The notes under the pieces were generated by a model. That model had not been told where the DNA came from and ran no database searches. It worked only from the letters and a program-made list of their open reading frames with translations. A stretch of 64,000 bases of DNA from Acidobacteriota bacterium (GTDB lineage Bacteria > Acidobacteriota > Vicinamibacteria > Vicinamibacterales > UBA823), in contig PCAK01000004.1 of assembly GCA_002730525.1 (NCBI GenBank), positions 5,362-69,361 on the forward strand, in the 5' to 3' direction. The position numbers and the translations under genes are program-made. This document shows, piece after piece, positions 1-64,000 of the stretch. How positions within the stretch are numbered: the first letter of the stretch is position 1; each line of letters begins with the position of its first letter.

Positions 1-109
1 CGAGGTGCCGCGCGATCCCGTAGCCGTGCTGGGCGCCGCGGGTGAGCGTCTTCAGGATCAGAAGATCCAGCGTGCCGGGCAGAAGGTCGGAGTTGTCGGT
101 CGTTCCCAT
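1..109 (-). CDS. PadR-family transcriptional regulator, first 36 codons only (gene runs off the left edge)
   Basis: Reverse-strand ATG at 109. Translation MGTTDNSDLLPGTLDLLILKTLTRGAQHGYGIARHL matches the PadR winged-helix N-terminus. Absent from the ORF track because the window edge cuts it. Confidence 0.7.
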   Translation of the reverse strand, partial: MGTTDNSDLLPGTLDLLILKTLTRGAQHGYGIARHL

Positions 110-127
110 CGTCTATCGATGGGAGAA

Positions 128-151
128 TGACACGCTCGAAAGATCGTGTCA
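128..151. promoter_or_regulatory. Perfect 7-bp inverted repeat TGACACG-N10-CGTGTCA in the divergent PadR / TonB-receptor intergenic region (candidate PadR operator)
   Basis: tgacacg at 128-134 and cgtgtca at 145-151 are exact reverse complements. The site lies between two divergent starts (109 and 216). PadR proteins bind palindromes in their own promoter regions. Confidence 0.3.
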
Positions 152-215
152 ACCTAGACTAGCACCCCTTGCGGAGGGGGCAGACTCTCCCCCCGCAATA
201 AGTTTCCGATCACTC

Positions 216-2360
216 ATGAGAAGCGTCATCATCGCGCTGCTGGCTCTCGGGCTGGTGGGCGACGTAACCGGTCAGGCGCAAACGGGATCCGTCCGGGTCG
301 AGGTCGTCACCGGCACGAGCGAGCCGGTGGCCGCTGCGGACGTCGTCGCCGAAGGCGTGACATACCAAACAGATGAACTGGGCATTGCCGTGCTGGACGT
401 CCCAGCGGGCGTCGTGCAAGTGACTGTCGTGCGGGAAGGGTTCGTCCCGATCACCCTCTCCATAGATGTCGTGGTGGGACGGGAGCAGCGGGTCAGCGTC
501 GAACTCGCGCAGGCGCCGACGGTCGAAGAGGAGGTGACGGTCGTGGCCAGCACGCGGACCGAGCGGCGTATCGAGGATCAGCCGATGCGGGTCGAGGTGC
601 TCAATCGCGAAGAGGTGGAAGAGAAGATGCTGATGACGCCGGGCGACATCGGCATGTTGCTGAACGAAACCGGCGGGCTTCGCGTGCAGACGACGTCGCC
701 CTCACTCGGTGCGTCGAGTGTTCGAATTCAGGGGATGCGTGGTCGCTACACGCGCTTCCTGTCCGACGGCCTCCCGGTCTTTGGCAGCCAACCTAGCGGT
801 ATCGGACTGCTCCAGATCCCACCGATGGACTTGCATCAGGTCGAGGTGGTCAAGGGCGTGGCGTCGGCGTTCTATGGCGCCGGCGCACTCGGGGGAGTCG
901 TCAATCTTCTGTCTCGCCGGCCGGGCGACGAACCCGAACGCGAGGTCCTCGTCAATCAGACGACACGGGGCGGAACGGACGGACTCCTGTGGCTCTCGAC
1001 GCCTCTGTCCGACCGCTGGGGCCTCACCTTCCTCGGCGGTGGCCACGTCCAGGACCAGACGGATGTCGATGGTGACGGGTGGTCCGATCTGGCCCACTAC
1101 GAACGCGGTGTTGTTCGGCCAAGACTATTCTGGGACGACGGGCAAGGGCAGTCCTTCTTTCTCACGGTGGGCACGACGGTGGAGAACCGGAACGGCGGCA
1201 CGCAACCAGGTGCCGTCCTGCCGGCGACCGGAGTCCCGTACCCGAAAGCGCTCGAGACACGGCGCTTCGATGTCGGCATGTTGTGGCAGATGTTGGCGGC
1301 TCGACGCTACGTCGTCACGGCCCGGGCCACCACGGCTCGTCAGTGGCACGAGCACCAATTCGGAGAGGTGCGAGAACAGGATCGCCACGGCACCGACTTC
1401 GCGGAAGTTACCCTGCGAGGTTCGACCGGGAGGCACACATGGGTGGGCGGTCTCGCCGTCGAACGAGATACCTACGACCCGACCGACCTGCCGCACTTTG
1501 CCTATCGCTATACGACGCCAGGCGTGTTTGTGCAGGACGACATCGACATCAGACCGTGGCTCGCGCTGTCGGCAAGCGGACGCCTGGACCACCACAGCGA
1601 GTACGGCACGTTCTTCAGCCCTCGCGTGTCGGCGCTCTTACGGTCCGACGGCTGGTCGACGCGTCTCTCGACCGGTAGCGGATTCTTCGGTCCCTCCGTG
1701 CTCACCGAGGAAACCGAAGCGGCCGGCCTGACCCGTCTGCAGGTGAACGCTCCATTGCAGGCAGAGCGAGGACGGAGCGTGTCGATCGACGTCACACGCA
1801 CGCAGGGTCCCTTCTCGTATACCGCCACCTTCTTCGGGTCACGCATCGCTCACCCCATCAAGATCGACCGGCCGACCTACACGCTCCAGAACCTGATCGA
1901 ACCGACCACGAACAGGGGCGTGGAGCTGCTCGGCCTGTTTCGCCGGTCACCGTTCGCCCTCACCGCCAGCTATACCTACGTGCAGTCGCGCGAAACGGAA
2001 GGGGGCGTCACGAGCGACGTGGAACTCACGCCACGTCACAGCGTCGGCCTCGTCGGGATGTGGGAGAACGAAGACGGGCGAGTTGGGGTCGAGTGGTACC
2101 ACACCGGACGCCAACGACTCGAGGACAACCCCTATCGCGGGACGAGCGAGCCCTACAACATCGTTGGCGTGCTGATCGAGCGGCGGGTGGGCCCATTGCG
2201 CCTCTTCATCAACGGCGAGAACCTGACCGACACACGCCAGACCCGATGGGACGATCCGTCTCTCCGCCCCGACCGCGCCGCCGACGGCCGCTGGACGGTC
2301 GATGCCTGGGCACCGCTCGATGGTCGTGTCATCAACGGTGGTGTGAGGGTAGGCTTCTAG
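216..2360 (+). CDS. TonB-dependent outer-membrane receptor with N-terminal carboxypeptidase-regulatory-like domain
   Basis: ORF 42..2360. Start moved to ATG 216 because of the signal peptide MRSVIIALLALGLVGDVTGQAQ. Plug-domain motifs GGLRVQTTSPSLGASSVRIQGMRGRYTRFLSDGLP and EVVKGVASAFYGAGALGGVVNL. Long beta-barrel ending in ...GGVRVGF. Confidence 0.85.
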   Translation: MRSVIIALLALGLVGDVTGQAQTGSVRVEVVTGTSEPVAAADVVAEGVTYQTDELGIAVLDVPAGVVQVTVVREGFVPITLSIDVVVGREQRVSVELAQAPTVEEEVTVVASTRTERRIEDQPMRVEVLNREEVEEKMLMTPGDIGMLLNETGGLRVQTTSPSLGASSVRIQGMRGRYTRFLSDGLPVFGSQPSGIGLLQIPPMDLHQVEVVKGVASAFYGAGALGGVVNLLSRRPGDEPEREVLVNQTTRGGTDGLLWLSTPLSDRWGLTFLGGGHVQDQTDVDGDGWSDLAHYERGVVRPRLFWDDGQGQSFFLTVGTTVENRNGGTQPGAVLPATGVPYPKALETRRFDVGMLWQMLAARRYVVTARATTARQWHEHQFGEVREQDRHGTDFAEVTLRGSTGRHTWVGGLAVERDTYDPTDLPHFAYRYTTPGVFVQDDIDIRPWLALSASGRLDHHSEYGTFFSPRVSALLRSDGWSTRLSTGSGFFGPSVLTEETEAAGLTRLQVNAPLQAERGRSVSIDVTRTQGPFSYTATFFGSRIAHPIKIDRPTYTLQNLIEPTTNRGVELLGLFRRSPFALTASYTYVQSRETEGGVTSDVELTPRHSVGLVGMWENEDGRVGVEWYHTGRQRLEDNPYRGTSEPYNIVGVLIERRVGPLRLFINGENLTDTRQTRWDDPSLRPDRAADGRWTVDAWAPLDGRVINGGVRVGF

Positions 2361-2398
2361 TTGGTGCCGAAGTAATCCGTAGCCGGCACGTTCGCCGC

Positions 2399-2404
2399 TA
2401 TAAT
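2399..2404 (+). promoter_or_regulatory. Candidate -10 box (perfect TATAAT) upstream of the alpha/beta hydrolase gene
   Basis: gctataatcccc, 19 nt upstream of ATG 2424, followed by SD gaggagg. A perfect AT hexamer in an intergenic gap of a GC-rich genome. Confidence 0.4.
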
Positions 2405-2423
2405 CCCCGCTTGAGGAGGCCCG

Positions 2424-3467
2424 ATGACCATCGAACGCCCCGCCCCGACCTCGCTCCCCGTGGTGCTGTTGCTCCTGACCGCGCTGGCGCTCGCCTGGCC
2501 GACCGCGCTCGCGGCACAGTCCCATCAGCCGCCGCCCGAGCCGCCCGCTGCCTGGGGGCCGATCTCGATCAACATGGAGGAGATCGAATACCCGCATCCG
2601 GTGGAGTTCATGAACTTCAGCGTCTACGGCCAGGACGTGCGGATTGCCTACATGGACGTCGCGCCGGTGGGCCCGGCGAACGGCCGCGCCGTGGTCTTTC
2701 ACCACGGCGGCAGCTACTACGGCTGGTACTGGGAGGCGCAGATCGAGGCCCTGATCAATGCCGGCTACCGGGTGGTCGTGAAAGACCGGCTGGGATGGGG
2801 CAAGTCGTCGAAGCCGATCCTCCCGTACAGCATGAGCCTGCACGCTTCGAACACGGCCCGGTTGATGGAGCACCTCGGCATCGCCGAGGCCGGCATCGTC
2901 GGCCATTCGATCGGTGGGCAGATGGCCACGCGGTTCGCGTTTCTCTATCCGGAGAAGACGACGCACCTCGTGACCGTGAACCAGATCGGCCTGACCGATC
3001 GTCGGGCGGGACGAGGATTCAGTCCGTTCGACGGCGAGATCGACGCCGACCCGGAGATGCAGAGCGCGTACGAAGCCGACGTGCGGACCGACACGCGCCG
3101 CTACGTCGAGTGGAAGCCGGAGTTTCTCAAGCATCTTCGCATCCGGCATGGACAGCGGTTGAGCGGCGACTGGCCGCGCCTCGCCTACGTGCGCCGGCTC
3201 GGCGGGAACCTGCGATCGATGGACGCGGTGGTCGATGACTGGCCCCACATCCTGACGAAGACGATGATTCTCGGCGGCGAGATCGACGGGCCCGACTTCC
3301 CCGATAACGCGCGGCGTGCCGTGGAGATTCTCCCCAATGCAGAGGTCTTTCTCATCCCGAACGTCGGCCACAACCCGCACGAAGAAGTGCCCGACATCGT
3401 CAACGCCGAGCTGATCCGCTTTCTCGGCAGCGACCCCGACGAGTCGGCCGGGAAGAGCGGACGCTAG
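2424..3467 (+). CDS. Secreted alpha/beta-fold hydrolase
   Basis: Signal peptide (LLLLTALALAWPTALAAQ), HHGG oxyanion region, nucleophile elbow GHSIGGQ, C-terminal VGHNPHEE (catalytic His). SD gaggagg upstream. Confidence 0.8.
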   Translation: MTIERPAPTSLPVVLLLLTALALAWPTALAAQSHQPPPEPPAAWGPISINMEEIEYPHPVEFMNFSVYGQDVRIAYMDVAPVGPANGRAVVFHHGGSYYGWYWEAQIEALINAGYRVVVKDRLGWGKSSKPILPYSMSLHASNTARLMEHLGIAEAGIVGHSIGGQMATRFAFLYPEKTTHLVTVNQIGLTDRRAGRGFSPFDGEIDADPEMQSAYEADVRTDTRRYVEWKPEFLKHLRIRHGQRLSGDWPRLAYVRRLGGNLRSMDAVVDDWPHILTKTMILGGEIDGPDFPDNARRAVEILPNAEVFLIPNVGHNPHEEVPDIVNAELIRFLGSDPDESAGKSGR

Positions 3468-3515
3468 ACCAGGCGGAGCGTGCTGGACGTGACTCTCGCG
3501 CCCCGAGGAGCACTG

Positions 3516-4274
3516 ATGCCGATTGCCCGTGTTGTGGTCGTCGCATCGCTTGCCGGTCTCGCAGCGTGCGGCGGCGAACGCTCCGCCATCGAGACACTCG
3601 AGCCCGGCATCGTGAAGATCGCCGTGACCAGCACGACCGCAGCCGATCCGCTCAGCACCACGCTCTGGATGTATCGCTACGCCGAGCAGCTCGGCCGGGA
3701 TCTGGACCTTCGCATCGTGTGGGAAGTGGTGCCGTTCGACAGATCGTGGGAGCTCGCGGGCCAGGACGTCGTCGACGTGGTCGCGACGAACGTTGCCAGC
3801 TTTCCCGATCGCGTCAGCCCGGGCGGCACGTTCTCGGAGCCGTTTCTCTTTGAGCAGCGGGCGCTCCGGATCCTGGCGGCCGATCGATCGCAGTACCGCA
3901 CCATTGCCGACTTTGTTGGCAAGAAAGTGGGCGCCGTCACCGGCATGGCTGCCGAACGCGACTTGCTGCGGCGCGCGCCCGACGGCGTGGAGATTGTCTC
4001 CACGACGACGTTCCCTGAACTCTACGAGCAGTTCGACGCGGGGGAGCTGGATGCCGTCGCCGAAGCGGAGTACTTCGCCCTCGACGGCCGCGTCATCCCC
4101 TCATACGGTCCGGAGATCGCGCTGATCGACCATCACGACTTGAATCCCGGTGAGCGCGAGGAATCGGTGTTCGTCGTTCGCGACAGCAGCACGAACCTGC
4201 TCGAGGCGGTGAACGCGTTCGTGGCGCGGACGCCGTTTCCGCTCCATCTGGCACCTGAAGACGGCGCACCCTGA
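3516..4274 (+). CDS. Lipoprotein with periplasmic solute-binding (PBP type 2 / SBP family 3-like) domain
   Basis: ORF 3480..4274. ATG 3516 preferred because of SD gaggag and the lipobox LAGLAAC-GG. Two-lobe SBP-like sequence (KIAVTS..., GKKVGAVTGMAAE...). No ABC permease or ATPase gene is adjacent. Confidence 0.55.
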   Translation: MPIARVVVVASLAGLAACGGERSAIETLEPGIVKIAVTSTTAADPLSTTLWMYRYAEQLGRDLDLRIVWEVVPFDRSWELAGQDVVDVVATNVASFPDRVSPGGTFSEPFLFEQRALRILAADRSQYRTIADFVGKKVGAVTGMAAERDLLRRAPDGVEIVSTTTFPELYEQFDAGELDAVAEAEYFALDGRVIPSYGPEIALIDHHDLNPGEREESVFVVRDSSTNLLEAVNAFVARTPFPLHLAPEDGAP

Positions 4275-4415
4275 CGGCCCTGGCCGCGGCTGTCGTCGCG
4301 GAGCCGGATCCCGTCGACGTGGTTCACCACGAAGTCCTGGATGAAGGCGTAGCAGGCTCAAGGGCAACCTCCGGGGCTCTGTAACATCCGCGGCAAGAAT
4401 TCCGTCTCTCCAAAT

Positions 4416-4856
4416 ATGATGAACCTGCTCCTCAACGTCATCTGGATAGTCTTCGGTGGCCTCGAGATGGCCTTCGGCTGGCTGGTGGCCGCCGCCGTCT
4501 TCACCGTGTCAATCGTCGGGATCCCCTGGGCCCGCGCCGCCTTCAACATGGCGCTCTTCCATCTCTGGCCCTTCGGTCGGGAGATCGTCGATCGGGATGA
4601 GATGACCGGCCGCGAGGACCTCGGCACCGGCGCCCTGGGCCTGCTGGGCAACGTCGTCTGGTTCGTTCTGGCCGGCTGGTGGCTGGCACTCGGCCACGTC
4701 TTCTTCGCCGGAGCCCTGGCGATCACGATCATCGGCATCCCCTTTGCGTGGCAGCATCTGAAACTGGCGGGGATGGCGGTGGCACCGGTCGGGAAGATGG
4801 TCGTCGACAAGCCGGTCGCGGCACACACGCGCCATCTCGACTGGCGGACCGCCTGA
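4416..4856 (+). CDS. yccF: YccF-family inner-membrane protein
   Basis: MMNLLLNVIWIVFGGLEMAFGWL...IVGIPWA... repeated as ...NVVWFVLAGWWLALGH...IIGIPFA. This is the duplicated YccF domain pattern. Confidence 0.8.
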   Translation: MMNLLLNVIWIVFGGLEMAFGWLVAAAVFTVSIVGIPWARAAFNMALFHLWPFGREIVDRDEMTGREDLGTGALGLLGNVVWFVLAGWWLALGHVFFAGALAITIIGIPFAWQHLKLAGMAVAPVGKMVVDKPVAAHTRHLDWRTA

Positions 4857-4919
4857 CGCTCGCGACCGGGGGTCGGACGGATTCAGCGGCGACGTCCCGG
4901 GCCCACCGCTCGCGCCGGC

Positions 4920-5822
4920 TTACTCCACCAGCGCGAACGCGTTCAATGGTGACGCCGTGGCGCCGCGGTAGCGCAGCGGGTTGATGACGAGCGCGAACTC
5001 ACCGCGGCTGCCGGCCAGCTCGCTGCCCAGCGCCTCCAGGTTCATGTTCTCGACCAGGTAGACCCCGGCGCCGGGGATCAGCGTTCGGTGGGCCGGGAAC
5101 TCCGTGCCGGCCTCGGGCACGACGTCGAACGTGAGGGTGTCCATGCCGGCCAGAAACGGGTTCTGCTCGGCGAGCCAGGTCGCGCCCGCTTCGCCCACGC
5201 CCGGGCGGAAGCCGGTGTAGCGCGCCTGATCACCCTCAAAGAAGGCGCCGAATCCGGTGCGGATCACGATGGAATCGCCGGCGCGCAGTTCGACGCCCTG
5301 CGCCGCGACCGTCCCCTCGAGATCCTCCGGCGTGATCTCGTAGCCCGGGTCCAGCGCATCGACGCCCTTGTAGCGCGCCACGTCGAGCAGCACGCCCCGG
5401 TTGATGAACTTGTCGCTCGGGTAGTTCTCGATGCCCAGCGCCGTGAGGCCGGCGTCGGACTCACTGTCCGTCGCACTCACGCCGCCGTAGAGCTGGCCGT
5501 CGTGCGAGATGTGGCCGATCGCGTCGATCGTCGGCGCGCCGTGCTGCCCACTGGTCTCCATCACATCGCCGGCGAACGCCAGCCCGCCCGGCATCGACGC
5601 GGCCGTGTTGGCGTGCGTGGACGGCAGGCTTATCCTGAAGGGCGGGTTCAGCTCGAGCACGGGCGCGTCGTTGCCCCAGATGAAGTTCAGCTCTATGACG
5701 CGGGCACCGGTGACGGTGTCGAGCAGGCTCGGGGGCGGCGACGCCTCCTCCACGGTGGGGGCGGCTGGCGCGCAGGCCGCAAGCAACGTCAGCGTCGCGA
5801 GGACCGAAAGGAGTCGAGGCAT
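4920..5822 (-). CDS. Cyclase-family (kynurenine-formamidase-like fold) lipoprotein
   Basis: ORF 4920..5879. Start moved to the Met giving MPRLLSVLATLTLLAACAPA (lipobox). SGQHGAPTIDAIGHISHDG resembles the HxGTHxDxPxH cyclase motif. C-terminal LVENMNLEAL is typical of the family. Confidence 0.6.
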   Translation of the reverse strand: MPRLLSVLATLTLLAACAPAAPTVEEASPPPSLLDTVTGARVIELNFIWGNDAPVLELNPPFRISLPSTHANTAASMPGGLAFAGDVMETSGQHGAPTIDAIGHISHDGQLYGGVSATDSESDAGLTALGIENYPSDKFINRGVLLDVARYKGVDALDPGYEITPEDLEGTVAAQGVELRAGDSIVIRTGFGAFFEGDQARYTGFRPGVGEAGATWLAEQNPFLAGMDTLTFDVVPEAGTEFPAHRTLIPGAGVYLVENMNLEALGSELAGSRGEFALVINPLRYRGATASPLNAFALVE

Positions 5823-5916
5823 CTGGTGGTTTCTCCTTGAAAAACGACAAAGCCGCCTGACGGAGCCAGATAGTAGCACGGCGCCGAGAGCGCTACGATG
5901 CAGCTTCCCGCGCCGG

Positions 5917-5922
5917 TATAAT
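5917..5922 (+). promoter_or_regulatory. Candidate -10 box (TATAAT) inside a 17-nt motif shared with position 27343
   Basis: cccgcgccggtataatt at 5907-5923 is identical to 27343-27359. It lies 64 nt upstream of ATG 5987. Confidence 0.4.
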
Positions 5923-5986
5923 TCTTCCCTTCGCCGGGCCCGCCGACATCGGGGCGACGGCGCGGACGAGAGTCGCAGGAACTGAG

Positions 5987-6853
5987 ATGATGAGACCTGT
6001 CACCGTGGCCGCCGCGCTGCTGCTGTTCCTCGGAGCCTGCGCCCAGCCAGAACCCGAACCGACGCCCGCAACGCCCGAGCCGTCCGTTGCCGATGACGTG
6101 TTGTTCACGGTGCTGGGCAAGATGTCGCTCCACGACCAGTCGGCCGACGGCGAGATCAGCCTGCGCGATCATCACTTCGTCACCGAGATCATGCCGAAGG
6201 CGGGACGCACGATCGTCGTCGGCACGCTCACCAGCGCCAACCGCCCGGACGAGGTGCTCGAGTTCGCCGCGGAGGGCAACGCCTTCCTGGCGCATGGGGA
6301 GCGGGTGATGGAACCGGCCGCGCTGCATGTCGCGCATCCCGACGGGACCTACATCTTCAGCTACGAGACGCAGAGCGGGTCGATGGAACGGCAGCCGCTG
6401 ACGCTCACGAAGCGGTCGACGATAGAAGGCATGCTCGAGGCCGCCCGCGTCACGCTCCGCCAGGATGGCGAGGCGGTCTCTCCCTCGCGCATCGATCCCG
6501 ATGCCGATCTGAACGTGGCGTGGACCTCGATGGCGGGAAACGCCCGCGTGGCAACGAGCGAACTGGGCGACCTCATCTTCATCCCGGCGTTCGACTGCTT
6601 CGGCAACAACGTCGCCCACAGCGGTCGACCGTTCCAGGGCGGTCCGTACCTCACGTACGAGGATACCGAGTACGTCATTGCGGCGGACGCGCTGAAGCCG
6701 GGCCTGAACTATTCGGTCATCGTCGAGCAGGCCACCGCCGACACGGAGCGGCATGAAGGCGTGCCCGGGATCGCCACGTACGCCACACTCACGTTCGTCG
6801 ATCTGTCCACGATGGGCGAAGCCCCGGACGGGGAAGCCTGTCCAGCCAATTGA
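5987..6853 (+). CDS. Hypothetical lipoprotein (no family recognised)
   Basis: MMRPVTVAAALLLFLGACAQPEPEP lipobox with a Pro/Glu linker. Coding-like composition over 288 codons. No motif I can name. Confidence 0.55.
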   Translation: MMRPVTVAAALLLFLGACAQPEPEPTPATPEPSVADDVLFTVLGKMSLHDQSADGEISLRDHHFVTEIMPKAGRTIVVGTLTSANRPDEVLEFAAEGNAFLAHGERVMEPAALHVAHPDGTYIFSYETQSGSMERQPLTLTKRSTIEGMLEAARVTLRQDGEAVSPSRIDPDADLNVAWTSMAGNARVATSELGDLIFIPAFDCFGNNVAHSGRPFQGGPYLTYEDTEYVIAADALKPGLNYSVIVEQATADTERHEGVPGIATYATLTFVDLSTMGEAPDGEACPAN

Positions 6854-6857
6854 GCGC

Positions 6858-8426
6858 ATGCCTCTCATGATCCAGTCACTGACGCCCCGCCCGTTGATGC
6901 TCTTCGTTCTGGCAGGCCTGGTTCTCGCGGCCGCGCACCTCGGACACGCCCAGGTCCCGAGCGCCGAGTCGAAGCCCAACATCCTCTTTATTTCGGTGGA
7001 CGACCTGAACGATTGGGTCGGGTTCATGAACGGCCATCCGGGGATGACGATCCAGACGCCCAATCTGGACCGCCTGGCCGCGTCGTCGATGATTTTCACC
7101 AACGCGCACACGCCGGCGCCGGCCTGCGCCCCCACGCGCGCGGCGATTCTGAGCGGCGTGCACCACACGCGGTCGGGCGCGGAGAACGTCTACTGGGGCG
7201 ACGAGCCGAGATGGCGGGAGTTCGAGGCGCTACGTGACGTGGAGACCCTCGAGCAGTTCTTCAAGAACCGGGGCTACAAGACCCTCGGGGCCGGGAAGAT
7301 TTATCACAGCCAGGCCCCGCCCTGGTCGCCGACGAGCCAGGTCGAACCGGCCAACTGGGACTTCTATTACCCGAGTGCCTACATCTCGCATCCTTTTCAG
7401 ATTCGGGCGCCCGAGGACGTGATCTACCCGGCCGACGTCGACAACACGACCCGGCCGGGCGGAGAACGCGGCTGGTGGACCTGGGGTCCGGTGCCGGTCG
7501 AGGACGACAAGATGGCCGACTACCATGTCGTCGACTGGGCCCGGTACCAGCTCGGCCAGGAACACGACCGACCGTTCTTCCTGGCGGTCGGCACCTGGAA
7601 GCCACACGACCCGTGGGAGGTGCCGCAGAAGTACTTCGACATCTATCCCCTCGACGAGATCGTCCTGCCCGAGGTCAAAGATGATGACCTCGAGGATGCG
7701 TTCGACCATGGACGCCGCTGGATCCATCAGTGGGCGGTCGACAACCGGCAGTGGGAGAAGGTGGTCCAGTCGTACGCGGCGTCGATCACGTTCGCCGACG
7801 CGCAGATCGGGCGATTGCTCGATGCTTTCGAGAACTCGCAGCATGCCGATGACACGATCGTGATGCTCTGGTCCGATCACGGCATGCACATGGGCGAGAA
7901 GGAGAACATCGAGAAGTTCACGCTCTGGGAGGAATCGACCCGCGTCCCGCTGATCGTCTCGGTTCCCGGCGTCACGCGGCCGGGAACGTCGAGCGACCAG
8001 CCGGTCAGCCTGATGGATCTCTATCCCACCCTGGTCGACCTGGCCGGGTTCGATCCGCCATCACACCTGGATGGACGCAGCCTGGTTCCGCAGCTCGAGG
8101 ATCCGGAGCGCGCGACGCCGCCGGTCGTGACCAGCTATCAGTTCACCTGGACCGACGAGCCGGTCATAGGGCACACGGTGAGAAGCGAGCGGTACCGGTA
8201 CATCTACTATCCCGAGATCAACCTCGAGGAACTCTACGACCACGACGTCGACCCGAGCGAGTGGGACAACGTCGCCTACCAGCCGGCGAACCAGGCGATC
8301 GTCCGGGAGCACCGACAGGTACTGCTCGGGATGTTGCCGGACCTGACCTGGGACGCGGGTGAGCCCGAGGGATATGCCGTCGATGGGGACGGAAACATCC
8401 GCAAGATTGGATACCGTTCCTACTAG
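6858..8426 (+). CDS. Secreted sulfatase (formylglycine type)
   Basis: ORF 6753..8426. Start moved to ATG 6858 (signal peptide LMLFVLAGLVLAAAHLGHAQ). NILFISVDDLNDW metal site, CAPTRAAILSG matches the C-x-P-x-R formylglycine signature, then WSDHGMHMGEK. Confidence 0.85.
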   Translation: MPLMIQSLTPRPLMLFVLAGLVLAAAHLGHAQVPSAESKPNILFISVDDLNDWVGFMNGHPGMTIQTPNLDRLAASSMIFTNAHTPAPACAPTRAAILSGVHHTRSGAENVYWGDEPRWREFEALRDVETLEQFFKNRGYKTLGAGKIYHSQAPPWSPTSQVEPANWDFYYPSAYISHPFQIRAPEDVIYPADVDNTTRPGGERGWWTWGPVPVEDDKMADYHVVDWARYQLGQEHDRPFFLAVGTWKPHDPWEVPQKYFDIYPLDEIVLPEVKDDDLEDAFDHGRRWIHQWAVDNRQWEKVVQSYAASITFADAQIGRLLDAFENSQHADDTIVMLWSDHGMHMGEKENIEKFTLWEESTRVPLIVSVPGVTRPGTSSDQPVSLMDLYPTLVDLAGFDPPSHLDGRSLVPQLEDPERATPPVVTSYQFTWTDEPVIGHTVRSERYRYIYYPEINLEELYDHDVDPSEWDNVAYQPANQAIVREHRQVLLGMLPDLTWDAGEPEGYAVDGDGNIRKIGYRSY

Positions 8427-8448
8427 ACCCGTTCGACTGGAGGGGATC

Positions 8449-10554
8449 ATGCGCACTGGAACTCTGGGGTCCTTCCTGGCCCTGCTGACGCTCTTGGCCG
8501 CCGGGCCCGCGGCTGCACAGGACGGACGCCGGCCGATGACGGTGGACGACGCCATGGACATGGTGCAGATCTCCGATCCGCTCATGTCGCCGGATGGCAG
8601 CTGGGTGATCTACTCGAGACGCACGCTGAACTGGGATGAGAACGAGTACGAGACCGAGTACTGGCGCGCGCCCGCCGACGGCGGTGAGGCGTTCCGGTTT
8701 ATCGGCGAGGAGGGTGGCAGCCAGTTCCAGTTCTCACCCGACGGGGCATTCCTGACGTTCCGGCGGGCTGTGGGCGGCGATGCCGGAAACGGGGACGGCG
8801 ACAGCGGCCGGCAGCAGCAGATCTTCCTGATGCGCACCGCCGGCGGCGAAGCGTTGCAGCTGACGGAGCATGCGACCAGCATCGCCCGCTATCGCTGGGC
8901 GCACGACAGTTCGGCGATCTTCTTCCAGGCGACCGACGAGAAGTCGGAGGAGGTCGAGAAGGAGGAGAAGAAGGGCGCCGACGCCATCTTCGTCGACGAG
9001 GGCCCCAACGGGCAGACGGCGAGCAACTGGAGCAACCTCTGGGTGTTCGACATCGCGTCGAAGGAGAAGCGCCAGATCACCGACGCGGAGGTCATCATCG
9101 GCAGCTGGGACATCTCTCCCGACGGTCAGCGCCTCGCGCTCACCGCGCGCTCCCAGAATCGGCGGAACGACGCCTATCTGTACGAGATCCATCTGGCCGA
9201 CGTCGAGACGGGCGAACTCACCCAGCTCACGACGAACCGCGCGCCCGAGAGCGGGGTCTCCTGGACGCCCGACGGCTCGGGCATCCTGTACACGGCGGCC
9301 GACGATCGACGGTGGATGAATCGGAACACCAAGCTCTGGCTGCTCGACCCGACGCTCGAGGAGCATCGGTTCCTCTCCAGCGCGTTCGAGGGAACGCCCA
9401 GGAACCCGGTCTGGAGCCCCGACGCGAAGACGATCTATTTCAGCGGGCAGCAGGCGACGAACACGAACCTCTTCGCGATCGACGTCGACTCCGGAAACGT
9501 GCGGCAGCTGACCGAGGTGAAGGGGACGCTCGTGGCGCCGTCATTCTCGGCCGACCGATCCACCTACGTCTACTCACTGACCGACTATCGCACGCCGTCG
9601 GATCTCTGGGTCGGTCGGCTGGATGGCTCGGAGCCGGTGCGCCTGACCGACGCGAACCCGCAGGTCAAGGAGTGGCAGCTCGCCGAGATGCGCGTCATCG
9701 ACTGGAAGAGCCGGGATGACTTCACCATCGAAGGGCTGTTCCACCTGCCGCCCGGCTACGCGGAGGGCGAGCGTGTGCCGCTGGTCCTGAACATCCATGG
9801 CGGGCCGGCCGGGTCGTTCTCCAACCGCTGGCGCCCGAGTTACCACATCTACGCCGGCCTCGGCTACGCCTCGCTCTCGCCCAACGTGCGCGGCAGCAGC
9901 GGATACACCGACCACCTGCGCGAGGGCAACACCGTCGCCGAGGGTGACGGCATCGGCTTCGGCGACTACTGGGATCTGATGACCGGTGTCGATCGGCTCA
10001 TCGAGGACGGTGTCGTCGATCCGGACCGGATGGCCGTGAAGGGGTGGAGCTACGGCGGCATCCTCGGGGGCTGGACGATCACGCAGACCAACCGGTTCAA
10101 GGCGGCGTCGATAGGGGCCGGCGTCTACGACTGGACATCCGAGTACGGGCCCGGCTTCAACAACGACGTCAGGCTCTGGCATATCGGCGGCACGCCGTGG
10201 GAGAACCCGGAGGAGTGGCGCAACCAGAGCGCGCTCACCCACGCCGCGAACATTACGACGGCCACACTGCTCATCCACGGTATCAACGACACGACCGACA
10301 CCGAGCAACAGAGCATGATGTTCTTCACGGCGATCAAGGACATCGGCAAGGCGCCGGTCCGCTACATCAGGTTCGCCCGCGAACCGCACGGCTTCCGCGA
10401 GCCGCGACATCAGCGCACGCGCGACGTCGAGGAGTTCCGCTGGATGCAGCAGCACGTCCTGGGCGAGGAGTGGACGCCGTGGGAGCGCCCCGTCGAGGAC
10501 AGCGACGAGGAAGAAAACGACAAGACGAACGAGACAACCAGCGATGGTTCGTAA
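8449..10554 (+). CDS. S9-family serine peptidase (beta-propeller plus prolyl-oligopeptidase/acylaminoacyl-peptidase catalytic domain)
   Basis: ORF 8359..10554. ATG 8449 preferred (SD ggagggg, signal peptide LALLTLLAAGPAAAQ). Repeated SPDG/TPDG propeller blades. Catalytic GWSYGG, then late HGINDT and EPHGF. Confidence 0.85.
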   Translation: MRTGTLGSFLALLTLLAAGPAAAQDGRRPMTVDDAMDMVQISDPLMSPDGSWVIYSRRTLNWDENEYETEYWRAPADGGEAFRFIGEEGGSQFQFSPDGAFLTFRRAVGGDAGNGDGDSGRQQQIFLMRTAGGEALQLTEHATSIARYRWAHDSSAIFFQATDEKSEEVEKEEKKGADAIFVDEGPNGQTASNWSNLWVFDIASKEKRQITDAEVIIGSWDISPDGQRLALTARSQNRRNDAYLYEIHLADVETGELTQLTTNRAPESGVSWTPDGSGILYTAADDRRWMNRNTKLWLLDPTLEEHRFLSSAFEGTPRNPVWSPDAKTIYFSGQQATNTNLFAIDVDSGNVRQLTEVKGTLVAPSFSADRSTYVYSLTDYRTPSDLWVGRLDGSEPVRLTDANPQVKEWQLAEMRVIDWKSRDDFTIEGLFHLPPGYAEGERVPLVLNIHGGPAGSFSNRWRPSYHIYAGLGYASLSPNVRGSSGYTDHLREGNTVAEGDGIGFGDYWDLMTGVDRLIEDGVVDPDRMAVKGWSYGGILGGWTITQTNRFKAASIGAGVYDWTSEYGPGFNNDVRLWHIGGTPWENPEEWRNQSALTHAANITTATLLIHGINDTTDTEQQSMMFFTAIKDIGKAPVRYIRFAREPHGFREPRHQRTRDVEEFRWMQQHVLGEEWTPWERPVEDSDEEENDKTNETTSDGS

Positions 10555-10574
10555 CCCACGCTGGGCTTAGCCCC

Positions 10575-10871
10575 TCACTCGACGCTTGCAGCCACCAACG
10601 TGAGGTCATCCTCGTAGCCGCCTGAGGCCGGGTGACGACTACTCCAATCGCTCAGGGGTTCCAGCAGGGCGGCGTTGAGGCGCTCGGCCGAGAGTTCGTG
10701 ACGCTCGGCGAGGAACGCTCGTAGTCGCTCGGGGTCGAAGAACACACCTTCACGATTGGTCGCCTCGAGGATGCCGTCGGTGTACATGACGATCCGGTCG
10801 CCCGAGCCCACCTTCATCGCGATGCACTTCGAGCCCGTCCGGGCCTTCTCCGGACGGGCTTCACTCTTGTA
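10575..10871 (-). pseudogene. 3' remnant of a PP2C/SpoIIE-type serine phosphatase gene
   Basis: Only the C-terminal ~80-98 codons exist: ...GDRIVMYTDGILEATNREGVFFDPERLRAFL...GGYEDDLTLVAASVE, the last metal-binding and terminal motifs of SpoIIE/PP2C domains. An in-frame stop sits at 10872-10874. The upstream two-thirds of the domain is missing. Confidence 0.55.
10833..10870 (+). terminator. Intrinsic-terminator-like hairpin
   Basis: gcccgtccgg (10833-10842) and ccggacgggc (10850-10859) form a perfect 10-bp GC stem with a 7-nt loop, followed by ttcactcttgt. It sits at the 5' break of the phosphatase remnant. The nearest plus-strand gene ends at 10554. Confidence 0.4.
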
Positions 10872-10988
10872 CTACCGACGTCTGAACTCGCTCTCGGACA
10901 CTTGGCCTCTTTTTCCCCTCCGGCCGGACGTTCTGAACGACAATCGGCGTCGAGCTGCAACGCGTCCACCCGCGTTGCGTAGTACCTG

Positions 10989-11753
10989 ATGCCGACGCAG
11001 AGCGACGACGACACGGGTGCGGGCCAGCGGCAGTTCGCCACCACACACTGGAGCGTGGTGCTCGCCGCGGGCGGCGATCGCTCGGCGCAGGCCGACCGCG
11101 CGCTGGCCGAACTGTGCGCCGACTACTGGTATCCGCTCTACGTCTTCGTGCGTCGTCGCGGGCACGACGCCGACGCTGCCCGCGATCTGACCCAGGCCTT
11201 TTTCGCCAAGCTGCTCGAGAAGAACGATCTGAAAGCGGCCGACCCGGCGCGCGGGCGGTTTCGTAGCTTCCTGCTGACGTCGATGAAGAACTTTCTGGCC
11301 AGCGAGTGGCGCCGCCAGGCGGCCGTGAAGCGGGGTGGCGACGTGGAGCTGGTTTCGATCGACTACCGAGACGCGGAAGATCGCTACCGGATCGAGCCGG
11401 CGGACACGCTCACGCCAGAGGCGATCTACGAGCGGCGCTGGGCCCTCGGCCTGCTCGCCCGCGCCGTCGACGACCTGCGAACGCAGTACGACGCACGCGA
11501 CCGAGCCGAGTTGTTCGACGCGCTGAAGGGCTATCTCGGCTACGACCCGGGAGGCGTGCCGTACGGCGAGCTGTCCCAGCGGCTCGATCAGAGCGAAGCC
11601 GCCTTGCGCACGGCGCTTTCACGGCTGCGGGCACGCTGGCGCGCTCGGCTACGCGAGATCGTCGCGGAGACGGTGCAGGAGGGACGGATGATCGACGATG
11701 AGCTGAACGACCTGATCACGGCCCTCACGCCGCCGGCCGGCCCGAGCCTGTAA
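10989..11753 (+). CDS. ECF-type RNA polymerase sigma factor (kinase-linked, ECF43-like)
   Basis: N-terminal FATTHWSVVLAAGG motif, region 2 (YWYPLYVFVRRRG...DLTQAFFAKLLE) and region 4 (LRTALSRLRARWRARLRE). The next gene downstream is a Ser/Thr kinase. Confidence 0.8.
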   Translation: MPTQSDDDTGAGQRQFATTHWSVVLAAGGDRSAQADRALAELCADYWYPLYVFVRRRGHDADAARDLTQAFFAKLLEKNDLKAADPARGRFRSFLLTSMKNFLASEWRRQAAVKRGGDVELVSIDYRDAEDRYRIEPADTLTPEAIYERRWALGLLARAVDDLRTQYDARDRAELFDALKGYLGYDPGGVPYGELSQRLDQSEAALRTALSRLRARWRARLREIVAETVQEGRMIDDELNDLITALTPPAGPSL

Positions 11754-11808
11754 CAGTGCTGGCCCCGCTGCGTAGAACAGGGTGAAGGGTATAAAGAGAG
11801 GACCCACG

Positions 11809-13296
<1,488 letters not shown>

Positions 13297-13509
13297 TCCG
13301 AGCGGAGCCTGGCTCGAGGACGGTTCGATCGTCTTTGGTGTGATCGGCCTGGCTGGGTTCAGGCTCTTGCGCGTGATGGCGTCTGGGGGCGAGCCATCAC
13401 CGGTCATCCCGGCGACGGAGAACGGAGAAGAGATCGCCCACAGAGACGCGGCCGCGATTCCAGGCGGAAGAGGGTTTGTCTCGATCGGCCAGACCGAGGT
13501 TCCTCCTCA

Positions 13510-14670
13510 GTGTTCCTGCATCCTCCGGGTGGGGGTGAGCCCGTTCTTCTCATCACCGGGCGCCTCGCGCGGGTATCGCCTTCGGGCCATCTCGTCTTCG
13601 AGCAGGATGGGACGCTCTGGGCGGTCGCGCTGGACGTCGATCGGGCACCGGTGGTCGGTGAATCGGTGGCGCTCGCGAACCTTGCTGGCGCGGTCCCCTT
13701 TCTCTCACCGATGTTCGACCTGTCGGTGAATGGGTCGCTCGTGTACGTTACGGGCGGATCTGGGGAATGGCCCAACCGCTCGCTCTACTGGGTCGCCCGG
13801 GATGGTCAGGAGGAACGGCTCGACATCGAGCCGCGCCCGTACTGGTTCCTTCGCGCGTCTCCAGACGGCGAACAAATCGGCTTTCACATCATGGATCCGG
13901 AGAACATGGACGCTCATATTCATGACCTCCGATCGGGTGCGACCTCTAGGCTCACGTTCGATCCCGCGGTCGACGGCTATCCGGTCTGGTCTCCCAACGG
14001 CGAGCGAATCGTCTTCTGGTCAAGTCGCGAGACCGGCACGGGCAACCTGTTCGTTCGAGCCACCGACGGCACCGGAGACGTGGAGCGGCTGACCGAGACC
14101 ATCAGGCGCTCCGCGCCCTATTCCTGGACGCGCGACGGTCTCATCGTCTTCACCGAGGAGAGTTCGGAGACGAGTTCCGACATCTGGAAGCTGTCGATCG
14201 ATGGGGATCGGACACCAGAGCTCGTCCTTCAGGAACCCTACGCGGAAACTCGACCCGCCGTCTCTCCGAATGGACGCTGGATCGCCTACCAGTCGAACGA
14301 ATCGGGCCAATGGCAGATCTGGGTCCGTCCGTTTCCGGACGTGGAGGACGGACGCTGGTCGGTTGGGGCCGGCATGTCGCCTCAATGGTCGCCCGACAGC
14401 CGGGAACTCTACTTTCGTGGCGACGGTGCGATGATGGCGGTGCGGATCGACGCCGCCGACGGGTTCTCGGCCGGCCCGGCCGTGCGTCTGTTCGACGCCC
14501 CATATGTGCTCGCGACCAGCGATGTCGCGCCCCTGCAGGCCGAGTACGCGGTGGCTCCTGACGGTCGATTCCTGATGATGAAGGACGTCTCGCCGAGCGA
14601 GAACGCCGCCGAGGTGATCGTCGTCCGTAACTGGGTAGAAGAGTTGAAGGCGCGCGTTCCGGCTCCGTAG
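13510..14670 (+). CDS. TolB-like (WD40-like) beta-propeller domain protein; appears to be the 3' part of a truncated, frameshifted kinase-TolB gene
   Basis: Repeated WSPNG/SPDG/SPNGRWIAYQS blades and the characteristic ending EVIVVRNWVEELKARVP. Homologous sequence continues upstream in another frame (13292-13500: DPSGAWLEDGSIVFG...ASGGEPSPV...EIAHRDAAAIPGGRGFV). Confidence 0.65.
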   Translation: MFLHPPGGGEPVLLITGRLARVSPSGHLVFEQDGTLWAVALDVDRAPVVGESVALANLAGAVPFLSPMFDLSVNGSLVYVTGGSGEWPNRSLYWVARDGQEERLDIEPRPYWFLRASPDGEQIGFHIMDPENMDAHIHDLRSGATSRLTFDPAVDGYPVWSPNGERIVFWSSRETGTGNLFVRATDGTGDVERLTETIRRSAPYSWTRDGLIVFTEESSETSSDIWKLSIDGDRTPELVLQEPYAETRPAVSPNGRWIAYQSNESGQWQIWVRPFPDVEDGRWSVGAGMSPQWSPDSRELYFRGDGAMMAVRIDAADGFSAGPAVRLFDAPYVLATSDVAPLQAEYAVAPDGRFLMMKDVSPSENAAEVIVVRNWVEELKARVPAP

Positions 14671-14693
14671 GACGGTTCCGAATGCGTGATACC

Positions 14694-15734
14694 TCAGGGG
14701 ATGATGCCCTGGGTCGTCAGGACGACCCGGTAGAGGCTAGTGCGCGCCGTGATGTAGAGCGTCGAGCCATCGTCGCCCCACGCGACGTTCGCCGGTACCT
14801 CCGGAGGCTGAATCGTTCCCAGGTGCGTCCCGGCCGGATCGAAGATCCAGACGCCGCCCGGGCCGGTCGTGAAGACGTTGCCCGCTCGATCGACCTTGAG
14901 GCCGTCGGGGTTGCCGGGCGCCGGGTCGCCGGTGACGTCGAAGAAGACCCGCCCGTCATCGAGCGTGCCGTCCTCCAGCACGCCGTAGGCGATCCACAAC
15001 CTCCGCTCGGCGTCGGAGTTGGCGACGTAGAGTGTCGTCTCGCTAGGTGAGAAGGCGAGCCCGTTCGGGCGGGTCTGCTTCCGGTTCAGCAGCTCCACTT
15101 CGCCGTTCGGTCCGAGCCGGTAGATGCCGCTGAAGTCGAGTTCCTTGGCCGGGTCATCGTCGCCGCCCGGCAGCCCGTAGGGCGGGTCGGTGAAGTAGAG
15201 CCAGCCGTTCGAGTGGTAGGCGCCGTCGTTGGGGCTGTTGAACCGTTGCCCCGCGTGGCGGTCGGCGAGGACGGTCCGGGTGCCGTCGGCTTCGAGCCGG
15301 CTGACGTGCCGGTTGCCGTGCTCCATCAGGACGAGTCGCCCCTCGGCGTCGACGGTCAGGCCGTTCGATCCAACCGAGTCGCCCTCCCCGTCGAAGACCG
15401 GACGGAGGAACTCGGTCAGCTCGCCGCCGGCGGTCCACTTGTAGATGGCGTTGGCCGGAATGTCGCTGAAGAGGAGGTAGCCGCCGTCCCGGCGGACCCA
15501 GACCGGCCCCTCGGTGAAGGCGAGGCCGTCGGCTATCTTCTCGATGCGCGCCGTCGGGGACACGATCGCGTCGAGCGCGCGGTGAAGTCTCAGAATCGAA
15601 CCGGCATCGTCGTCTACCATCGTGGTCGTCTCGGCGGCGGGATCGGCGGACTCCGGCTCGGCGCCGCAGCCGCCGGCGCACGCGGCCACGACCAGGAGCA
15701 GGGTGGCGGCAGGCCACTTGGTCATCATCGCCAT
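14694..15734 (-). CDS. SMP-30/gluconolactonase/LRE-family lipoprotein
   Basis: ORF 14694..15968. Start moved to MAMMTKWPAATLLLVVAACAGGCG (lipobox). Six-bladed propeller motifs FTEGPVW, NGLTVDAEGRL, FNSPNDGAY, PNGLAFSPSE, PDGLKVD, ANVAWG. Confidence 0.8.
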   Translation of the reverse strand: MAMMTKWPAATLLLVVAACAGGCGAEPESADPAAETTTMVDDDAGSILRLHRALDAIVSPTARIEKIADGLAFTEGPVWVRRDGGYLLFSDIPANAIYKWTAGGELTEFLRPVFDGEGDSVGSNGLTVDAEGRLVLMEHGNRHVSRLEADGTRTVLADRHAGQRFNSPNDGAYHSNGWLYFTDPPYGLPGGDDDPAKELDFSGIYRLGPNGEVELLNRKQTRPNGLAFSPSETTLYVANSDAERRLWIAYGVLEDGTLDDGRVFFDVTGDPAPGNPDGLKVDRAGNVFTTGPGGVWIFDPAGTHLGTIQPPEVPANVAWGDDGSTLYITARTSLYRVVLTTQGIIP

Positions 15735-15759
15735 CGTATGCCAACATCGGCCTACATCA

Positions 15760-17574
15760 ATGATGCGTCTCAGACGATCGCGGATGTGTGCGGGCTTGAG
15801 CGCGCTGGCCGTCCTGGCCTGGTGGCCGGTCTCGGCGGGCGGTGCGTCTGCACCCGTCAGTCCCGGAACCGTCGACCAGACACCGCAGGGCAGTGCGCGA
15901 CCGCGCGTGACCGTCGAGACGACCGACGGCCGCCAGCTCTCCGGCCGTCGCCTCAACGGGAGTACCACCGAATTGCAGCTGCTCGTGGACGGTGGCGGTG
16001 CGGATGATGCTCCGACGATCCGCCTCTTGCGCGCCGCCGGCGAACGCTACCGCGTCGTGATCTCCGATACCGACTGGCCGACCTACAACGGCGATGTTCG
16101 CGGCAACCGGTTCAGCAACCTCGATCAGATCGACCCGTCGTCGGTGTCACGGCTCACGCCGAGCTGGGTCTTTCCCGTGGCCGGAGGACGGCGGCTCCAG
16201 GTGACGCCGGTCGTCGTCGACGGCGTCATGTACGTCACCGACGCCAACGAGGCGTACGCCCTCGATGCCGGGAGCGGGCGCGAACTCTGGAGCTACCGCC
16301 GCCCGCGGACGGAGGGGCTGGTGGGCGACGCCTCCGTCGGGATCAACCGCGGAGTCGCCGTCGCGGGTCGGCGACTATTCATGATCACCGACCACGCGCA
16401 TCTGATCGCCCTCGACCGCTTCACCGGCACGCTGCTCTGGGAAACCGAGATGGCCGACTGGCAGCAGAACTACGGCGCCACCTCGGCGCCGCTCGTCGTC
16501 GGCGACCTAGTCGTGTCGGGCACCTCGGGCGGCGACGAAGGGGTTCGCGGCTTTCTCGCCGCCTTCGATCTCGCCGATGGCCGCGAGGTCTGGCGCTTCT
16601 GGACGGTGCCGGCGCGAGGCGAGCCGGGCTCCGAGACCTGGAGCGGCTCGGCGATCGACCACCCGTGCGCCGCCACCTGGCTCACCGGCACGTACGACCC
16701 GGACCTCGATCTCCTGTACTGGCCGACCGGCAACCCATGCCCCGACTACGACGGCGCTGAGCGGCAGGGCGACAACCTGTACTCCGATTCGGTCCTGGCG
16801 CTGGAACGATCGACCGGGGAGTTGCGCTGGCACTACCAGTACACGCCGCACGACCTCTGGGACTGGGATGCCCAGCAGCCGCCGGTCCTCGTCGATCGCG
16901 AGTGGAAAGGGGCGCCGAGGCGGTTGTTGCTGCACGCGAACCGGAACGGCTTCTTCTACGTCCTCGACCGGACCGACGGTGAGCTGCTGCTCGCCGAGCC
17001 GTTCGTGGAGAAGCTGACCTGGGCCAGCGGGATCGGCGCTGATGGTCGGCCGGTGCTGAACCCGGATCAGACGCCGTCGGCCGAGGGGACGACGGTCTGC
17101 CCCGCAGTGCAGGGCGCGACCAACTGGTTCTCGACGTCGTTTCATCCCGAGACCGGGCTCTACTACGTGCAGACCCTCGAGCACTGCAACGTCTTCACCC
17201 GGACACCCGAGGAGTGGGAGGCCGGCCGTTCGTACTACGGGGGCTCGACACGAAGCGTGCGCGACGAGCCGCCGCAGAAGATTCTTCGCGCCATCGACAT
17301 CGCAACCGGGGAGATCGCCTGGGCACTGCCGCAGGTCGGTCCGGCGAATTCCTGGGGCGGCACGCTGGCGACGGCCGGCGGCCTCGTCTTCTTCGGTGAG
17401 GATTCGGGTGCGTTCGCGACGGTCGATGCCGCGACGGGTGAGCCGCTCTGGAGCTTTCCGACCAACGCCGTCTGGAAGGCGTCGCCGATGACCTACATGT
17501 TCGACGGGCGGCAGCATGTCGCCGTTGCCGCCGGGCCGAATATTCTCTCGTTCGCGCTGGGTTCCGAGCCGTAG
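15760..17574 (+). CDS. PQQ-dependent dehydrogenase (alcohol/aldose quinoprotein family), secreted
   Basis: ORF 15622..17574. ATG 15760 preferred (signal peptide). DWPTYNGDVRGNRFSNLDQI, GDNLYSDSVLALERSTGELRWHYQYTPHDLWDWD, CPAVQGATNW, and the late GGTLATAGGLVFFG...ATGEPLW. No CxxCH heme motif. Confidence 0.8.
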   Translation: MMRLRRSRMCAGLSALAVLAWWPVSAGGASAPVSPGTVDQTPQGSARPRVTVETTDGRQLSGRRLNGSTTELQLLVDGGGADDAPTIRLLRAAGERYRVVISDTDWPTYNGDVRGNRFSNLDQIDPSSVSRLTPSWVFPVAGGRRLQVTPVVVDGVMYVTDANEAYALDAGSGRELWSYRRPRTEGLVGDASVGINRGVAVAGRRLFMITDHAHLIALDRFTGTLLWETEMADWQQNYGATSAPLVVGDLVVSGTSGGDEGVRGFLAAFDLADGREVWRFWTVPARGEPGSETWSGSAIDHPCAATWLTGTYDPDLDLLYWPTGNPCPDYDGAERQGDNLYSDSVLALERSTGELRWHYQYTPHDLWDWDAQQPPVLVDREWKGAPRRLLLHANRNGFFYVLDRTDGELLLAEPFVEKLTWASGIGADGRPVLNPDQTPSAEGTTVCPAVQGATNWFSTSFHPETGLYYVQTLEHCNVFTRTPEEWEAGRSYYGGSTRSVRDEPPQKILRAIDIATGEIAWALPQVGPANSWGGTLATAGGLVFFGEDSGAFATVDAATGEPLWSFPTNAVWKASPMTYMFDGRQHVAVAAGPNILSFALGSEP

Positions 17575-17638
17575 GGTCGATCGTCGCCGGAAGGGCGCGG
17601 TCTGTGCGTGTCTGAACCGGTGAACCCGCGACCCAAGG

Positions 17639-19039
17639 CTATGGCCGCACGGCTTCCGGCGTGAGCGACGTCAGGCTGGCGATCTCCACGGGCTGCCCGC
17701 CGCGTGCGCTCTGTCGCGCCGCGACACCTATCAACACCGCCATGGCGCCGTCCCGGAAGCCCGCGGCCTGCTGCAGCGGATCGGGCGCGTCGGGTGTGCG
17801 GAACAGCCGGTCGTGCAGCCGGATGTCGCCGCCGCCGTGGCCGCCGTCACCGTGTTCGATCCGGACGATCTCGGTCTGTCCGAAGTTGTCGGTCAGCCGG
17901 ATCTCGTCCGCTGGCGCTTCCTCCCACGGCTGCCGTTCCTTGATCCAGGCTTCGAGCCGCCCCTCCGTGCCGTTGAACGCGATCCGGTAGCCCTCGTAGG
18001 GCGAATAGGTCGTGCACGAGTAGCTCACCTGCACGCCGTTGGCGTAGCGGATCTGCGCGCCCATCTTGTCGAAGATGTCGATTGCCTCGTCCCAGACGCA
18101 GCCGTCGCGAATGTAGCCGTCGTGCTGCTCGTTGTCGACGTACAGCCGGGTGAGCGTCTCGTTCGCGGTGATGTCCCAGTAGTGCTCGCAGCCATCCTGA
18201 TGCGGGCAGCCGCGGCACTGCGTGTGACGGAAGTCGTTGTTCGATCCGTAGTACTCCAGCGCGCCGTTGGCGTAGACCTGCGCCGGGTCGGAATCGAGCC
18301 ACCAGTTGAGCAGGTCGAAGTGATGGCAGGCCTTGTGGACGAACAGCGTCCCCGAGAACCGTTCCTTGCCGTGCCATCGGCGGAAGTAGTCGGCACCGTG
18401 GTAGACGTCGAGATACCAGTGGAAATCGACCGATGTCACGCGGCCGATTCGACCATCCATCAACAGCTGCTTCATCCGCGCGCGATGCGGTGCGTAGCGG
18501 TAGTTGTGCGTGACGACGATGTCGCGGCCGGTCCGCTGCTGCGCGTCGAGGATCGCCTGGCACTTCACCTCGTCGGTCGTGAGCGGCTTCTCGGTGATGA
18601 CGTCGCAGCCGGCCTCCATCGCCGCGACGATGAACTGGTCGTGCGTCGCGTCGACCGTCGTCACGATGACGGTCTCGGGCCGGGCCTCGACCAGCATCCG
18701 GTCGAAGTCGGTGAACGTCGGACAGTCGACGCCGATGTGCCCTTTCGCGAATGCGAGGCGGCCCGGATTGATGTCGCAGAGGCCGACGTACTCCACGGCG
18801 TCGGCGGAGCCGGCCATGACCTCACGGCCCCACATGCTGATGCCGCGGATGCCGGTGCCGACCAGCGCAATCCGCTTCCGTGGGCCCTGAGCTTGCGGCG
18901 GCGGTGGCACGCGTTCGCTGGCGGACGACACGACGGGCGCGGCCAGGAGCGATCCGGTGACGACACCGCCGGTCGTCCGGATGAACTGCCGTCGTGAGAG
19001 CTCGTGCGGGTCATCGGTCCTGGGTATGTCCTTGGCCAT
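17639..19039 (-). CDS. Tat-exported Gfo/Idh/MocA-family NAD(P)-dependent oxidoreductase (possibly GH109-like)
   Basis: ORF 17639..19096. ATG 19039 preferred (SD ggaagga). Twin-arginine signal SRRQFIRTTGGVVTGSLLAAP. Rossmann IALVGTGIRG and the EKP motif (VITEKPL). Confidence 0.8.
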   Translation of the reverse strand: MAKDIPRTDDPHELSRRQFIRTTGGVVTGSLLAAPVVSSASERVPPPPQAQGPRKRIALVGTGIRGISMWGREVMAGSADAVEYVGLCDINPGRLAFAKGHIGVDCPTFTDFDRMLVEARPETVIVTTVDATHDQFIVAAMEAGCDVITEKPLTTDEVKCQAILDAQQRTGRDIVVTHNYRYAPHRARMKQLLMDGRIGRVTSVDFHWYLDVYHGADYFRRWHGKERFSGTLFVHKACHHFDLLNWWLDSDPAQVYANGALEYYGSNNDFRHTQCRGCPHQDGCEHYWDITANETLTRLYVDNEQHDGYIRDGCVWDEAIDIFDKMGAQIRYANGVQVSYSCTTYSPYEGYRIAFNGTEGRLEAWIKERQPWEEAPADEIRLTDNFGQTEIVRIEHGDGGHGGGDIRLHDRLFRTPDAPDPLQQAAGFRDGAMAVLIGVAARQSARGGQPVEIASLTSLTPEAVRP

Positions 19040-19061
19040 GTCGGGTTCCTTCCGCCGGGGT

Positions 19062-20279
19062 CTACCAGCGCACGTCGTCGTTCGTCCGGACCACATGCGG
19101 CGGCACCGGATGGTCGGCGTTGAAGACGTGCAGCGTCACCTCCGGTTCGATCGCGACGCCACGCTCGTCGATCGTCCCGTCGGCCGCGGTGACTGCTTCG
19201 AGCGAGAGGCCGAGATGCTCCGCGAGAAAAGCGTAGGCGCCGTTCCGCTTCGCCGGGCCGTAATCGTGCACCTCGTCGGGGAGGTGCAGGTTGTCGACCA
19301 ACCCGGCAGCGTCGTGCAGCCGGTAGACGTTGCGGATGTACGGGAACTCGACGTCGGGCGTGTTTTGGGTCCAGTCGTCGCCGTCAGAGATCAGCAGTTG
19401 CGGCCGGGGCGCGGCCAGCGCGGCGATCTCGACGTTGTTGGTCTCATGCGTCGGCCTGACGTGGATCGGCATCCCGCTCTCGCCGACACAGCCGCCGAAG
19501 AAGTGCGCCGAGACCTGGACGACCGGCACCGACACCGCGACGCGATCGTCGACGGCGGTTAGCAGGAACGTCTGCGTGCCGCCGCCCGACGCGCCGGTGG
19601 CGGCGATCCGGTCGGCGTCGACCTCGTCGAGCGAGGTCAGGAAATCGACGCCGCGGATGCTGTTCCACAGTTGCAGCGCCAGCGTCTTCGGATGCTCGTG
19701 GACCCAGCCGATCTCGCGCAGCTCGCCGTAGCCGACCATGTCGTACGTCAAGACCACCGCGCCCATTCGCGCCAGCGTCGCCGTGCGCAGTTGCATGTCG
19801 GGCCGGTAGCGGCCGTAGTCGTCGGGGTTCTCCCAGTGGCCGTGCGGGCTGAGGATGCCGGGGTAGGGGCCGTCGCCGACTGGGCGATAGAGGCTGCCGG
19901 TGACGAACACACCGGGCAAACTCTCGAAGGCGACGTCCTCGACGGAATAGCCGTCGTGCTCCCGCCGGTCGTCGAACAGCGGCTTGAGCGGTGTCCTCTC
20001 TGGCAGGGGGTCGAGGCCGGCGCCGGCCAGGATCCCGTCGCGGATCAGTGCCGCGCGTGCGCGCCACTCGCCGAGCGTGGCGTAGCTGTCGGTGTAGCGG
20101 GCCAGTTCCGCTCGCGCTTCGTTCTCGGTGAAGAAATAGCCCTGTCTGAGTTCGTGTGCCGGCGTGTCACCCGCCGGTGCTGGCGCCGGTTCGGGCTGAC
20201 CGCAGGCCGAGAGAAGTGCGGCCAGACAGAGGGCCCGCGCGATTCCTGCTCCCGTCCCGCTGCGTCGTTCGAGCGCCAT
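19062..20279 (-). CDS. Alpha/beta hydrolase lipoprotein (acetyl-esterase / dienelactone-hydrolase-like)
   Basis: Lipobox [10 protein letters not shown]. Nucleophile region [14 protein letters not shown]. Late ISDGDDW and EVHDYG (Asp/His). The stop is 22 nt before the Gfo/Idh/MocA start, so the two are likely co-transcribed. Confidence 0.7.
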
Positions 20280-20304
20280 CAGGCCTGGTCCAGAGAACGG
20301 TCAG

Positions 20305-20310
20305 ATTATA
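20305..20310 (-). promoter_or_regulatory. Candidate -10 box (TATAAT on the minus strand) for the esterase/oxidoreductase operon
   Basis: Plus-strand attata is the reverse complement of tataat. It lies 25 nt upstream of the ATG at 20279. Confidence 0.35.
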
Positions 20311-20348
20311 GACCCGCGGCAACCCCCCCGCGCCGCGGCGAGAGTAAG

Positions 20349-22427
20349 ATGACCGGGTCGATGGAGGACCGAACGATGCCGAAGACCCCTACCCGCCCTC
20401 TCGCCAGCTTCAGGTGGTGGCTGCTTGCCCTGGCCTTCGTGGTCGGCCTGCCCGCGCTCTCCATCGCTCAGGATCGTGACAATCCGGAAGGCGAGTGGCG
20501 CTACATTGGCGGCGACGCCTGGCACACGCGCTACTCGCCGCTGGCTCAGATCGATGCGAGCAATTTCGAAGATCTCGAGGTGGCCTGGGTCTGGCGGGGC
20601 GACAACTTCGGTCCCATCGTCGACCATCTGTTCCGTTCGACGCCGATCTACGTCGATGGCCTGCTCTACACCGTGGCCGGCCGGCGCCGCACAGTTGCCG
20701 CGATCGACCCGGCGACCGGCGAGACGATCTGGACCTATCGCGAGCCGCACACCACGCGCTACGACCGCGGGATGCGGAATAACTACGGCAAGGGGGTGGC
20801 CTACGCCGAGGTGGACGGCCGGGGGGTGATTCTCACGAGCAGCCCAGCGTTCTTCCTGCACGCGCTCGACGCCAAGAGCGGACGGCATCTGGAGAACTGG
20901 GGGCAGGCCGTGCCGCTGCCCGGTTTCCCCGATAGCGGCGTCATTGACCTGCTGCCCGATCTCGTGGCCGACTGGGACCCGTGGCTCGAGTCGGGCTACA
21001 CCTACGACCCTGATCACGGAATCCCGAGGGATCTCGGCAACATCGCTAGCTCGTCCCCGCCGATCGTGGTTGGTGGCGTCGTCATCGTGAGCAACGTCCA
21101 CGAGCAGGGCTACTACCAGACCCGCACCGAGAACATCCCCGGCGACATCCTGGCCTACGACGTCCGGACCGGCGAACATCTCTGGAAGTTTCACGTGATC
21201 CCTCGGCCCGGGGAGTTCGGTCACGAGACCTGGGAGAACGACGCCTGGCGGACGACTGGCGACGTCTCGTCGTGGGCGCCGATGTCGGCCGATCCGGAGC
21301 GGGGCCTCGTCTACATTCCGACCAATCCGCCGACGATCGATTTCTACGGCGGGTTCCGGCCTGGCGACAATCTGTTCGGGACGAGCTTGCTCGCGCTGGA
21401 CGTCGAGACGGGTGAGCGGGCGTGGCACTTCCAGATGGTCCACCACGATATCTGGAACTTCGACAATCCGACGGCACCCGTGCTCATGAATGTCAACGTC
21501 GACGGGGAGCCGACGCCGATCGTCGTCCAGACGACGAAGCAAGCCTGGGCCTACACGTTCAACCGGGAGACTGGCGAGCCGGTCTGGCCGATCGAAGAGC
21601 GGGAGGTGCCCGAGTCGGAGGTGCCGGGCGAGCGACTGTCGCCCACGCAGCCGTTTCCGACCCGACCGTTGCCCTACGACATGCAGGGGCTGACCGAGGA
21701 CGATCTGATCGATTTCACCCCGGAACTGCGACAGCAGGCGCTGGAGATCGTCGCGCACTACCGGATCGGGCCGATCTTCAATCCGCCGATCCAGCCGGAC
21801 CATCCCTCCGGCCTGCGCTCGTTCGTCAGCTGTCCGAGCGGTGCGACCAACATCTTTGGCCCGACAGCGGCCGACCCGGAGACGGGCATCCTTTACGTCG
21901 GCTCGCTGACCGGGTGCCGCTCGGAGAACATCGTCCCCGGCCAGCAGATCGACGAACCGGACGATCCGATGACGACCGGCAAGACGATCGCCGATTTCGC
22001 CGTGGCGAACCGGGGCGACTTCCGCGGCCCGCAGGGTCTGCCGATCTTCAAGCCACCCTACAGCCGGATCACGGCGATCGACATGAACACCGGCGAACAC
22101 CTCTGGTGGATCCCGAACGGTGACACGCCGGAGCGGATCAAGAACCATCCGGCGTTGCAGGGCGTCGAGCTACCCACGACCGGGGTGACGTCGCATCCGG
22201 TCACGATGGTCACCGGCAGCCTGCTGATTCATGCCGAAGGCACCGCCGGGCAACCGCTGCTGCGTGCCATCGACAAGCGGACGGGCGCGCCCGCGGGGAT
22301 CGTCGAGCTGCCGGCGCCGGGCCAGTACGGCATGATGACCTACCGCCACGACGGTCAGCAGTTCATCGTCGTCCAGATCGCCAGCCTCCGCCATCCAGGG
22401 GCCCTGGTGGCGCTCCGGCTGCCCTGA
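20349..22427 (+). CDS. PQQ-dependent dehydrogenase, glucose/quinate-dehydrogenase-like soluble form (paralog of 40633..42636)
   Basis: ORF 19671..22427. The in-frame ATG 20349 (or 20376) precedes signal peptide FRWWLLALAFVVGLPALSIAQ. EWRYIGGDAWHTRYSPLAQI, HHDIWNFD, RITAIDMNTGEHLW. Confidence 0.75.
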   Translation: MTGSMEDRTMPKTPTRPLASFRWWLLALAFVVGLPALSIAQDRDNPEGEWRYIGGDAWHTRYSPLAQIDASNFEDLEVAWVWRGDNFGPIVDHLFRSTPIYVDGLLYTVAGRRRTVAAIDPATGETIWTYREPHTTRYDRGMRNNYGKGVAYAEVDGRGVILTSSPAFFLHALDAKSGRHLENWGQAVPLPGFPDSGVIDLLPDLVADWDPWLESGYTYDPDHGIPRDLGNIASSSPPIVVGGVVIVSNVHEQGYYQTRTENIPGDILAYDVRTGEHLWKFHVIPRPGEFGHETWENDAWRTTGDVSSWAPMSADPERGLVYIPTNPPTIDFYGGFRPGDNLFGTSLLALDVETGERAWHFQMVHHDIWNFDNPTAPVLMNVNVDGEPTPIVVQTTKQAWAYTFNRETGEPVWPIEEREVPESEVPGERLSPTQPFPTRPLPYDMQGLTEDDLIDFTPELRQQALEIVAHYRIGPIFNPPIQPDHPSGLRSFVSCPSGATNIFGPTAADPETGILYVGSLTGCRSENIVPGQQIDEPDDPMTTGKTIADFAVANRGDFRGPQGLPIFKPPYSRITAIDMNTGEHLWWIPNGDTPERIKNHPALQGVELPTTGVTSHPVTMVTGSLLIHAEGTAGQPLLRAIDKRTGAPAGIVELPAPGQYGMMTYRHDGQQFIVVQIASLRHPGALVALRLP

Positions 22428-22553
22428 CTCTGACGTCGTTTCGTCGTTCCGAACAGACGCCCGTTCGTTCCTCGATACGCGGCGCTGCTTACCCTCTTCC
22501 TCGGCTGGGCGGGGGCCAAGACACCGGCCGCCGGCTTCAAGGCGGCCGGGCTC

Positions 22554-22757
22554 GTGGGGCTCCTGCTGGCCGTCGGGATCGACTTCGGGATGTACTCGAT
22601 GACGAACATTCAGAACCTGACGATCACGGTGGTCGATCCACCGCTGGCCGTGATCTACTTTGGGATCGGCGGCGCCGTCATCGGTCTGATGCTGGGCAAG
22701 GGCGAGACGGGGGCCGGCGCCGCGGCCTGCTCCGTCACTGCCGGCAGCACTTCTTGA
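22554..22757 (+). CDS. Possible small two-TM membrane protein, or the 3' remnant of a larger membrane-protein gene
   Basis: GTG-started 67-aa ORF with hydrophobic segments. The frame is open and hydrophobic back to 22434, directly after the previous stop, with no ATG/GTG start there. Overlaps the convergent M90 peptidase gene by 23 nt. Confidence 0.25.
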   Translation: MGLLLAVGIDFGMYSMTNIQNLTITVVDPPLAVIYFGIGGAVIGLMLGKGETGAGAAACSVTAGSTS

Positions 22758-23754
22758 ACTTCTTCCCACTGCCGCAGGGGCAGGGCGAGTTCCGCCCGAA
22801 CTTCACCCGTCCGCGCTTCAGCTCGCGTCGGATCGCCTTGGCGCGCGTCTTGAGATCCTGGCCGAACACCCGCTCCATCGTCGCGTACAGCTCCGGGTGT
22901 TTCCGGCGCATCGTGCCCGGCCGCTCGAAGAAGTACTCCGACGTCACCGCGAAGAACTCGGCTTCGTTCGTCAGGGCGTAGCGGTTGATGTCAGATCGAC
23001 CGTCGTCGATCTCCGCCATCTTCCGCCGGACGAGATCGATCCACGGCTCGACGGCGTCGCGCTCGAGCCCGACACCGGGGATGCCGTCGATCCGGCCGTC
23101 GGACTTGTCGACCAGATGGGCGAACTCGTGGACACCGACGTTCCGCTTGTCCGTGGCGTTCCGGAAGCCGCGGACGAGATCGGGTTTCGACAGGATCATC
23201 ACCCGGTTCAGGCTGCCGGTGCCGACCATCCCGAGGATGTTCTTCCCCTGCTGGTCGCCGAACTCGAAGTCGCCGTCGAACCGGGTCGGGTAGACCAGCA
23301 CCTCGCTGATCTGATCCCACTCCCAGTCGGGAAATCCGAAGATCGGGATGACGGCAGACGCCGCGGCCAGGACGCGGGTCGTGTCGTCCAGCGGCACGCG
23401 GATGCCGGTGATCCGCTTCTCGCCGACGAACACCTGGAGGTCTCGGCGGAATCGCCGCTGGCCGTCAGCGTCGAGCGCCCGGAAGAAGACGACGTCGCGC
23501 TGCAGCACCGCTTCCCACTCCCGGGGGAACGGCTCGTGCAGAATCGCTCGACGGCTGCGGATCTTGGCGGTCTGCCAGACGTAGACACCAAGCGGAGGGA
23601 CGAACGTCAGCAGCCAGGTCGGACCAGCCGGCCGGCCGGTTTCGATGAGCGCCAGGGCGACAAGGCCTGAGACGAGGAGGGTCAGCGCGGCGAAGGCGAT
23701 TGCCCAGCGTCGGCTCCGTCGTTCCCAGGCGGCGTAGGGGGGGGCTTCGGCCAT
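22735..23754 (-). CDS. Membrane-anchored zinc metallopeptidase (MtfA / peptidase M90-like) with C-terminal SEC-C motif
   Basis: ORF 22735..24117. Start moved to MAEAPPYAAW... at 23754. Two N-terminal TM segments, GVHEFAHLVD (HExxH), and C-terminal SPCPCGSGKKFKKCC. Confidence 0.6.
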   Translation of the reverse strand: MAEAPPYAAWERRSRRWAIAFAALTLLVSGLVALALIETGRPAGPTWLLTFVPPLGVYVWQTAKIRSRRAILHEPFPREWEAVLQRDVVFFRALDADGQRRFRRDLQVFVGEKRITGIRVPLDDTTRVLAAASAVIPIFGFPDWEWDQISEVLVYPTRFDGDFEFGDQQGKNILGMVGTGSLNRVMILSKPDLVRGFRNATDKRNVGVHEFAHLVDKSDGRIDGIPGVGLERDAVEPWIDLVRRKMAEIDDGRSDINRYALTNEAEFFAVTSEYFFERPGTMRRKHPELYATMERVFGQDLKTRAKAIRRELKRGRVKFGRNSPCPCGSGKKFKKCCRQ

Positions 23755-23771
23755 CGATTCTCTATTCTGAC

Positions 23772-23777
23772 TATAAT
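23772..23777 (+). promoter_or_regulatory. Candidate -10 box (TATAAT) 13 nt upstream of ATG 23791
   Basis: gactataatccc in the 36-bp divergent gap between 23754 and 23791. No SD before the ATG. Confidence 0.35.
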
Positions 23778-23790
23778 CCCAAGGTTTCCA

Positions 23791-24198
23791 ATGCCGATGA
23801 ATCCAAGCGCGTGCCTGGCCGCAGGCCTCTTTGTCGCGGCGGTTGCCTCGCTTCCTGCCCAATCCCCGGACGTCCAGCGGCTCGTCTTTCCAGAGCCGGC
23901 GCCCGACGGGATGCGCTACGCGATCTCGGTGCCGCCCGGCTACGACGCGAGCAATCCCCGGCCGCTGGTCCTGGCGCTGCATCCTGGGGGCGGCCGGACG
24001 CCGTACTATGGTGAAGGGTTCATGCGGCAGATCGCCGAGCCGGCCTTGCGGAGCTGGGACGCGCTCCAGGGCCGCAGCCACCCGGTCTGGTTCACCGAGC
24101 TTCGCGGCATCGGGCACTTCACGATGGGCGGCTACGTCGATCCGCTGCGCGCGGCCGGCGACTGGATACTGGAACAGTGGGGCGGGGCGGCTCGTTGA
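23791..24198 (+). CDS. Short secreted esterase-like protein that seems to lack the catalytic core
   Basis: Signal peptide, then YAISVPPGYDASNPRPLVLALHPGGG (esterase/PHB-depolymerase-type N-terminus), running directly into PVWFTELRGIGHF (a typical C-terminal His region). No GxSxG segment in between. 135 aa in total. Confidence 0.4.
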   Translation: MPMNPSACLAAGLFVAAVASLPAQSPDVQRLVFPEPAPDGMRYAISVPPGYDASNPRPLVLALHPGGGRTPYYGEGFMRQIAEPALRSWDALQGRSHPVWFTELRGIGHFTMGGYVDPLRAAGDWILEQWGGAAR

Positions 24199-24770
24199 GC
24201 CTGAACTCCGGCACGCGCCTCGTTCTTTCTGCGATCGTGCTTACCGCGTGGGCCGCGGCGGTCGGCGCGGCGCAGCTCCCCGAGGAGTTGACGGCGCGTG
24301 CCGAGCAGGGGGACCCGGCCGCCCAAAACGAACTGGGCAGCCGGTACTACGCCGGCCGCGGCGTTGAGAAAGATGAGGTGGAGGCGCTGCGATGGGTCCG
24401 CCTGTCGGCGGAGCAGGGGTACGCGCCGGCGCAGTACAACCTGGGGTTGATGTACTTCCGAAACCGTGGCGTCGAGGGCGCAAGCGAGAACGACGAAGCC
24501 GCCGCGCGATGGTACCGGCTGGCCGCCGACCAGGGCTATCCGCCGGCGCAGGCCGGCCTTGCCTACATGTACGAGTACGGCGCGGGCATCGAGAAGGACG
24601 AGGTTGCGGCATATATGTGGCTCGAGCTCGCGGTCGCTGGAACGACGGTCGACTTTTCGAAGCGCCTCTTTTCGGCGAAGCGGGACGAGCTTGCGGAGCG
24701 CCTGACCGCGGATCAGATCGCCGAGGCCGAGCGGCGTGCCGCGGAATGGAAGCCGGTGGGGGAGCGATGA
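24177..24770 (+). CDS. Sel1-repeat (TPR-like) secreted protein
   Basis: Four Sel1 units: AEQGDPAAQNELGSRYYAGRGVEKD, AEQGYAPAQYNLGLMYFRNRGV, ADQGYPPAQAGLAYMYEYGAGIEKD. The start is ambiguous (GTG 24177 or TTG 24195). Confidence 0.8.
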   Translation: MGRGGSLSLNSGTRLVLSAIVLTAWAAAVGAAQLPEELTARAEQGDPAAQNELGSRYYAGRGVEKDEVEALRWVRLSAEQGYAPAQYNLGLMYFRNRGVEGASENDEAAARWYRLAADQGYPPAQAGLAYMYEYGAGIEKDEVAAYMWLELAVAGTTVDFSKRLFSAKRDELAERLTADQIAEAERRAAEWKPVGER

Positions 24771-25192
24771 TCAGGTTCGCCGCCGGGACGCTCCGGACAG
24801 CCGCGATCGTGTTCGTGCGCGTCGCGCTGGGTGCGGCGTTCCTTTCGGCGGTCGCCGACCGCTTCGGGATCTGGGGCGAGGTCGGCGATCCGAACGTGGC
24901 GTGGGGTAGTTGGGATCGCTTCGAGGCCTACACGGCGACGCTGGTCTGGTACCTGCCGGCGATGCTGGTGCCGGTCGCGGCCTGGACAGCGACCTTGGCG
25001 GAGGCCCTGCTCGGTGCGGCGCTCCTGATCGGCGTCAAGCTGCGCGAGGTGGCGTTGGCGAGCGGCGTCCTGCTGACGATCTTCGCCCTGAGCATGGCCG
25101 CGGCGATGGGCGTCAAGGCGCCGCTCGATTTTTCAGTCTTCACGGCGGCCGCCGCCGCGTTCTACCTGGCGACGGAGTCGCGTTCGGGCTAG
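24767..25192 (+). CDS. DoxX-family membrane protein
   Basis: ATG 24767 overlaps the Sel1 gene stop (ATGA). Four hydrophobic helices (RVALGAAFLSAVADRFGIWG...). The longer ORF 24392..25192 is only a shadow extension. Confidence 0.6.
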   Translation: MIRFAAGTLRTAAIVFVRVALGAAFLSAVADRFGIWGEVGDPNVAWGSWDRFEAYTATLVWYLPAMLVPVAAWTATLAEALLGAALLIGVKLREVALASGVLLTIFALSMAAAMGVKAPLDFSVFTAAAAAFYLATESRSG

Positions 25193-25211
25193 TGCTAGAG
25201 GAGGGAGAGAG

Positions 25212-26459
25212 ATGCTGAATCGACGAGGGTTCATTAGCTCCACGGGCGCGCTGCTGGGTGCGACGACGATCTCACCGGCACCAGTCGCGGCTCAGGCGAC
25301 GGTCACCGATCCCTGGGCGCGGACGCCGGCCCCTGACAGCTTCGATCCCTGGGTCGAGGTGATCGCCGACGCGATCCGGAACAACGTCCGCCAACTGAAC
25401 CGGTTCTCCGGCTGCCGGCTGATGGCGGTCATCAAGAACAACGCGAACGGGATCGGCCTGCGCGAGATCGGTCCGATCCTCGACGCGATGGACGAGGTCT
25501 CCGGCCTCGCCGTCGTGCGTGTCGACGAGGCGCTCGCGCTTCGATCGGTCGGCGTTACGAAGCCGATCTTGATGATGGCGCACCTCTCGCCGACCGAGAT
25601 GGAGGAGGTCGTTCGCCACGGCGTCCGGCCGGCGCTCTACCAGGACGATGCCCGGGCCGAGATCGAACGGGTGGCGGCGGCCACATCGAGCCCGGTGCCG
25701 GTTCACGTCATGGTCGATACCGGGATGAACCGGATCGGGATGCCGCACACGCGCGCGCTGCCGTGGCTCGCCGATCTGGCCGCGAGCCCGGCTGTCCGGA
25801 TCGAAGGGACCTTCACAATGTTTTCGGGCGCCCGCCGGGACGACGGGTCGCAGTTCGACCTCGAGCATCTCCGCCGGTTCCAGCGGACGGTCGAGGAGGC
25901 GCGGGCCCAGGGGATCGAACTCGGACTCCTGCACGGCGCGCCGTCGGGGCAGATCGTCCGCGTGCCCGAGACGCACGAGCTGGACCTGATCCGGCCCGGC
26001 GGCGCGATCTACGGCCTGGATGGCTATCGCCGGGACGCATCGGGCGCCGACATCATGGACATTCGGCCGACCTTCCGTTTGCGGGCCCGCCTCACACGGG
26101 TCGAGCGGATCCCGACAGGTGAAGGTGTCAGTTTCGGGCATCAATTCATTGCCGAGCGGCCGACCTGGGTCGCGACAATTCCGATCGGCCATACCGACGG
26201 CTACCCGCGCGACGCTGCCGGCAACTGCGCCGCGCTCGTCGGCGACCGGGTCTATCCGGTCGTCGCCGTCATCAGCTCGAACCATACGATCATCGAGGTC
26301 GGATCCGACCAGACCGTGCAGGTCGGCGACATTGCGACGCTCGTCGGGCCCGACCATCCCGACGTGACGCCGATCTCGGTCGCGACCAAGACAAGCCTCG
26401 GGCGTGACTACTGGATCATGACGAAGCTCAACGCGCTGCTGCATCGGCGGGTCGTCTAG
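25212..26459 (+). CDS. Alanine-racemase-family PLP enzyme with twin-arginine signal
   Basis: MLNRRGFISSTGALLGATTISPAPVAAQ (Tat-like). AVIKNNANGIG corresponds to the PLP-lysine motif (vvKanAYGhG). HVMVDTGMNRIG, then C-terminal IGHTDGYPR and YPVVAVISSNHTIIEV. Confidence 0.75.
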   Translation: MLNRRGFISSTGALLGATTISPAPVAAQATVTDPWARTPAPDSFDPWVEVIADAIRNNVRQLNRFSGCRLMAVIKNNANGIGLREIGPILDAMDEVSGLAVVRVDEALALRSVGVTKPILMMAHLSPTEMEEVVRHGVRPALYQDDARAEIERVAAATSSPVPVHVMVDTGMNRIGMPHTRALPWLADLAASPAVRIEGTFTMFSGARRDDGSQFDLEHLRRFQRTVEEARAQGIELGLLHGAPSGQIVRVPETHELDLIRPGGAIYGLDGYRRDASGADIMDIRPTFRLRARLTRVERIPTGEGVSFGHQFIAERPTWVATIPIGHTDGYPRDAAGNCAALVGDRVYPVVAVISSNHTIIEVGSDQTVQVGDIATLVGPDHPDVTPISVATKTSLGRDYWIMTKLNALLHRRVV

Positions 26460-26540
26460 GCCGCAGCTTGTGGCGCAGGCTTCAGGCCTGCGACGATCAG
26501 CGTACGACGACAGGAGTTCAGCTCGAGGAGAGACGGAGAG

Positions 26541-27303
26541 ATGGCGAACGACGCACAACGTGAAGTCTGGAATGCGCAGGACGTGGCCGAGACCTGGCCG
26601 CGCACCGAGCATATCAGCGACCCGGGGACCGCGCCGCTCATGGAGGCGCTGAATCTGCAGCCGGGTGAGCGCGTTCTCGACGTCGCCTGCGGCGGTGGTA
26701 AGACCACGCTGGCGGCGGCGCGGGCGATCGGGCCAACCGGCCACGTCACCGGCGTCGACATCCCCGACGGGATGCTCGCCCTGGCCAAGCGACGTCAAGC
26801 GGAGGCCGGTTTTGGCAATATCGAGTTGGCGCTGGCCGACGCCCAGATCGATCCGTTTTCGGGCGGTCTGTTCGACGCGGCGTTGGCCAGTTCGGGATCA
26901 TGTTCTTCGACGATCCGGTGGCCGCGTCGGGCTCGTCACCTGGCAGCAGGAGGACACGATGGTCTGGCACCCGGCGTACGTCGTCAGGAAGTACATGGTG
27001 CCGCCTGAGCAGGGGGACGCCGACATGATGGAACGAGTTGGCTCGTGGGGGGATCCGGCGTTCGTGACCGAGACATTGACCTCGGCCGGATTTGACGATG
27101 TTGGTGTCAAGAAGTGCGACCTCGACGTCGCGGTGCCGGCGGAGGCGGACATTCCGGCCTCCCTGCTGATCGGCATGGTAGACGCCGCACAGCGGGACGC
27201 CGCGCTGGCCGACTGGCGGCGCCAGCGCGAGAGCCTGACGCGCGACGGAAAGCTGCAGCTCGATCTGAGGATGCACCTGATCACCGCCCGGAGGCCGAAC
27301 TGA
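26541..27303 (+). pseudogene. Class I SAM-dependent methyltransferase disrupted by two frame changes
   Basis: Frame 0 carries VLDVACGGGKTT (SAM motif I) up to FDAALAS (26890). The expected next motif FGIMFFDDPVAA is in frame +2 (26891-26926). The rest (GGRVGLVTWQQED...LITARRPN) is in frame +1, which is ORF 26665..27303. Confidence 0.6.
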
Positions 27304-27352
27304 TCTGCCCGGTTTTGGTGGGCGACGTCACACGACGTCCCGCCCGCGCCGG

Positions 27353-27358
27353 TATAAT
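27353..27358 (+). promoter_or_regulatory. Candidate -10 box (TATAAT) within the shared 17-nt motif
   Basis: cccgcgccggtataatt at 27343-27359 is identical to 5907-5923. It lies 59 nt upstream of ATG 27418. Confidence 0.4.
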
Positions 27359-27417
27359 TGTCCGTTCCCAGAACTTCGTTTCTTTCGGCGCGACACGCCC
27401 GTCGCAGGAGTGAACGG

Positions 27418-28098
27418 ATGACATCGTTCTCGACCGGATCGACCCCTCGTCGCGGCTTCCTCGCCCGGATGGCCGCCGCCGTTGCCGCCGCGAGCGTCCC
27501 CTGGCGAAGTGCCGAGGCTCGCGCCGCCGTTGTGAGCCAGAAGATCGGACTCGACGATTTTCTCGATGGGCTGAACGGCAGGTACAAGTATTTCTTCGAT
27601 AGCCCGGCGCTCGGCGGCGGCGGGATGTACGCCCACGTGCGGAACTACATGCGCGCGTACACGGAGACCTTCGGTGTGGCCGAGTCCGACGTCAACGCGA
27701 TCGTCACGCTCTATACGCCCAACCCGGGGTCGACCCAGTTCCTGGCGTTCACCGACGCGATGTGGGAGAAGTACGCCATCGGCGAGTTCGCGAGCCTCAC
27801 CGACGCGTCGACCGGACGGCCGCTCGTCCGGAACATGTACTACCGGCCGCAGCCGGAAGACCGGGTTCCCCCTGGCATGAGTATTTCGGCACTCCAGGAG
27901 CGTGGCGTGACGTTCCTGACCTGTGCCAACTCGCTCCGGGTGTTCTCTGGAGCGCTCGCGCGTGCCGGACGTGGAGAGGCCGACGCGATCCAGGCAGATC
28001 TGCTGGCGAACCTCCTGCCCGGCGTCATCCTCGTTCCGTCGATGGTCGTGGCGATCGAGCGAGCCCAGGCTCACGGCTTCGCCTACAAGCGGGAATGA
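27418..28098 (+). CDS. Tat-signal protein, DsrE/DsrF-like fold family (function unknown)
   Basis: ORF 27358..28098. ATG 27418 preferred (SD gcaggag). PRRGFLARMAAAVAAASVPW twin-arginine signal. GVTFLTCANSL and LLPGVILVPSMVVAIERAQAHGFAY resemble DsrE-like Tat proteins. The family assignment is from memory only. Confidence 0.5.
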   Translation: MTSFSTGSTPRRGFLARMAAAVAAASVPWRSAEARAAVVSQKIGLDDFLDGLNGRYKYFFDSPALGGGGMYAHVRNYMRAYTETFGVAESDVNAIVTLYTPNPGSTQFLAFTDAMWEKYAIGEFASLTDASTGRPLVRNMYYRPQPEDRVPPGMSISALQERGVTFLTCANSLRVFSGALARAGRGEADAIQADLLANLLPGVILVPSMVVAIERAQAHGFAYKRE

Positions 28099-28256
28099 CA
28101 CCAGCCTCGACGAGCCTTCACGACATTAAGACGCTGATCGCGTCGCTGCACCCGCTCCTGGCGATCGAGACGGTCGAAGAGGAACGGGTGCGCGCGCTGC
28201 TCGAGACGGCCGGCAGCGAGTTGGGCCTTCCGCTCTTCGAGTGGTCGGCGCCGTCG
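28095..28256 (+). pseudogene. 5' stub (~52 codons) of an AAA+ ATPase gene
   Basis: ATG 28095 overlaps the previous stop (ATGA). MTPASTSLHDIKTLIASLHPLLAIETVEEERVRALLETAGSELGLPLFEWS matches the conserved N-terminus of a ~500-aa AAA-ATPase family. After FEWS the frame becomes non-homologous and stops at 28319. No Walker motifs follow. Confidence 0.45.
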
Positions 28257-28951
28257 GCCTCGAGCGCCTGCACCATCCGGAGCTGGATGAGGCCGCCGTT
28301 CGCCCGGGCGTCGTCGTAGAACTCCACATTCAGTTCGTGGGCGCCAGCTGCATCGTCCAGTTCGCCCATGTCGACCAGCCGGTTGGCGACACCGATCAGG
28401 GTGTCGACCCGGAAGTCGTAGGCATTGGAGGCAAAATAGCGGGACCGCGCCGTCCGGTAGGTCGACGTCAAGGCATCGAGGTCGTCGTTCTCGTACTCCG
28501 TCACGAGGAGCTCGGAGAGCGGCATCGGGTTCACGCGGCCGGCGTGGCAGGTGTCACAGGTGACGCGAACCTCGGGCGTGGCGCGGCGCTCGAGCGTGTT
28601 GAGATACCCGGCGTTGATCTCACGGACCATCGACATCATCACCCGCGCCGTCGCCTTCGCCGGCTTCTCGTCGGAGGCGAAATCCCAGTTCTGGCGCGTC
28701 GTGTCGACCGAGCCGACGTGGCAGTGGAAGCATCCCTCGTTGGCGCGGCGCGGCAGGCCGAGGCCCTACAGGTTCGCGAGCATGATCTCGTTCATCTCGG
28801 CCTGGCTGATGTCGGCTGGCAGGACTTGCAGGTTCGTGTAGCGGGATTGGCCCTGCGCGGAAGGTGGCAAGGCTGTGGGCAGCAGGACGCCAAGAGCTGC
28901 CGCGAGCCATAGCGTTCTCCCCGTGAGTTCGGCCACGCGGTGCCTCGTCAT
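28118..28951 (-). pseudogene. Di-heme c-type cytochrome (reaction-centre-cytochrome-like family), interrupted by an in-frame TAG and truncated at the 3' end
   Basis: Signal peptide, then YTNLQVLPADISQAEMNEIMLANL, TAG (28766-28768), then in the same frame GLGLPRRANEGCFHCH...FASDEKPAKATARVMMSMVREINAGYLNTLE...VTCDTCHAG. Two CxxCH sites. Homology fades near 28255, where the opposite-strand AAA stub ends. Confidence 0.6.
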
Positions 28952-29082
28952 ACTCGCTCTCCCCCAGGGTCAGTCTGGTATCGGTGTTCTCTTAGACGCC
29001 GCGGCGGCTTGGGCGGTTCTCGCATGGTAGGCTGGCTCCCTGGACCGAATCGCCGATGTTGCGGCAGAGGGAGACGGACCGA

Positions 29083-29787
29083 ATGGGATGGTTCAAGGGG
29101 AGCGTAGCCGTTTTCATCGTTGTCGGCATTCTGATCGCCGGCGGCGCGGAGGCCCAACGCCGCGGCATGGGCCGCGAGATGCGCCAGATGGGTGCGGACA
29201 CCGCTGCCGGCTGGGACAGCCGGTTCGAGCGTGACGGCCACCTCTACGGTGAGGCGCCGGCGCGATTCCTCCGAGAGATTGGCGGGCGCCTGGGCGAGGG
29301 CGAGGCACTGGTCCTTGCCATGGGTGAGGGACGCAACGCGGTCTATATCGCCGAGCTTGGCTTCGATGTGACCGGCGTCGACATCTCGCCGGTCGGAGTG
29401 GCCGAGGCCGACAAGCTGGCAGCCTCACGGGGCGTCGGTATCGACGGTGTTGTCGCCAATCTCTCCGAGTGGGATCTCGGCCAGGACCGGTGGGACCTCA
29501 TCACCGACTTCTACTACCTGGATCGCGCACTGCTTCCGCGCATCGTCGCGGCCCTCAAGCCGGGCGGCTACTTCGTCCTCGAGCACTTCTCGACCGATCA
29601 CCCCGAGAAGGGCGGGCCATTCGGCCCGCGGAGTCCGGAGGCCCTGCTTGCACCGAACGAGCTGTTCGAGGCGATCGGCCCGCTGCGGGTCGTCCACTAC
29701 GAAGACCGCGTCGTGGAGCTGGACGACGGGATGCACCGCGGACCGGCGGCGCTCGTCCGACTGGTCGCGCAGAAGCCGGCCGACTGA
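29083..29787 (+). CDS. Class I SAM-dependent methyltransferase (TehB-like) with N-terminal TM segment
   Basis: ORF 29056..29787. ATG 29083 preferred (SD agggag). EALVLAMGEGRNAVYIAELGFDVTGVDIS (motif I / post-I) and LKPGGYFVLEHF. Confidence 0.75.
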   Translation: MGWFKGSVAVFIVVGILIAGGAEAQRRGMGREMRQMGADTAAGWDSRFERDGHLYGEAPARFLREIGGRLGEGEALVLAMGEGRNAVYIAELGFDVTGVDISPVGVAEADKLAASRGVGIDGVVANLSEWDLGQDRWDLITDFYYLDRALLPRIVAALKPGGYFVLEHFSTDHPEKGGPFGPRSPEALLAPNELFEAIGPLRVVHYEDRVVELDDGMHRGPAALVRLVAQKPAD

Positions 29788-29812
29788 GTACCGCGCCGAT
29801 CGAGGTGGGCGG

Positions 29813-31216
29813 GTGTGGGTCCGACGCTGCGTACCGGCCGTTGCCGCGACGCTTGCGCTTTCCTCAGGCGCCGCATCGGTGTCCGTTCAGGCCCCTGATC
29901 AGGCCCGGCCTCAGTTCTCGCGCGACACCGTCACGCTGACGATCCCTCAGGTCGACTACGAGCCGGCGATCTACTACCGCGACGGTGATCCGTACCCGCA
30001 TCTCGATCTCCGGCGGGTCGACCGCCAACGGATCGTGCAGAAGGATCACGCGGCCGTCGTCCTCGAGAACCGCTACGTCCGACTCACGCTGCTGCCGGCG
30101 ATGGGGCGGGTCTACTCGTTCGTCTACAAGCCGACCGGCCACGAGACGCTCTGGCACAACGACATTGCGACCGTCGGTGGCGCCGCCAACGACACCGGAT
30201 GGTGGCTCTGGATCGGCGGTATCGAGTACACGCTGCCGGGTGACGAGCACGGCACGACCTGGGCGTTGCCGTGGGATTGGGAGATTGCCGAGGATTCCGG
30301 CCGGCGGAAGGCGGTTCGGATGCGGGTGCGCGAACCGGGCACCGGCCTCGCGGAGACGATAGAGATCGCACTCCGACCGGATCGGGCGTTCTTCGAGACG
30401 ACGATCGGGATCACGAACCCGACGGACGAGACGATCGAGTACGCCCACTGGGTCAACCCGCAGTGGGCGCCGGGCGGTCAGAACGAACTGACCGACGGCA
30501 CCGAGTTCATCATTCCGACCGAACGGATTCTCATCGAGGGGCGGTGGCAGGCGAATCTCGGACCGAGTCCCCAGGACTGGGCGACGAGCCCGCTCCGGTT
30601 CATCGACGGCTGGTCGGCGATGGGCGACCTGATGGCCGATGGTCTCGCGCATGGCTTCTACAGCGCGTATTCGCACGACGCCGGCGAAGGGATCGTTCGG
30701 GTGTTCGACCCGGAGGTGACGCCCGGCGTCGACGTCTGGACCTACGGCCACCGGCCGACCGGGATCCCGATGGGCTCGAGCGCGCCGAACGCCGGCTACG
30801 CCGAGATGTGGGGTGGCACCAGCCGGACGTATCCCGATGAGCGACGGCCGCTGTCGCCGGGTGAAGCGATCGAATGGACCGAATGGATGTACCCGTACCA
30901 TGGGACCGGCGGCCTGACCTTCGCGAATCGTGACCTCGCCGTCACGCTCCGCGTATCGGCCGACACCGGTCGCGCGACGATTGCGCTCTGTCCGTCAGGT
31001 GCGTGGCGGGGAACGGTCGAACTCCTGGGCGGAGGCTCAGGCGCGGCCGGCGCCCCGCAACAGCGCTGGGAACTGTCGATCGACCCGACGACGCCATTCC
31101 TTGAACTGGTCGATTTGGCCGAGTTCGACGCGTTGACCCCGGCCGACCTGCGGCTGCGCGTCGGCTCCGACCGCGAGGGGTGGATGGAAATCCTGGCCGA
31201 GCCCGACCCGCGCTAG
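29813..31216 (+). CDS. Secreted protein, DUF5107-like / mutarotase-fold carbohydrate-binding protein (tentative)
   Basis: ORF 29447..31216. The in-frame GTG 29813 precedes signal peptide VPAVAATLALSSGAASVSVQA. VVLENRYVRLTLLPAMGRVYSFVYKPTGHE...WWLWIGGIEYTLPGDEHG is reminiscent of DUF5107/aldose-epimerase-like proteins. The 5' part of the ORF is a shadow of the upstream gene. Confidence 0.5.
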   Translation: MWVRRCVPAVAATLALSSGAASVSVQAPDQARPQFSRDTVTLTIPQVDYEPAIYYRDGDPYPHLDLRRVDRQRIVQKDHAAVVLENRYVRLTLLPAMGRVYSFVYKPTGHETLWHNDIATVGGAANDTGWWLWIGGIEYTLPGDEHGTTWALPWDWEIAEDSGRRKAVRMRVREPGTGLAETIEIALRPDRAFFETTIGITNPTDETIEYAHWVNPQWAPGGQNELTDGTEFIIPTERILIEGRWQANLGPSPQDWATSPLRFIDGWSAMGDLMADGLAHGFYSAYSHDAGEGIVRVFDPEVTPGVDVWTYGHRPTGIPMGSSAPNAGYAEMWGGTSRTYPDERRPLSPGEAIEWTEWMYPYHGTGGLTFANRDLAVTLRVSADTGRATIALCPSGAWRGTVELLGGGSGAAGAPQQRWELSIDPTTPFLELVDLAEFDALTPADLRLRVGSDREGWMEILAEPDPR

Positions 31217-32535
31217 TTTCCGCCTTCGCCGATGGCGTACAGGCTGTTATAGCCGCGCAGGTAGATCGTGTCGCCGACGAGCGCCGGCGAGGCGTCGAAG
31301 CCGTCGGCAAGCGTATTGGCGGCGAGCACCTCGTAGGTCCCGCCGTGGCGGATGACGAGCGTCGTGCCGTCGCGTCCTGGGAGGTAGACACGCCCCGCCG
31401 CGCCCACCGGTGAGGCGAAGATGTTCGGGACCTCGGGCAGCCGCTGCAACTGGTAGTGGGGTGTGCCGGTCCTGGCGTCGAAGACCGACAGGAGCCCGTT
31501 GTTCCGCTTCAGGAAGTAGAGGTGGTCTTCGTACAGAAGCGGCGACGGAACGTAGGGCGTATCACGGTCGAACGCCCAGACGATCGCATCGGTGCCGGTG
31601 ATGTCGCCCTTGGCCAGCGACAGATCGACCGCCTTCAGGTCGTTCCCGCGGTAGCCGGCCATGATGATGACCAGCCCATCGGCGGCGACCGGCGACGGGA
31701 TCGGGTTCATCGTCATGCCGTCGGCGTACCAGACGACGTCACCGTTCTCCAGGTCGTAGCTGAACAGCTGATCGCGGCCGCTCACGATGATCTGGGCGCC
31801 GCCGCCGTGTTCGACGATGAGCGGCGTCGCCCAGGAGTCAATTTCGTCGCGGTTCGTCCGCCAGACCTCTTCGCCGGTGGCGGCGTCGAGCGCGGCGACG
31901 AACGACTGACCCTGATGGTCCCAGACGACGACGAGCCGGTCGCCGTGCAACGCCGGCGTCGTGCCCTCACCGAACTGGTTCCGCATCGTCTTGTCGCCGA
32001 AGTCGTTCTCCCAGACGAGCGCGCCATCCATGGTGTAGGCGTAGAGGCCCTCGGACTCGAACGATGCGAACACCAGTTCTCCGTTCGTGACGGCTGAACT
32101 CGATGCCCAGCTGCCGTTCTCACCGTGCGTCGCCTCGTGCGGCGTATTCTCGCGGGCGGTTCGCTCCCAGATGATGCTGCCGTCGTGGCGATCGATCGCC
32201 ATCACCATGAACTGGTGAAGGTCACGCGGGCTGTACCCACCGCGGGGTTCGTGCGCGGCGTCGTCGGCGACGTTGGTGGGCACGGCGGTCAGGAGGAAGA
32301 GCTGGTCGCCCCAGATGACGGGCGAGCCCGAGCCGCGGCCGGGCACCTCGATCTTCCATCTGATGTTCTCGGTCTCGCTCCACTCGAGCGGCGGCGTGGC
32401 GTCGGCCGACGCTCCGGTTGCCGTCGGCCCGCGCCACTGCGGCCAGTGGGCCTCGCCGGACTGCGCCGCGGCGGGGGCGGCCCAGGCCGTAACGATGACA
32501 AGAACCAGGAGCCACAGGAGCGGTCGTCGGGTCAC
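31213..32535 (-). CDS. PQQ-like (BamB-type) beta-propeller repeat protein, secreted
   Basis: ORF 31213..33117. Start moved to GTG 32535 (SD ggagga, signal peptide LLWLLVLVIVTAWAAPAAAQ). HWPQWRGPTATGAS...SGSPVIWGDQLFLL and repeated DG..VW blades. The stop overlaps the convergent gene's stop. Confidence 0.75.
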   Translation of the reverse strand: MTRRPLLWLLVLVIVTAWAAPAAAQSGEAHWPQWRGPTATGASADATPPLEWSETENIRWKIEVPGRGSGSPVIWGDQLFLLTAVPTNVADDAAHEPRGGYSPRDLHQFMVMAIDRHDGSIIWERTARENTPHEATHGENGSWASSSAVTNGELVFASFESEGLYAYTMDGALVWENDFGDKTMRNQFGEGTTPALHGDRLVVVWDHQGQSFVAALDAATGEEVWRTNRDEIDSWATPLIVEHGGGAQIIVSGRDQLFSYDLENGDVVWYADGMTMNPIPSPVAADGLVIIMAGYRGNDLKAVDLSLAKGDITGTDAIVWAFDRDTPYVPSPLLYEDHLYFLKRNNGLLSVFDARTGTPHYQLQRLPEVPNIFASPVGAAGRVYLPGRDGTTLVIRHGGTYEVLAANTLADGFDASPALVGDTIYLRGYNSLYAIGEGGN

Positions 32536-32633
32536 GGATCGTTCCTCCAAGTGTTCGTCGTGTCGAACATCATGACGATGCCGGGCTCGGGGCCGTTTCA
32601 GGCCTTGGTTGCCCCAACGACGGCATGGTGACG

Positions 32634-34946
32634 TCACCGTCCTGCAATCGTACCCAGCTCGTACTCCTTCGGCGGTTCGGCGCCGAGCAGGTGCTCCACA
32701 AAGTAGTCCCAGCGCCGCCGCATCCAGTACGGCTCGCGGCCGAAGCCGTGGCCGCGGTTCGGGAACATGACCAGATCGAAGTCCTTGTTGGCCGCGATCA
32801 ACGCGTCGACGACCAGCAGCGTGTTCGACGGCGGCACGTTGCTGTCCATCGTGCCGTGCGCCAGCAGCAGCTTCCCCTTCAGGTTCTCGGCAAGCAGCTG
32901 GTTCGCCTGGTTGTCGTAGTTCGTCGTGCCATCGGGGTCCGTTTCGAGAAGTCCCTGCCACTTCTCGGCCCAGTCGTCCTCGTAGTTCCGGTTGTCGTGG
33001 TTGCCGGCGCCAGAGACCGCGACCTTGTAGAAGTCGGGATAGCGGAGGATGGCGTCGGTCGAAGCGAAGCCGCCGCCCGAGTGTCCCCAGATGCCGACCC
33101 GGTCGAGGTCCATCCATGGATGCCGCCCCGCCAGTTCCTGGATCATCGCGATCTGATCGGGCAGCCCGTTGTCGCCCATGTTCCCGTAGTAGACGTCGTG
33201 GAACGACTTCGACCGCCCCGGCGTGCCCATCGCGTCGACCTCGACGACGATGAACCCGAGCTCGGCGATCGCCTGCTTATCCGCGCGGGCCGGCCGGAAC
33301 GCGCGGCTGCCGACGCTGCCGCCCTGTGGGCCCGGATAGAGGTAGTTGAGCACCGGGTAGGAGCGTGACTGGTCGAGAACAGACGGCTGATACATCAGGC
33401 CGTGGAGATCGGTCACGCCGTCGCGCGCAGTGACGGTGAACGGAATCGGCGCTTGCCAGCCATGCGCCTCGAGGCGTGAGATGTCGGTCTCCTCGAGTGT
33501 CATGACCGAGTTGCCATCGGCCCGGCGCAGGACCGCGGCGCCAGGCGTCGCCGGCGTCGAGTAGTTGTCGACGAAATAGTCGCCCGACGCCGACAGCGTG
33601 ACGGCGTGGTGCGCCGGCTCGGGTGTCAGCAGCTCCAGGTCCGAACCGTCCATGCCGATCCGGTACAGGTAGTGGAAGTAGGGATCGCCCGGCTCCCGCC
33701 CGGCTGCCGTGAAGTACAGCATCCGGTTAGGCTTGTCGATCCGCCGCAGCTGGAGCACCGTCCAGTCGCCAGACGTGATCCGGTGCTTCAGCTCGCCGCG
33801 CTCGAGGTCGTACAAGTAAAGGTGGCCCCAGTTGTCCCGTTCCGAGAACCAGATCGCCTCGTTCGACTCTGGCAGGACGTGCCAGTTGACCCGGCCCTGG
33901 CCCGACTCGAAGTAGGTCTCCGCCGTCTCGCTCATCACCTCGCGCACCTCGCCGGCCACGGCGTCGGCCAGGCGGAGTGTCGCCTGCTTGTGATCGCGCG
34001 AGGACGACACGAACGCGAGCAACGACGAGTCGTCACTCCACTCGACGTCCAGCCACTGACCGCCGCGAGTCGCGACGTGGTCGGAAATCGTCGAGCGGTG
34101 CGGGTCGGGCGCCATCAGCAGGTCCACGACACGCGCATCGTCGACGTGGGCGACGATGCGGCGCATCGTGAAGATGTGGTCGTCGCCGGCCAGCGGGTAC
34201 TTCCAAGCCTCTAACTCCGAGTGTCCGACCTCGGTCGACACCAGGTACATCTCGCCGACGTTGCGGCCGTCGTGCTGAAAGGTCGCGATCTTCTCGGAAT
34301 CGGGCGACCAGAGCAGAACGGGCTGGTCGCTGCGGACCCACCCCGCGTTGTTGGTCGCGTAGCCGTAGTGCTCGGCGCCGTCGGCCGTGAGCTGGGTCTC
34401 GTCACCCGTCGGCAGGTCGCGTACCCACAGGTTGTAATCGCGAATGAAGGCGGCGCGCCGGCCGTCGGGTGAGACGATGGCGTTTCGCGCCGCCGCGACT
34501 TCCTCGCGCAGTACCCGGCTACAGACGTGGCTCTCGATGACGCAGGTGTACTGGCGTCCGCGTGAGCCGAAGGTGATCGAGGCCCCGTCGTCGGCGAAGC
34601 GGCCCTGCGCGGGCAGGTCGAATGCGTCGAAACTCTGGTCGTTTCCGGTCGCGGCGCCGAGCGCGTCGGCCAGCCGCTCGTGGTCGAAGGCGCGCGCCCG
34701 GGTTCCGTCGGCCGGGTCGGCGATCACGAACTCACGGCCCTCGGGAATCCGGTTCTGGTAGGCGAGTCGATCGCCGTCGAGCCATGTAGCGCTCGTGATG
34801 ACGCCCGTCACCAGCGGGTCGGTCTGGCCGCCCAGAAACCGCTCGGCCCGGGCGTAATCGTCGGCGGTCACGACCGGCTGCGCGAGCGTCGAAGCCGGTA
34901 GCAACACGGGCAGTACGAACAGCAACGAGAGTGTGTAGCGCATCAA
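32634..34946 (-). CDS. Dipeptidyl-peptidase IV-type S9 serine peptidase, secreted
   Basis: Signal peptide MMRYTLSLLFVLPVLLPASTLAQ. DPP-IV N-terminal propeller followed by WGHSGGGF (Ser), GTMDSNV (Asp) and NRGHGF (His). Confidence 0.85.
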   Translation of the reverse strand: MMRYTLSLLFVLPVLLPASTLAQPVVTADDYARAERFLGGQTDPLVTGVITSATWLDGDRLAYQNRIPEGREFVIADPADGTRARAFDHERLADALGAATGNDQSFDAFDLPAQGRFADDGASITFGSRGRQYTCVIESHVCSRVLREEVAAARNAIVSPDGRRAAFIRDYNLWVRDLPTGDETQLTADGAEHYGYATNNAGWVRSDQPVLLWSPDSEKIATFQHDGRNVGEMYLVSTEVGHSELEAWKYPLAGDDHIFTMRRIVAHVDDARVVDLLMAPDPHRSTISDHVATRGGQWLDVEWSDDSSLLAFVSSSRDHKQATLRLADAVAGEVREVMSETAETYFESGQGRVNWHVLPESNEAIWFSERDNWGHLYLYDLERGELKHRITSGDWTVLQLRRIDKPNRMLYFTAAGREPGDPYFHYLYRIGMDGSDLELLTPEPAHHAVTLSASGDYFVDNYSTPATPGAAVLRRADGNSVMTLEETDISRLEAHGWQAPIPFTVTARDGVTDLHGLMYQPSVLDQSRSYPVLNYLYPGPQGGSVGSRAFRPARADKQAIAELGFIVVEVDAMGTPGRSKSFHDVYYGNMGDNGLPDQIAMIQELAGRHPWMDLDRVGIWGHSGGGFASTDAILRYPDFYKVAVSGAGNHDNRNYEDDWAEKWQGLLETDPDGTTNYDNQANQLLAENLKGKLLLAHGTMDSNVPPSNTLLVVDALIAANKDFDLVMFPNRGHGFGREPYWMRRRWDYFVEHLLGAEPPKEYELGTIAGR

Positions 34947-35052
34947 GACTCCCTGCGAACTGTGAATGCCAGAGGCGGTCTGAGCAGTCTACACTGGCGT
35001 CCCGCTCCTCGCCACACTCGGCCGGGCCCGGTCGAATCGAGCGGCTATCGAG

Positions 35053-37398
35053 TCACATCGATGAGAGGATTCTCACGGTGTCGGCGGCGGCTTCGGTCGG
35101 GTCGAGGGCGGTGTCGGCTATGCCGGAGACGACTTTCGTCAGGTTGTGATCGGTGAGCCCGGGGGTGGCCCAGGTCGTTGTCGGAGCGCGGGTGATGTAG
35201 ACGGAGAAGGCGTGGTGGCCGGAGCCTGGACGTTCACCGACGATGTGGAGGATTGACCGCTTGAATCCGCCAGCTCCCGAACCTCCGAAGAGCAATTCGC
35301 CGATTCGGTAGCCGGCGCGGACGCGGCCGGCGGTGACGACGATGTGCTCGGGCGCGAGGTTGAAACCGGCCTTGCCAAGCTCGGGGCGAAGCACCCTCAG
35401 AAAAGGCTGCAGGTGTCCCTCGTCGATCAACGCATAGGCGTTGAGACCGTCCGAAATCACGATCTGCGCATCGTAACGATCGTCCCGGTTCGCCGCCAGC
35501 CGACGAATCGCTCGTTCTGACGATGGACGGAGCGTCTCGCCGGTGGGAGGGTGCAGGATGTAGTCTCTGCGGCTCTCCGACGTCGTGGCCACCTCGAGAC
35601 TCGGCTTCACACCTGAGGCGAAATCCGTGGGCAATTCGGCCCAGATCGATTCCTTCGAGTCCCGATAGAGGTGCCGAATCTGACGATCGAGCTCGGAATC
35701 CAGCTGCCAGACCTCTCGGCCGTGGCTCTCGGCGATGAAGACTCCGCGGCTCCGAACGTCCTCGATGTGACGCCGACCTTCAACGAGGATCTCCGCCGCC
35801 GGGCGCCGGTCCCCTCTTCGCTGTCGGTATTTCATGTAGACCCACGCGGGCTGGCCGAAGTGCCGAGTCGGGTGCCCGTCGGTGTCGATGACCTCGAGGT
35901 CCTTGAAGAAGCGCCACATCGCGTCGTCGACCTTGTAGCCAAGCTTCTCGCGGATGCGGACATGATCCTGGAAGCCGGTCGTCAGGTAGCTCAACATCGG
36001 GTCGTTCTTCGTCGGAAGCGCCATCAGATAGGCCGGATTGGCCGGCAGGATCCGGTCGATGCACCAGTTGAGGTCGTCCAAGTCGACGTCCATGTGCAGG
36101 GTTGAACAGATGTCGAGCCCGATCGTCAGGCCGTGGAGCTTGCCCGCAACGGTGTCTTCAAGGCAGCAGCGGACCAGCTGTTCGCGCGTCCGGAAAATCT
36201 CCGGTCCGATGAAGCCCGCAACGTCATTGACGTGGACCCACGGCGCCGGCGGCCTATCCGCATCTTGCTGCGCCTCCGCCACACGCGCTTTCAGGGCGCG
36301 CGCGAAACCGTACTTGCGGGCCTCGTGGATCACCATGTCGAAGCCCTTGCCGTGTCCGTTCGTGGCGTCGGCACCCTGACCGGTCTCGAAGTAGAGTCCG
36401 TACTTGCCGGTTCGGCTGGCGGCGTGATCTACCATCTTTTGAACGGTGAGATCGAACGTCGTGTTGGCGTCCGCGACTCCCTCCAGACTCTGAAACCAGA
36501 TTCCAGTCGTTCCGGGAGCGCGGCGTTCGACTTCGGCCTGGACGTCGATGTGCGACAGGACGCACTGGGGAAGCATCTCTTCCAGTCCGAAGGTGTCGAG
36601 AATCTCTGCCAGCGTATTTTCGATCGCTGCTACCGACTCGATCTCACTCGAGACGGGGTTGGTCCCCAGGACGACGTCGCCGACCGCGTACGCCCACCCG
36701 TTGAACACCTGCCATCGGATGTCGTCCACGTTGTCGGTCGGCGAATTCGGCTGGATCCTCGCGCCCATGTAGCCTCTGGCGCCGATCTTCGAGCCGGGCA
36801 GGGGATTGAACACCTTGCGGCCGATCCGGATCAGCTCGTCGTTAGTCATCAGCTTGACTACACAGCCAATGATGTCGCTGGGTAGACCCGGCATGATCTT
36901 CTGGATCTCGTCTTCGCTGCTGCTGAGCAAGAACTTCTTCAGCTCGTCAACGGTCCAGCCACTGAGCGTCTCGGTGACCGTCCGGTCGACCGACTCTTCG
37001 ATGAACGAGTACAGTTCATCTTCAAAAACGGGGTTGTCGATCAGGTCGCCGATTCGAGTGTTCCCAAGGAGCTCCCGCGCCCGCGTGCGCGTTTCTTCGT
37101 CGCGTGCCGCAACGCCTATGGCCTGATCACCTTCTTTGAACTCGTTTGCGGTGCCCAGCAGCTGTCGATAGAACGTTGCGTCGAATTGCCCCCTGTTCTG
37201 CGAAATATGTGAGAAAAGGTCCTGACCGCGGGTTGCCATCCTGGCTGCGGAGGCATGCCCGGATCGGGAGAAGGCTCCGCTGAAGGTCCAGGAGGCGGCT
37301 GCGAGAAGGCCCGAGAGGAACGACCGACGAGGGAGGGCGTGACGTTGAGTCAGTGCGTCTGCCGCATTGCTTGGAGCAGTTCGTCTGGCCTGTGTCAT
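35053..37398 (-). CDS. eutBC: Ethanolamine ammonia-lyase, EutB and EutC fused in one polypeptide, with N-terminal twin-arginine-like extension
   Basis: EutB-like: GDQAIGVAARDEETRTRA, LYFETGQGADATNG, VAGFIGPEIF, GKLHGLTIGLDICSTLH. EutC-like tail: AQIVISDGLNAYA, HIVGERPGSGHH. N-terminus: ALPRRSFLSGLLAAASWTFSGAFSRSGHASAA. Confidence 0.85.
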   Translation of the reverse strand: MTQARRTAPSNAADALTQRHALPRRSFLSGLLAAASWTFSGAFSRSGHASAARMATRGQDLFSHISQNRGQFDATFYRQLLGTANEFKEGDQAIGVAARDEETRTRARELLGNTRIGDLIDNPVFEDELYSFIEESVDRTVTETLSGWTVDELKKFLLSSSEDEIQKIMPGLPSDIIGCVVKLMTNDELIRIGRKVFNPLPGSKIGARGYMGARIQPNSPTDNVDDIRWQVFNGWAYAVGDVVLGTNPVSSEIESVAAIENTLAEILDTFGLEEMLPQCVLSHIDVQAEVERRAPGTTGIWFQSLEGVADANTTFDLTVQKMVDHAASRTGKYGLYFETGQGADATNGHGKGFDMVIHEARKYGFARALKARVAEAQQDADRPPAPWVHVNDVAGFIGPEIFRTREQLVRCCLEDTVAGKLHGLTIGLDICSTLHMDVDLDDLNWCIDRILPANPAYLMALPTKNDPMLSYLTTGFQDHVRIREKLGYKVDDAMWRFFKDLEVIDTDGHPTRHFGQPAWVYMKYRQRRGDRRPAAEILVEGRRHIEDVRSRGVFIAESHGREVWQLDSELDRQIRHLYRDSKESIWAELPTDFASGVKPSLEVATTSESRRDYILHPPTGETLRPSSERAIRRLAANRDDRYDAQIVISDGLNAYALIDEGHLQPFLRVLRPELGKAGFNLAPEHIVVTAGRVRAGYRIGELLFGGSGAGGFKRSILHIVGERPGSGHHAFSVYITRAPTTTWATPGLTDHNLTKVVSGIADTALDPTEAAADTVRILSSM

Positions 37399-37406
37399 CC
37401 CGATGA

Positions 37407-37425
37407 GCCCCTGAGATTCAGGGGC
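37407..37425 (-). promoter_or_regulatory. 7-bp GC hairpin overlapping the putative SD of eutBC
   Basis: gcccctg / caggggc with a 5-nt loop, ending 8 nt before the ATG at 37398. The only SD-like purine run (agggg) lies in one arm. Confidence 0.25.
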
Positions 37426-37479
37426 GATTGTCTCATACGTGCCGAAGACACCGAGGCCGACTGGTCACGAGGACCGTGG

Positions 37480-38469
37480 TCATCGAGCCTGCAGTTCGGC
37501 TGGCATCGTTTCCCGCACGGCGGTCATGATTCTGGATATCGACGGCAGGTAGTGTTTCTCGAGTCTCGCCAGCGGCATCACGGTGTCGTAGCCGGTCACG
37601 CGCCGCACCGGCGCGCGCAGCACGCCGTCGTGCTCGGCCAGCCGCGCGGCGATCTCCCCGCCGAGGCCGCCCGAGAGCGCCGCCTCGTGGACGATCACGG
37701 CGCGGCCCGTCTTGCTCACCGACGCCACGATCGTCTCCATGTCGATCGGCTTCAGCGTCGCCACGTCGATGACTTCCGCCTCGATCCCCTCCGAGGCCAG
37801 CATGCCCGCCGCGGTCGTCGTCTCGACGAGCATCGCCCCCCAGGTGATGAGCGTCACGTCGCCGCCCTCGCGCACGCGGAAGCAGGTGTCGAGTGGGAGC
37901 GCCGTGCCGTCGTCGACAACCTCTTCATGCCCGGCACGGTAGATCCGTTTCGGTTCGAGAAAGACCACCGGATCCGGATCGCGGATCGCCGCCAGCAGCA
38001 GGCCGTAGGCGCGCGCCGGCGACGACGGGATCACGACGCGCAGACCGGGGATGTGCGCCAGCATCGCTTCGGTGCTCTCCGAATGATGCTCGAGGGCGTG
38101 AATGCCGCCGCTGTAGGGTGCTCGCAGCACCAGCGGGCAGGTGAGCCGGCCGCGCGTTCGTGTCCGCAGGCGCGCCGCATGGTTCACGAGCTGGTCGATC
38201 GTCGCGTACAGGAACCCCAGGAACTGGATCTCCGCGACGGGTCACATCCCCTGCGCGGCGAGGCCGACCGAAACCCCTGCGATGCCCGCTTCGGCGATCG
38301 GCGTGTCGAGCACCCGATCAGGCCCGAACCGGTGGATCAGGCCGTCGGTCACGCGGAACACGCCGCCGTCGACGCCCACGTCCTCGCCGAGGACGATGAC
38401 GCGCTCGTCCTCCGTCATGGCTCGCGCCAGCGCGGCGTTGATCGCATCGACCAGTCTCATCTCAGCCAT
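37480..38469 (-). pseudogene. 2-oxoacid dehydrogenase E1 beta subunit with an in-frame TGA
   Basis: ORFs 38242..38469 and 37480..38187 are in one frame. The sequence reads ...GLAAQGM-TGA-PVAEIQFLGFLYATIDQL... where homologues have G-x-R-PVAEIQF. The total of 329 codons is normal for E1 beta. Confidence 0.7.
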
Positions 38470-39424
38470 GATGGTGCCCCCGTACGACCTGATCGCGCTG
38501 CCACGCCAGCGGCGCGGGCAGCGTTTCGTAGAGGTAGTCGAAGACCGTCTCGGCCGGCGCCGGCTCCATGGCGAGGTAAGCCTCGGCGGCTTGCTCGATC
38601 TGGGCGGCGCACTCGTCGGCCAGCCGCCGCTCGTCGTCCTCCGACCAGACGTCCTGAGCGGTGAGGTAGGCTCGGAGCCGGGCGATCGGTTCGTGTTTCC
38701 ACGCCTCGGCGACGGCGGCCTCGTCGCGGTAGCGCTTGGCGCTGTCGGCCGTCGTGTGGTTCGAGAGCCGATAGGTCAGCGCCTCCACGACGTGCGGACC
38801 GCCGCCGGTTCGGGCCACGCGCAGTGCTTCGCCGACGATCTGGCGCACCGCGATGACATCGTTGCCGTCGACCTGCTCGCCGGGGATGCCCGCGGCGATC
38901 GCTTTCTGGGCCAGCGTCTGCGCGGCGGTCTGCGCGGCCCGGGGCACGGAGATCGCCCACTGGTTGTTGGCGATGACGAAGACGACCGGCACGCGCCAGT
39001 TGCCGACCGCCTGCGGCGCCTGGCTGCCGATCGGGACGGAGTTCGGAAGATCTTCTCGCGGCACGGCGAAGTCGCTGCCGCGCTCGTCACCGCCCCAGTA
39101 GAGGAACATTTCGGTCGGCGTGACGCCGCGCCAGAGCTGAGCGCCGTGCTCCCGGAACGCCGGCAGCAGGACGTCTTCGGCCGCCATCGCCGCGGCCAGA
39201 CCGACCGACACCGCTTCTTGCCCGAGCGACGACGGATAGGTGCCGAGGCGGCTGCTGCGCTGCAGTGCGATCGCCTTCGTGTCGAACGTCCGGGTCAACA
39301 CCATCGCGCGATACAACTCGCGCAGCGTCTTCCCGTCATGCGCGAACTCTGGCAACGGTTGCACCGGCCGGCCGGAGGAATCGAGAAATTGATGGTGGGT
39401 CACTTCGAAGGCGGCAGCCTGCAT
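38462..39424 (-). CDS. 2-oxoacid dehydrogenase E1 alpha subunit lacking the thiamine-diphosphate-binding GDG...NN segment
   Basis: ORF 38462..39616. ATG 39424 preferred (SD ggaggagg). YRAMVLTRTFD and LGQEAVSVG are present, but the sequence goes SQAPQAVGNWRVPVVFVIANNQWAIS, with 4 residues where homologues have ~40 including GDGatSEG. 8-nt overlap with E1 beta. Confidence 0.65.
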   Translation of the reverse strand: MQAAAFEVTHHQFLDSSGRPVQPLPEFAHDGKTLRELYRAMVLTRTFDTKAIALQRSSRLGTYPSSLGQEAVSVGLAAAMAAEDVLLPAFREHGAQLWRGVTPTEMFLYWGGDERGSDFAVPREDLPNSVPIGSQAPQAVGNWRVPVVFVIANNQWAISVPRAAQTAAQTLAQKAIAAGIPGEQVDGNDVIAVRQIVGEALRVARTGGGPHVVEALTYRLSNHTTADSAKRYRDEAAVAEAWKHEPIARLRAYLTAQDVWSEDDERRLADECAAQIEQAAEAYLAMEPAPAETVFDYLYETLPAPLAWQRDQVVRGHHHG

Positions 39425-39597
39425 TTGCGCCCCTCCTCCCGGGGCCCCCTGCGGGCCCCGTCCTGCAAGAGGACACTGCAAGAAGACTGCCGGGCCTCCG
39501 CCGACAAGGTCGACAGGAGCCCCATGAAACAGGGCTGATTCAGCTGCCTGGCCGTGCCGGCCACCGGCGGCCTGGAGGCGTTGGGGATTTTTCCTAC

Positions 39598-39603
39598 TAT
39601 AAT
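39598..39603 (+). promoter_or_regulatory. Candidate -10 box (TATAAT) 11 nt upstream of ATG 39615 (short or absent leader)
   Basis: ctactataattcccgcctctcATG. No SD-like sequence between the box and the start codon. Confidence 0.4.
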
Positions 39604-39614
39604 TCCCGCCTCTC

Positions 39615-40607
39615 ATGTTTCCGAGACGCCGCTTCGCCGCCGCGCTCGTTCCTCTGCTGGTCCTGGCCGCCGCCGGCTGCGCGGCGCCTGCCGACCCGCC
39701 TCAGGCGGTCACAGACGCACCGGTCACCGAGGTAGAGTCCGACTCGGTCGGGGCGGCCATGACGACCGGCCTGGTCAGTTCGACTTTCGCCTGCGACTCG
39801 GTCGCGAGCTGCTCGGGCGCGTCGCGCTTCAACGAGGCGTTGTGCGGCACCATAGATGATCCGTCCGGACGGACCTGGACGATCCCCGCCGAGGTGAACA
39901 CCTCAGGCGCGACCTGCGTCGATATCTACAACGACTGCACCGGCGACGGCGACAACCCTGACTACCTCGCCCAGCTCTCGACCGTCGTCGTCGATGGGGA
40001 AGGCGCCGAGATCACCGCAACGCTGTTTGGCGATAACTTCTTCGAGCTGTATGTGAACGGCCAGTACGTCTGCCGCGATGCGATCGGCTTCACGCCGTTC
40101 AATTCGAGCGCGAGCCGGTTCCAGGCGGCCTATCCGATCACCTATGCGGTCCGGTTGATCGACTGGGGGACGCACCTCGGCATCGGGATGGAGTACGACA
40201 GCTACAACGTTGGCGACGGCGGGTTCATCGCGCGCTTCAGTGACGGTGCGGTCACCGGCGCGGATTGGCGGTGTCAGGTCTTCTATGCCGCGCCGGTGGA
40301 TGATGTGAATTGCGTCGGCGCGAATCGTGACACGAGCGCGTGTCCGCGAGAGCCGGAGTGCGTGGGAGATCCGGAAAGTTGCAGCGCCCTGCACTGGGCC
40401 GTGCCCGACGACTGGGCGGCACCGGGCTTCGACGACACCGACTGGCCGGCGGTCTCCCTGTACGCGGCCGACGACGTGACGCGGACGCCGGGCTACGCGA
40501 ACTATGCCGAGCTGTTCGGCGAGGCCGAGTTCATCTGGACGAAGAATCTGAACATCGACAATCAGGTGCTCTGTCGCGTCACGATCGACGCGCCGGCATC
40601 GCCGTAA
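39615..40607 (+). CDS. Cys-rich hypothetical lipoprotein
   Basis: MFPRRRFAAALVPLLVLAAAGCAAPADPPQ lipobox. About 20 Cys residues and no CxxCH. The ending FIWTKNLNIDNQVLCRVTI suggests a jelly-roll/lectin-like fold. 25 nt upstream of the PQQ dehydrogenase gene. Confidence 0.55.
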   Translation: MFPRRRFAAALVPLLVLAAAGCAAPADPPQAVTDAPVTEVESDSVGAAMTTGLVSSTFACDSVASCSGASRFNEALCGTIDDPSGRTWTIPAEVNTSGATCVDIYNDCTGDGDNPDYLAQLSTVVVDGEGAEITATLFGDNFFELYVNGQYVCRDAIGFTPFNSSASRFQAAYPITYAVRLIDWGTHLGIGMEYDSYNVGDGGFIARFSDGAVTGADWRCQVFYAAPVDDVNCVGANRDTSACPREPECVGDPESCSALHWAVPDDWAAPGFDDTDWPAVSLYAADDVTRTPGYANYAELFGEAEFIWTKNLNIDNQVLCRVTIDAPASP

Positions 40608-40632
40608 CGATCCTCTGTCAGGAGATTCGCAC

Positions 40633-42636
40633 GTGGGTCAGCAACCGCTTCGAGGCATCGTCGTTCTCGTTCTCGGCCTGCTCGTCTGTGCTCATGCCGC
40701 ACCGCTCGGCGCCCAGGAGACGCTTCCGGATACCGAGTGGACGACCTACGGCGGCGACCTCGCGAGCACGCGCTACTCGCCGCTCGATCAGATCACCGCA
40801 GAGAATTTCGGCGAACTGCAGCTGGCGTGGACGCTCCAGGGTGACAGCTTTGGGCCGCGGCCCGAGACGAACTTCCAGTCGACGCCGCTCATGGTCGACG
40901 GCGTCGTCTACACGACGGTCGGCTCACGCCGGGCCGCGGCCGCGCTCGATGCCGAGAGCGGCGAACTGCTCTGGATGCACCGGATGGACGAGGGCGAGCG
41001 GGGCGAAGTGGCGCCCCGGCGACTCTCCGGCCGCGGCCTCACCTACTGGGACGACGGCGGCACGGGCCGGATCTTCTACGTGACGCCGGGCTACCACATG
41101 ATCGCAATCGACGCCGCGACCGGTCGCCAGATCCCGAACTTCGGTCTGGACGGCATCGTCGATCTGAAGCGGGAACTCGACCAGGAGGTCGATCCGTTAA
41201 CCGGCGAGATCGGCCTCCACGCCGCCCCGATCGTCGCCGGTGACACGATCATCATCGGCGCCGCGCACGTCGTGGGGTCGGCGCCGGTCAGCCGTGAGAA
41301 CGTGAAGGGCTACGTCCGGGGTTACGACGTTCGAACCGGCGAGCGGAAGTGGATCTTCCACACGTTGCCGCAGCTCGGCGAGTTCGGCAACGAGACCTGG
41401 CTGAACGATTCGTGGCGCTACACCGGCAATACGGGCATGTGGGGCCAGGCGACGGTCGACGTCGAACTGGGACTGGCCTACCTGCCGCTTGAGATGCCGA
41501 CCGGCGACTACTACGGCGGCCACCGGCTGGGCGACAATCTCTTCGGCGACGCCATCGTCGCGGTCGACCTCGAGACCGGCGAGCGGGTCTGGCACTACCA
41601 GACGGTGCACCACGACGTCTGGGACTTCGACCTGCCGTGCGCGCCGGTCCTCGCCGACATCACCGTCGACGGCCGCGCGATCAAGGCGATCGTCCAGCCG
41701 ACGAAGCAGGGCTGGCTCTTCGTCCTCGACCGGGCGACGGGCGAACCGGTCTGGCCGATCGAGGAACGGGCGGTCCCGGGGTCTGATATTCCGGGCGAGG
41801 TCCTGGCGCCGACGCAGCCCTACCCGACGAAACCCCCGGCGTTCGACCGCCAGGGGATTGGGACCGACGATCTGATCGATTTCACCCCGGCGCTCCGCGC
41901 CGAGGCGCTGGAGGTGGTGGGGAAATTCCGCATCGGACCGATCTACACGCCGCCCTCGGTCGCGACGGCCGACGGCACCTACGGTACGTTGATGGTGCCG
42001 TCAGCGACCGGCGGACCGAACTGGCCGGGCGGCGCGCTCGACCCCGAGACGGGCATCTTCTACATCTATTCGAAGACCCAGGTAACCAGGCTCGGGCTCG
42101 TCAACGACCCCGAACGCTCCGACATGGACTTCGTCATGGGACGTCCAGAGGGTGTGAACGCCGCGATGGCGGGGACATCGGTGCAGGGGCTGCCGCTGGT
42201 GAAGCCGCCGTGGGGGCGGATCACGGCGATCGATCTCAATGAGGGCGAGATCGTCTGGCAGGTGGCGCACGGCGAGACGGCCGACAACGTGCGGGATCAC
42301 CCGGCGCTTCAGAACCTCGAGATCCCGCGGACAGGTCGTCCGGGCCGCATCGGTACGCTGGTGACCAAGACGCTGGTCATCGCCGGCGATGGCGGGAGGT
42401 TCACCGACAGCGAGGGCGTCGAAGGCGCCCGGCTCCGGGCCTACGACAAGGCGACCGGGCGTGAAGTGGCGTCGGTTTTCATACCGTCGAACCAGACCGG
42501 CTCGCCGATGACCTATGCGATTGGCGGCGTGCAGTACCTCCTCGTCGCCGTCGGCGGCGGCGGCTACGCCGGTGAGCTGCTCGCGTTCCGGCTGCCCGAG
42601 TCGGTGACCGAGGAGTACCAGCCCGTCGCGCCCTGA
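40633..42636 (+). CDS. PQQ-dependent dehydrogenase, glucose/quinate-dehydrogenase-like soluble form (paralog of 20349..22427)
   Basis: GTG start with SD aggag. Signal peptide. EWTTYGGDLASTRYSPLDQI, HHDVWDFD, ATGGPNWPGG, GRITAIDLNEGEIVW. Collinear with the 20349 protein. Confidence 0.8.
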   Translation: MGQQPLRGIVVLVLGLLVCAHAAPLGAQETLPDTEWTTYGGDLASTRYSPLDQITAENFGELQLAWTLQGDSFGPRPETNFQSTPLMVDGVVYTTVGSRRAAAALDAESGELLWMHRMDEGERGEVAPRRLSGRGLTYWDDGGTGRIFYVTPGYHMIAIDAATGRQIPNFGLDGIVDLKRELDQEVDPLTGEIGLHAAPIVAGDTIIIGAAHVVGSAPVSRENVKGYVRGYDVRTGERKWIFHTLPQLGEFGNETWLNDSWRYTGNTGMWGQATVDVELGLAYLPLEMPTGDYYGGHRLGDNLFGDAIVAVDLETGERVWHYQTVHHDVWDFDLPCAPVLADITVDGRAIKAIVQPTKQGWLFVLDRATGEPVWPIEERAVPGSDIPGEVLAPTQPYPTKPPAFDRQGIGTDDLIDFTPALRAEALEVVGKFRIGPIYTPPSVATADGTYGTLMVPSATGGPNWPGGALDPETGIFYIYSKTQVTRLGLVNDPERSDMDFVMGRPEGVNAAMAGTSVQGLPLVKPPWGRITAIDLNEGEIVWQVAHGETADNVRDHPALQNLEIPRTGRPGRIGTLVTKTLVIAGDGGRFTDSEGVEGARLRAYDKATGREVASVFIPSNQTGSPMTYAIGGVQYLLVAVGGGGYAGELLAFRLPESVTEEYQPVAP

Positions 42637-42658
42637 GGCCGGCGCCTGGCGTCCAGCG

Positions 42659-44029
42659 CTAGGTGAAGAGCCCGGAGATCATGATCGCCAGGACGGCGAT
42701 CGGTACGACGTAGCGCATCAGGAACTGCCAGAGCGTGAAGAGGATGTCATGGCCGAGCGCCAGCTCGCGCCTGAAGGTATCGCTCGACACGACCCACCCC
42801 GCGAACAGCGCGATCAGCAGCGCGTTGGTCGGCAGCAGCATCGAGCCGGTCATGAAGTCGAAGACCTCGAAGACCGACATTCCGGCGAACGCTGGAATGA
42901 ACCCGAGCGGCGTCACGCCGGCCAGGACGGTGTCGGACAGGGCCGGCGCCAGACCCAGCAGCCAGATCGCCGCGGCGGCCGCCGGCGTCAGCACGCGGCG
43001 CGGCGTCCGCCACTTCTCCTCCAGGTAGGACACGATCGGCTCCAGCATGCCGAGCGTCGTCGTGTAGGCCGCCAGCGTCAGCAGCAAGAAGAAGAGGATG
43101 CCGATGACCTGTCCGAGGGTCATCCCGCCGAACGCGATCGGCATCGTCACGAAGACCAGCCCGGGCCCTTCACCCGGGCTCAGGCCGGAGGCGAAGACGA
43201 TCGGGAAGATGACCAGCCCGGCCAGCAGCGCGATCACCGTGTCGACGACGCCGATGATGACGGCGGCCCGCGGCACCGAGATCTCGCGCGGGAGGTAGGC
43301 GCCGTAGGTCATCATGAAGCCGACCCCGACGCCGACCGAGAAGAACGCCTGACCGAGCGCCAGCAGCAGCGACGTGGCCGTCAGCTGCGAGAAATCTGGC
43401 GTGAAGAGGAACGTGGCCGCCGCGCTCATGTCGGCGGCGAACAGGTTGTAGATGAAGATGATCAGCAGGATCCCGGCGAGGCTGGGCACCATGACCTTCG
43501 TCGCCCGCTCGATGCCCTGGCGCAGGCCTCCGCCGATCGCCACCGCGGTCAGGCCGATGAAGATTCCCTGGAGGGCGACGGTGGCGGCCGGCGATCCCGC
43601 CAGCGACTGGAACAGTTGCTGCGAACCGTCGGCGTCGACGCCGGCGAACGTGTTCCGGAGGGCCTCGATGGTGTACTGCAGTGACCAGCCGGCGACGATG
43701 CTGTAGTAGGCGAGGCCGAGACCCGGACCCAGCACGCTCAGGTAGCCGATCGCCTGCCACGCCGGCGAACCGCCCTGAGCCTTGAGGATCTCGCGGACCG
43801 AGCCGATCGGGCTGAGTTGGCCCATCCGGCCGATGGCCAGTTCGGCCGAGATGACCGGCACGCCGATCAGGAAGACGAAGGCGAGGTAGACGAGAACGAA
43901 CGCCGCGCCACCGTACTCGCCCGCGAGATACGGGAACCGCCAGATGTTGCCGAGGCCGACCGCCGCGCCCGCCGTGGCGAGCAGGAACGCGCCGTGGGAC
44001 GACCATCGTTGGTGAACGGGCTCGGCCAT
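42659..44029 (-). CDS. Neurotransmitter:sodium symporter (SNF/NSS) family transporter
   Basis: WSSHGAFLLATAGAAVGLGNIWRFPYLAGEYGGAAF is the NSS TM1 signature. About 11-12 TM segments. Confidence 0.85.
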   Translation of the reverse strand: MAEPVHQRWSSHGAFLLATAGAAVGLGNIWRFPYLAGEYGGAAFVLVYLAFVFLIGVPVISAELAIGRMGQLSPIGSVREILKAQGGSPAWQAIGYLSVLGPGLGLAYYSIVAGWSLQYTIEALRNTFAGVDADGSQQLFQSLAGSPAATVALQGIFIGLTAVAIGGGLRQGIERATKVMVPSLAGILLIIFIYNLFAADMSAAATFLFTPDFSQLTATSLLLALGQAFFSVGVGVGFMMTYGAYLPREISVPRAAVIIGVVDTVIALLAGLVIFPIVFASGLSPGEGPGLVFVTMPIAFGGMTLGQVIGILFFLLLTLAAYTTTLGMLEPIVSYLEEKWRTPRRVLTPAAAAAIWLLGLAPALSDTVLAGVTPLGFIPAFAGMSVFEVFDFMTGSMLLPTNALLIALFAGWVVSSDTFRRELALGHDILFTLWQFLMRYVVPIAVLAIMISGLFT

Positions 44030-44042
44030 GCGTTCGGGCCTC

Positions 44043-45023
44043 TCAGGAGGACGCGGGCTGCGCCTTCGGCTTCTTGCGCAGGATCAACCAGTGCACGCAC
44101 TTCTCCTCGTCGTCGTACAGCCGTTCGCAGTCGTCACAGCGCACGCACTCGGCGAGCGAGATCTTCGGCCCGTCGATCGCGCCCCACTCGCAGGCCTTCT
44201 CGCAGATCTTGCAGCCCTGACACTCGGTCCAGCGCTTGATCTTGAAGACCGTCAGGTTCGAGATGAGCCCGAGGGCCGCGCCGACCGAACAGAGATACCG
44301 GCAGTAGAGGTTGCGGACGAGAATCGTGCCCAGCAGCAGCGTGCCCAGCAGCGTCCACATCAGCACATTGCCGCTCAGGGTGAACATCCAGAACGGTTCG
44401 ACATAGCGGTAGACGAGGAAGTCTCCGCTCGCGAAGAAGTACAACAGCACCACGCCGAGGATGACGTACTTGATGTAGGCGAGGCGCCGATCGAGCGAAG
44501 CCGGCGGGTCGAAGCGCAGCCGTGCGGGCATGACGCGGTCGAGCAGTTGTGTAAATGCGCCGAACGCGCAGATCCGCCCGCAGTACAGCCGGCCCCAGAG
44601 CACCGTCGACACCGTCGTGAAGCCGATCAGCAGATACCAGGGGATGCTGTGCCGGACATCGGGAAAGTTGCCCTCGAGGATCGCGAAGATATTCACGATC
44701 GACACGAGGTTCGACTTGTAGAAGCCGAGGTAGGCGATCGACCCGGCGAACGACACGTACTTCAGAGGCACGCTCTTCCGCGTGAAGCTGAAAACGGCGA
44801 AGCCGAGGACGAGCGCCATGCCGACGATGTCGCCGATCTCCGCCGCGCTGAGCGACGCGACCGACTCTTTCAGTTCGTCTTCTTCGAGCAGTGCGTCGAG
44901 ATCCTCGAGCGAGAACTCCGGCTGGTCGGCGTCGCCGTCTGGCGCCGGCTGGGTGGCGGCGGTCGGGGGCACGAGCAGCCCCGCGGCGAGGGCCAGCACG
45001 GCGACGATCCGCACGGCGCTCAC
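44043..45023 (-). CDS. Polytopic 4Fe-4S protein, NapH / NosR C-terminal-half-like
   Basis: GTG 45023 in a GTGA overlap with the upstream gene. Membrane CX3C motifs YCGRIC and YCRYLC. C-terminal CQGCKICEKAC and CVRCDDCE...C ferredoxin-type clusters. Confidence 0.75.
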   Translation of the reverse strand: MSAVRIVAVLALAAGLLVPPTAATQPAPDGDADQPEFSLEDLDALLEEDELKESVASLSAAEIGDIVGMALVLGFAVFSFTRKSVPLKYVSFAGSIAYLGFYKSNLVSIVNIFAILEGNFPDVRHSIPWYLLIGFTTVSTVLWGRLYCGRICAFGAFTQLLDRVMPARLRFDPPASLDRRLAYIKYVILGVVLLYFFASGDFLVYRYVEPFWMFTLSGNVLMWTLLGTLLLGTILVRNLYCRYLCSVGAALGLISNLTVFKIKRWTECQGCKICEKACEWGAIDGPKISLAECVRCDDCERLYDDEEKCVHWLILRKKPKAQPASS

Positions 45024-45583
45024 TTCTGCGCCTCGAGCTGTTCCTTGACGAACTCGCGGAACATCCGCCGTGTCGAGCGACGGATCGCCGACGTGGCGGC
45101 CCGGACCGTGATCGTGGCACCGGAGATACCGTCGACGTCGTCGCCCACGACGAGCCGCTCACGGTAGCGGCGATTGGGGAACTGATTGGCGAAGCGCGGT
45201 TGTTCGATAGACCGCGCGCCATAGGGTTCATTGTGGCTCACCACCGACACCGCGATCATGGTGCCGGCCGGCCGCAACCCGACCATCATGACGATCTCGC
45301 TGGTGTACCCGGTGATGACGTGCCCGGCGTCGGGATTCATGTAGGCTAGGCCGACCAGCGTGTCGGCGGCACCGTCCGTACCGCGGACGTAGCCGCGGAA
45401 GTGGGGATACTCGCCGTCCTTGCTGACGTAGTAATCGGCCTCGGGCACCACCGTCTCGAGATGCTTCCGGTATCGTTCGACACGCGCGTCGCCGGTCTGT
45501 GCGCCGCCATAGGTGGAGAGTACGGCCGGCACGGCGAGTGCCGACAGCAGGGCCGTGGCGAGGGCGACGATTAGTCTATTCAC
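45020..45583 (-). CDS. FMN-binding-domain protein, NosR N-terminal-half-like
   Basis: ORF 45020..45817. Start moved to GTG 45583 (VNRLIVALATALLSALAVPAV anchor). SHNEPYG and DGISGATITVRAAT (the SGAT flavinylation motif of FMN_bind domains). Confidence 0.7.
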   Translation of the reverse strand: MNRLIVALATALLSALAVPAVLSTYGGAQTGDARVERYRKHLETVVPEADYYVSKDGEYPHFRGYVRGTDGAADTLVGLAYMNPDAGHVITGYTSEIVMMVGLRPAGTMIAVSVVSHNEPYGARSIEQPRFANQFPNRRYRERLVVGDDVDGISGATITVRAATSAIRRSTRRMFREFVKEQLEAQK

Positions 45584-45593
45584 GAAGTGGGTA

Positions 45594-45599
45594 ATTCTA
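45594..45599 (-). promoter_or_regulatory. Candidate -10 box (TAGAAT on the minus strand) 10 nt upstream of GTG 45583
   Basis: Minus strand reads ggatagaattacccacttcGTG. No SD at the normal distance. Confidence 0.3.
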
Positions 45600-45636
45600 T
45601 CCTCAAACGCCGCGCGGCGCGGTGACAGGCGGGCGG

Positions 45637-47109
45637 CTAGCGCCGCCGGGCGAGCGAGATCCGTCCCTGGAGGTCGCTGCCACCCGTCGCGATCATCCAG
45701 GAGTTCGCCTTCGGGACGACGAACGACTCGCGGACGAAGCCGCGATTGCGGACCTGTCGCACCTCCCACTCGAGCCGGTCGGCGTAGACGCGGAAGACGC
45801 GGTACGAGTTCGGCCACTCGACCACGGCGGCGTTCTGGATGTGGTGAATCCCCTGGAGGTCGTTCACCTCGTCCCAGTGGTCGTGACCGTTCAACGTCGC
45901 GACGACGTTGGGCGCGGCGCGCACGATGTCGAGCACCGCCTCACGGCCGAGCACGCTCCAGTCGTGCAGCCGGAAGCCGCACGACGAGAGGCCACCGCGA
46001 TTGAACGGCGCGTAGTGCCAAACGACGATCGTGGGCGTCTGGCGATCGGCCATCAGCGTGTCGCGGAGCCAGGCGCGCTGGTCGTCGCGCGCCTCGGGTT
46101 CTTCGATCTTCACGTCCAGCACGACGAAGCGCAGCGGCGGCTTCGGCAGGGCGTAGCTGAGGCTGCCGCCGGGGAAGAGATCCCCCAGCAGCTCCCGCGC
46201 ATCGGGCCGCGAACTCTCGAGGTACACATCGTGGTTGCCCATGCAGCCGTAGACCGGGAGCGGCTGCGAGCCGACGATCCCCGCGAACAGCGCGAACTCG
46301 TCCCGCGTCGCATTCTCGGTCATGTCGCCGCCGTGCATCACGAAGTCGATCCCCTCGCGGGCGAGCGCCCAAAGCGTCGCGCCGAATTCGGCCGTGACCG
46401 CCTCGCCCATCTTGAGGTTCATCCAGAGATGTCTCCCTTCGAACCGGACGTGGGTGTCGCCGATGAGCGCGAAGCGGTAGCGCGGGGCCTCGACGGGATC
46501 GGGGAGCGGGCTGAGCCGCAGGGCGCGGAACCGTCCCGCGTCGCGGAAGTGCGGGCCGGCGATCGTCAGCCGGTGGAGCCCGCCGGGCAGCAGCCAGCGA
46601 TCCACCGAAATGGTGTCCGGTGGCCTCGTACCCAGCACCTGCGGGGCCGGGTCGTTGATCTCGGCGATGCCCCACGACGGCGCGGCCACCATCGGCGCGG
46701 CGATCACCGTGTCGTCGCACAGCACCGTCGCGCGCAGGCCGGGTCGGAGGTCGTCCGACGGCTCGAGATCCAGTTCGGCTGATAGATAGACGGGCTCGTC
46801 GGCTTCGACGGTGAACGTCAACAGGCCGTCCGGAGCGATCGGCTGGGCGGTCCCGCCGGGCTCCTCGACGTCGAGCCGCGCCAGGTCGAGCGCGTAGGCG
46901 CCGTCCGGCGCGGTCAAGGTTAGCGTCCCGCGCCGTGGCATAGGGCGCGCCCGCTGGTCGGCCAGCGCGTGCAGCTGGGGCGCGAGCAGGGGATACGCCT
47001 CGAGCGCCGACGTCCCCTGGAGGCCGAAGGCCGATCGGGCGATCGACAGCGAGGCGCCGGCGGCGCTCATCGCCCTCAGGAAGTCACGCCGTGAGCGGGG
47101 TTGAGGCAT
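45637..47109 (-). CDS. Tat-exported metallophosphoesterase (calcineurin-like) with N-terminal extra domain
   Basis: MPQPRSRRDFLRAMSAAGASLSIARSAFG twin-arginine signal. IGDTHV, HGGDMTE, GNHD and NGHDHW metal-ligand motifs. Confidence 0.75.
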   Translation of the reverse strand: MPQPRSRRDFLRAMSAAGASLSIARSAFGLQGTSALEAYPLLAPQLHALADQRARPMPRRGTLTLTAPDGAYALDLARLDVEEPGGTAQPIAPDGLLTFTVEADEPVYLSAELDLEPSDDLRPGLRATVLCDDTVIAAPMVAAPSWGIAEINDPAPQVLGTRPPDTISVDRWLLPGGLHRLTIAGPHFRDAGRFRALRLSPLPDPVEAPRYRFALIGDTHVRFEGRHLWMNLKMGEAVTAEFGATLWALAREGIDFVMHGGDMTENATRDEFALFAGIVGSQPLPVYGCMGNHDVYLESSRPDARELLGDLFPGGSLSYALPKPPLRFVVLDVKIEEPEARDDQRAWLRDTLMADRQTPTIVVWHYAPFNRGGLSSCGFRLHDWSVLGREAVLDIVRAAPNVVATLNGHDHWDEVNDLQGIHHIQNAAVVEWPNSYRVFRVYADRLEWEVRQVRNRGFVRESFVVPKANSWMIATGGSDLQGRISLARRR

Positions 47110-47149
47110 TCAGTTCGTGCTCCACCGGCCACTCGGGTAGCGCGGGACT

Positions 47150-49921
47150 TCAGTCCCGCGATGCGGCCATCCGAGGGATGGCCCACCAGTGCCGGATCCG
47201 CCACGACAGATGCTCGACGACGTCGGGATAGCGGTCGGCGAGGTCGGTCGTCTCGTAGGGATCGGCGATGAGGTCGAAGAGTTGCGGAGCATCTGGTCCG
47301 CCGGCGTGAACGAGCGCGTAGCGGCCGAGACGGCCGTCGTGGCGAACCAGCAGCTTGAACCGGCCCTCGATCACCCAGCGGTAGAGCAGGCTGGCCGAGG
47401 GGTCGTCGATGTCGGCGATATCGTGCGCGAACGCCTCGCCGAAGATCGCGTCGCGAACCGGCGTCTCGCCGCCGACGATCACGCGCAGCAGATCGATCCC
47501 GGGCAGGGCCGGCTGCGGCTGCAATCCGGCCGCGGCGAGCAGTGTCGGTGCCAGGTCGATGCTGCTGACCGTCAGATCGTGCCGGCCTGGCTCGACCACG
47601 CCCGGCCAGCGCAGGACGATCGGTGTCCGCGTGCCACCCTCGAACGGCGACTGTTTCGACCGCGGCGCGAACATCTGGTTCCAGCCGTCCGGCAGCGCAG
47701 GCGGCGACATGTCGGGTGTCGCCTGGATCCAGCCGTTGTCGGTGACGAACGCGACCAGCGTGTCGTTGGCGAGACCCTGCTCGTCGAGATGACCGAGCAG
47801 CGCCCCGACGGTCTCGTCGAACCACTCGCACATCGCGTAGTACCGCGCGATCTCGATTGGACGGCCCGGGGCTCGGTACTTGTCGAGCAGCCGCTCCGGC
47901 GGGTTGTGCGGCAGGTGCGGCAGGAAAGGCGCGTACCAGACGAAGAACGGTTGATCCGCAGCGTTCGCCGTATCGATGAAGTCGAAGACCGGCGCCAGCC
48001 CGCTCCGGCCGATCGTCAACCCCGCGTCGCCGTGGCGGCCGCCGCGGTTCTGATCGCCGTGCGTCATCCCCCCCGAGAACCCACCGCGTGCATAGCCGCC
48101 TTCCCACCACTTGCCCGACTGGAAGCTGGTGTAGCCGGCGTCGCCGAGCAAGCGGGGCACGGTCGGCGTCTCGTCGATGCGGGCGACGAGTTGCTGATTG
48201 AGGGCGCGATAGGCCGGGTCGTTCCAGTAATCCGCCCCGGCGGCCGGCGTGTCGACGAAGGGGTCGTTGCCAGTGACGCCGTGGGTGTGGGCGTAGAGGC
48301 CGGTTGCCAGCGTCGACAGTGACGGTCGGCAGAGCGCGGTCGGGACGTAGCCGCGCGTGAACAGGGCGCCGGCCGAGGCCAGGGCGTCGAGGTTGGGCGT
48401 CTCGATCGTCTGATGCCCCATGAACCCGAAATCGGTCCACGACTGGTCGTCGCCGATGATGAGCACGATGTTCGGCTGCTCGGCGCGCTCCGGTGCCGGC
48501 CGCGCCTGGAAGGCCGCGCGGTCGTACGGTCCGCCGTAGGCGTCGCGCAGCGCGTCGGTGCGGGCCCTGAGCGTGTCGAGGGTCGGGCCGTAGGCGAGAT
48601 CCTCGACGAGGTTCTCGAGCTGCTCGGGGTCGCGTTCGAGGTCGTGCAGGAACTCATAGGCCGGCTGCTGCTCGAAGTACCGTGCGTAGACCATCCGCGC
48701 GTCGCGGACCCCTTCGTACTTCGGGATGGTGTCGTACTCGACGAGGTGTTCGATGAAGAAGTCGGTACGCCACGCCGCGGGTTCGTCGCCGGCGACGAAC
48801 GGCAGCAGGCTCCGGCCGCGGTACGCTTCGGGCGGCTCGACGCCGGCGATGTCGAGAATGGTCGCCGGGATGTCCATGTTGAGGGCGATCGCGTCGGTTG
48901 AGCGTCCGCGATCGGCCGGCTCGCGGCGCGGGTCATGAATGACGAGCGGCACCCTGAGCGATTCCTCGTAGTGGGACCACTTGCCGGCGAAGCCGCGCGC
49001 ACCCAGGTAGTAGCCGTTGTCGCTCGAGAAAATGATCACTGTGTCGCCGTCGAGGCCGAGGAGTGCCAGCTCGTCGAGGACACGGCCCATCGCCTGGTCG
49101 ACGCCGGTGATCATCCGGTAGTAGGCCCGGATGTTCCGGTCGTACTTCTCGAGCGTGTCCCAGCGCCAGAACCAGCGCTCGCGGTTGAGCGAGGCCTTGA
49201 GAAAATCCGGCTGCGCGTCGAAGACCGCCGGGTCGGAGAGCGCCGCCGGCGCGATCTCGGCGTCGTCGTACAGGCCATCGACGGCGGCCGGCCAGGGATA
49301 GTGCGCGTCGTGATCGATATCCTCGGCATGCGGCGCGTTGAAGCTGACGCTGAGCGCGAACGGCTGGCCCCCGGCCGGGTCGTGGCCACGCAGGAACTCG
49401 ACGGCCCGATCGGCCGCGACCTCGGTGATGTGCCGGACCTCTCCGTCGGGTTGAATCTGGAAGTACGGATTCCGGTCGAGCGGCTCGAAGATGTCAAACA
49501 TCGTCCGGACGGCATCGGCTTCCGTGACCACGCCGAACTTGCCGACGAACCCGGTGCGGTAGCCCGCCTCGCGCAGCAACGCCGGGTAGCTGCGATCGGT
49601 GTGCCTGGCCTCGAGCGGTGGCGTGTCCAACGTGAAGCGATGCGTCCGTTCGGGCACGCCGGTCAGGATCGTCGCGCGGCTGGCCATGCAGATCGCCGTT
49701 GTGACGAAGGCGTGGGTGAACCGGATACCGTCGGCCGCCAGAGCGTCGATCGTCGGCGTGTCCAGGATCGGGTGCTCGGCGGCGCCCAGCTGGTCGTGCC
49801 GCTGGTCGTCGGACAGGAAGAAGATGATGTTGGGCGGCGGTGCATCCGCCGGCTGGGCGTTGATGGGCCCGCCCGCCAGCACGAACATCAGGACGAGTGC
49901 GCTCGACGGGCGGCTGGGCAT
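47150..49921 (-). CDS. Secreted tandem-sulfatase fusion protein (two complete sulfatase domains, 923 aa)
   Basis: Domain 1: NIIFFLSDDQRHD ... CMASRATILTG. Domain 2 from about residue 490: NIVLIIGDDQSWTD ... LCRPSLSTLATG. Each is followed by its own C-terminal subdomain. Confidence 0.8.
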   Translation of the reverse strand: MPSRPSSALVLMFVLAGGPINAQPADAPPPNIIFFLSDDQRHDQLGAAEHPILDTPTIDALAADGIRFTHAFVTTAICMASRATILTGVPERTHRFTLDTPPLEARHTDRSYPALLREAGYRTGFVGKFGVVTEADAVRTMFDIFEPLDRNPYFQIQPDGEVRHITEVAADRAVEFLRGHDPAGGQPFALSVSFNAPHAEDIDHDAHYPWPAAVDGLYDDAEIAPAALSDPAVFDAQPDFLKASLNRERWFWRWDTLEKYDRNIRAYYRMITGVDQAMGRVLDELALLGLDGDTVIIFSSDNGYYLGARGFAGKWSHYEESLRVPLVIHDPRREPADRGRSTDAIALNMDIPATILDIAGVEPPEAYRGRSLLPFVAGDEPAAWRTDFFIEHLVEYDTIPKYEGVRDARMVYARYFEQQPAYEFLHDLERDPEQLENLVEDLAYGPTLDTLRARTDALRDAYGGPYDRAAFQARPAPERAEQPNIVLIIGDDQSWTDFGFMGHQTIETPNLDALASAGALFTRGYVPTALCRPSLSTLATGLYAHTHGVTGNDPFVDTPAAGADYWNDPAYRALNQQLVARIDETPTVPRLLGDAGYTSFQSGKWWEGGYARGGFSGGMTHGDQNRGGRHGDAGLTIGRSGLAPVFDFIDTANAADQPFFVWYAPFLPHLPHNPPERLLDKYRAPGRPIEIARYYAMCEWFDETVGALLGHLDEQGLANDTLVAFVTDNGWIQATPDMSPPALPDGWNQMFAPRSKQSPFEGGTRTPIVLRWPGVVEPGRHDLTVSSIDLAPTLLAAAGLQPQPALPGIDLLRVIVGGETPVRDAIFGEAFAHDIADIDDPSASLLYRWVIEGRFKLLVRHDGRLGRYALVHAGGPDAPQLFDLIADPYETTDLADRYPDVVEHLSWRIRHWWAIPRMAASRD

Positions 49922-49972
49922 CGCCGAAGCAAATCACACCGTCGGCCGGGGTGCAAGGCAGCGCTCCTGGTG

Positions 49973-49978
49973 CATAAT
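49973..49978 (+). promoter_or_regulatory. Candidate -10 box (CATAAT preceded by TG) 12 nt upstream of ATG 49991
   Basis: ggtgcataatgcaacctccctcATG. No SD. Confidence 0.3.
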
Positions 49979-49990
49979 GCAACCTCCCTC

Positions 49991-51289
49991 ATGGCCGATC
50001 GGTTGCCGATCTCGGCAGAGTTTCTCGCTGAACAGAACGCCGCTCTCGAGGCTCATCTACGGGCGGATTTCGAGCATCTCGGCGCGCAACTCGAGCGGCG
50101 CGGCGCGGCGATCGACCGCCTGGTCGACCGGGTGCGAGGCCTCCGGGTGGCCATTCCCACCTGGGGCGTCGGCACCGGAGGGACGCGCTTCGCCCGGTTT
50201 CCGATACCGGGCGAACCTCGCAGCATCTTCGAGAAGCTCGAGGACTGCGCCGTCGTCCAGCAGCTTGGCCGTGCGACGCCGACGGTCTCGCCGCACCTGC
50301 CGTGGGACCGTGTCGACGACGTCGACGCGCTTCGCCGGCACGCCGCCGCGCTCGGCCTCGGGTTCGATGCCGTCAACTCGAATACGTTCCAGGATCAACA
50401 GGGGCAGGGACATTCGTACAAGTACGGCAGCCTGACGCATGTCGATCCGGCGGTGCGCGCGCAGGCCGTCGCCCACAACCTCGACTGCATCGCCGTCGGC
50501 GAACGCCTCGGGTCCAAGGCGCTCACGGTCTGGATTGCCGACGGCTCGAACTTCCCGGGCCAGCAGCACTTCGCGCGCGCGCTCGATCGTTACGTCGATG
50601 CGATGCGCGAGATCTACGCGAAGCTGCCGGACGGTTGGCGGTTGTTCCTGGAGCACAAGCTCTACGAGCCGGCGCTCTACTCGACGGTCGTCGCCGACTG
50701 GGGCACCAGCTACGTCTGTGCCGAGCGCCTCGGGCCGCGTGCGCAGTGCCTGGTCGATCTCGGGCACCACGCGCCGACGGTGAACGTCGAGCAGATCGTC
50801 GCGCGGCTGATCCAGTTCGGCAAGCTCGGCGGGTTCCACTTCAATGACTCGAAGTACGGCGACGACGACCTCGACACCGGCGCCGTCGATCCGTTCCGGA
50901 TCTTCCTGGTCTTCAATGAGTTGGTCGACGCGGAGGCGCGTGAGGTCGACGGCTTCGATCCGGCCTACATGCTCGACCAGTCGCACAACGTGACTGATCC
51001 GATCGAGAGTCTGATCGAGAGTGCGGCGGCGGTCCAGCGCGCGTTCGTGCAGGCTCTGCTGGTCGACCGCGACGCGCTCGGCGCCGCCCAGGAGGCGAAC
51101 GACCCGTTGGGTGCCGCGCAGTTGCTGCGCGAGGCGGCTCGGACGGACGTCGAGCCGGTCCTCAGGATGTCGCGGCTCGGCGCCGGTGGGGCGATCGATC
51201 CGCTCGCGGCCTATCGCGCGTCGGGCTACCGGGCGCGGACGGCCGAGACGCGGACCGCCGAACCGACGGGGCGGCCTGGGATCGTCTGA
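49991..51289 (+). CDS. rhaI: L-rhamnose isomerase, TIM-barrel (Pseudomonas stutzeri / actinobacterial RhaI type)
   Basis: ORF 48935..51289. The 5' 350 codons are an antisense shadow of the sulfatase. ATG 49991 gives a 432-aa protein: IPTWGVGTGGTRFARF, LEHKLYEP, DLGHH, FHFNDSKYGDDDLDTG. Confidence 0.7.
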   Translation: MADRLPISAEFLAEQNAALEAHLRADFEHLGAQLERRGAAIDRLVDRVRGLRVAIPTWGVGTGGTRFARFPIPGEPRSIFEKLEDCAVVQQLGRATPTVSPHLPWDRVDDVDALRRHAAALGLGFDAVNSNTFQDQQGQGHSYKYGSLTHVDPAVRAQAVAHNLDCIAVGERLGSKALTVWIADGSNFPGQQHFARALDRYVDAMREIYAKLPDGWRLFLEHKLYEPALYSTVVADWGTSYVCAERLGPRAQCLVDLGHHAPTVNVEQIVARLIQFGKLGGFHFNDSKYGDDDLDTGAVDPFRIFLVFNELVDAEAREVDGFDPAYMLDQSHNVTDPIESLIESAAAVQRAFVQALLVDRDALGAAQEANDPLGAAQLLREAARTDVEPVLRMSRLGAGGAIDPLAAYRASGYRARTAETRTAEPTGRPGIV

Positions 51290-51315
51290 GGTCGCCGGTC
51301 ACCGATCGATGCGCT

Positions 51316-52992
51316 ATGTCTGAGCCCACGTCCGCTGCGGCCGAAGCGCACTACGAGTTCGACCGCGAGCCGGTCAGCGCCGACCGGCTCCTCGGTCCGG
51401 GGCACTTCGCCGCGTCGTTCGCCGGCGAGCACGTCGCGGCGACCGAGTTCGTCATCGGCGCCAGCTTCGTGAGCTGGGGTGCGGCGATCGGCGACGTCTT
51501 CGTCGGGCTGGCAGTCGGCAACCTCCTGGCCGTCCTGAACTGGGCGTTGCTCTGCGCGCCGGTGGCGGTCGACACCCGGCTCACGCTCTACTGGTACCTT
51601 CGGCGGATCGGTGGCCCGGCCGTGACCGCCGTCGCCAACGTCCTCAACGCCTTGCTCTACTGCGTCCTGGCCGGCGCGATGATCACGGTGGCCGCCTCGG
51701 CCGTCCGGATCCCGTTCGGCATCCCGGCGCAGACCGGCCTCTACCCGACCGACGCGCGATTCGTGCTGGTCGTCGTCGCCGTCGGCGGGCTGGTGACCTG
51801 GCTCGCGATCGCCGGGTTCCGGCGGCTGGCCGACTTCGCGATGGTCTGCGCGCCGTGGATGTTCCTCATGTTCCTGGTCGGCGCGCTCGCCGTGCTGCCG
51901 CGGCTGGGGGAGGCCGCCGGGGTCGGTGCGGTCGGATCGCTCGCCGAATTCTGGCAGGTGGGGGAATCGACGATCTGGACCGGCCGGACGCCGGACGGGG
52001 CCGAGGGCCTCTCGTTCTGGCATGTGGCGGCCTTCGCATGGGTCTGCAATCTGGCGATGAACGCCGGCCTGTCCGACATGGCGCTGCTGCGCTACGCGCC
52101 GAACGCGCGCTACGGGTTGTTCTCGATCTTCGGAACGTTCCTTGGGCACTACGTCGCCTGGATCGCCGCCGGGGTGATGGGCGCCGGCGCCGCGGTGCTG
52201 ATGGGCAACCCGCTCACCGAGATCGATTCGGGTGGCGTCGCCTACGCCGCGCTCGGCTGGGCCGGGGCGCTAGCGGTCGTGATTGCCGGGTGGACGACCT
52301 CGAACCCGACCATCTATCGGGCCGGGCTGGCGCTGCAGGCGGTGACACGCAACGGGTCGCGGACCCGGATCACGTTGGGGGTCGGCGTGGTCACCACCGG
52401 GATCGCCTGTTTCCCGTTCGTCTTCAGCCGGCTGCTCGACTTCGTCGGCGTCTACGGTTTGGTGCTCTGCCCGGCTGGCGCGATCGTCCTCACCGAACAC
52501 TGGTGGTTTCCACGACTCGGATTGCGGCGGTACTGGGCTGAGGCGCGCGGTGCGCTCAACGTGCCCGCGCTCGTCGCCTGGCTCGGATCGCTCGTTGTGG
52601 CGTTCGCCCTGAACCGGGCGGGCGTGCATCTGTTCTTTCTGTTCGTGCCGACCTATCTCGTGGCGGTCGGACTCTACGTCGTGCTGGCCGCGCGAGCCGG
52701 GGCGGAGGAGGCAACGCGGAGCGAGGGCGCCGAGGCTGCACCGTTGCCGCCCGCACCTCCCGTCGCGCCTGCCGCCGCACCGGTAAAGGAACCGGATCGA
52801 ATGGCGGCCCTGTGGGGCGTCGTGGCGCTTGCGGCCCTTGCCGTCTGCTTCTGGCTCGGCCTGCGGGTCGCGCTCGGCGGCCTCGACGGCTATACCGAGA
52901 GCCACGACGCGCTCAGGCGCTGGATCGGCTGGCCGACGGTCGTCTATTTCGCCGCCGGTACGATGTTCGTCCGTGCCCGCGAACGCCGGTGA
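51316..52992 (+). CDS. Multi-pass permease (tentatively NCS1 / purine-cytosine-permease-like) with C-terminal Pro/Ala linker and two extra TM segments
   Basis: 12 or more hydrophobic segments. The N-terminal FAGEHVAATEFVIGASFVSWG region resembles NCS1 TM1. Located between rhaI and the GH78 gene. The family call is weak. Confidence 0.5.
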   Translation: MSEPTSAAAEAHYEFDREPVSADRLLGPGHFAASFAGEHVAATEFVIGASFVSWGAAIGDVFVGLAVGNLLAVLNWALLCAPVAVDTRLTLYWYLRRIGGPAVTAVANVLNALLYCVLAGAMITVAASAVRIPFGIPAQTGLYPTDARFVLVVVAVGGLVTWLAIAGFRRLADFAMVCAPWMFLMFLVGALAVLPRLGEAAGVGAVGSLAEFWQVGESTIWTGRTPDGAEGLSFWHVAAFAWVCNLAMNAGLSDMALLRYAPNARYGLFSIFGTFLGHYVAWIAAGVMGAGAAVLMGNPLTEIDSGGVAYAALGWAGALAVVIAGWTTSNPTIYRAGLALQAVTRNGSRTRITLGVGVVTTGIACFPFVFSRLLDFVGVYGLVLCPAGAIVLTEHWWFPRLGLRRYWAEARGALNVPALVAWLGSLVVAFALNRAGVHLFFLFVPTYLVAVGLYVVLAARAGAEEATRSEGAEAAPLPPAPPVAPAAAPVKEPDRMAALWGVVALAALAVCFWLGLRVALGGLDGYTESHDALRRWIGWPTVVYFAAGTMFVRARERR

Positions 52993-53020
52993 CGCGCCGC
53001 CGGCCGGAGGTAGAGTACAG

Positions 53021-55783
53021 ATGATTAGGCGACTATTTCTGATGCTGCTGTCACTCGTCGTGCCGGGCGCCGCGTTTCCCCAGCCCGTGCCGGTGCCGAC
53101 CGACCTCGTCACCGAGTACGCGATCGATCCGGTCGGCATCGACGCGGTCCGGCCACGACTGAGCTGGAAGATCGCCACCGACGCGCGCGGCTGGCGCCAG
53201 GCGGCCTTCCAGCTGCAGGTGGCGAGGAACGCCGCCGATCTCGAGGCCGAGCGAAATCTGCTGTGGGACACGGGCAAGGTGGTGTCGTCGGAATCGGTCC
53301 ACCACGCCTACGGCGGCCCGGCGCTCGAGTCGAGCAGTCGCTACGACTGGCGCGTCCGCGTCTGGGACGCGGCGGACCAGTCCTCAGCCTGGAGTCGGCC
53401 GGCCTACTGGGAGATGGGGTTGCTGGACGCCGCCGACTGGCAGGTCGACTGGATCACGCCCGCGTGGGAGGACGAGTTGTCGGCCTCGCCGCCCGCGCCG
53501 ATGCTGCGCGGGACGTTCGAGGCGGCCCGTTCGATCCGCTCGGCGCGCGCCTACGTGACCAGCCTCGGCCTCTACGAGATGGCGATCAACGGCCGTCGCG
53601 TCGGCGACGCGCTGTTCACGCCCGGCTGGACCGCGTACCGCCATCGGATCCAGTACCAGATCTACGACGTGACGGAGCATCTGAGGCAAGGCGTCAACGC
53701 GGTCGGTGTCACGCTCGGCGACGGATGGTATCGCGGCGTCATCGGGTTCGCCCAGCAGCGCGGCTTCTACGGCGAACGGCTCGGCTTGCTCGCGCAGATC
53801 CGCATCGAGTACGACGACGGCACCGTCGAGATCGTCGGCAGTAGCGATGACTGGCGCGCCACCGACGACGGACCGATCCGGATGTCGGACATCTATATGG
53901 GCGAGGTCTACGACGCGCGGCGCGAGCAGCCGGGCTGGACGGTGCCGGGCTACGACGACTCGGCCTGGCAGCCCGTGTCGCGCCTGAACCCGCCCGACGT
54001 CGCCGTGATCGCGCCGGCCGGCCCACCGGTGCGCCGGATCGAGGAGATCCGCCCGGTCGAGATCCTCGAGACGCCAGCCGGCGATACCGTCGTCGACCTT
54101 GGCCAGAACATGGTCGGCTGGGTGAAGCTGACTGTGGACGCTGCCGCCAACGGCGCCGACGCAGGACATCGGATCGTCCTCAGGCACGCTGAAGTCCTCG
54201 ACGCCGACGGCAACTTCTACACGGAGAACCTGCGTGCCGCCACGCAGCGCGTGGAGTACCTCCTCGTGGGCGATGAGGCGCGGACCGAGTTCGAGCCGCA
54301 CTTCACCTTCCAGGGATTCCGCTACGTCGCGATCGAGGGCTACCCGGGCGACTTGACGCTCGACGATCTCACGGGCGTCGTCATCCATTCGGACATGACC
54401 GACACCGGCGAGTTCGAAACTTCCGATACCCGGCTGAACCAGTTGCAGCACAACATCCGGTGGGGGCAGAAGGGCAACTTCCTCGACGTGCCGACCGACT
54501 GCCCGCAGCGCGACGAACGGATGGGCTGGACGGGCGATGCCCAGGCGTTCTGTCGGACGGCGACCTTCAACATGCAGGTGGCGCCGTTCTTCACGAAGTG
54601 GCTCGGCGATCTGGCCGCCGACCAGTACGCCAACGGCAGCATCCCCTTTGTCATACCCGACGTCCTCACGAACGGCGACAGTGGGGCGGGCGCCACCGGC
54701 TGGGCCGATGCCGGCATCATCGTTCCGTGGACGATCTATCTGGCCTACGGTGACGTGCGGATCCTCGAGGCGCAGTACGACAGCATGCGGGCGTGGGTGG
54801 CGTTCATGCGCGCGCGGGCCGGCGACGACCTGATCTGGACCGGCGACTTCCACTTCGGCGACTGGCTGGCCTACGCCACGACCGACCCGGGCTACCCGGG
54901 CGCGACGACCGGCACCGACGGCATCGCGACGGCGTTCTTCGCCCACTCGACCGGCTTGCTTGCGCGAATCGCCGAGATTCTCGGGCGCCCCGATGACGCG
55001 CGGGAGTACGCCGCGCTACGCGAGCGGATCGCGGCGGCCTACCGTCGCGAGTTCGTCACTCCGACAGGGCGCGTGGCCGAGAACACGCAGACCGCCTACG
55101 TTCTCGCCCTGCACTTCGATCTCCTGCCTGAAGATCTTCGGGCCGAAGCCGCGCGGCGTCTGGTCGAGGACATCCGGAGGCACGACACGCACCTGACGAC
55201 CGGCTTTCTCGGCACGCCGTACCTCACGCACGTCCTGACGCGGTTCGGGTATCTCGACGTCGCCTACAAACTGCTGCTGCAGGAGACGTATCCATCGTGG
55301 CTCTATCCGGTTACGCAGGGCGCAACGACGATCTGGGAGCGGTGGGACGGTCAGCGGCCCGACGGCAGCTTCCAGAGCCCGGGCATGAACTCGTTCAATC
55401 ACTACGCCTACGGCGCGGTCGGCGACTGGATGTACCAGAGCGTTGCCGGCCTCGACACCGACCCCGGGAGGCCCGGCTACCGCCATGTGCGGATTCAGCC
55501 CCATCCGGGCGGCGGTTTGACCGCCGCGCGAGCGGCGCTCGACACGATGTATGGTCGGACCGAGTCGGCCTGGACGCTGGCCGATGGGCGGCTCACGCTC
55601 GCTGCCGTCATTCCGCCCAATGCCACGGCGACGGTTCGGATTCCGGACGCGGTGATCGCCGACGTGACCGAGGGCGGTCAGAGACTCGACGTGGTCGACG
55701 GCGTGACGGCAGTGTCGGCCGATGGCGACGATCTGGTGATCGAGATCGGCTCTGGCAGCTATACCTTCGTTGTCGATCGGTAG
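53021..55783 (+). CDS. Alpha-L-rhamnosidase (glycoside hydrolase family 78), secreted
   Basis: ORF 52829..55783. ATG 53021 preferred (SD ggagg, signal peptide). PTDLVTEYAIDPVGIDAVRPRLSWK, FLDVPTDCPQRDERMGWTGDAQ, TIWERWDG, FNHYAYGAVGDW. Confidence 0.85.
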   Translation: MIRRLFLMLLSLVVPGAAFPQPVPVPTDLVTEYAIDPVGIDAVRPRLSWKIATDARGWRQAAFQLQVARNAADLEAERNLLWDTGKVVSSESVHHAYGGPALESSSRYDWRVRVWDAADQSSAWSRPAYWEMGLLDAADWQVDWITPAWEDELSASPPAPMLRGTFEAARSIRSARAYVTSLGLYEMAINGRRVGDALFTPGWTAYRHRIQYQIYDVTEHLRQGVNAVGVTLGDGWYRGVIGFAQQRGFYGERLGLLAQIRIEYDDGTVEIVGSSDDWRATDDGPIRMSDIYMGEVYDARREQPGWTVPGYDDSAWQPVSRLNPPDVAVIAPAGPPVRRIEEIRPVEILETPAGDTVVDLGQNMVGWVKLTVDAAANGADAGHRIVLRHAEVLDADGNFYTENLRAATQRVEYLLVGDEARTEFEPHFTFQGFRYVAIEGYPGDLTLDDLTGVVIHSDMTDTGEFETSDTRLNQLQHNIRWGQKGNFLDVPTDCPQRDERMGWTGDAQAFCRTATFNMQVAPFFTKWLGDLAADQYANGSIPFVIPDVLTNGDSGAGATGWADAGIIVPWTIYLAYGDVRILEAQYDSMRAWVAFMRARAGDDLIWTGDFHFGDWLAYATTDPGYPGATTGTDGIATAFFAHSTGLLARIAEILGRPDDAREYAALRERIAAAYRREFVTPTGRVAENTQTAYVLALHFDLLPEDLRAEAARRLVEDIRRHDTHLTTGFLGTPYLTHVLTRFGYLDVAYKLLLQETYPSWLYPVTQGATTIWERWDGQRPDGSFQSPGMNSFNHYAYGAVGDWMYQSVAGLDTDPGRPGYRHVRIQPHPGGGLTAARAALDTMYGRTESAWTLADGRLTLAAVIPPNATATVRIPDAVIADVTEGGQRLDVVDGVTAVSADGDDLVIEIGSGSYTFVVDR

Positions 55784-55804
55784 ACCTCTTCCAAGGAGGC
55801 AGTC

Positions 55805-56047
55805 ATGGACATTCAGACACTCACCGAGTTCTTCAAGTGGTGCACGATCCTCAATGTCGGCCTGCTGGCGTTCTGGTCGGTCTGGTTCCTGTTCGCGCCC
55901 GACCTCGTCTACTGTCTGCAGCGTCCGTGGTTCTCGGCCTCGCGCGAGGCCTGGGATCTCGTCATGTACAGCTTCCTCGGCGCGTTCAAGATCTTCGTCT
56001 TGGTCTTGAACGTCGTGCCGTGGGTGGCGTTACTGATCATTGGATGA
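55805..56047 (+). CDS. Conserved small membrane protein (DUF6868-like; the family name is from memory)
   Basis: 80 aa with two TM helices. FFKWCTILNVGLLAFW...FKIFVLVLNVVPWVALLI. SD aaggagg 6 nt upstream. GC content visibly lower than the neighbours. Confidence 0.55.
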   Translation: MDIQTLTEFFKWCTILNVGLLAFWSVWFLFAPDLVYCLQRPWFSASREAWDLVMYSFLGAFKIFVLVLNVVPWVALLIIG

Positions 56048-56077
56048 ACGCTCATGCCCAACCGAAAGGACCCGCCC

Positions 56078-56281
56078 ATGACACTGAATCGCCGTGAATT
56101 CATCGCTGGAACGGCGGCGTGCCTCGCCGCGAGCCCGATTCGGGCCGAGGGCGGCAGCCAGGCCACAACAGTTCGCCGATCAAACGGCCAACCTATGGGA
56201 AATAGGCCTTTTTTTTGGGGGACAGCGACCTACCGCCCCATTTCGGCGCCCGCGCCTGGAGTTCGGAGAACGGGGCTATGA
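56078..56281 (+). CDS. Orphan Tat-signal ORF; probably the 5' stub of a lost exported-enzyme gene
   Basis: Good SD (gaaagga) and MTLNRREFIAGTAACLAASPIRAEG. After about 30 codons the sequence turns into low-complexity, AT-richer DNA including a T8 run (56209-56216). Confidence 0.3.
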   Translation: MTLNRREFIAGTAACLAASPIRAEGGSQATTVRRSNGQPMGNRPFFWGTATYRPISAPAPGVRRTGL

Positions 56282-56395
56282 GACCGGCGCCCGCAGAGGA
56301 CAATCCCGAGTAAGCCAGCAGCGGTTGCTTCCCACCCCCTGCTCCGATAGATTCTGATCCTCTAATTCCCGGGTTCTGTCCCGAAGGGGGTCACG

Positions 56396-59300
56396 ATGAC
56401 GAAGTTTCCCGGCCGGATCCTTGCGCGCGCCTCCGTTTCCTTGGCGGCCGCACTGATTTTCACTGGTTTCATTGCCGTTGCTGGCGTTGCGGGCACGGCC
56501 GAGGCCCAGACCGTTTCGCCCGACCAGTACGACCAGTTGAGCTACCGGCATATCGGGCCGGTCGGCAACCGGGTCGCCTCGGTCGCGGGGATCCCGGGGG
56601 ATCCCCTCATCTATTACGTGGGCGCCGCCTCCGGAGGCATCTGGAAGACGGTCGACGGCGGCCTGTTCTGGGAGCCGATCTTCGACGACTACCCGACGCA
56701 CGCGGTCGGCGCCCTGGCCGTGTCGGTGTCGGATTCCCAGATCGTTTGGGCCGGCACCGGCGAGCCGCACATCCGGTCGAACGTGACGATCGGTGACGGC
56801 GTCTGGAAGTCGACCGACGCCGGCAAGACCTGGACGAACATGGGGCTGGAAGCGACCGGCCGGATCTCGCGTGTCCTCATTCATCCGACCGACCCCGACA
56901 TCGTCTACGTCGGCGCGCTCGGTCATGCCCACGGGCCCCAGCCCGAGCGGGGCGTCTACCGGACGATGGACGGCGGCGACACCTGGGAACAGGTGCTCTT
57001 CGCCGACGAGAACAGTGGCGCGTCGAGTGTCGAGATGGATCCCCACAACCCGCGCACCCTCTACGCCGGCATGTGGACCGTCACGTTCAACACCTGGGGC
57101 CGCCGGAGCGGCGGACCTGGCAGCGGCCTCTACATGTCGCGCGATGCGGGCGACACCTGGACGAAGCTGGAAGGGAACGGCCTGCCGACCCGGACGATCG
57201 GTAAGGTCGACGTCTGTCTGACGCCGGCCGACTCGAACCGGGTCTACGCGCTCATCGAGACCGGCGACGGCGTGCCGCTGAACGGCGAGGAGACCGACAA
57301 CGGCGAACTGTGGCGGTCGGACGACGGCGCCGAGACCTGGCAGTTGATGACCCACAACCAGGACCTCGGCGGCCGGACGGCCTACTACAACAACTGCGCC
57401 GTGGCGCCGGACGACGCGGACGAGGCCTACTTCCTGACCGCGCCGTTCGTCCGGTCGATCGACGGCGGCCGGACCGGCCAGCAGCAGGGCGGCCGGCGGC
57501 GGCCCGGCGGCGACAACCACGACATCTGGATCGACCCGACCAACGGTGACCGGATGATCGTCGGGAACGACGGCGGCCTTGCGATCTCGCAGAACCGCGG
57601 CGCGACCTGGCTCAGAGTGAACCTGCCGATCGCGCAGATGTACCACGTGACGGCTGATACGAAGGTCCCGTACTACGTCTACGGCAATCGGCAGGACGGC
57701 CCGTCGTATCGCGGCCCGAGCAACTCCCGGACCGGCGGGTTCGGCGGCGGCCGGATCCCTCGCGGGATGTGGCACTCGGTAGGCGGCGGTGAGAGCGGCT
57801 TCGCGACGCCCGATCCGGAAGAGCCCGACGTCATCTGGTCGTCGGCCTCCGGCTCCGGCGCGGTCGGTGGCATCGTCGTCCGCTACGACGAGCGGACGCG
57901 CCAGTACCGGCAGCTGGAGGTCTGGCCCGAGAGCACCATCGGCTGGCCGGCCGAATCGCTGCGCTACCGGTTCCAGTGGACGTTCCCGCTCCTGATTTCA
58001 CCGCACGACAACGACACCATCTACGTCACCAGCCAGCACGTCCATCGGACGACGAACGATGGGCAGAACTGGGAGGTCATCAGCCCGGACCTCACGACCA
58101 ACGACAAGAGCAAGCAGGTGATGTCGGGCGACCTGACGCCGGACAACATCGGCGTCGAGTACTGCTGCGTCATCTACGCGTTCGACGAGTCGCCGGCCCA
58201 GCAGGGCGTCTTCTACACCGGGTCGAACGACGGCATCGTGCACGTCAGCCGCGACGATGGCGCCAGCTGGCAGAACGTGACGGCAAACCTGCCCGACCTG
58301 CCGGAACTGGGCGTCGTCCGCGGCATCGACGCGTCGAAGTGGGACGCCGGCAAGGCGTATCTCGCTATCGAGTTCCATCAGGTGGGGAACTTCGCGCCCT
58401 ACGTCTACCGGACCGACGACTACGGGCAGTCCTGGACGAAGATCACCGACGGCATTGCCGACAGCCCACTCAGTTTCGCGCGGAGCATCCAGGAAGACCC
58501 GGTCCGCGAAGGCCTCGTCTATCTCGGCACCGAGAACGCGGTCTATGTCTCGTTCAACGACGGCGACTTGTGGCAGCCGCTCAAGCTGAACATGCCGGCG
58601 GCACCGATCTACGGCCTCGTCGTCCAGGAGCATTTCAATGATCTGGTCGTCGGCACCTACGGTCGGGGCTTCTGGATCCTCGACGACCTCTCGCCGCTGC
58701 AGCAGCACACCGCGGAGGTGGCCGGCGGCGACGCGCATCTCTTCGAGCCGCGTGCGGCCTATCGCTTCCACAACATCACGTCGCCGCAGGCGATGCCTAA
58801 CGATCCGTCCGACGGCGAGAATCCACCCTACGGCGCATCGATCAACTACTGGCTCGGGTCGGGCGACAACGGCGAGGTCAGCCTGAAGATCGAGAACGCC
58901 CAGGGCGAAACCGTCCGGACGCTGGACGCGACGACCCAGGAGGGGATCAACCGGGTCTGGTGGGACCTGCGCAGCGAGCCGTCGGTGCAGATCAAGCTAC
59001 GCACGAAGCCGATCTACGGCGAGTGGGTCGATCTGGGTGACGAGCGGTGGCGCTCGGGCGGCGGCGAGATCGCTGTCCTGGAGCCGCCAGGCACGTATAC
59101 CGTCGTTCTCGATGTCGATGGCCAGGAGCAACGGCAGTCGCTCGAGGTCAGGAAGGACCCGAACTCGGAGGGAAGCGAGGCCGACATCGCCGCACAGCTG
59201 GCGATGGCCCGCGAGCTGCGCGGCAACCACGAAGAGGTCGCCGGCGCCATCAACCAGCTCGAGTGGATCCGGCGGCAGCTGTACGACCTCCAGGCGGTCC

Positions 59301-59653
59301 TGACCGACGCCGGGGACGATCGTGCCTCGCTCGTCGAAGCGATCGCGGAGGTGGACGGCACCGTGATCGCCGTCGAGGAGAAGATGGTCCAGCTGAGGCG
59401 GACAGGTACCGGGCAGGACAACATCCGGTGGCCGACGATGCTGCAAGGCCGGCTGGCCTATCTGATCCGCAACGTGGCGACCTACGACTTCCCGCCGAAC
59501 GACCAGCAGCGCGAGGTGCAGGGCGTGCTCCAAGAGCGGATGCGGGATGTCCTCACCGAGGTGCGCGCGGCGATCGACGGCGAGGTTGGGTCGTTGAACG
59601 ATACGCTCGAATCGCAGGGCGTCCCGCCGGTCCTGGTCGTGCCGCCGCAATGA
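56396..59653 (+). CDS. Secreted BNR/Asp-box repeat protein (sortilin/VPS10-like double propeller)
   Basis: About ten S/T-x-D-x-G-x-T-W boxes (KTVDGGLFW, KSTDAGKTW, RTMDGGDTW, SRDAGDTW, RSDDGAETW, TTNDGQNW, SRDDGASW, RTDDYGQSW ...). Signal peptide. SD aaggggg. Confidence 0.8.
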   Translation: MTKFPGRILARASVSLAAALIFTGFIAVAGVAGTAEAQTVSPDQYDQLSYRHIGPVGNRVASVAGIPGDPLIYYVGAASGGIWKTVDGGLFWEPIFDDYPTHAVGALAVSVSDSQIVWAGTGEPHIRSNVTIGDGVWKSTDAGKTWTNMGLEATGRISRVLIHPTDPDIVYVGALGHAHGPQPERGVYRTMDGGDTWEQVLFADENSGASSVEMDPHNPRTLYAGMWTVTFNTWGRRSGGPGSGLYMSRDAGDTWTKLEGNGLPTRTIGKVDVCLTPADSNRVYALIETGDGVPLNGEETDNGELWRSDDGAETWQLMTHNQDLGGRTAYYNNCAVAPDDADEAYFLTAPFVRSIDGGRTGQQQGGRRRPGGDNHDIWIDPTNGDRMIVGNDGGLAISQNRGATWLRVNLPIAQMYHVTADTKVPYYVYGNRQDGPSYRGPSNSRTGGFGGGRIPRGMWHSVGGGESGFATPDPEEPDVIWSSASGSGAVGGIVVRYDERTRQYRQLEVWPESTIGWPAESLRYRFQWTFPLLISPHDNDTIYVTSQHVHRTTNDGQNWEVISPDLTTNDKSKQVMSGDLTPDNIGVEYCCVIYAFDESPAQQGVFYTGSNDGIVHVSRDDGASWQNVTANLPDLPELGVVRGIDASKWDAGKAYLAIEFHQVGNFAPYVYRTDDYGQSWTKITDGIADSPLSFARSIQEDPVREGLVYLGTENAVYVSFNDGDLWQPLKLNMPAAPIYGLVVQEHFNDLVVGTYGRGFWILDDLSPLQQHTAEVAGGDAHLFEPRAAYRFHNITSPQAMPNDPSDGENPPYGASINYWLGSGDNGEVSLKIENAQGETVRTLDATTQEGINRVWWDLRSEPSVQIKLRTKPIYGEWVDLGDERWRSGGGEIAVLEPPGTYTVVLDVDGQEQRQSLEVRKDPNSEGSEADIAAQLAMARELRGNHEEVAGAINQLEWIRRQLYDLQAVLTDAGDDRASLVEAIAEVDGTVIAVEEKMVQLRRTGTGQDNIRWPTMLQGRLAYLIRNVATYDFPPNDQQREVQGVLQERMRDVLTEVRAAIDGEVGSLNDTLESQGVPPVLVVPPQ

Positions 59654-59663
59654 GGTGAACCCG

Positions 59664-61358
59664 ATGCATATTCGATCCGTCTCGGTGACGCACGCCATCG
59701 CTCTCGCGCTGGTGGTGGTCTCCCTCGGCGCGTCGGCGGCCGCCCAGGAAGACGGCTCGCCGTTCCCGTTCGACACGAAGCGGTCGGCGGTGATCGGCCA
59801 TCGTGGCGTCGTCGCGACGAGCCAGCCGCTGGCGTCGAACGCCGGCCTCGACATTCTGAAGCAGGGTGGGAACGCGATCGACGCGGCGATCGCCACGGCG
59901 GCGGTCCTGACCGTCACCGAGCCGCACAGCACGGCGCTCGGCGGCGACATGTTCGCGATGGTCTACCTCGAGGGCGAGAAGAAGCTCCTCGGCCTGAACG
60001 GCAGCGGCCGGTCGTCGTACAGCATGACGCTCGATGCGTTGATGGGGCGGCTCGACGAGCAGGAGATGGATCGGATCGGCGGCATCTACTCGGTCTCGGT
60101 GCCGGGCGCCGTCGACGGCTGGTTCACGCTGCTCGCGGAGTACGGCACGATGACGATGGCCGAGGTGCTGGCGCCGGCGCTCCACTACGCCGAGCACGGG
60201 TTCCATGTCACCGAGCGGATCGGAGAGGTGTGGGCCGGCAGCGAGGAGAAGCTCAGGCGCGAACCCTCCGCCGCAGCCACGTGGCTCGTTGACGGCAAGG
60301 CGCCGCGGATCGGCGATCTCTTCGTCAACCCCGGCCTCGCCAAGACGCTCAAGATGATCGCCGAGGGCGGGCGCGACGCGTTTTACCGCGGACCGATCGC
60401 CGAGGCGATCGTCGCCTACTCCGACAGCAAGAACGGCTTCTTCACGATGCAGGACTTCGAGGAGCACACCTCGACCTGGGTCGAGCCGCTGTCGACCGAC
60501 TACAAGAACTACACGCTCTACGAGCTTCCGCCGAATGGCCAGGGCATTGCCGCGCTCGAGATGGTGAACACGCTCGGCAACGCCGACCTGGGCGCGCTCG
60601 GCCACAACTCGACGGCGTATCTGCACCATCTGATCGAGGCGAAGAAGCTGGCCTACGCCGATCTCGACCAGTGGGTCGGCGACCCCGACCAGAACGAGCT
60701 GCCGGTGGACGTGCTGACGTCGACCGGCTACGGCCGATCGCAGTTCGCGCGGATCGACCCGGATCGCGCGCAGCAGCTGAACGAGTCGGGCCTGCCCGAG
60801 CGGGGTGACACGGTCTATTTGACCGTGATGGACGAGGACCACAACGCGGTCTCGTTCATCTACAGCATTTTCTCGTCGTTCGGCTCGGGCCTGGTCGTGC
60901 CCGACAGCGGCATCACGCTCCAGAACCGGGCGGCACTGTTCTCGCTGGAGGAAGGCCACGTCAACGTGGCGGCGCCGCACAAGCGGCCGTTCCACACGAT
61001 CATCCCGGCGATGGCGTTCAAGGACGAAGAGTTCTTCATGAGCTTCGGCGTCATGGGCGGGGCGGTCCAGCCGCAGCAGCACGTGCAAGTCTTCCTGAAC
61101 GTCGTCGAATTCGGGATGAACATGCAGCAGGCGCTGGAGGTGCCGCGCGTCAACCACAACCGCGGGATGAGCGTGACGGCAGAGCCGGGGATCGATTCTG
61201 CCGTGCTCGACGCGCTCGAGGCGATGGGCCACGAACTGAGGCGCCGCTCCGAGATTGGCGGCGTCGGCGGCGGCCAGGGGATCATCTTCGACCGGGAGAC
61301 CGGTGCGATGATAGGCGGGTCGAGTCACCACAAGGACGGTATCGCCGTCGCCTACTAG
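59664..61358 (+). CDS. ggt: Gamma-glutamyltransferase
   Basis: ORF from GTG 59655. ATG 59664 preferred (SD gaggtg). Signal peptide, GGNAIDAAIA, the autoprocessing/nucleophile region GDTVYLTVMDEDHNAVSFI, and MGG...QPQ. Confidence 0.85.
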   Translation: MHIRSVSVTHAIALALVVVSLGASAAAQEDGSPFPFDTKRSAVIGHRGVVATSQPLASNAGLDILKQGGNAIDAAIATAAVLTVTEPHSTALGGDMFAMVYLEGEKKLLGLNGSGRSSYSMTLDALMGRLDEQEMDRIGGIYSVSVPGAVDGWFTLLAEYGTMTMAEVLAPALHYAEHGFHVTERIGEVWAGSEEKLRREPSAAATWLVDGKAPRIGDLFVNPGLAKTLKMIAEGGRDAFYRGPIAEAIVAYSDSKNGFFTMQDFEEHTSTWVEPLSTDYKNYTLYELPPNGQGIAALEMVNTLGNADLGALGHNSTAYLHHLIEAKKLAYADLDQWVGDPDQNELPVDVLTSTGYGRSQFARIDPDRAQQLNESGLPERGDTVYLTVMDEDHNAVSFIYSIFSSFGSGLVVPDSGITLQNRAALFSLEEGHVNVAAPHKRPFHTIIPAMAFKDEEFFMSFGVMGGAVQPQQHVQVFLNVVEFGMNMQQALEVPRVNHNRGMSVTAEPGIDSAVLDALEAMGHELRRRSEIGGVGGGQGIIFDRETGAMIGGSSHHKDGIAVAY

Positions 61359-61410
61359 AGACTCGCGGCCCGACTTTAGACCGGTGGCGCGGGGCTTCAG
61401 CCCCGCGGGC

Positions 61411-61440
61411 GCGCAGCCCGGACGGGCTGCGCTTTCTCTT
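61411..61440 (+). terminator. Rho-independent terminator after ggt
   Basis: gcgcagccc (61411-61419) and gggctgcgc (61424-61432) form a perfect 9-bp stem with a 4-nt loop, followed by tttctctt. It is preceded by a second hairpin at 61387-61407. Confidence 0.6.
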
Positions 61441-61446
61441 GCGACT

Positions 61447-62748
61447 ATGTCCAACGAACCCAAGACCGCGCTCGGCGTCCCCACGGCCACCGCCTTCGTG
61501 ATCTCCGCGATGATCGGTACGGGTGTCTTCACGACGCTCGGATTCCAGGTCGCCGACATCAGGTCGACCTCCGCCGTCATGGTGCTCTGGATGATCGGCG
61601 GCGTGATCGCGCTGTGCGGCGCGCTCTCCTACGGTGAACTTGGCGCCGCGCTGCCGCGCTCGGGCGGCGAGTACAACATCCTCCGGCGGGTCTATTCACC
61701 GGCACTGGGCTTCCTCGCGGGCTGGGTGTCGGCGACGGTCGGGTTCGCCGGTCCGGCGGCGATTGCGGCGATGGCCCTGGCGTCGTACGTCGGCGCGATC
61801 GTGCCGGGGGTGCCCGAGAATCACCTGGCGGCGGTCGCGGTGCTGGCGTTCAGCGTGCTCCACGCATCGAGTCTCGGCGCGGGCACTGTGCTGCAGAACC
61901 TCCTCACCGGGGTGAAGGTGCTTCTGATCCTGGTCTTCGCCGGGTCGGCCTTCAGCGTGGCCGCGCCGCAGACCGTGACGCTCCTGCCGGGCGGTGCCGA
62001 CCTCGGTCTGATGACCGGCTCGGCCTACGCCGTTGCGCTGATCTTCGTCTCCTACGCCTACACCGGCTGGAATTCGGCAATCTATATCGTCGGCGAGCTC
62101 GACCAGCCGAGCCGGACGCTGCCGCGCGCCTTGCTGCTCGGGACCGGCGTCGTGACCGTGCTGTACGTCCTGCTCAACTACGCGTTCCTCCGCAGCGTCT
62201 CGATGGAGGCGCTGGCCGGTCAGATCGAGGTCGGCTTCCTGGCGGGTGAGCAGATCTTCGGAGCGGCCGGCGGGCGGATTACCGCCGCGATCATCGTCAC
62301 GCTGCTGGCCTCGACCGTGAGCGCCTACATCTTTCTCGGCCCGCGCATTCTGGCGGTGATGGGGGAGGACGTGCCGGCGCTGGCCTGGCTGTCGACGCGT
62401 AGCCGCCGCGGATTGCCGGCGAATGCCTTCGTCTTCCAGCTGGCCTTGTCGCTAGGGTTCATCTACACGTCGAGCTTCGATCAGGTGCTCGTCTACGCAT
62501 CGATCCTACTGGTGACGATCTCGACGCTGGCCGTCGCGGGCGTCTACGTGCTTCGACGAACCCAGCCCGATCTGCCGCGGCCCTACCGGACCTGGGGCTA
62601 TCCCTACACGCCGGCCATCTTCCTCACCGTCAATCTCTGGATGCTCACCTTCACCCTGACCGACCGTACCTTCGAGTCGCTCGTCGGCCTCGGCATCCTG
62701 GCCGCAGGCCTGGTGGTGTATGCGGTCTTGAGCCGGGTAAAGGCGTAG
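61447..62748 (+). CDS. APC-superfamily amino-acid permease
   Basis: ORF 61384..62748. ATG 61447 preferred, after the terminator. VISAMIGTGVFTTLG, GALSYGELGAALPRSGGEY, 12 TM segments. Confidence 0.8.
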   Translation: MSNEPKTALGVPTATAFVISAMIGTGVFTTLGFQVADIRSTSAVMVLWMIGGVIALCGALSYGELGAALPRSGGEYNILRRVYSPALGFLAGWVSATVGFAGPAAIAAMALASYVGAIVPGVPENHLAAVAVLAFSVLHASSLGAGTVLQNLLTGVKVLLILVFAGSAFSVAAPQTVTLLPGGADLGLMTGSAYAVALIFVSYAYTGWNSAIYIVGELDQPSRTLPRALLLGTGVVTVLYVLLNYAFLRSVSMEALAGQIEVGFLAGEQIFGAAGGRITAAIIVTLLASTVSAYIFLGPRILAVMGEDVPALAWLSTRSRRGLPANAFVFQLALSLGFIYTSSFDQVLVYASILLVTISTLAVAGVYVLRRTQPDLPRPYRTWGYPYTPAIFLTVNLWMLTFTLTDRTFESLVGLGILAAGLVVYAVLSRVKA

Positions 62749-62754
62749 GGCGGC

Positions 62755-62782
62755 TTGACATCACGGCGCGCTGTTCTAGCCT
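62755..62782 (+). promoter_or_regulatory. Sigma-70-like promoter candidate TTGACA-N16-TAGCCT
   Basis: ttgaca at 62755-62760 and tagcct at 62777-62782, about 100 nt upstream of the small Cys-rich gene. Confidence 0.3.
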
Positions 62783-62880
62783 CAGGCGCGGGCCTTCTGG
62801 CTCGACACCCCGGGGAATTGGTTACACTAGAGGCCAGGCTTCCGGCCGATTCGCCATCTTTCAAAGGAGCGTCTAACGTC

Positions 62881-63072
62881 ATGGCTGCGTATGCCTGTCC
62901 GAAGTGTGGGATGAGCGTGGGCACGATGACCTTCGGAAGATGTGGAAGAGAACTCGTGCACGGGAGCCTCACCATCGATGGCAACGCCGTGCACATCTCG
63001 AAGTGCCCCGACGGCCACGGGAAGATCGAGTCGCCGATGTGCTGTGGCGAGGATATGACCTGCGCCGTCTAG
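62881..63072 (+). CDS. Small (63 aa) Cys-rich metal-binding protein with desulforedoxin-like motifs
   Basis: ORF 62755..63072. ATG 62881 preferred (SD aaggag). MAAYACPKCGMSVGTMTFGRCGRELV...ISKCPDGHGKIESPMCCGEDMTCAV. Confidence 0.6.
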   Translation: MAAYACPKCGMSVGTMTFGRCGRELVHGSLTIDGNAVHISKCPDGHGKIESPMCCGEDMTCAV

Positions 63073-63094
63073 GTACCCTGGTTCGGGTGTAGAG

Positions 63095-63137
63095 ACGGGA
63101 GGCGGAAGCGAAGGCTTCTGCCTCCCGTTCTGTGTTT
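63095..63137 (+). terminator. Rho-independent terminator after the small Cys-rich gene
   Basis: acgggaggc (63095-63103) pairs with gcctcccgt (63120-63128). An inner gaagc/gcttc extension is followed by tctgtgttt. Confidence 0.6.
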
Positions 63138-63170
63138 AGCGCGGCCTTGTCCCCATCTGTGACATGATTG

Positions 63171-64000
63171 ATGGATCGATCGTGTCCGAAACCGCCATCC
63201 GAAGAGAGCCGAGTGATTGAATTGAACGAACCCGCCGTGTCGGAACCCAAGAATCCGCTTCCTGAGGTCGGCATCGACGACCTGCCGCCGCCGCTACGGG
63301 CCGGCGCGGGGCGAGCCGGTTGGACCTCGCTGATGCCGGTGCAGGCGAAGGCGATCCCGTATTTGCTGGCCGGCCGCGACCTGCTGATCCAGGCGCGGAC
63401 GGGCAGCGGCAAGACCGGCGCGTTCCTGCTGCCGATGCTGAAGAGCCTGGACCCGAACAAGCCGCACTGTCAGGCGCTCGTGCTGGTGCCGACTCGGGAA
63501 CTGGCCCGGCAGGTCTGGCACGAGGCCGAAACGCTGTGCGGCGACGCCGGCCTGCGCCACGTGCCGGTGTACGGCGGCGTCGGGTACGGCCCGCAGATCG
63601 ACGCGCTGCGGGAGGGCGCGCACATCGTCGTCGGCACGCCCGGTCGCGTGCTCGACCACCTGCTCAAGCGCAACCTGTCGTTCAAGCATCTGGAGATGGT
63701 CGTCTTCGACGAGGCCGACCGGATGCTGTCGATGGGCTTCTACCCGGACATGAAGGAGATGCAACGGCACTTTCCCGAGCGCCGGCTGCACAGCTGCATG
63801 TTCTCGGCAACCTTTCCGACCTACGTCATCCGGACGGCCCAGGAGTTCATTCCCGAGCCCGAGTTCCTGACGCTCAGCCGCGACCACGTCCACGTGACCG
63901 ACACCGAGCACGTCTATTACATCGTGCCCGGGATGGACAAGGACCGCAGCCTGATGCGGATCATCGAGTTGGAGAATCCTTCGTCGGCGATCATCTTCTC
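63171..64000 (+). CDS. DEAD-box ATP-dependent RNA helicase (5' part; continues past the right edge)
   Basis: Not in the ORF track because it has no stop in the window. The frame is open from the stop at 63165, with ATG at 63171. PVQAKAIP (Q/Ia), AQARTGSGKTGAF (motif I), PTRELA, GTPGRV, VFDEADRM (DEAD), SAT. Confidence 0.85.
   Translation, partial: MDRSCPKPPSEESRVIELNEPAVSEPKNPLPEVGIDDLPPPLRAGAGRAGWTSLMPVQAKAIPYLLAGRDLLIQARTGSGKTGAFLLPMLKSLDPNKPHCQALVLVPTRELARQVWHEAETLCGDAGLRHVPVYGGVGYGPQIDALREGAHIVVGTPGRVLDHLLKRNLSFKHLEMVVFDEADRMLSMGFYPDMKEMQRHFPERRLHSCMFSATFPTYVIRTAQEFIPEPEFLTLSRDHVHVTDTEHVYYIVPGMDKDRSLMRIIELENPSSAIIF

Follow-up and report, generated by a model that had tools for sequence, protein, structure and literature searches.

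A single-chain ethanolamine ammonia-lyase with a predicted twin-arginine export signal in a Vicinamibacterales bacterium and its relatives

The canonical ethanolamine ammonia-lyase (EAL) of E. coli, Salmonella and Listeria (structures 3ABO and 2QEZ) consists of two polypeptides, EutB and EutC. The field treats it as an intracellular enzyme. It is either cytoplasmic or enclosed in a microcompartment, to which an N-terminal encapsulation peptide on EutC targets it. Its genes stand in operons with eutA, eutT, eutH and shell genes, long eut loci contain the acetaldehyde by means of the microcompartment, and reactivation is said to need the reactivase EutA, ATP and free AdoCbl (PMC5821096).

Several other described systems are relevant. 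Pelobacter carbinolicus encodes fused EutBC proteins (Pcar_0491, Pcar_0467) in a genome without eutA, and the fused genes belong to a 43-gene cluster with cobalamin biosynthesis and putative uptake proteins (PMC3543383). In Acinetobacter baumannii and Pseudomonas, for example, short eutBC-eat loci use EAL without a metabolosome (PMC9426561, PMC5821096). Finally, the RdhA/PceA reductive dehalogenases are loaded with their corrinoid in the cytoplasm, exported folded by the Tat system, and active on the outer face of the membrane (PMC10624902).

The gene described here lies in the window, by which we mean the whole 64-kb stretch of DNA analysed (Table 1). It opens with an ATG and closes with a stop codon at 35053-35055, and its product is identical to NCBI MBU21574.1, "ethanolamine ammonia-lyase [Acidobacteria bacterium]". 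A preliminary description of this DNA had read it as an ORF of 781 codons encoding EutB followed by EutC; this is exactly what is present, and all motifs quoted there are found in the translation. The same description placed EutB at residues 60-520 or so and EutC in the last 200 or so residues. Both domains are there, but with the corrected Pfam boundaries of Table 1.

Table 1. Features of the EAL gene and of its upstream sequence. Positions are those of the window; residues are those of the 781-aa product.
Feature	Position	Strand	Basis
Whole gene, single-chain EutB-EutC EAL precursor, 781 aa	35053..37398	-	ORF list, Pfam EutB and EutC
Predicted signal peptide, residues 1-51 (n-region 1-23)	37246..37398	-	Sequence reading, AlphaFold, orthologues
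Twin-arginine consensus P-R-R-S-F-L-S, residues 23-29	37312..37332	-	Sequence, alignment
h-region FLSGLLAAASWTFSGAF, residues 27-43, weakly hydrophobic	37270..37320	-	Kyte-Doolittle
c-region SRSGHASA, residues 44-51, basic R44 and A49-S-A51↓A cleavage motif	37246..37269	-	Sequence
Internal ATG, Met54 (codon 54)	37237..37239	-	Start in several public 728-aa calls
EutB (large subunit) TIM-barrel domain, residues 77-512	35863..37170	-	Pfam, PDB, Foldseek
Structured linker between EutB and EutC parts, residues 513-578	35665..35862	-	AlphaFold, alignment
EutC (small subunit) domain, residues 579-780	35059..35664	-	Pfam, PDB 3any_B (E 1e-7), Foldseek
8-bp hairpin GCCCCUGA-AUC-UCAGGGGC over AGGGG Shine-Dalgarno-like sequence	37407..37425	-	Sequence, folding

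The EutB part matched Pfam PF06751 with 457 bits (E 6e-137), scored 599 bits with the NCBIfam EutB model NF011649, above the subfamily cut-off of 554, and retrieved 3abo_A (E 1e-65) and 2qez (E 3e-69) by sequence from the PDB. The EutC part matched PF05985 with 103.9 bits against a cut-off of 25.8 (E 1e-29), and its motifs SDGL (649-652) and GERPG (721-725) are both invariant in 77 relatives. The AlphaFold model was confident (pLDDT 85.3, pTM 0.85). With Foldseek, the EutB part matched 3abo_A (TM 0.88, E 2e-28) and the EutC part, as a separate match, 3abo_D (TM 0.71, E 1e-10). Between them, the linker is modelled as helices at 517-527, 534-550 and 568-585, mostly at pLDDT above 89, and columns such as F514, G515, D530, R532, L577 and Y578 are invariant or nearly so in the family alignment.

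In E. coli EutB, the residues that bind substrate and serve in catalysis, which we take to be R160, Q162, N193, E287 and D362, align with R214, Q216, N247, E338 and D429 of the window protein, and all five are invariant across 77 family members. The title of Sun et al. 2008, a reference in PMC10440813, backs this role for R160. Such invariance argues for catalysis on an ethanolamine-like substrate. By its fold and conserved residues, the product is a single-chain EAL, with predicted activity. Both folds and the key residues and motifs are shared with the canonical enzyme, and presumably so is the chemistry, an AdoCbl-dependent radical reaction that deaminates ethanolamine and yields acetaldehyde and ammonia. 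The differences are that one chain replaces two, that the sequences share only about 30% (EutB) and 25% (EutC) identity, and that the gene, instead of sitting in an operon, stands alone and starts with a predicted export signal.

It is unlikely that the protein is exported by Tat and yet does not degrade ethanolamine, acting on another vicinal amino alcohol or having as its main role the binding of corrinoid in the periplasm. In favour of this, EutC has diverged, with 76.7 bits for NCBIfam NF003971 against an equivalog cut-off of 230. Some second-shell positions also differ from E. coli EutB (for example, CSTLH in place of CYTNH), the clade carries an insertion at about residues 372-387, and the gene has no conserved ethanolamine-specific surroundings in the form of a transporter, a regulator or an aldehyde dehydrogenase. 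However, the five invariant ethanolamine-binding residues and the EutB score above the subfamily cut-off count against this reading.

The N-terminus of the window protein reads ...ALP-RR-SFL-SGLLAAASWTFSGAFS-R-SGHASA↓A, where the arrow marks the predicted cleavage. The RR-x-F-L core, hydrophobic stretch and AxA site pointed out in the preliminary description are thus all present. The motif P-R-R-S-F-L-S matches the Tat consensus S/T-R-R-x-F-L-K, expected near the N-terminus. The h-region has 17 residues and is rich in Ser and Gly; its maximal 12-residue Kyte-Doolittle mean is 1.33 (1.61 +/- 0.31 in the family). Among other signals of the same window, seven of Sec type reached 2.37-3.37 and three of Tat type 1.23-2.04. 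No Cys occurs within residues 1-60, which leaves this protein without a lipobox of the form L-[AS]-[GA]-C at the end of its signal. In the AlphaFold model, pLDDT stays below 50 at residues 1-25 and 30-51, and residues 24-38 form a lone helix.

These motif, h-region, c-region and cleavage-site criteria are rule-based checks rather than a trained predictor. The Pfam TAT_signal model (PF10518) and TIGR01409 had no match on this N-terminus at E <= 10, and each matched only one of 15 family N-termini (the window protein and 14 relatives). Both models are short, 21-29 positions, and weak matches are dropped by the HMMER filters; as controls, the Gfo/Idh/MocA and metallophosphoesterase proteins of the window matched at about 19 bits. 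Negative Tat predictors had been proposed beforehand as a refutation of export. That outcome was obtained in part, with models that miss this N-terminus and recognise two other window proteins. We keep it as a caveat and not as a refutation, because the tests of motif, composition and conservation were positive. The SRRxF signals on Gfo/Idh/MocA and metallophosphoesterase, both typical Tat-substrate families, suggest that the organism uses the Tat pathway.

Hundreds of genomes from at least five bacterial phyla encode close relatives, with at least 529 such genomic stretches in a collection holding one genome per species. They come from Acidobacteriota, Myxococcota, Planctomycetota and Bacteroidota of soils, sediments and marine habitats. 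A signal-like motif was found in 106 of 121 database relatives. The raw DNA of 85 orthologous loci was read as well, from Acidobacteriota, Myxococcota, Planctomycetota, Bacteroidota and others; 75 carried it, 41-71 residues ahead of the core. Throughout the N-terminal alignment, only R24 and R25 never vary. At the twin position, the 75 motif-bearing loci have RR in 61 cases, RK in 9, and RQ or KK in a few; F follows at +2 in 65 and L at +3 in 51. A basic residue lies at most six residues past the h-region in 56 of the 75. Finding such an N-terminus in 75 of 85 loci from several phyla is far beyond chance.

Many relatives add a lipobox-like Cys: 53 of the 106 motif-bearing database relatives, and 23 of the 62 loci, the window's own among the 62, that remain when the motif is filtered more strictly, 20 of the 23 being from Myxococcota or Bacteroidota. 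This Cys is often followed by a Pro-rich tether, as judged by eye. The signal-bearing proteins form one clade that spans phyla. More distant fused relatives (P0141, P0153, P0206, P0210 and others) fall outside it, lack the signal and start at the EutB core. Subunit fusion is likewise shared with Pelobacter EutBC, for which no signal peptide is reported. The earlier statement that eutB and eutC are normally separate and accompanied by reactivase, transporter or shell genes was therefore too strong, since fused EutBC in a genome without eutA is known (PMC3543383) and signal-less fused relatives exist.

We consider it distinctly unlikely that export takes the Sec or lipoprotein route, with the arginines acting as a positive n-region and with folding and any corrinoid uptake occurring in the periplasm. 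This would fit the silence of the Tat HMMs on the window protein, the nine orthologues with RK and the few with RQ or KK, and one relative whose N-terminus is plainly Sec-like or a membrane anchor. However, the prevalence of RR and of F at +2 goes far beyond the needs of a Sec n-region, and the hydropathy of the h-region is Tat-like, well under that of the Sec signals in the same window. The basic residue past the h-region, present in most loci, is a pattern described as Sec-avoidance. Moreover, AdoCbl is synthesised only in the cytoplasm, so that an unfolded apoenzyme exported by Sec would be without its cofactor.

An uncleaved membrane anchor, or a targeting peptide unrelated to export such as an encapsulation peptide, would leave the enzyme at or inside the cytoplasmic side. 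This is very improbable. It would agree with the lone helix of the model, and enteric EutC does carry an N-terminal encapsulation peptide (PMC5821096). Against it, there are no shell genes in the window, and across the 85 loci no neighbour family, shell proteins among them, is shared by more than 7. To our knowledge, encapsulation peptides have no invariant RR, A-x-A site or lipobox Cys, and with the shell genes absent as well we reject the microcompartment version. As for an anchor, the 17-residue Ser/Gly-rich h-region is too weakly hydrophobic for a stable transmembrane helix, and about 22 orthologues have a lipobox Cys with a Pro-rich tether after it, which implies that processing takes place at the outer face.

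The first 80 codons contain no more than two in-frame starts, and the second, reported earlier at 37239 as codon 54, was confirmed. In several public annotations of identical or 99%-identical DNA the product has 728 aa. Met54 is the start in about half of the public gene calls that cover the window protein, and such calls remove the signal from the annotation. An AGGGG Shine-Dalgarno-like sequence stands 9 nt upstream of ATG1, with none upstream of ATG54. A hairpin stem over it (Table 1) is part of the MFE structure of a 91-nt fold, with z = -2.3 relative to shuffles. GC3 of codons 1-53 is 0.62, compared with 0.79 +/- 0.07 elsewhere in the gene; this low value is uninformative alone.

Conservation also bears on the choice of start. 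In 66 of the 75 orthologues the equivalent interval has no ATG, so that Met54 is not conserved, and 33 of the 75 have no start codon of any kind between h-region and core. The amino-acid sequence of the upstream peptide is conserved among orthologues that come from several phyla and have 55-72% identity. Codon differences in the signal region are about equally synonymous and non-synonymous in most orthologue pairs (9:6 or 8:5, for example), pairs with locus L007 being the exception at 4-6 synonymous to 11-14 non-synonymous. The N-terminal extension, as read from these alignments, is translated, under selection and Tat-like in composition. The alternative raised in the preliminary description, an ordinary cytoplasmic fused EAL starting at Met54 behind 53 untranslated codons whose Tat resemblance is fortuitous, has the 728-aa calls and the low GC3 on its side and is scarcely credible given the conserved upstream peptide, the mostly balanced codon changes, the Shine-Dalgarno at ATG1 alone and the many orthologues in which that start, or any, is missing.

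The surroundings of the gene offered no partner. Among about 40 ORFs of the window scanned with Pfam, none encoded EutA, an EutH/Eat-type protein, a shell protein or a B12-related product, and no linked eutA, eutT, eutH/eat, eutE/D or shell genes were found in the 64 kb, which bears out the earlier remark that no other eut gene is present. In the window, no cobalamin riboswitch or other RNA reached the Rfam gathering threshold; a scan of the sequence flanking the gene gave no sigma-70-like promoter, and terminator-like sites only at chance level. Four annotated orthologue neighbourhoods have no eut genes in common. Clustering of all ORFs of the 85 loci, the gene itself and overlapping frames aside, gave no family recurring in more than seven, and no conserved chaperone, B12-handling or aldehyde-oxidation gene adjoining the EAL gene. 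A D-serine-dehydratase-like gene was seen near it in two loci and MeaB in a third, which is too sporadic for either to be proposed as a partner.

Use of EAL without a metabolosome is common to this gene and the short eutBC-eat loci, whose enzymes differ in being unfused and cytoplasmic and in their linkage to genes for a regulator, an aldehyde dehydrogenase and a permease for ethanolamine. The comparison with RdhA/PceA is also partial. Their fold and chemistry are unrelated, since they dehalogenate reductively by means of two Fe-S clusters and use no adenosyl radical, and counterparts of their signal-binding chaperone PceT and membrane anchor RdhB are not conserved beside the window gene.

It had been suggested that the aldehyde product could be handed to neighbouring periplasmic quinoproteins. 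Strong PQQ dehydrogenases are indeed encoded at 40633-42636, one of the two genes named, and at 15622-17574 and 19671-22427, but the other named gene, 31213-33117, encodes only a PQQ_2/BamB-like propeller. A PQQ-ADH homologue is near the gene in only one of 84 other loci, and tblastn with the window PQQ-ADH, S9 peptidase, propeller, SNF symporter and 330-aa ORF retrieved essentially the sister strain only. With no recurrent neighbours either, the hand-off finds no comparative support and we do not retain it.

Of the two readings first offered, an exported or tethered B12 lyase or a signal that is not genuine, the former is better supported, by the conserved RR-x-F-L with its h-region and by the lipobox Cys of about 22 orthologues. 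The signal conserved in most inspected relatives from at least five phyla indicates that the enzyme probably works outside the cytoplasm. We regard a periplasmic EAL, exported by Tat with its cofactor loaded, as the best reading of these sequence data, with a probability of about 0.6. The 781-aa chain would fold in the cytoplasm, its EutB barrel and EutC domain, joined by the linker, closing around AdoCbl. The Tat system would export the folded, loaded protein. In the Vicinamibacterales protein the signal would be cut at ASA↓A to give a soluble periplasmic enzyme of about 80 kDa, while in many Myxococcota and Bacteroidota orthologues the lipobox Cys would tether the enzyme to a membrane. In the periplasm it would split ethanolamine from phosphatidylethanolamine head groups into ammonium and acetaldehyde, without an ethanolamine transporter, microcompartment or ATP-dependent reactivase. 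Tat dependence, cleavage, cofactor loading before export, substrate and physiological role are what we infer for the window EAL.

Two properties of the canonical enzyme bear on this proposal. It is a complex of roughly 480 kDa (alpha6-beta6), which counts against a periplasmic location, and EutA, ATP and free AdoCbl would be unavailable in the periplasm, so that an enzyme located there could work for only a limited time. The Tat-exported reductive dehalogenases offer a precedent for an exported corrinoid enzyme (PMC10624902). A broader proposal, to which we give about even odds, is that the clade would be the first AdoCbl radical enzyme to work outside the cytoplasm, exported folded and loaded by Tat, periplasmic or membrane-bound as a lipoprotein, and without a reactivase. 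The periplasm would then replace the microcompartment in shielding the cytoplasm from acetaldehyde, ammonium would be harvested from phospholipid head groups, and the fusion would let one signal carry both subunits and the cofactor.

The EutB-EutC fusion was already known; the export signal on an EAL appears to be undescribed. In the literature searched we found no relevant paper on an export signal, Tat, lipoprotein or secretome localisation of EAL, nor anything relevant on fused eutBC in Myxococcus. A conserved, stand-alone, exported single-chain EAL implies a logic other than that of the intracellular enzyme with its long eut loci, in which the aldehyde-producing step takes place outside the cytoplasm and ethanolamine would come from phospholipid breakdown in the periplasm. 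For annotation, gene calls starting at Met54 hide the predicted signal. If the proposal is true, Tat cargo would come to include an AdoCbl radical enzyme, and one could ask experimentally how long such an enzyme lasts when nothing reactivates it and how much B12 the cell spends on every molecule it exports. The EutB-EutC fusion would gain a functional reason, and the potential for ethanolamine utilisation in metagenomes would need a different reading.

Everything in the sequence and the structural model points to the window protein being an intact, catalytically competent, single-chain ethanolamine ammonia-lyase (EAL). The preliminary description had taken it for a fusion of EutB and EutC, and Pfam matches bore this out, with EutB at residues 77-512 (E 6e-137) and EutC at residues 579-780 (E 1e-29). 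By NCBIfam, the EutB part scored 599 bits for a cut-off of 554, and the EutC part 76.7 bits, well under the equivalog cut-off of 230. Among solved structures, the EutB part matched Listeria 2QEZ (E 3e-69) and E. coli 3ABO chain A (E 1e-65), and the EutC part matched 3ANY chain B (E 1e-7). In the structure-hit alignment, R214, Q216, N247, E338 and D429 are the counterparts of E. coli EutB R160, Q162, N193, E287 and D362, which we take to be the substrate-binding residues. In a family alignment of 77 sequences all five are invariant, and the EutC motifs SDGL (649-652) and GERPG (721-725) are too. For R160, the title of a reference listed in PMC10440813 concurs with a substrate role. The AlphaFold2 model computed from the 77-sequence alignment had a mean pLDDT of 85.3 and a pTM of 0.85, and superposed on 3abo_A with a TM of 0.88 and on 3abo_D with a TM of 0.71. 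Residues 513-578, which join the two parts, do not form a floppy linker: the model predicts three helices there, with pLDDT mostly above 89.

Features of the window that bear on the fused EAL and its predicted export
Feature	Position	Strand	Remarks
Strong PQQ-dependent dehydrogenase	15622-17574	plus	
Gfo/Idh/MocA oxidoreductase	17639-19096	minus	Twin-arginine N-terminus LSRRQFIRTTGG
Strong PQQ-dependent dehydrogenase	19671-22427	plus	
Alanine racemase (PLP enzyme)	25212-26459	plus	N-terminus MLNRRGFISSTGALLGATTISPAPVAAQA, Tat-like; TAT_signal 13 bits
BamB-like PQQ_2 propeller	31213-33117	minus	
Fused EAL ORF	35053-37398	minus	ATG start, 781 aa
Unannotated 330-aa ORF adjoining PQQ-ADH	39615-40607	plus	Twin-arginine N-terminus MFPRRRFAAALVPLLVLAAAGC, lipoprotein-like
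Strong PQQ-dependent dehydrogenase (PQQ-ADH)	40633-42636	plus	
Metallophosphoesterase	45637-47109	minus	Twin-arginine N-terminus SRRDFLRAMSAAG

Ahead of the enzyme, residues 1-51 read MTQARRTAPSNAADALTQRHALP-RR-SFL-SGLLAAASWTFSGAFS-R-SGHASA/A. In the model, pLDDT falls below 50 at residues 1-25 and 30-51, and a lone helix (24-38) stands detached from the fold. A database search gave over 100 fused relatives in Acidobacteriota, Myxococcota and Planctomycetota, 730-830 aa in length and with identities of 60-72%. RR-x-F-[LMV] with an uncharged stretch was present in 106 of 121 proteins (the window protein and 120 relatives), and several of the 15 others are visibly gene calls starting inside the signal. 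When 15 diverse N-termini were aligned, the two arginines were the sole invariant columns. One relative, P0125 (776 aa), lacks the RR; its N-terminus is strongly hydrophobic and resembles a Sec signal or an anchor.

We also took 80 loci from a one-genome-per-species collection, in which at least 529 stretches encode relatives, and pooled them with the earlier loci and the window, making 85. The longest ORF was read from raw DNA, so this count is independent of gene callers. The motif was present in 75 loci, 41-71 residues (median 63) ahead of the conserved LLGAANEFKEGD core. With a search pattern that constrains these positions loosely, RR was the twin in 61 of the 75 and RK in 9; 65 had F at +2 and 51 had L at +3. 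Many Bacteroidota orthologues (L045, L052, L057, L058, L078, L082, L084) carry S/N-R-K-E-F-L, RK and not RR, and one locus, L070, has R-Q at the twin position. The maximal 12-residue Kyte-Doolittle mean of the h-region was 1.61 ± 0.31 for the family and 1.33 for the window protein; comparators from the same window gave 2.37-3.37 for seven Sec-type signals and 1.23-2.04 for three other Tat-type signals. In 56 of the 75 loci, a basic residue comes after the h-region. A stricter motif filter kept 62 loci, that of the window included; in 23 of them the h-region ends on a lipobox-like Cys, and 20 of these 23 are Myxococcota or Bacteroidota. In Myxococcota a Pro-rich tether then follows, e.g. ...LALASC-REDPKPPPPPPGVYVP... 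Such a Cys with its tether looks like that of a lipoprotein exported by Tat or Sec, and would have no explanation in a cytoplasmic protein.

A start at the internal Met54 (ATG54, 37239), which would give a 728-aa product, had been raised as the alternative. Orthologues do not conserve this Met: 66 of the 75 lack any ATG from the h-region to the core, and 33 of the 75 lack ATG, GTG and TTG alike there. The first 80 codons hold only two in-frame start codons. AGGGG lies 9 nt upstream of the first, ATG1, and nothing comparable precedes ATG54. Public records include both lengths within one cluster: MBU21574.1 (the exact protein) and HAK56718.1 are at 781 aa, and several Vicinamibacterales MAG records (HJO38435.1, MDP6371330.1 and others) are called at 728 aa, with the signal peptide removed. 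The 99%-identical relative P0001 is also called at 728 aa, and its upstream DNA is identical. The disagreement, which covers the P0001 cluster and L085 10001-12187 (a 99%-identical strain), is therefore one of gene calling, not biology. The P0001 cluster is present in Tara Oceans data. In the signal region, about half of the codon differences between orthologues were synonymous in most pairs compared (e.g. 9:6, 8:5, 8:8), where roughly one in four is expected under random change; the exception was three pairs with the orthologue L007, mostly non-synonymous (4-6 synonymous to 11-14 non-synonymous).

A perfect 8-bp hairpin, GCCCCUGA-AUC-UCAGGGGC (37407-37425, minus strand), lies 8 nt upstream of ATG1 and encloses the only Shine-Dalgarno-like sequence, the AGGGG. 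The fold of the 91-nt leader had z = -2.3 against shuffles. The hairpin may act in translational control, serve as an operator palindrome, or have no function at all.

Whether the signal is specifically of the Tat type is a separate matter. The Tat-signal models PF10518 (Pfam) and TIGR01409 gave no match on the window N-terminus, which had been read as a twin-arginine signal, and each matched 1 of 15 family N-termini. Both score about 19 bits on the Gfo/Idh/MocA oxidoreductase and the metallophosphoesterase of the window. From these two controls, the organism appears to use canonical Tat signals; they also show that, by models as short as these, the EutBC signal is the less canonical one. GC3 of codons 1-53 was low, 0.62 versus 0.79 ± 0.07. 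Given the Tat-model misses and the low GC3, we consider residues 1-51 very likely to be an export signal, and Tat as the specific route likely. The alanine racemase, to judge by its N-terminus, is apparently another cofactor enzyme exported in this organism. Its sequence is 100% identical to a protein recorded from a Vicinamibacterales MAG, which places the window in that order of Acidobacteriota.

As first described, the window is without other eut or shell genes; it also has no B12 genes, and no riboswitch was found in it. When all ORFs of the 85 loci were clustered, no neighbour family occurred in more than 7 loci, and four annotated neighbourhoods had nothing in common. The EAL gene is a loner. 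A role for neighbouring quinoproteins had been suggested, and the window does contain three PQQ dehydrogenases, but a dedicated quinoprotein partner is unsupported, because just 1 of the 84 other loci has a PQQ-ADH homologue close to the gene. Many exported hydrolases (two sulfatases, two S9 peptidases, a rhamnosidase and a gamma-glutamyltranspeptidase) surround the PQQ genes, together with a TonB-dependent receptor, and this part of the genome has the look of a neighbourhood for periplasmic scavenging. Some neighbours that occur sporadically elsewhere could carry meaning: a D-serine-dehydratase-like gene (Ala_racemase_N + D-ser_dehydrat) in one Archangium and one Bryobacteraceae genome (L002 8685-9788, L004 3766-4839), and, in L003 (6838-7872, 11831-12787), a beta-eliminating lyase/aminotransferase directly upstream with the B12 chaperone MeaB 1.5 kb downstream.

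The two genes directly upstream in the window (37480-39616, minus strand) encode 2-oxoacid dehydrogenase E1 alpha and E1 beta and are decayed in look. The Pfam match of E1 alpha is broken into two stretches and, by eye and against what we presume a typical E1 alpha to be, it apparently lacks the stretch normally holding the TPP-binding motif. The E1 beta ORF has just 235 aa, and its match to the 174-position Transket_pyr profile begins only at position 88. In the 99%-identical strain the calls are disrupted in the same way (L085 8057-9760; 313 aa with E1_dh + Transket_pyr, and 194 aa), so an assembly error is probably not the cause.

Fusing EutB to EutC is not in itself new, having been reported in Pelobacter carbinolicus (PMC3543383). 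Scanning all 1.8 billion representatives gave 1380 relatives, among which distant fused proteins at 30-38% identity (P0141, P0153, P0206, P0210, P0220, P0221, P0229, P0251) begin at the EutB core without a signal, as do unfused relatives such as P0152, P0172 and P0199. The signal-bearing sequences form one clade spanning phyla in a neighbour-joining tree, drawn without support values. The fusion therefore predates the signal, which, from these sequences, was probably gained once. Nested inside the clade is a signal-less Myxococcota paralogue (L024, L035, L036, L040, L041, L042, L048), a second copy in Cystobacterineae (Archangium, Vitiosangium, Myxococcus) that begins MAESLT... and has signal-bearing counterparts (L002, L016, L018, L022); its position suggests secondary loss of the signal. 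Archangium lansingense has both forms, L002 with the signal and L048 without, and is a natural system to compare a cytoplasmic with an exported version. Long fused EutBC homologues at 40-47% identity (P0123, 1110 aa; P0149, 1246 aa; P0128, P0134, P0135) carry large low-complexity or C2-like N-terminal extensions and are eukaryotic in look.

To our knowledge, the cytoplasm is the only place where adenosylcobalamin (AdoCbl) is made, and canonical EAL holds it between EutB and EutC; a folded-protein exporter would therefore be the only route delivering a periplasmic holoenzyme. Most likely, the holoenzyme would be exported folded, with its AdoCbl, and the fusion would allow one signal to carry both subunits and the cofactor. 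The E. coli EAL oligomer is alpha6-beta6; here, either a different oligomeric state or assembly after export would be needed. Corrinoid reductive dehalogenases, loaded with cofactor in the cytoplasm and then exported by Tat, are a precedent (PMC10624902). Outside the cytoplasm, the enzyme would deaminate ethanolamine, possibly supplied to the periplasm by a glycerophosphodiester phosphodiesterase, to go by the title of reference 3 of PMC5821096. Ammonium would be taken up and acetaldehyde would form outside the cytoplasm; with ethanolamine split there, a transporter or microcompartment would be unneeded. The main difficulty of periplasmic activity is reactivation: damaged cofactor is exchanged by EutA and ATP (2018 review, PMC5821096), which is impossible in the periplasm, so that the enzyme would be a consumable.

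No paper describing an exported EAL was found in the openly accessible literature on EAL with export-signal, lipoprotein, secretome or phylum topics, and the 2018 review takes EAL catabolism to be intracellular. Enzyme, fusion and export pathway are each known, and their combination appears undescribed. An exported EAL would be widespread; Archangium, Vitiosangium, Polyangium, Echinicola, Algoriphagus and Mangrovimonas are among the carriers in culture, so that it can be tested in cultured species.

Follow-up and report, generated by a model that had tools for sequence, protein, structure and literature searches.

A conserved gene pair encoding an FMN-binding protein and a NapH/NosR-like Fe-S membrane protein, a probable electron conduit, in an acidobacterial genome

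Two overlapping genes in a 64-kb stretch of acidobacterial DNA (hereafter 'the window', meaning the whole stretch analyzed) encode an FMN-binding protein and a polytopic Fe-S protein, and it is this pair itself that forms the conserved unit in related genomes. We consider it likely that the pair represents a self-contained two-subunit trans-membrane electron conduit of the NapH-like flavinylated kind, related to NosR. The relevant features of the window are as follows.

40633..42636, (+) strand: gene for a soluble PQQ-dependent dehydrogenase, convergent, ending 22 nt from the stop of the NSS transporter gene
42659..44029, (-) strand: gene for an MhsT-like Na+-dependent transporter of the NSS (SNF) family, 13 nt after the stop of the Fe-S protein gene
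44043..45023, (-) strand: gene for a NapH/NosR-C-terminal-like polytopic Fe-S protein (PF12801), 326 aa
44097..44222, (-) strand: two ferredoxin-type Cys clusters of the Fe-S protein, eight Cys, all invariant
44289..44303, (-) strand: second membrane-interface CX3C motif, YCRYLC (C241/C245), invariant in 30 homologues
44568..44582, (-) strand: first membrane-interface CX3C motif, YCGRIC (C148/C152), invariant in 30 homologues
45020..45023, (-) strand: GTGA start/stop overlap between the FMN and Fe-S genes, read from the sequence
45020..45583, (-) strand: gene for an exported or membrane-anchored FMN-binding protein of the RnfG/NqrC/NosR-N-terminal type, 187 aa
45113..45133, (-) strand: ApbE flavinylation motif DGISGAT (D151-T157), an exact match to the defined motif
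45637..47109, (-) strand: gene for a Metallophos protein with a twin-arginine N-terminus (SRRDFL)
47150..49921, (-) strand: gene for a protein with two Sulfatase domains

The FMN-binding protein gene starts with a GTG codon, as read from the sequence, and gene calling carried out independently in 99%-identical strains gives the same length of 187 aa. Its product matches the Pfam family FMN_bind (PF04205; E=3.1e-11, 44.2 bits against a cut-off of 22), carries a hydrophobic stretch at residues 1-26 according to hydropathy analysis and contains both SHNEPYG and DGISGATITVRAAT. Positions 14-159 of the NCBIfam NosR model and the RnfG models also match the protein, all below their cut-offs, and its closest relative in the PDB is RnfG (7zc6_G, E=7e-7). 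An ApbE motif had been noted previously in a reading of this DNA made without database searches (the sequence-only reading), and DGISGAT is indeed an exact match to the motif defined as D-x-x-[S/T]-G-A-[S/T] (PMC12052999). The motif is highly conserved among homologues of the FMN protein (D in 77/79, A in 79/79 and T/S in 79/79), and Thr157 is the predicted site of FMN attachment.

The Fe-S protein matches Fer4_5 (PF12801; E=8.7e-11, 42.1 bits against a cut-off of 22) and aligns to positions 434-678 of the 680 positions of the NCBIfam NosR model (E=8e-34); the NapH model also matches (E=5e-15), both of these being below the cut-off. Homologues carry the precomputed Pfam assignment PF27538 ('NosR'), and PF00037 (Fer4) gives a weak match at residues 265-283. 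The protein is predicted to comprise a signal-like N-terminus, an acidic extracytoplasmic helix, around five transmembrane helices and a C-terminal di-cluster ferredoxin domain, whose clusters are C268-x2-C271-x2-C274-x3-C278 and C293-x2-C296-x2-C299-x9-C309. In an alignment of 30 homologues with a mean column identity of 60%, all 12 cysteines of the Fe-S protein are invariant. The outer N-terminal segment contains 12 acidic residues versus 1 basic residue and the CX3C motifs sit on Arg/Lys-rich loops; hydropathy and the positive-inside rule point to an N-out/C-in topology. An AlphaFold2 model based on the 30-sequence alignment was too poor to confirm this topology (mean pLDDT 59.1, pTM 0.36, ferredoxin domain around 30), and PDB searches with the protein sequence and the family profile retrieved no match up to E=1. 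The profile searches bear out the joint NosR domain content that had been ascribed to the two proteins, namely an FMN domain, a CX3C membrane core and two ferredoxin-type clusters, and the earlier statements on the FMN protein, the Fe-S motifs, the GTGA overlap and the NSS gene 13 nt further on were all reproduced.

The TGA stop of the FMN gene (45022..45020) overlaps the GTG start of the Fe-S gene at 45023, an overlap that probably couples translation of the two genes. For comparison we used the best 80 of at least 471 genome matches in the collection scanned; these 80 loci come from Acidobacteriota and (marine) Alphaproteobacteria. In 74 of them an FMN_bind gene is located within 7 kb of the Fe-S gene, and 73 copies share its strand. 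Measured against the longest Fe-S ORF, 60 of these 73 same-strand pairs overlap at the FMN stop, 48 of them by 4 nt and the other 12 by 1 nt. Because proximity, shared strand and overlap recur in the related loci, the arrangement is not due to chance. Several genomes possess two paralogous pairs. A gene for ApbE (PF02424, E=3e-88) adjoins the pair in 23/80 related loci, and one is found, in divergent orientation, next to the pair of P0020, whose Fe-S protein is 68% identical. As in the sequence-only reading, no nos, nap or apbE gene was detected in the window: a scan of around 45 ORFs over the 64 kb found no apbE, nosZ, napA or cytochrome c gene. There was also no apbE beside the pair in any of the eight closest loci (L001-L008), so that flavinylation would rest on a gene not seen in the window or in these loci. 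Neither an FMN riboswitch nor any other Rfam family was matched anywhere in the window, and a consensus scan of positions 42000-50500 was uninformative, yielding three terminator-like sites, compared with 2.6 expected, and no promoter-like sites.

The split FMN/Fe-S arrangement has already been catalogued. Méheust et al. (2021, eLife; PMC8238504) counted 539 NapH-like clusters in which FMN binding is encoded by a gene of its own, mostly without an assigned partner, and recognized such systems by a PF12801 (or KEGG K19339) protein clustered with an exported FMN_bind protein or ApbE. The pair is a further example of this kind: the Fe-S protein scores 42.1 bits against 22 with PF12801 and has several hydrophobic helices, and the FMN_bind gene overlapping it by 4 nt encodes a hydrophobic N-terminus. 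Shared with these systems are the polytopic PF12801 Fe-S protein beside an exported FMN_bind protein, the lack of nos, nap and pce genes, and an adjacent ApbE in part of the family. The class is, however, defined operationally only and spans many lineages, and the available part of that paper neither singles out the pair's subfamily nor describes the NSS/PQQ dehydrogenase neighbourhood of the window clade (PMC8238504).

NosR/NirI proteins (Pseudomonas stutzeri NosR; NF046105, PF27538) likewise combine a periplasmic FMN domain bearing the ApbE motif with two membrane CX3C motifs and a C-terminal di-cluster ferredoxin domain, and the two window proteins align to opposite ends of the NosR model. 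In contrast to the two genes found here, NosR/NirI is one polypeptide of around 700 aa, and some 270 of the NosR residues (model positions 160-433) have no counterpart in the pair. The Fe-S and FMN proteins score 116.9 and 36.6 bits, respectively, against an equivalog cut-off of 1000 bits. The flavinylation motif, both CX3C motifs and both ferredoxin clusters are present, without a Pro after CX3C: NosR and NapH carry CX3CP, whereas the motifs in the Fe-S protein are followed by Ala or Ser. The earlier reading saw NosR-type machinery divided into two genes here, but the pair is not simply a bisected NosR. NapH/MauN, the quinol-oxidising subunit of periplasmic nitrate reductase, shares the Fer4_5 core, the two CX3C motifs and two cytoplasmic [4Fe-4S] motifs, but the Fe-S protein stays below its cut-offs (TIGR02163, 55.8 vs 213 bits; NF007013, 49.1 vs 234 bits) and has an additional signal-like N-terminus and acidic outer helix. 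NapH partners NapG, whereas the partner here is a flavoprotein, and no napG, napA or other nap gene is present in the window. With RnfG/NqrC (7zc6_G, 9eri_G) the FMN protein shares the FMN_bind fold, and its covalent-FMN motif region ISGATITVRAAT aligns to ITGATITSKAVT; it scores around 38 bits against cut-offs of 102-230, and no other Rnf/Nqr subunit genes occur in the window. Other members of the Fer4_5/NapH superfamily are PceC/RdhC of organohalide respirers and the cupric reductase CcoG/FixG. PceC is also flavinylated, but its domains are fused in one protein encoded within rdh operons; CcoG, which is not known to have an FMN partner, works at the cytoplasmic face. Neither gene context occurs at the pair.

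The profile matches could also be taken to mean that the pair is a genuine NosR divided between two genes, serving a nitrous-oxide reductase whose gene lies elsewhere in the genome, since the NosR model is the top NCBIfam match for both proteins and Fe-S homologues are assigned to PF27538. We give this little credence in view of the scores far below 1000 bits, the unmatched middle of the model, the two paralogous pairs in several genomes and the lack of nos genes both in the window and among the annotated recurrent neighbours of the 80 loci, which comprise ApbE, an NHL propeller, PQQ_2, DUF5916, HupE_UreJ_2, a cyclase and a hydrolase. Turning to the neighbouring genes, the transporter belongs to the NSS/SNF (MhsT-like) family according to both PF00209 (E=3.8e-48, 164.9 bits, cut-off 27) and NF037979 (123.5 bits, cut-off 50), with MhsT (4us3, E=4.8e-85) as its closest PDB relative. 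It is probably co-transcribed with the pair. No terminator-like site lies in the 13-nt gap, and the same gene order with gaps of around 13-50 nt is found in eight loci. Transporter and pair might thus be imagined as a functional unit, either for redox-controlled uptake or as a small Na+-motive redox device feeding the symporter, the nearest solved relatives of the FMN domain being subunits of the Na+-translocating Rnf complex. This is very improbable in our view, because the adjacency is confined to L001-L008 (8/80 loci), a single monophyletic Vicinamibacterales subclade in our tree, and so arose once. It is found at none of the 72 other pair loci, and the 73%-identical Fe-S homologue in P0012 has no NSS gene beside its pair, the orthologue lying around 390 kb away on the same contig. 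Four reverse look-ups of NSS orthologues elsewhere showed none adjoining such a pair (0/4), and the transporter was rejected as a general partner. Moreover, the membrane subunit resembles NapH/NosR rather than RnfA/D/E or NqrB/D/E, and the transporter looks like an ordinary MhsT-like amino-acid carrier; it appears to be a lineage-specific passenger, not a mechanistic partner. Least probable of all, to the point of being scarcely tenable, is that the pair serves the upstream Tat metallophosphoesterase and double sulfatase, for example as a periplasmic reductant for their maturation or activity. These genes share the strand of the pair with short gaps (40 nt from sulfatase to phosphoesterase, 53 nt from phosphoesterase to the FMN gene), and all three products are extracytoplasmic. 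Yet L003, L005 and L008 have no phosphoesterase gene, in L007 it is fragmentary, and in 99%-identical strains a truncated ORF of 167-180 aa is left. The sulfatase gene is lacking from L003, L005 and all 72 more distant loci, and it forms an indel island together with the rhamnosidase, permease and TIM-barrel genes; moreover, sulfatases and metallophosphoesterases are not known to depend on redox chemistry for catalysis. Synteny thus already contradicts such a role, and both genes are best regarded as part of a separate, variable glycan-utilisation island. The sequence-only reading had coupled the pair to the SNF symporter within a five-gene string that included the phosphoesterase and the sulfatase, and had named neighbourhood comparison in advance as the refuting test. 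That comparison showed that adjacency to none of the three is conserved, and the proposed link is a local one, a matter of gene order in a single lineage of acidobacteria.

The PQQ dehydrogenase gene was overlooked in the earlier reading. Its product matches PF01011 (E=2.8e-183) and positions 149-769 of TIGR03074, the N-terminal anchor part being missing; it is a glucose/quinate-type propeller with a signal-like N-terminus, and Pfam and NCBIfam searches detected neither an mGDH membrane anchor nor a cytochrome or haem domain. It is a candidate redox partner: the pair could be its physiological acceptor, passing electrons from PQQ via covalent FMN and Fe-S to the quinone pool and standing in for the cytochrome c or membrane anchor of other quinoproteins. 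Consistent with this, the convergent gene ends only 22 nt from the NSS stop and lies beside the NSS gene in 8/8 subclade loci, where the block of FMN, Fe-S, NSS and PQQ dehydrogenase genes is unbroken despite indels at both borders, which makes a functional tie to the dehydrogenase or the transporter conceivable. The only literature we found on NosR-like or flavinylated links to quinoproteins is Méheust et al. (2021), who found NapH-like clusters to include ExaA PQQ alcohol oxidases in 172 genomes and put forward exactly this inward route (PMC8238504). Overall, however, we regard this role as unlikely. None of three PQQ dehydrogenase orthologues (70-74% identity) examined by reverse look-up has an FMN_bind/Fer4_5 pair next to it, and the dehydrogenase was therefore discarded as a general partner and kept as a minority rival only. 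No such gene lies near the 73%- and 68%-identical Fe-S homologues, and any PQQ dehydrogenase-like gene occurs within 10 kb in only 11/72 loci outside the subclade. PQQ propellers are very frequent in this genome, with four in 64 kb, so that finding one close to the pair is to be expected by chance; the subclade preserves the region as a whole as a syntenic backbone, GGT, Sortilin-like and S9 peptidase genes included; and the gene, being on the opposite strand, is outside the operon of the pair. A 70%-identical PQQ dehydrogenase lies 6 kb from a pair in L009. We rejected this as a cross-phylum linkage, with three unrelated genes intervening and no NSS gene, and the L009 contig is probably acidobacterial, since its Sortilin-like neighbour is 82% identical to that of the window. 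A narrower form of the idea, distinctly doubtful, is that in this lineage of Vicinamibacterales the pair is dedicated to accepting electrons at the membrane from glucose-type PQQ dehydrogenases that have neither anchor nor haem. If this is true, a flavin-based device would take the place of cytochrome c or of the mGDH anchor, the presumably co-transcribed NSS carrier might import the substrate or product of the dehydrogenase, and the pair might act in trans for several of the numerous PQQ propellers in these genomes.

For the pair as a self-contained conduit, a role in trans-membrane electron transfer is the reasonable reading. The Fe-S subunit would cross the membrane around five times, with its N-terminus and conserved acidic helix outside and both CX3C motifs and both ferredoxin [4Fe-4S] clusters on the cytoplasmic side. 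The FMN subunit would be exported, carry FMN linked covalently to Thr157 by an ApbE encoded elsewhere in the genome, and dock onto the Fe-S subunit from outside. The periplasmic FMN could then exchange electrons on one side with a pool in the cytoplasm or at the level of quinol and on the other, in either direction, with a soluble redox enzyme of the periplasm. NosR and PceC suggest, by analogy, outward (reducing) flow as the more likely default.

The window provides one more example of the NapH-like flavinylated kind and no new principle. The family to which the pair belongs is nevertheless large and strongly conserved, with no experimentally characterised member or solved structure, and thus marks a real gap in what is known about the redox supply of the periplasm in abundant heterotrophs of soils and the sea.

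Relatives of the Fe-S protein were gathered by an alignment-based scan with one genome per species, which confirmed 471, and we analyzed the neighbourhoods of the best 80 (L001-L080; 52–87% identity), most of them belonging to Acidobacteriota (Vicinamibacterales and others) or Alphaproteobacteria (Rhodospirillaceae and others). In 74 of these 80 loci the Fe-S gene had an FMN_bind gene no more than 7 kb away, and 73 FMN_bind copies shared its strand. The FMN stop codon overlapped the longest Fe-S ORF in 60 of the 73 same-strand copies (by 4 nt in 48 and by 1 nt in 12), and in the window it overlaps the GTG start of the Fe-S gene, as GTGA. Across the best 80 loci, this linkage and these stop overlaps therefore identify the two-gene pair, with translational coupling, as the conserved unit. 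The coordinates and features listed for the locus by the sequence-only reading were correct on re-check, and the features relevant here are as follows.

Features of the locus (window coordinates unless a locus is named)
15622-17574 (+), PQQ-type beta-propeller protein
19671-22427 (+), PQQ-type beta-propeller protein
31213-33117 (-), PQQ-type beta-propeller protein
40633-42636 (+), PQQ-type beta-propeller protein, the PQQ-dependent dehydrogenase (PQQ-DH); convergent, its end 22 nt from the NSS stop
42659-44029 (-), MhsT-like Na+-dependent transporter (NSS), starting 13 nt past the Fe-S stop
44043-45023 (-), Fe-S protein, GTG start, 326 aa; Fer4_5 (PF12801)
44865-44957, acidic segment of the Fe-S protein (residues 23-53), predicted extracytoplasmic, between the signal-like N-terminus and the first transmembrane helix; FSLEDLDALLEEDELKE
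45020-45583 (-), FMN protein, GTG start, 187 aa; scores above the gathering threshold for Pfam FMN_bind (E=3.1e-11)
45637-55783, variable island: alpha-L-rhamnosidase, 558-aa permease, TIM-barrel protein, double sulfatase, phosphoesterase
L092:8698-9240 and L093:8737-9240 (sister-strain loci), short ORF replacing the phosphoesterase; counterpart of window 45637-47109

Taken mechanically, the FMN protein ORF continues to 45817, where it would run into the end of the gene upstream of it, and in 99%-identical strains a gene call made independently likewise gave 187 aa. Residues 1-26 are hydrophobic, and D151-G-I-S-G-A-T157 is an exact ApbE recognition motif, D-x-x-[S/T]-G-A-[S/T], in which FMN is attached to the last residue (PMC12052999). 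As the sequence-only reading had noted of apbE, nosZ and napA, none of these was present in the window, nor was a cytochrome c gene (Pfam scan of ~45 ORFs; tblastn with an ApbE protein), and flavinylation would require an ApbE encoded elsewhere. This step is supported by the ApbE genes (PF02424, E=3e-88) that adjoin the pair in many relatives (23 of the best 80 loci).

The motif itself varies in the wider family. Among the 73 same-strand FMN copies, the Gly position is occupied by Arg in 41, Thr in 22, Gln in 1 and Gly in 9, while the Asp, Ala and Thr/Ser positions are still conserved. Instead of the canonical motif, the majority of FMN partners in L009-L080 carry D-A-V-S-R-A-T or D-A-V-S-T-A-T (examples, each directly preceding the Fe-S gene, are the FMN_bind genes L021:9432-10007 and L046:9369-9890), and the Arg variant occurs in 21 of the 23 loci with an adjoining ApbE gene. 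Canonical S-G-A-T is retained in the window clade and in those closest to it: L009, L010, L019 and L055, and the FMN partners of two Fe-S protein homologues, P0012 (73% identity) and P0020 (68%). These sequences suggest that ApbE would tolerate a non-Gly motif in the wider family.

The Fe-S protein matched NosR of NCBIfam over the last third of the model (positions 434-678 of 680; E=8e-34), with a weaker match to NapH, and its homologues carry the precomputed Pfam assignment PF27538, named NosR. It has two CX3C motifs (C148/C152 and C241/C245) and two ferredoxin-type motifs (C268-C278 and C293-C309), and none of its 12 cysteines varies across 30 homologues (56–88% identity). Hydropathy and charge distribution predict an N-out/C-in topology, in the order signal-like N-terminus, acidic outer segment, about five transmembrane helices and ferredoxin domain, with both CX3C motifs on Arg/Lys-rich inner loops and the di-cluster ferredoxin domain in the cytoplasm. 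This agrees with the topology published for the C-terminal half of NosR. The outer segment, with 12 acidic residues to 1 basic, contains a conserved acidic helix (about residues 38-54; consensus LSLD..LDALLEED) and may act as a helix on which the FMN subunit or a partner enzyme docks. The AlphaFold model is poor (pLDDT 59), and a PDB search found no solved relative.

The pair differs from NosR: it consists of two genes rather than one, ~270 NosR residues have no match in it, its scores of 116.9 and 36.6 bits compare with a cut-off of 1000, and a scan of the window ORFs found no nos context around it. We rejected a NosR identity on these grounds, and NapH, RnfG and NqrC by score and context. 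The pair does fall within the operational definition of NapH-like flavinylated systems given by Méheust et al. (2021), whose survey counted 2465 such clusters, 539 of them with a separate FMN-binding gene and most with unknown partners (PMC8238504). The pair is of an already known kind, bioinformatically defined and biochemically uncharacterised.

Mapping of 16 window genes by tblastn onto L001-L009 revealed a backbone for the subclade L001-L008 of GGT, Sortilin-like, variable island, FMN, Fe-S, NSS, convergent PQQ-DH, variable segment and S9 peptidase genes. The island, which has the look of an inserted cassette for the use of sulfated rhamnan or glycans, lies between the Sortilin-like and FMN genes and includes a two-domain sulfatase and a metallophosphoesterase with a twin-arginine N-terminus (SRRDFL). 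It is complete in the window and L001, lacks the phosphoesterase in L008, is reduced to fragments in L007 and to the TIM-barrel gene in L005, and is absent from L003. In the 99%-identical strains GCA_002327665.1 and GCA_002687695.1, a 167–180-aa ORF without a Pfam hit replaces the 490-aa Tat metallophosphoesterase and the sulfatase-to-FMN distance is ~780 nt shorter, which points to a ~780-nt deletion or a pseudogene. The same-strand string proposed from the sequence alone therefore comprises two independent units, and its link to phosphoesterase and sulfatase, which was to stand or fall with conserved synteny, is refuted by the variation in L003, L005, L007, L008 and the sister strains.

Genes of L001 (JASLOV010000184.1, labelled Dehalococcoidia) are 73–95% identical to the acidobacterial window across the entire 20 kb, and in L009 (CAZMUA010000001.1, labelled Woeseiaceae) the Sortilin-like and PQQ-DH genes are 82% and 70% identical; from these identities, the taxonomic labels of the two MAG contigs are probably binning errors, or else the result of recent transfer. 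Elsewhere in the window, a 781-aa ORF (35053-37398, -) matches EutB and EutC, a fused ethanolamine ammonia-lyase called as one gene of 728 or 781 aa in the sister strains.

The proposed coupling to the NSS transporter held as adjacency in the window and L001-L008 and failed as a general link. Among the best 80 loci, the NSS gene lies beside the pair only in L001-L008 (Fe-S identity at least 72%), which form one clade with the window in a neighbour-joining tree; the sister group includes P0012, where a helicase gene comes after the pair and the NSS orthologue (P0249) is on the same contig at a distance of ~390 kb. P0020 has the order divergent ApbE gene, pair, GGDEF gene, and none of four NSS orthologues (63–68% identity) had FMN_bind or Fer4_5 neighbours. 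From gene order, the transporter–pair link is a feature of a single lineage.

De novo clustering of all ORFs near the pair recovered, among the best 80 loci, NHL propellers in 17, PQQ_2 propellers in 14, DUF5916 proteins in 13 and HupE_UreJ_2 proteins in 11. In 30, the FMN gene is immediately preceded by a divergent gene (for example, L066:3679-4152(-) and L046:8787-9359(-)) for a small secreted protein of ~160–190 aa, which has no Pfam match and a conserved Cys near either end. It was not found in the window (tblastn E>0.2) and could be a partner of the pair in lineages bearing the gene.

Among the pair's own neighbours, PQQ-DH, unmentioned by the sequence-only reading, alone has a plausible redox relation. 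Against the model for membrane glucose/quinate dehydrogenases its match spans positions 149-769, which leaves it without the N-terminal anchor of that family; domain searches detected no haem domain, and the 64-kb window showed neither pqq biosynthesis genes nor cytochrome c genes. A functional link as redox partner has a published precedent in the ExaA PQQ alcohol oxidases of NapH-like clusters (172 genomes), for which the oxidase was proposed to feed electrons into the respiratory chain by way of the flavinylated NapH-like protein (Méheust et al., 2021; PMC8238504). Each of the eight subclade loci also retains the gene, and the two indel hot spots fall outside the four-gene block of FMN, Fe-S, NSS and PQQ-DH. 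We nonetheless consider this link an unlikely alternative. Against it as a general link, PQQ-DH and the pair are encoded on opposite strands, three orthologues of 70–74% identity have unrelated neighbours, no PQQ-DH lies near P0012 or P0020, and of the other 72 loci among the best 80 only 11 have a PQQ-DH-like match within 10 kb. With four PQQ-type propellers in the window alone, closeness is cheap.

The pair is most likely a two-subunit electron conduit, in which Fe-S centres would link a cytoplasmic or quinol-level electron pool to a covalent periplasmic FMN that would trade electrons with a soluble periplasmic enzyme. Direction and acceptor we can only infer; outward flow is favoured by analogy with NosR and PceC, the two characterised flavinylated NapH-like proteins (Méheust et al., 2021; PMC8238504). 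The coupling to transporter, phosphoesterase and sulfatase that drew attention to the locus fails, and the locus itself is of modest interest; the Fe-S/FMN family to which it belongs is structurally unsolved, large and well conserved.
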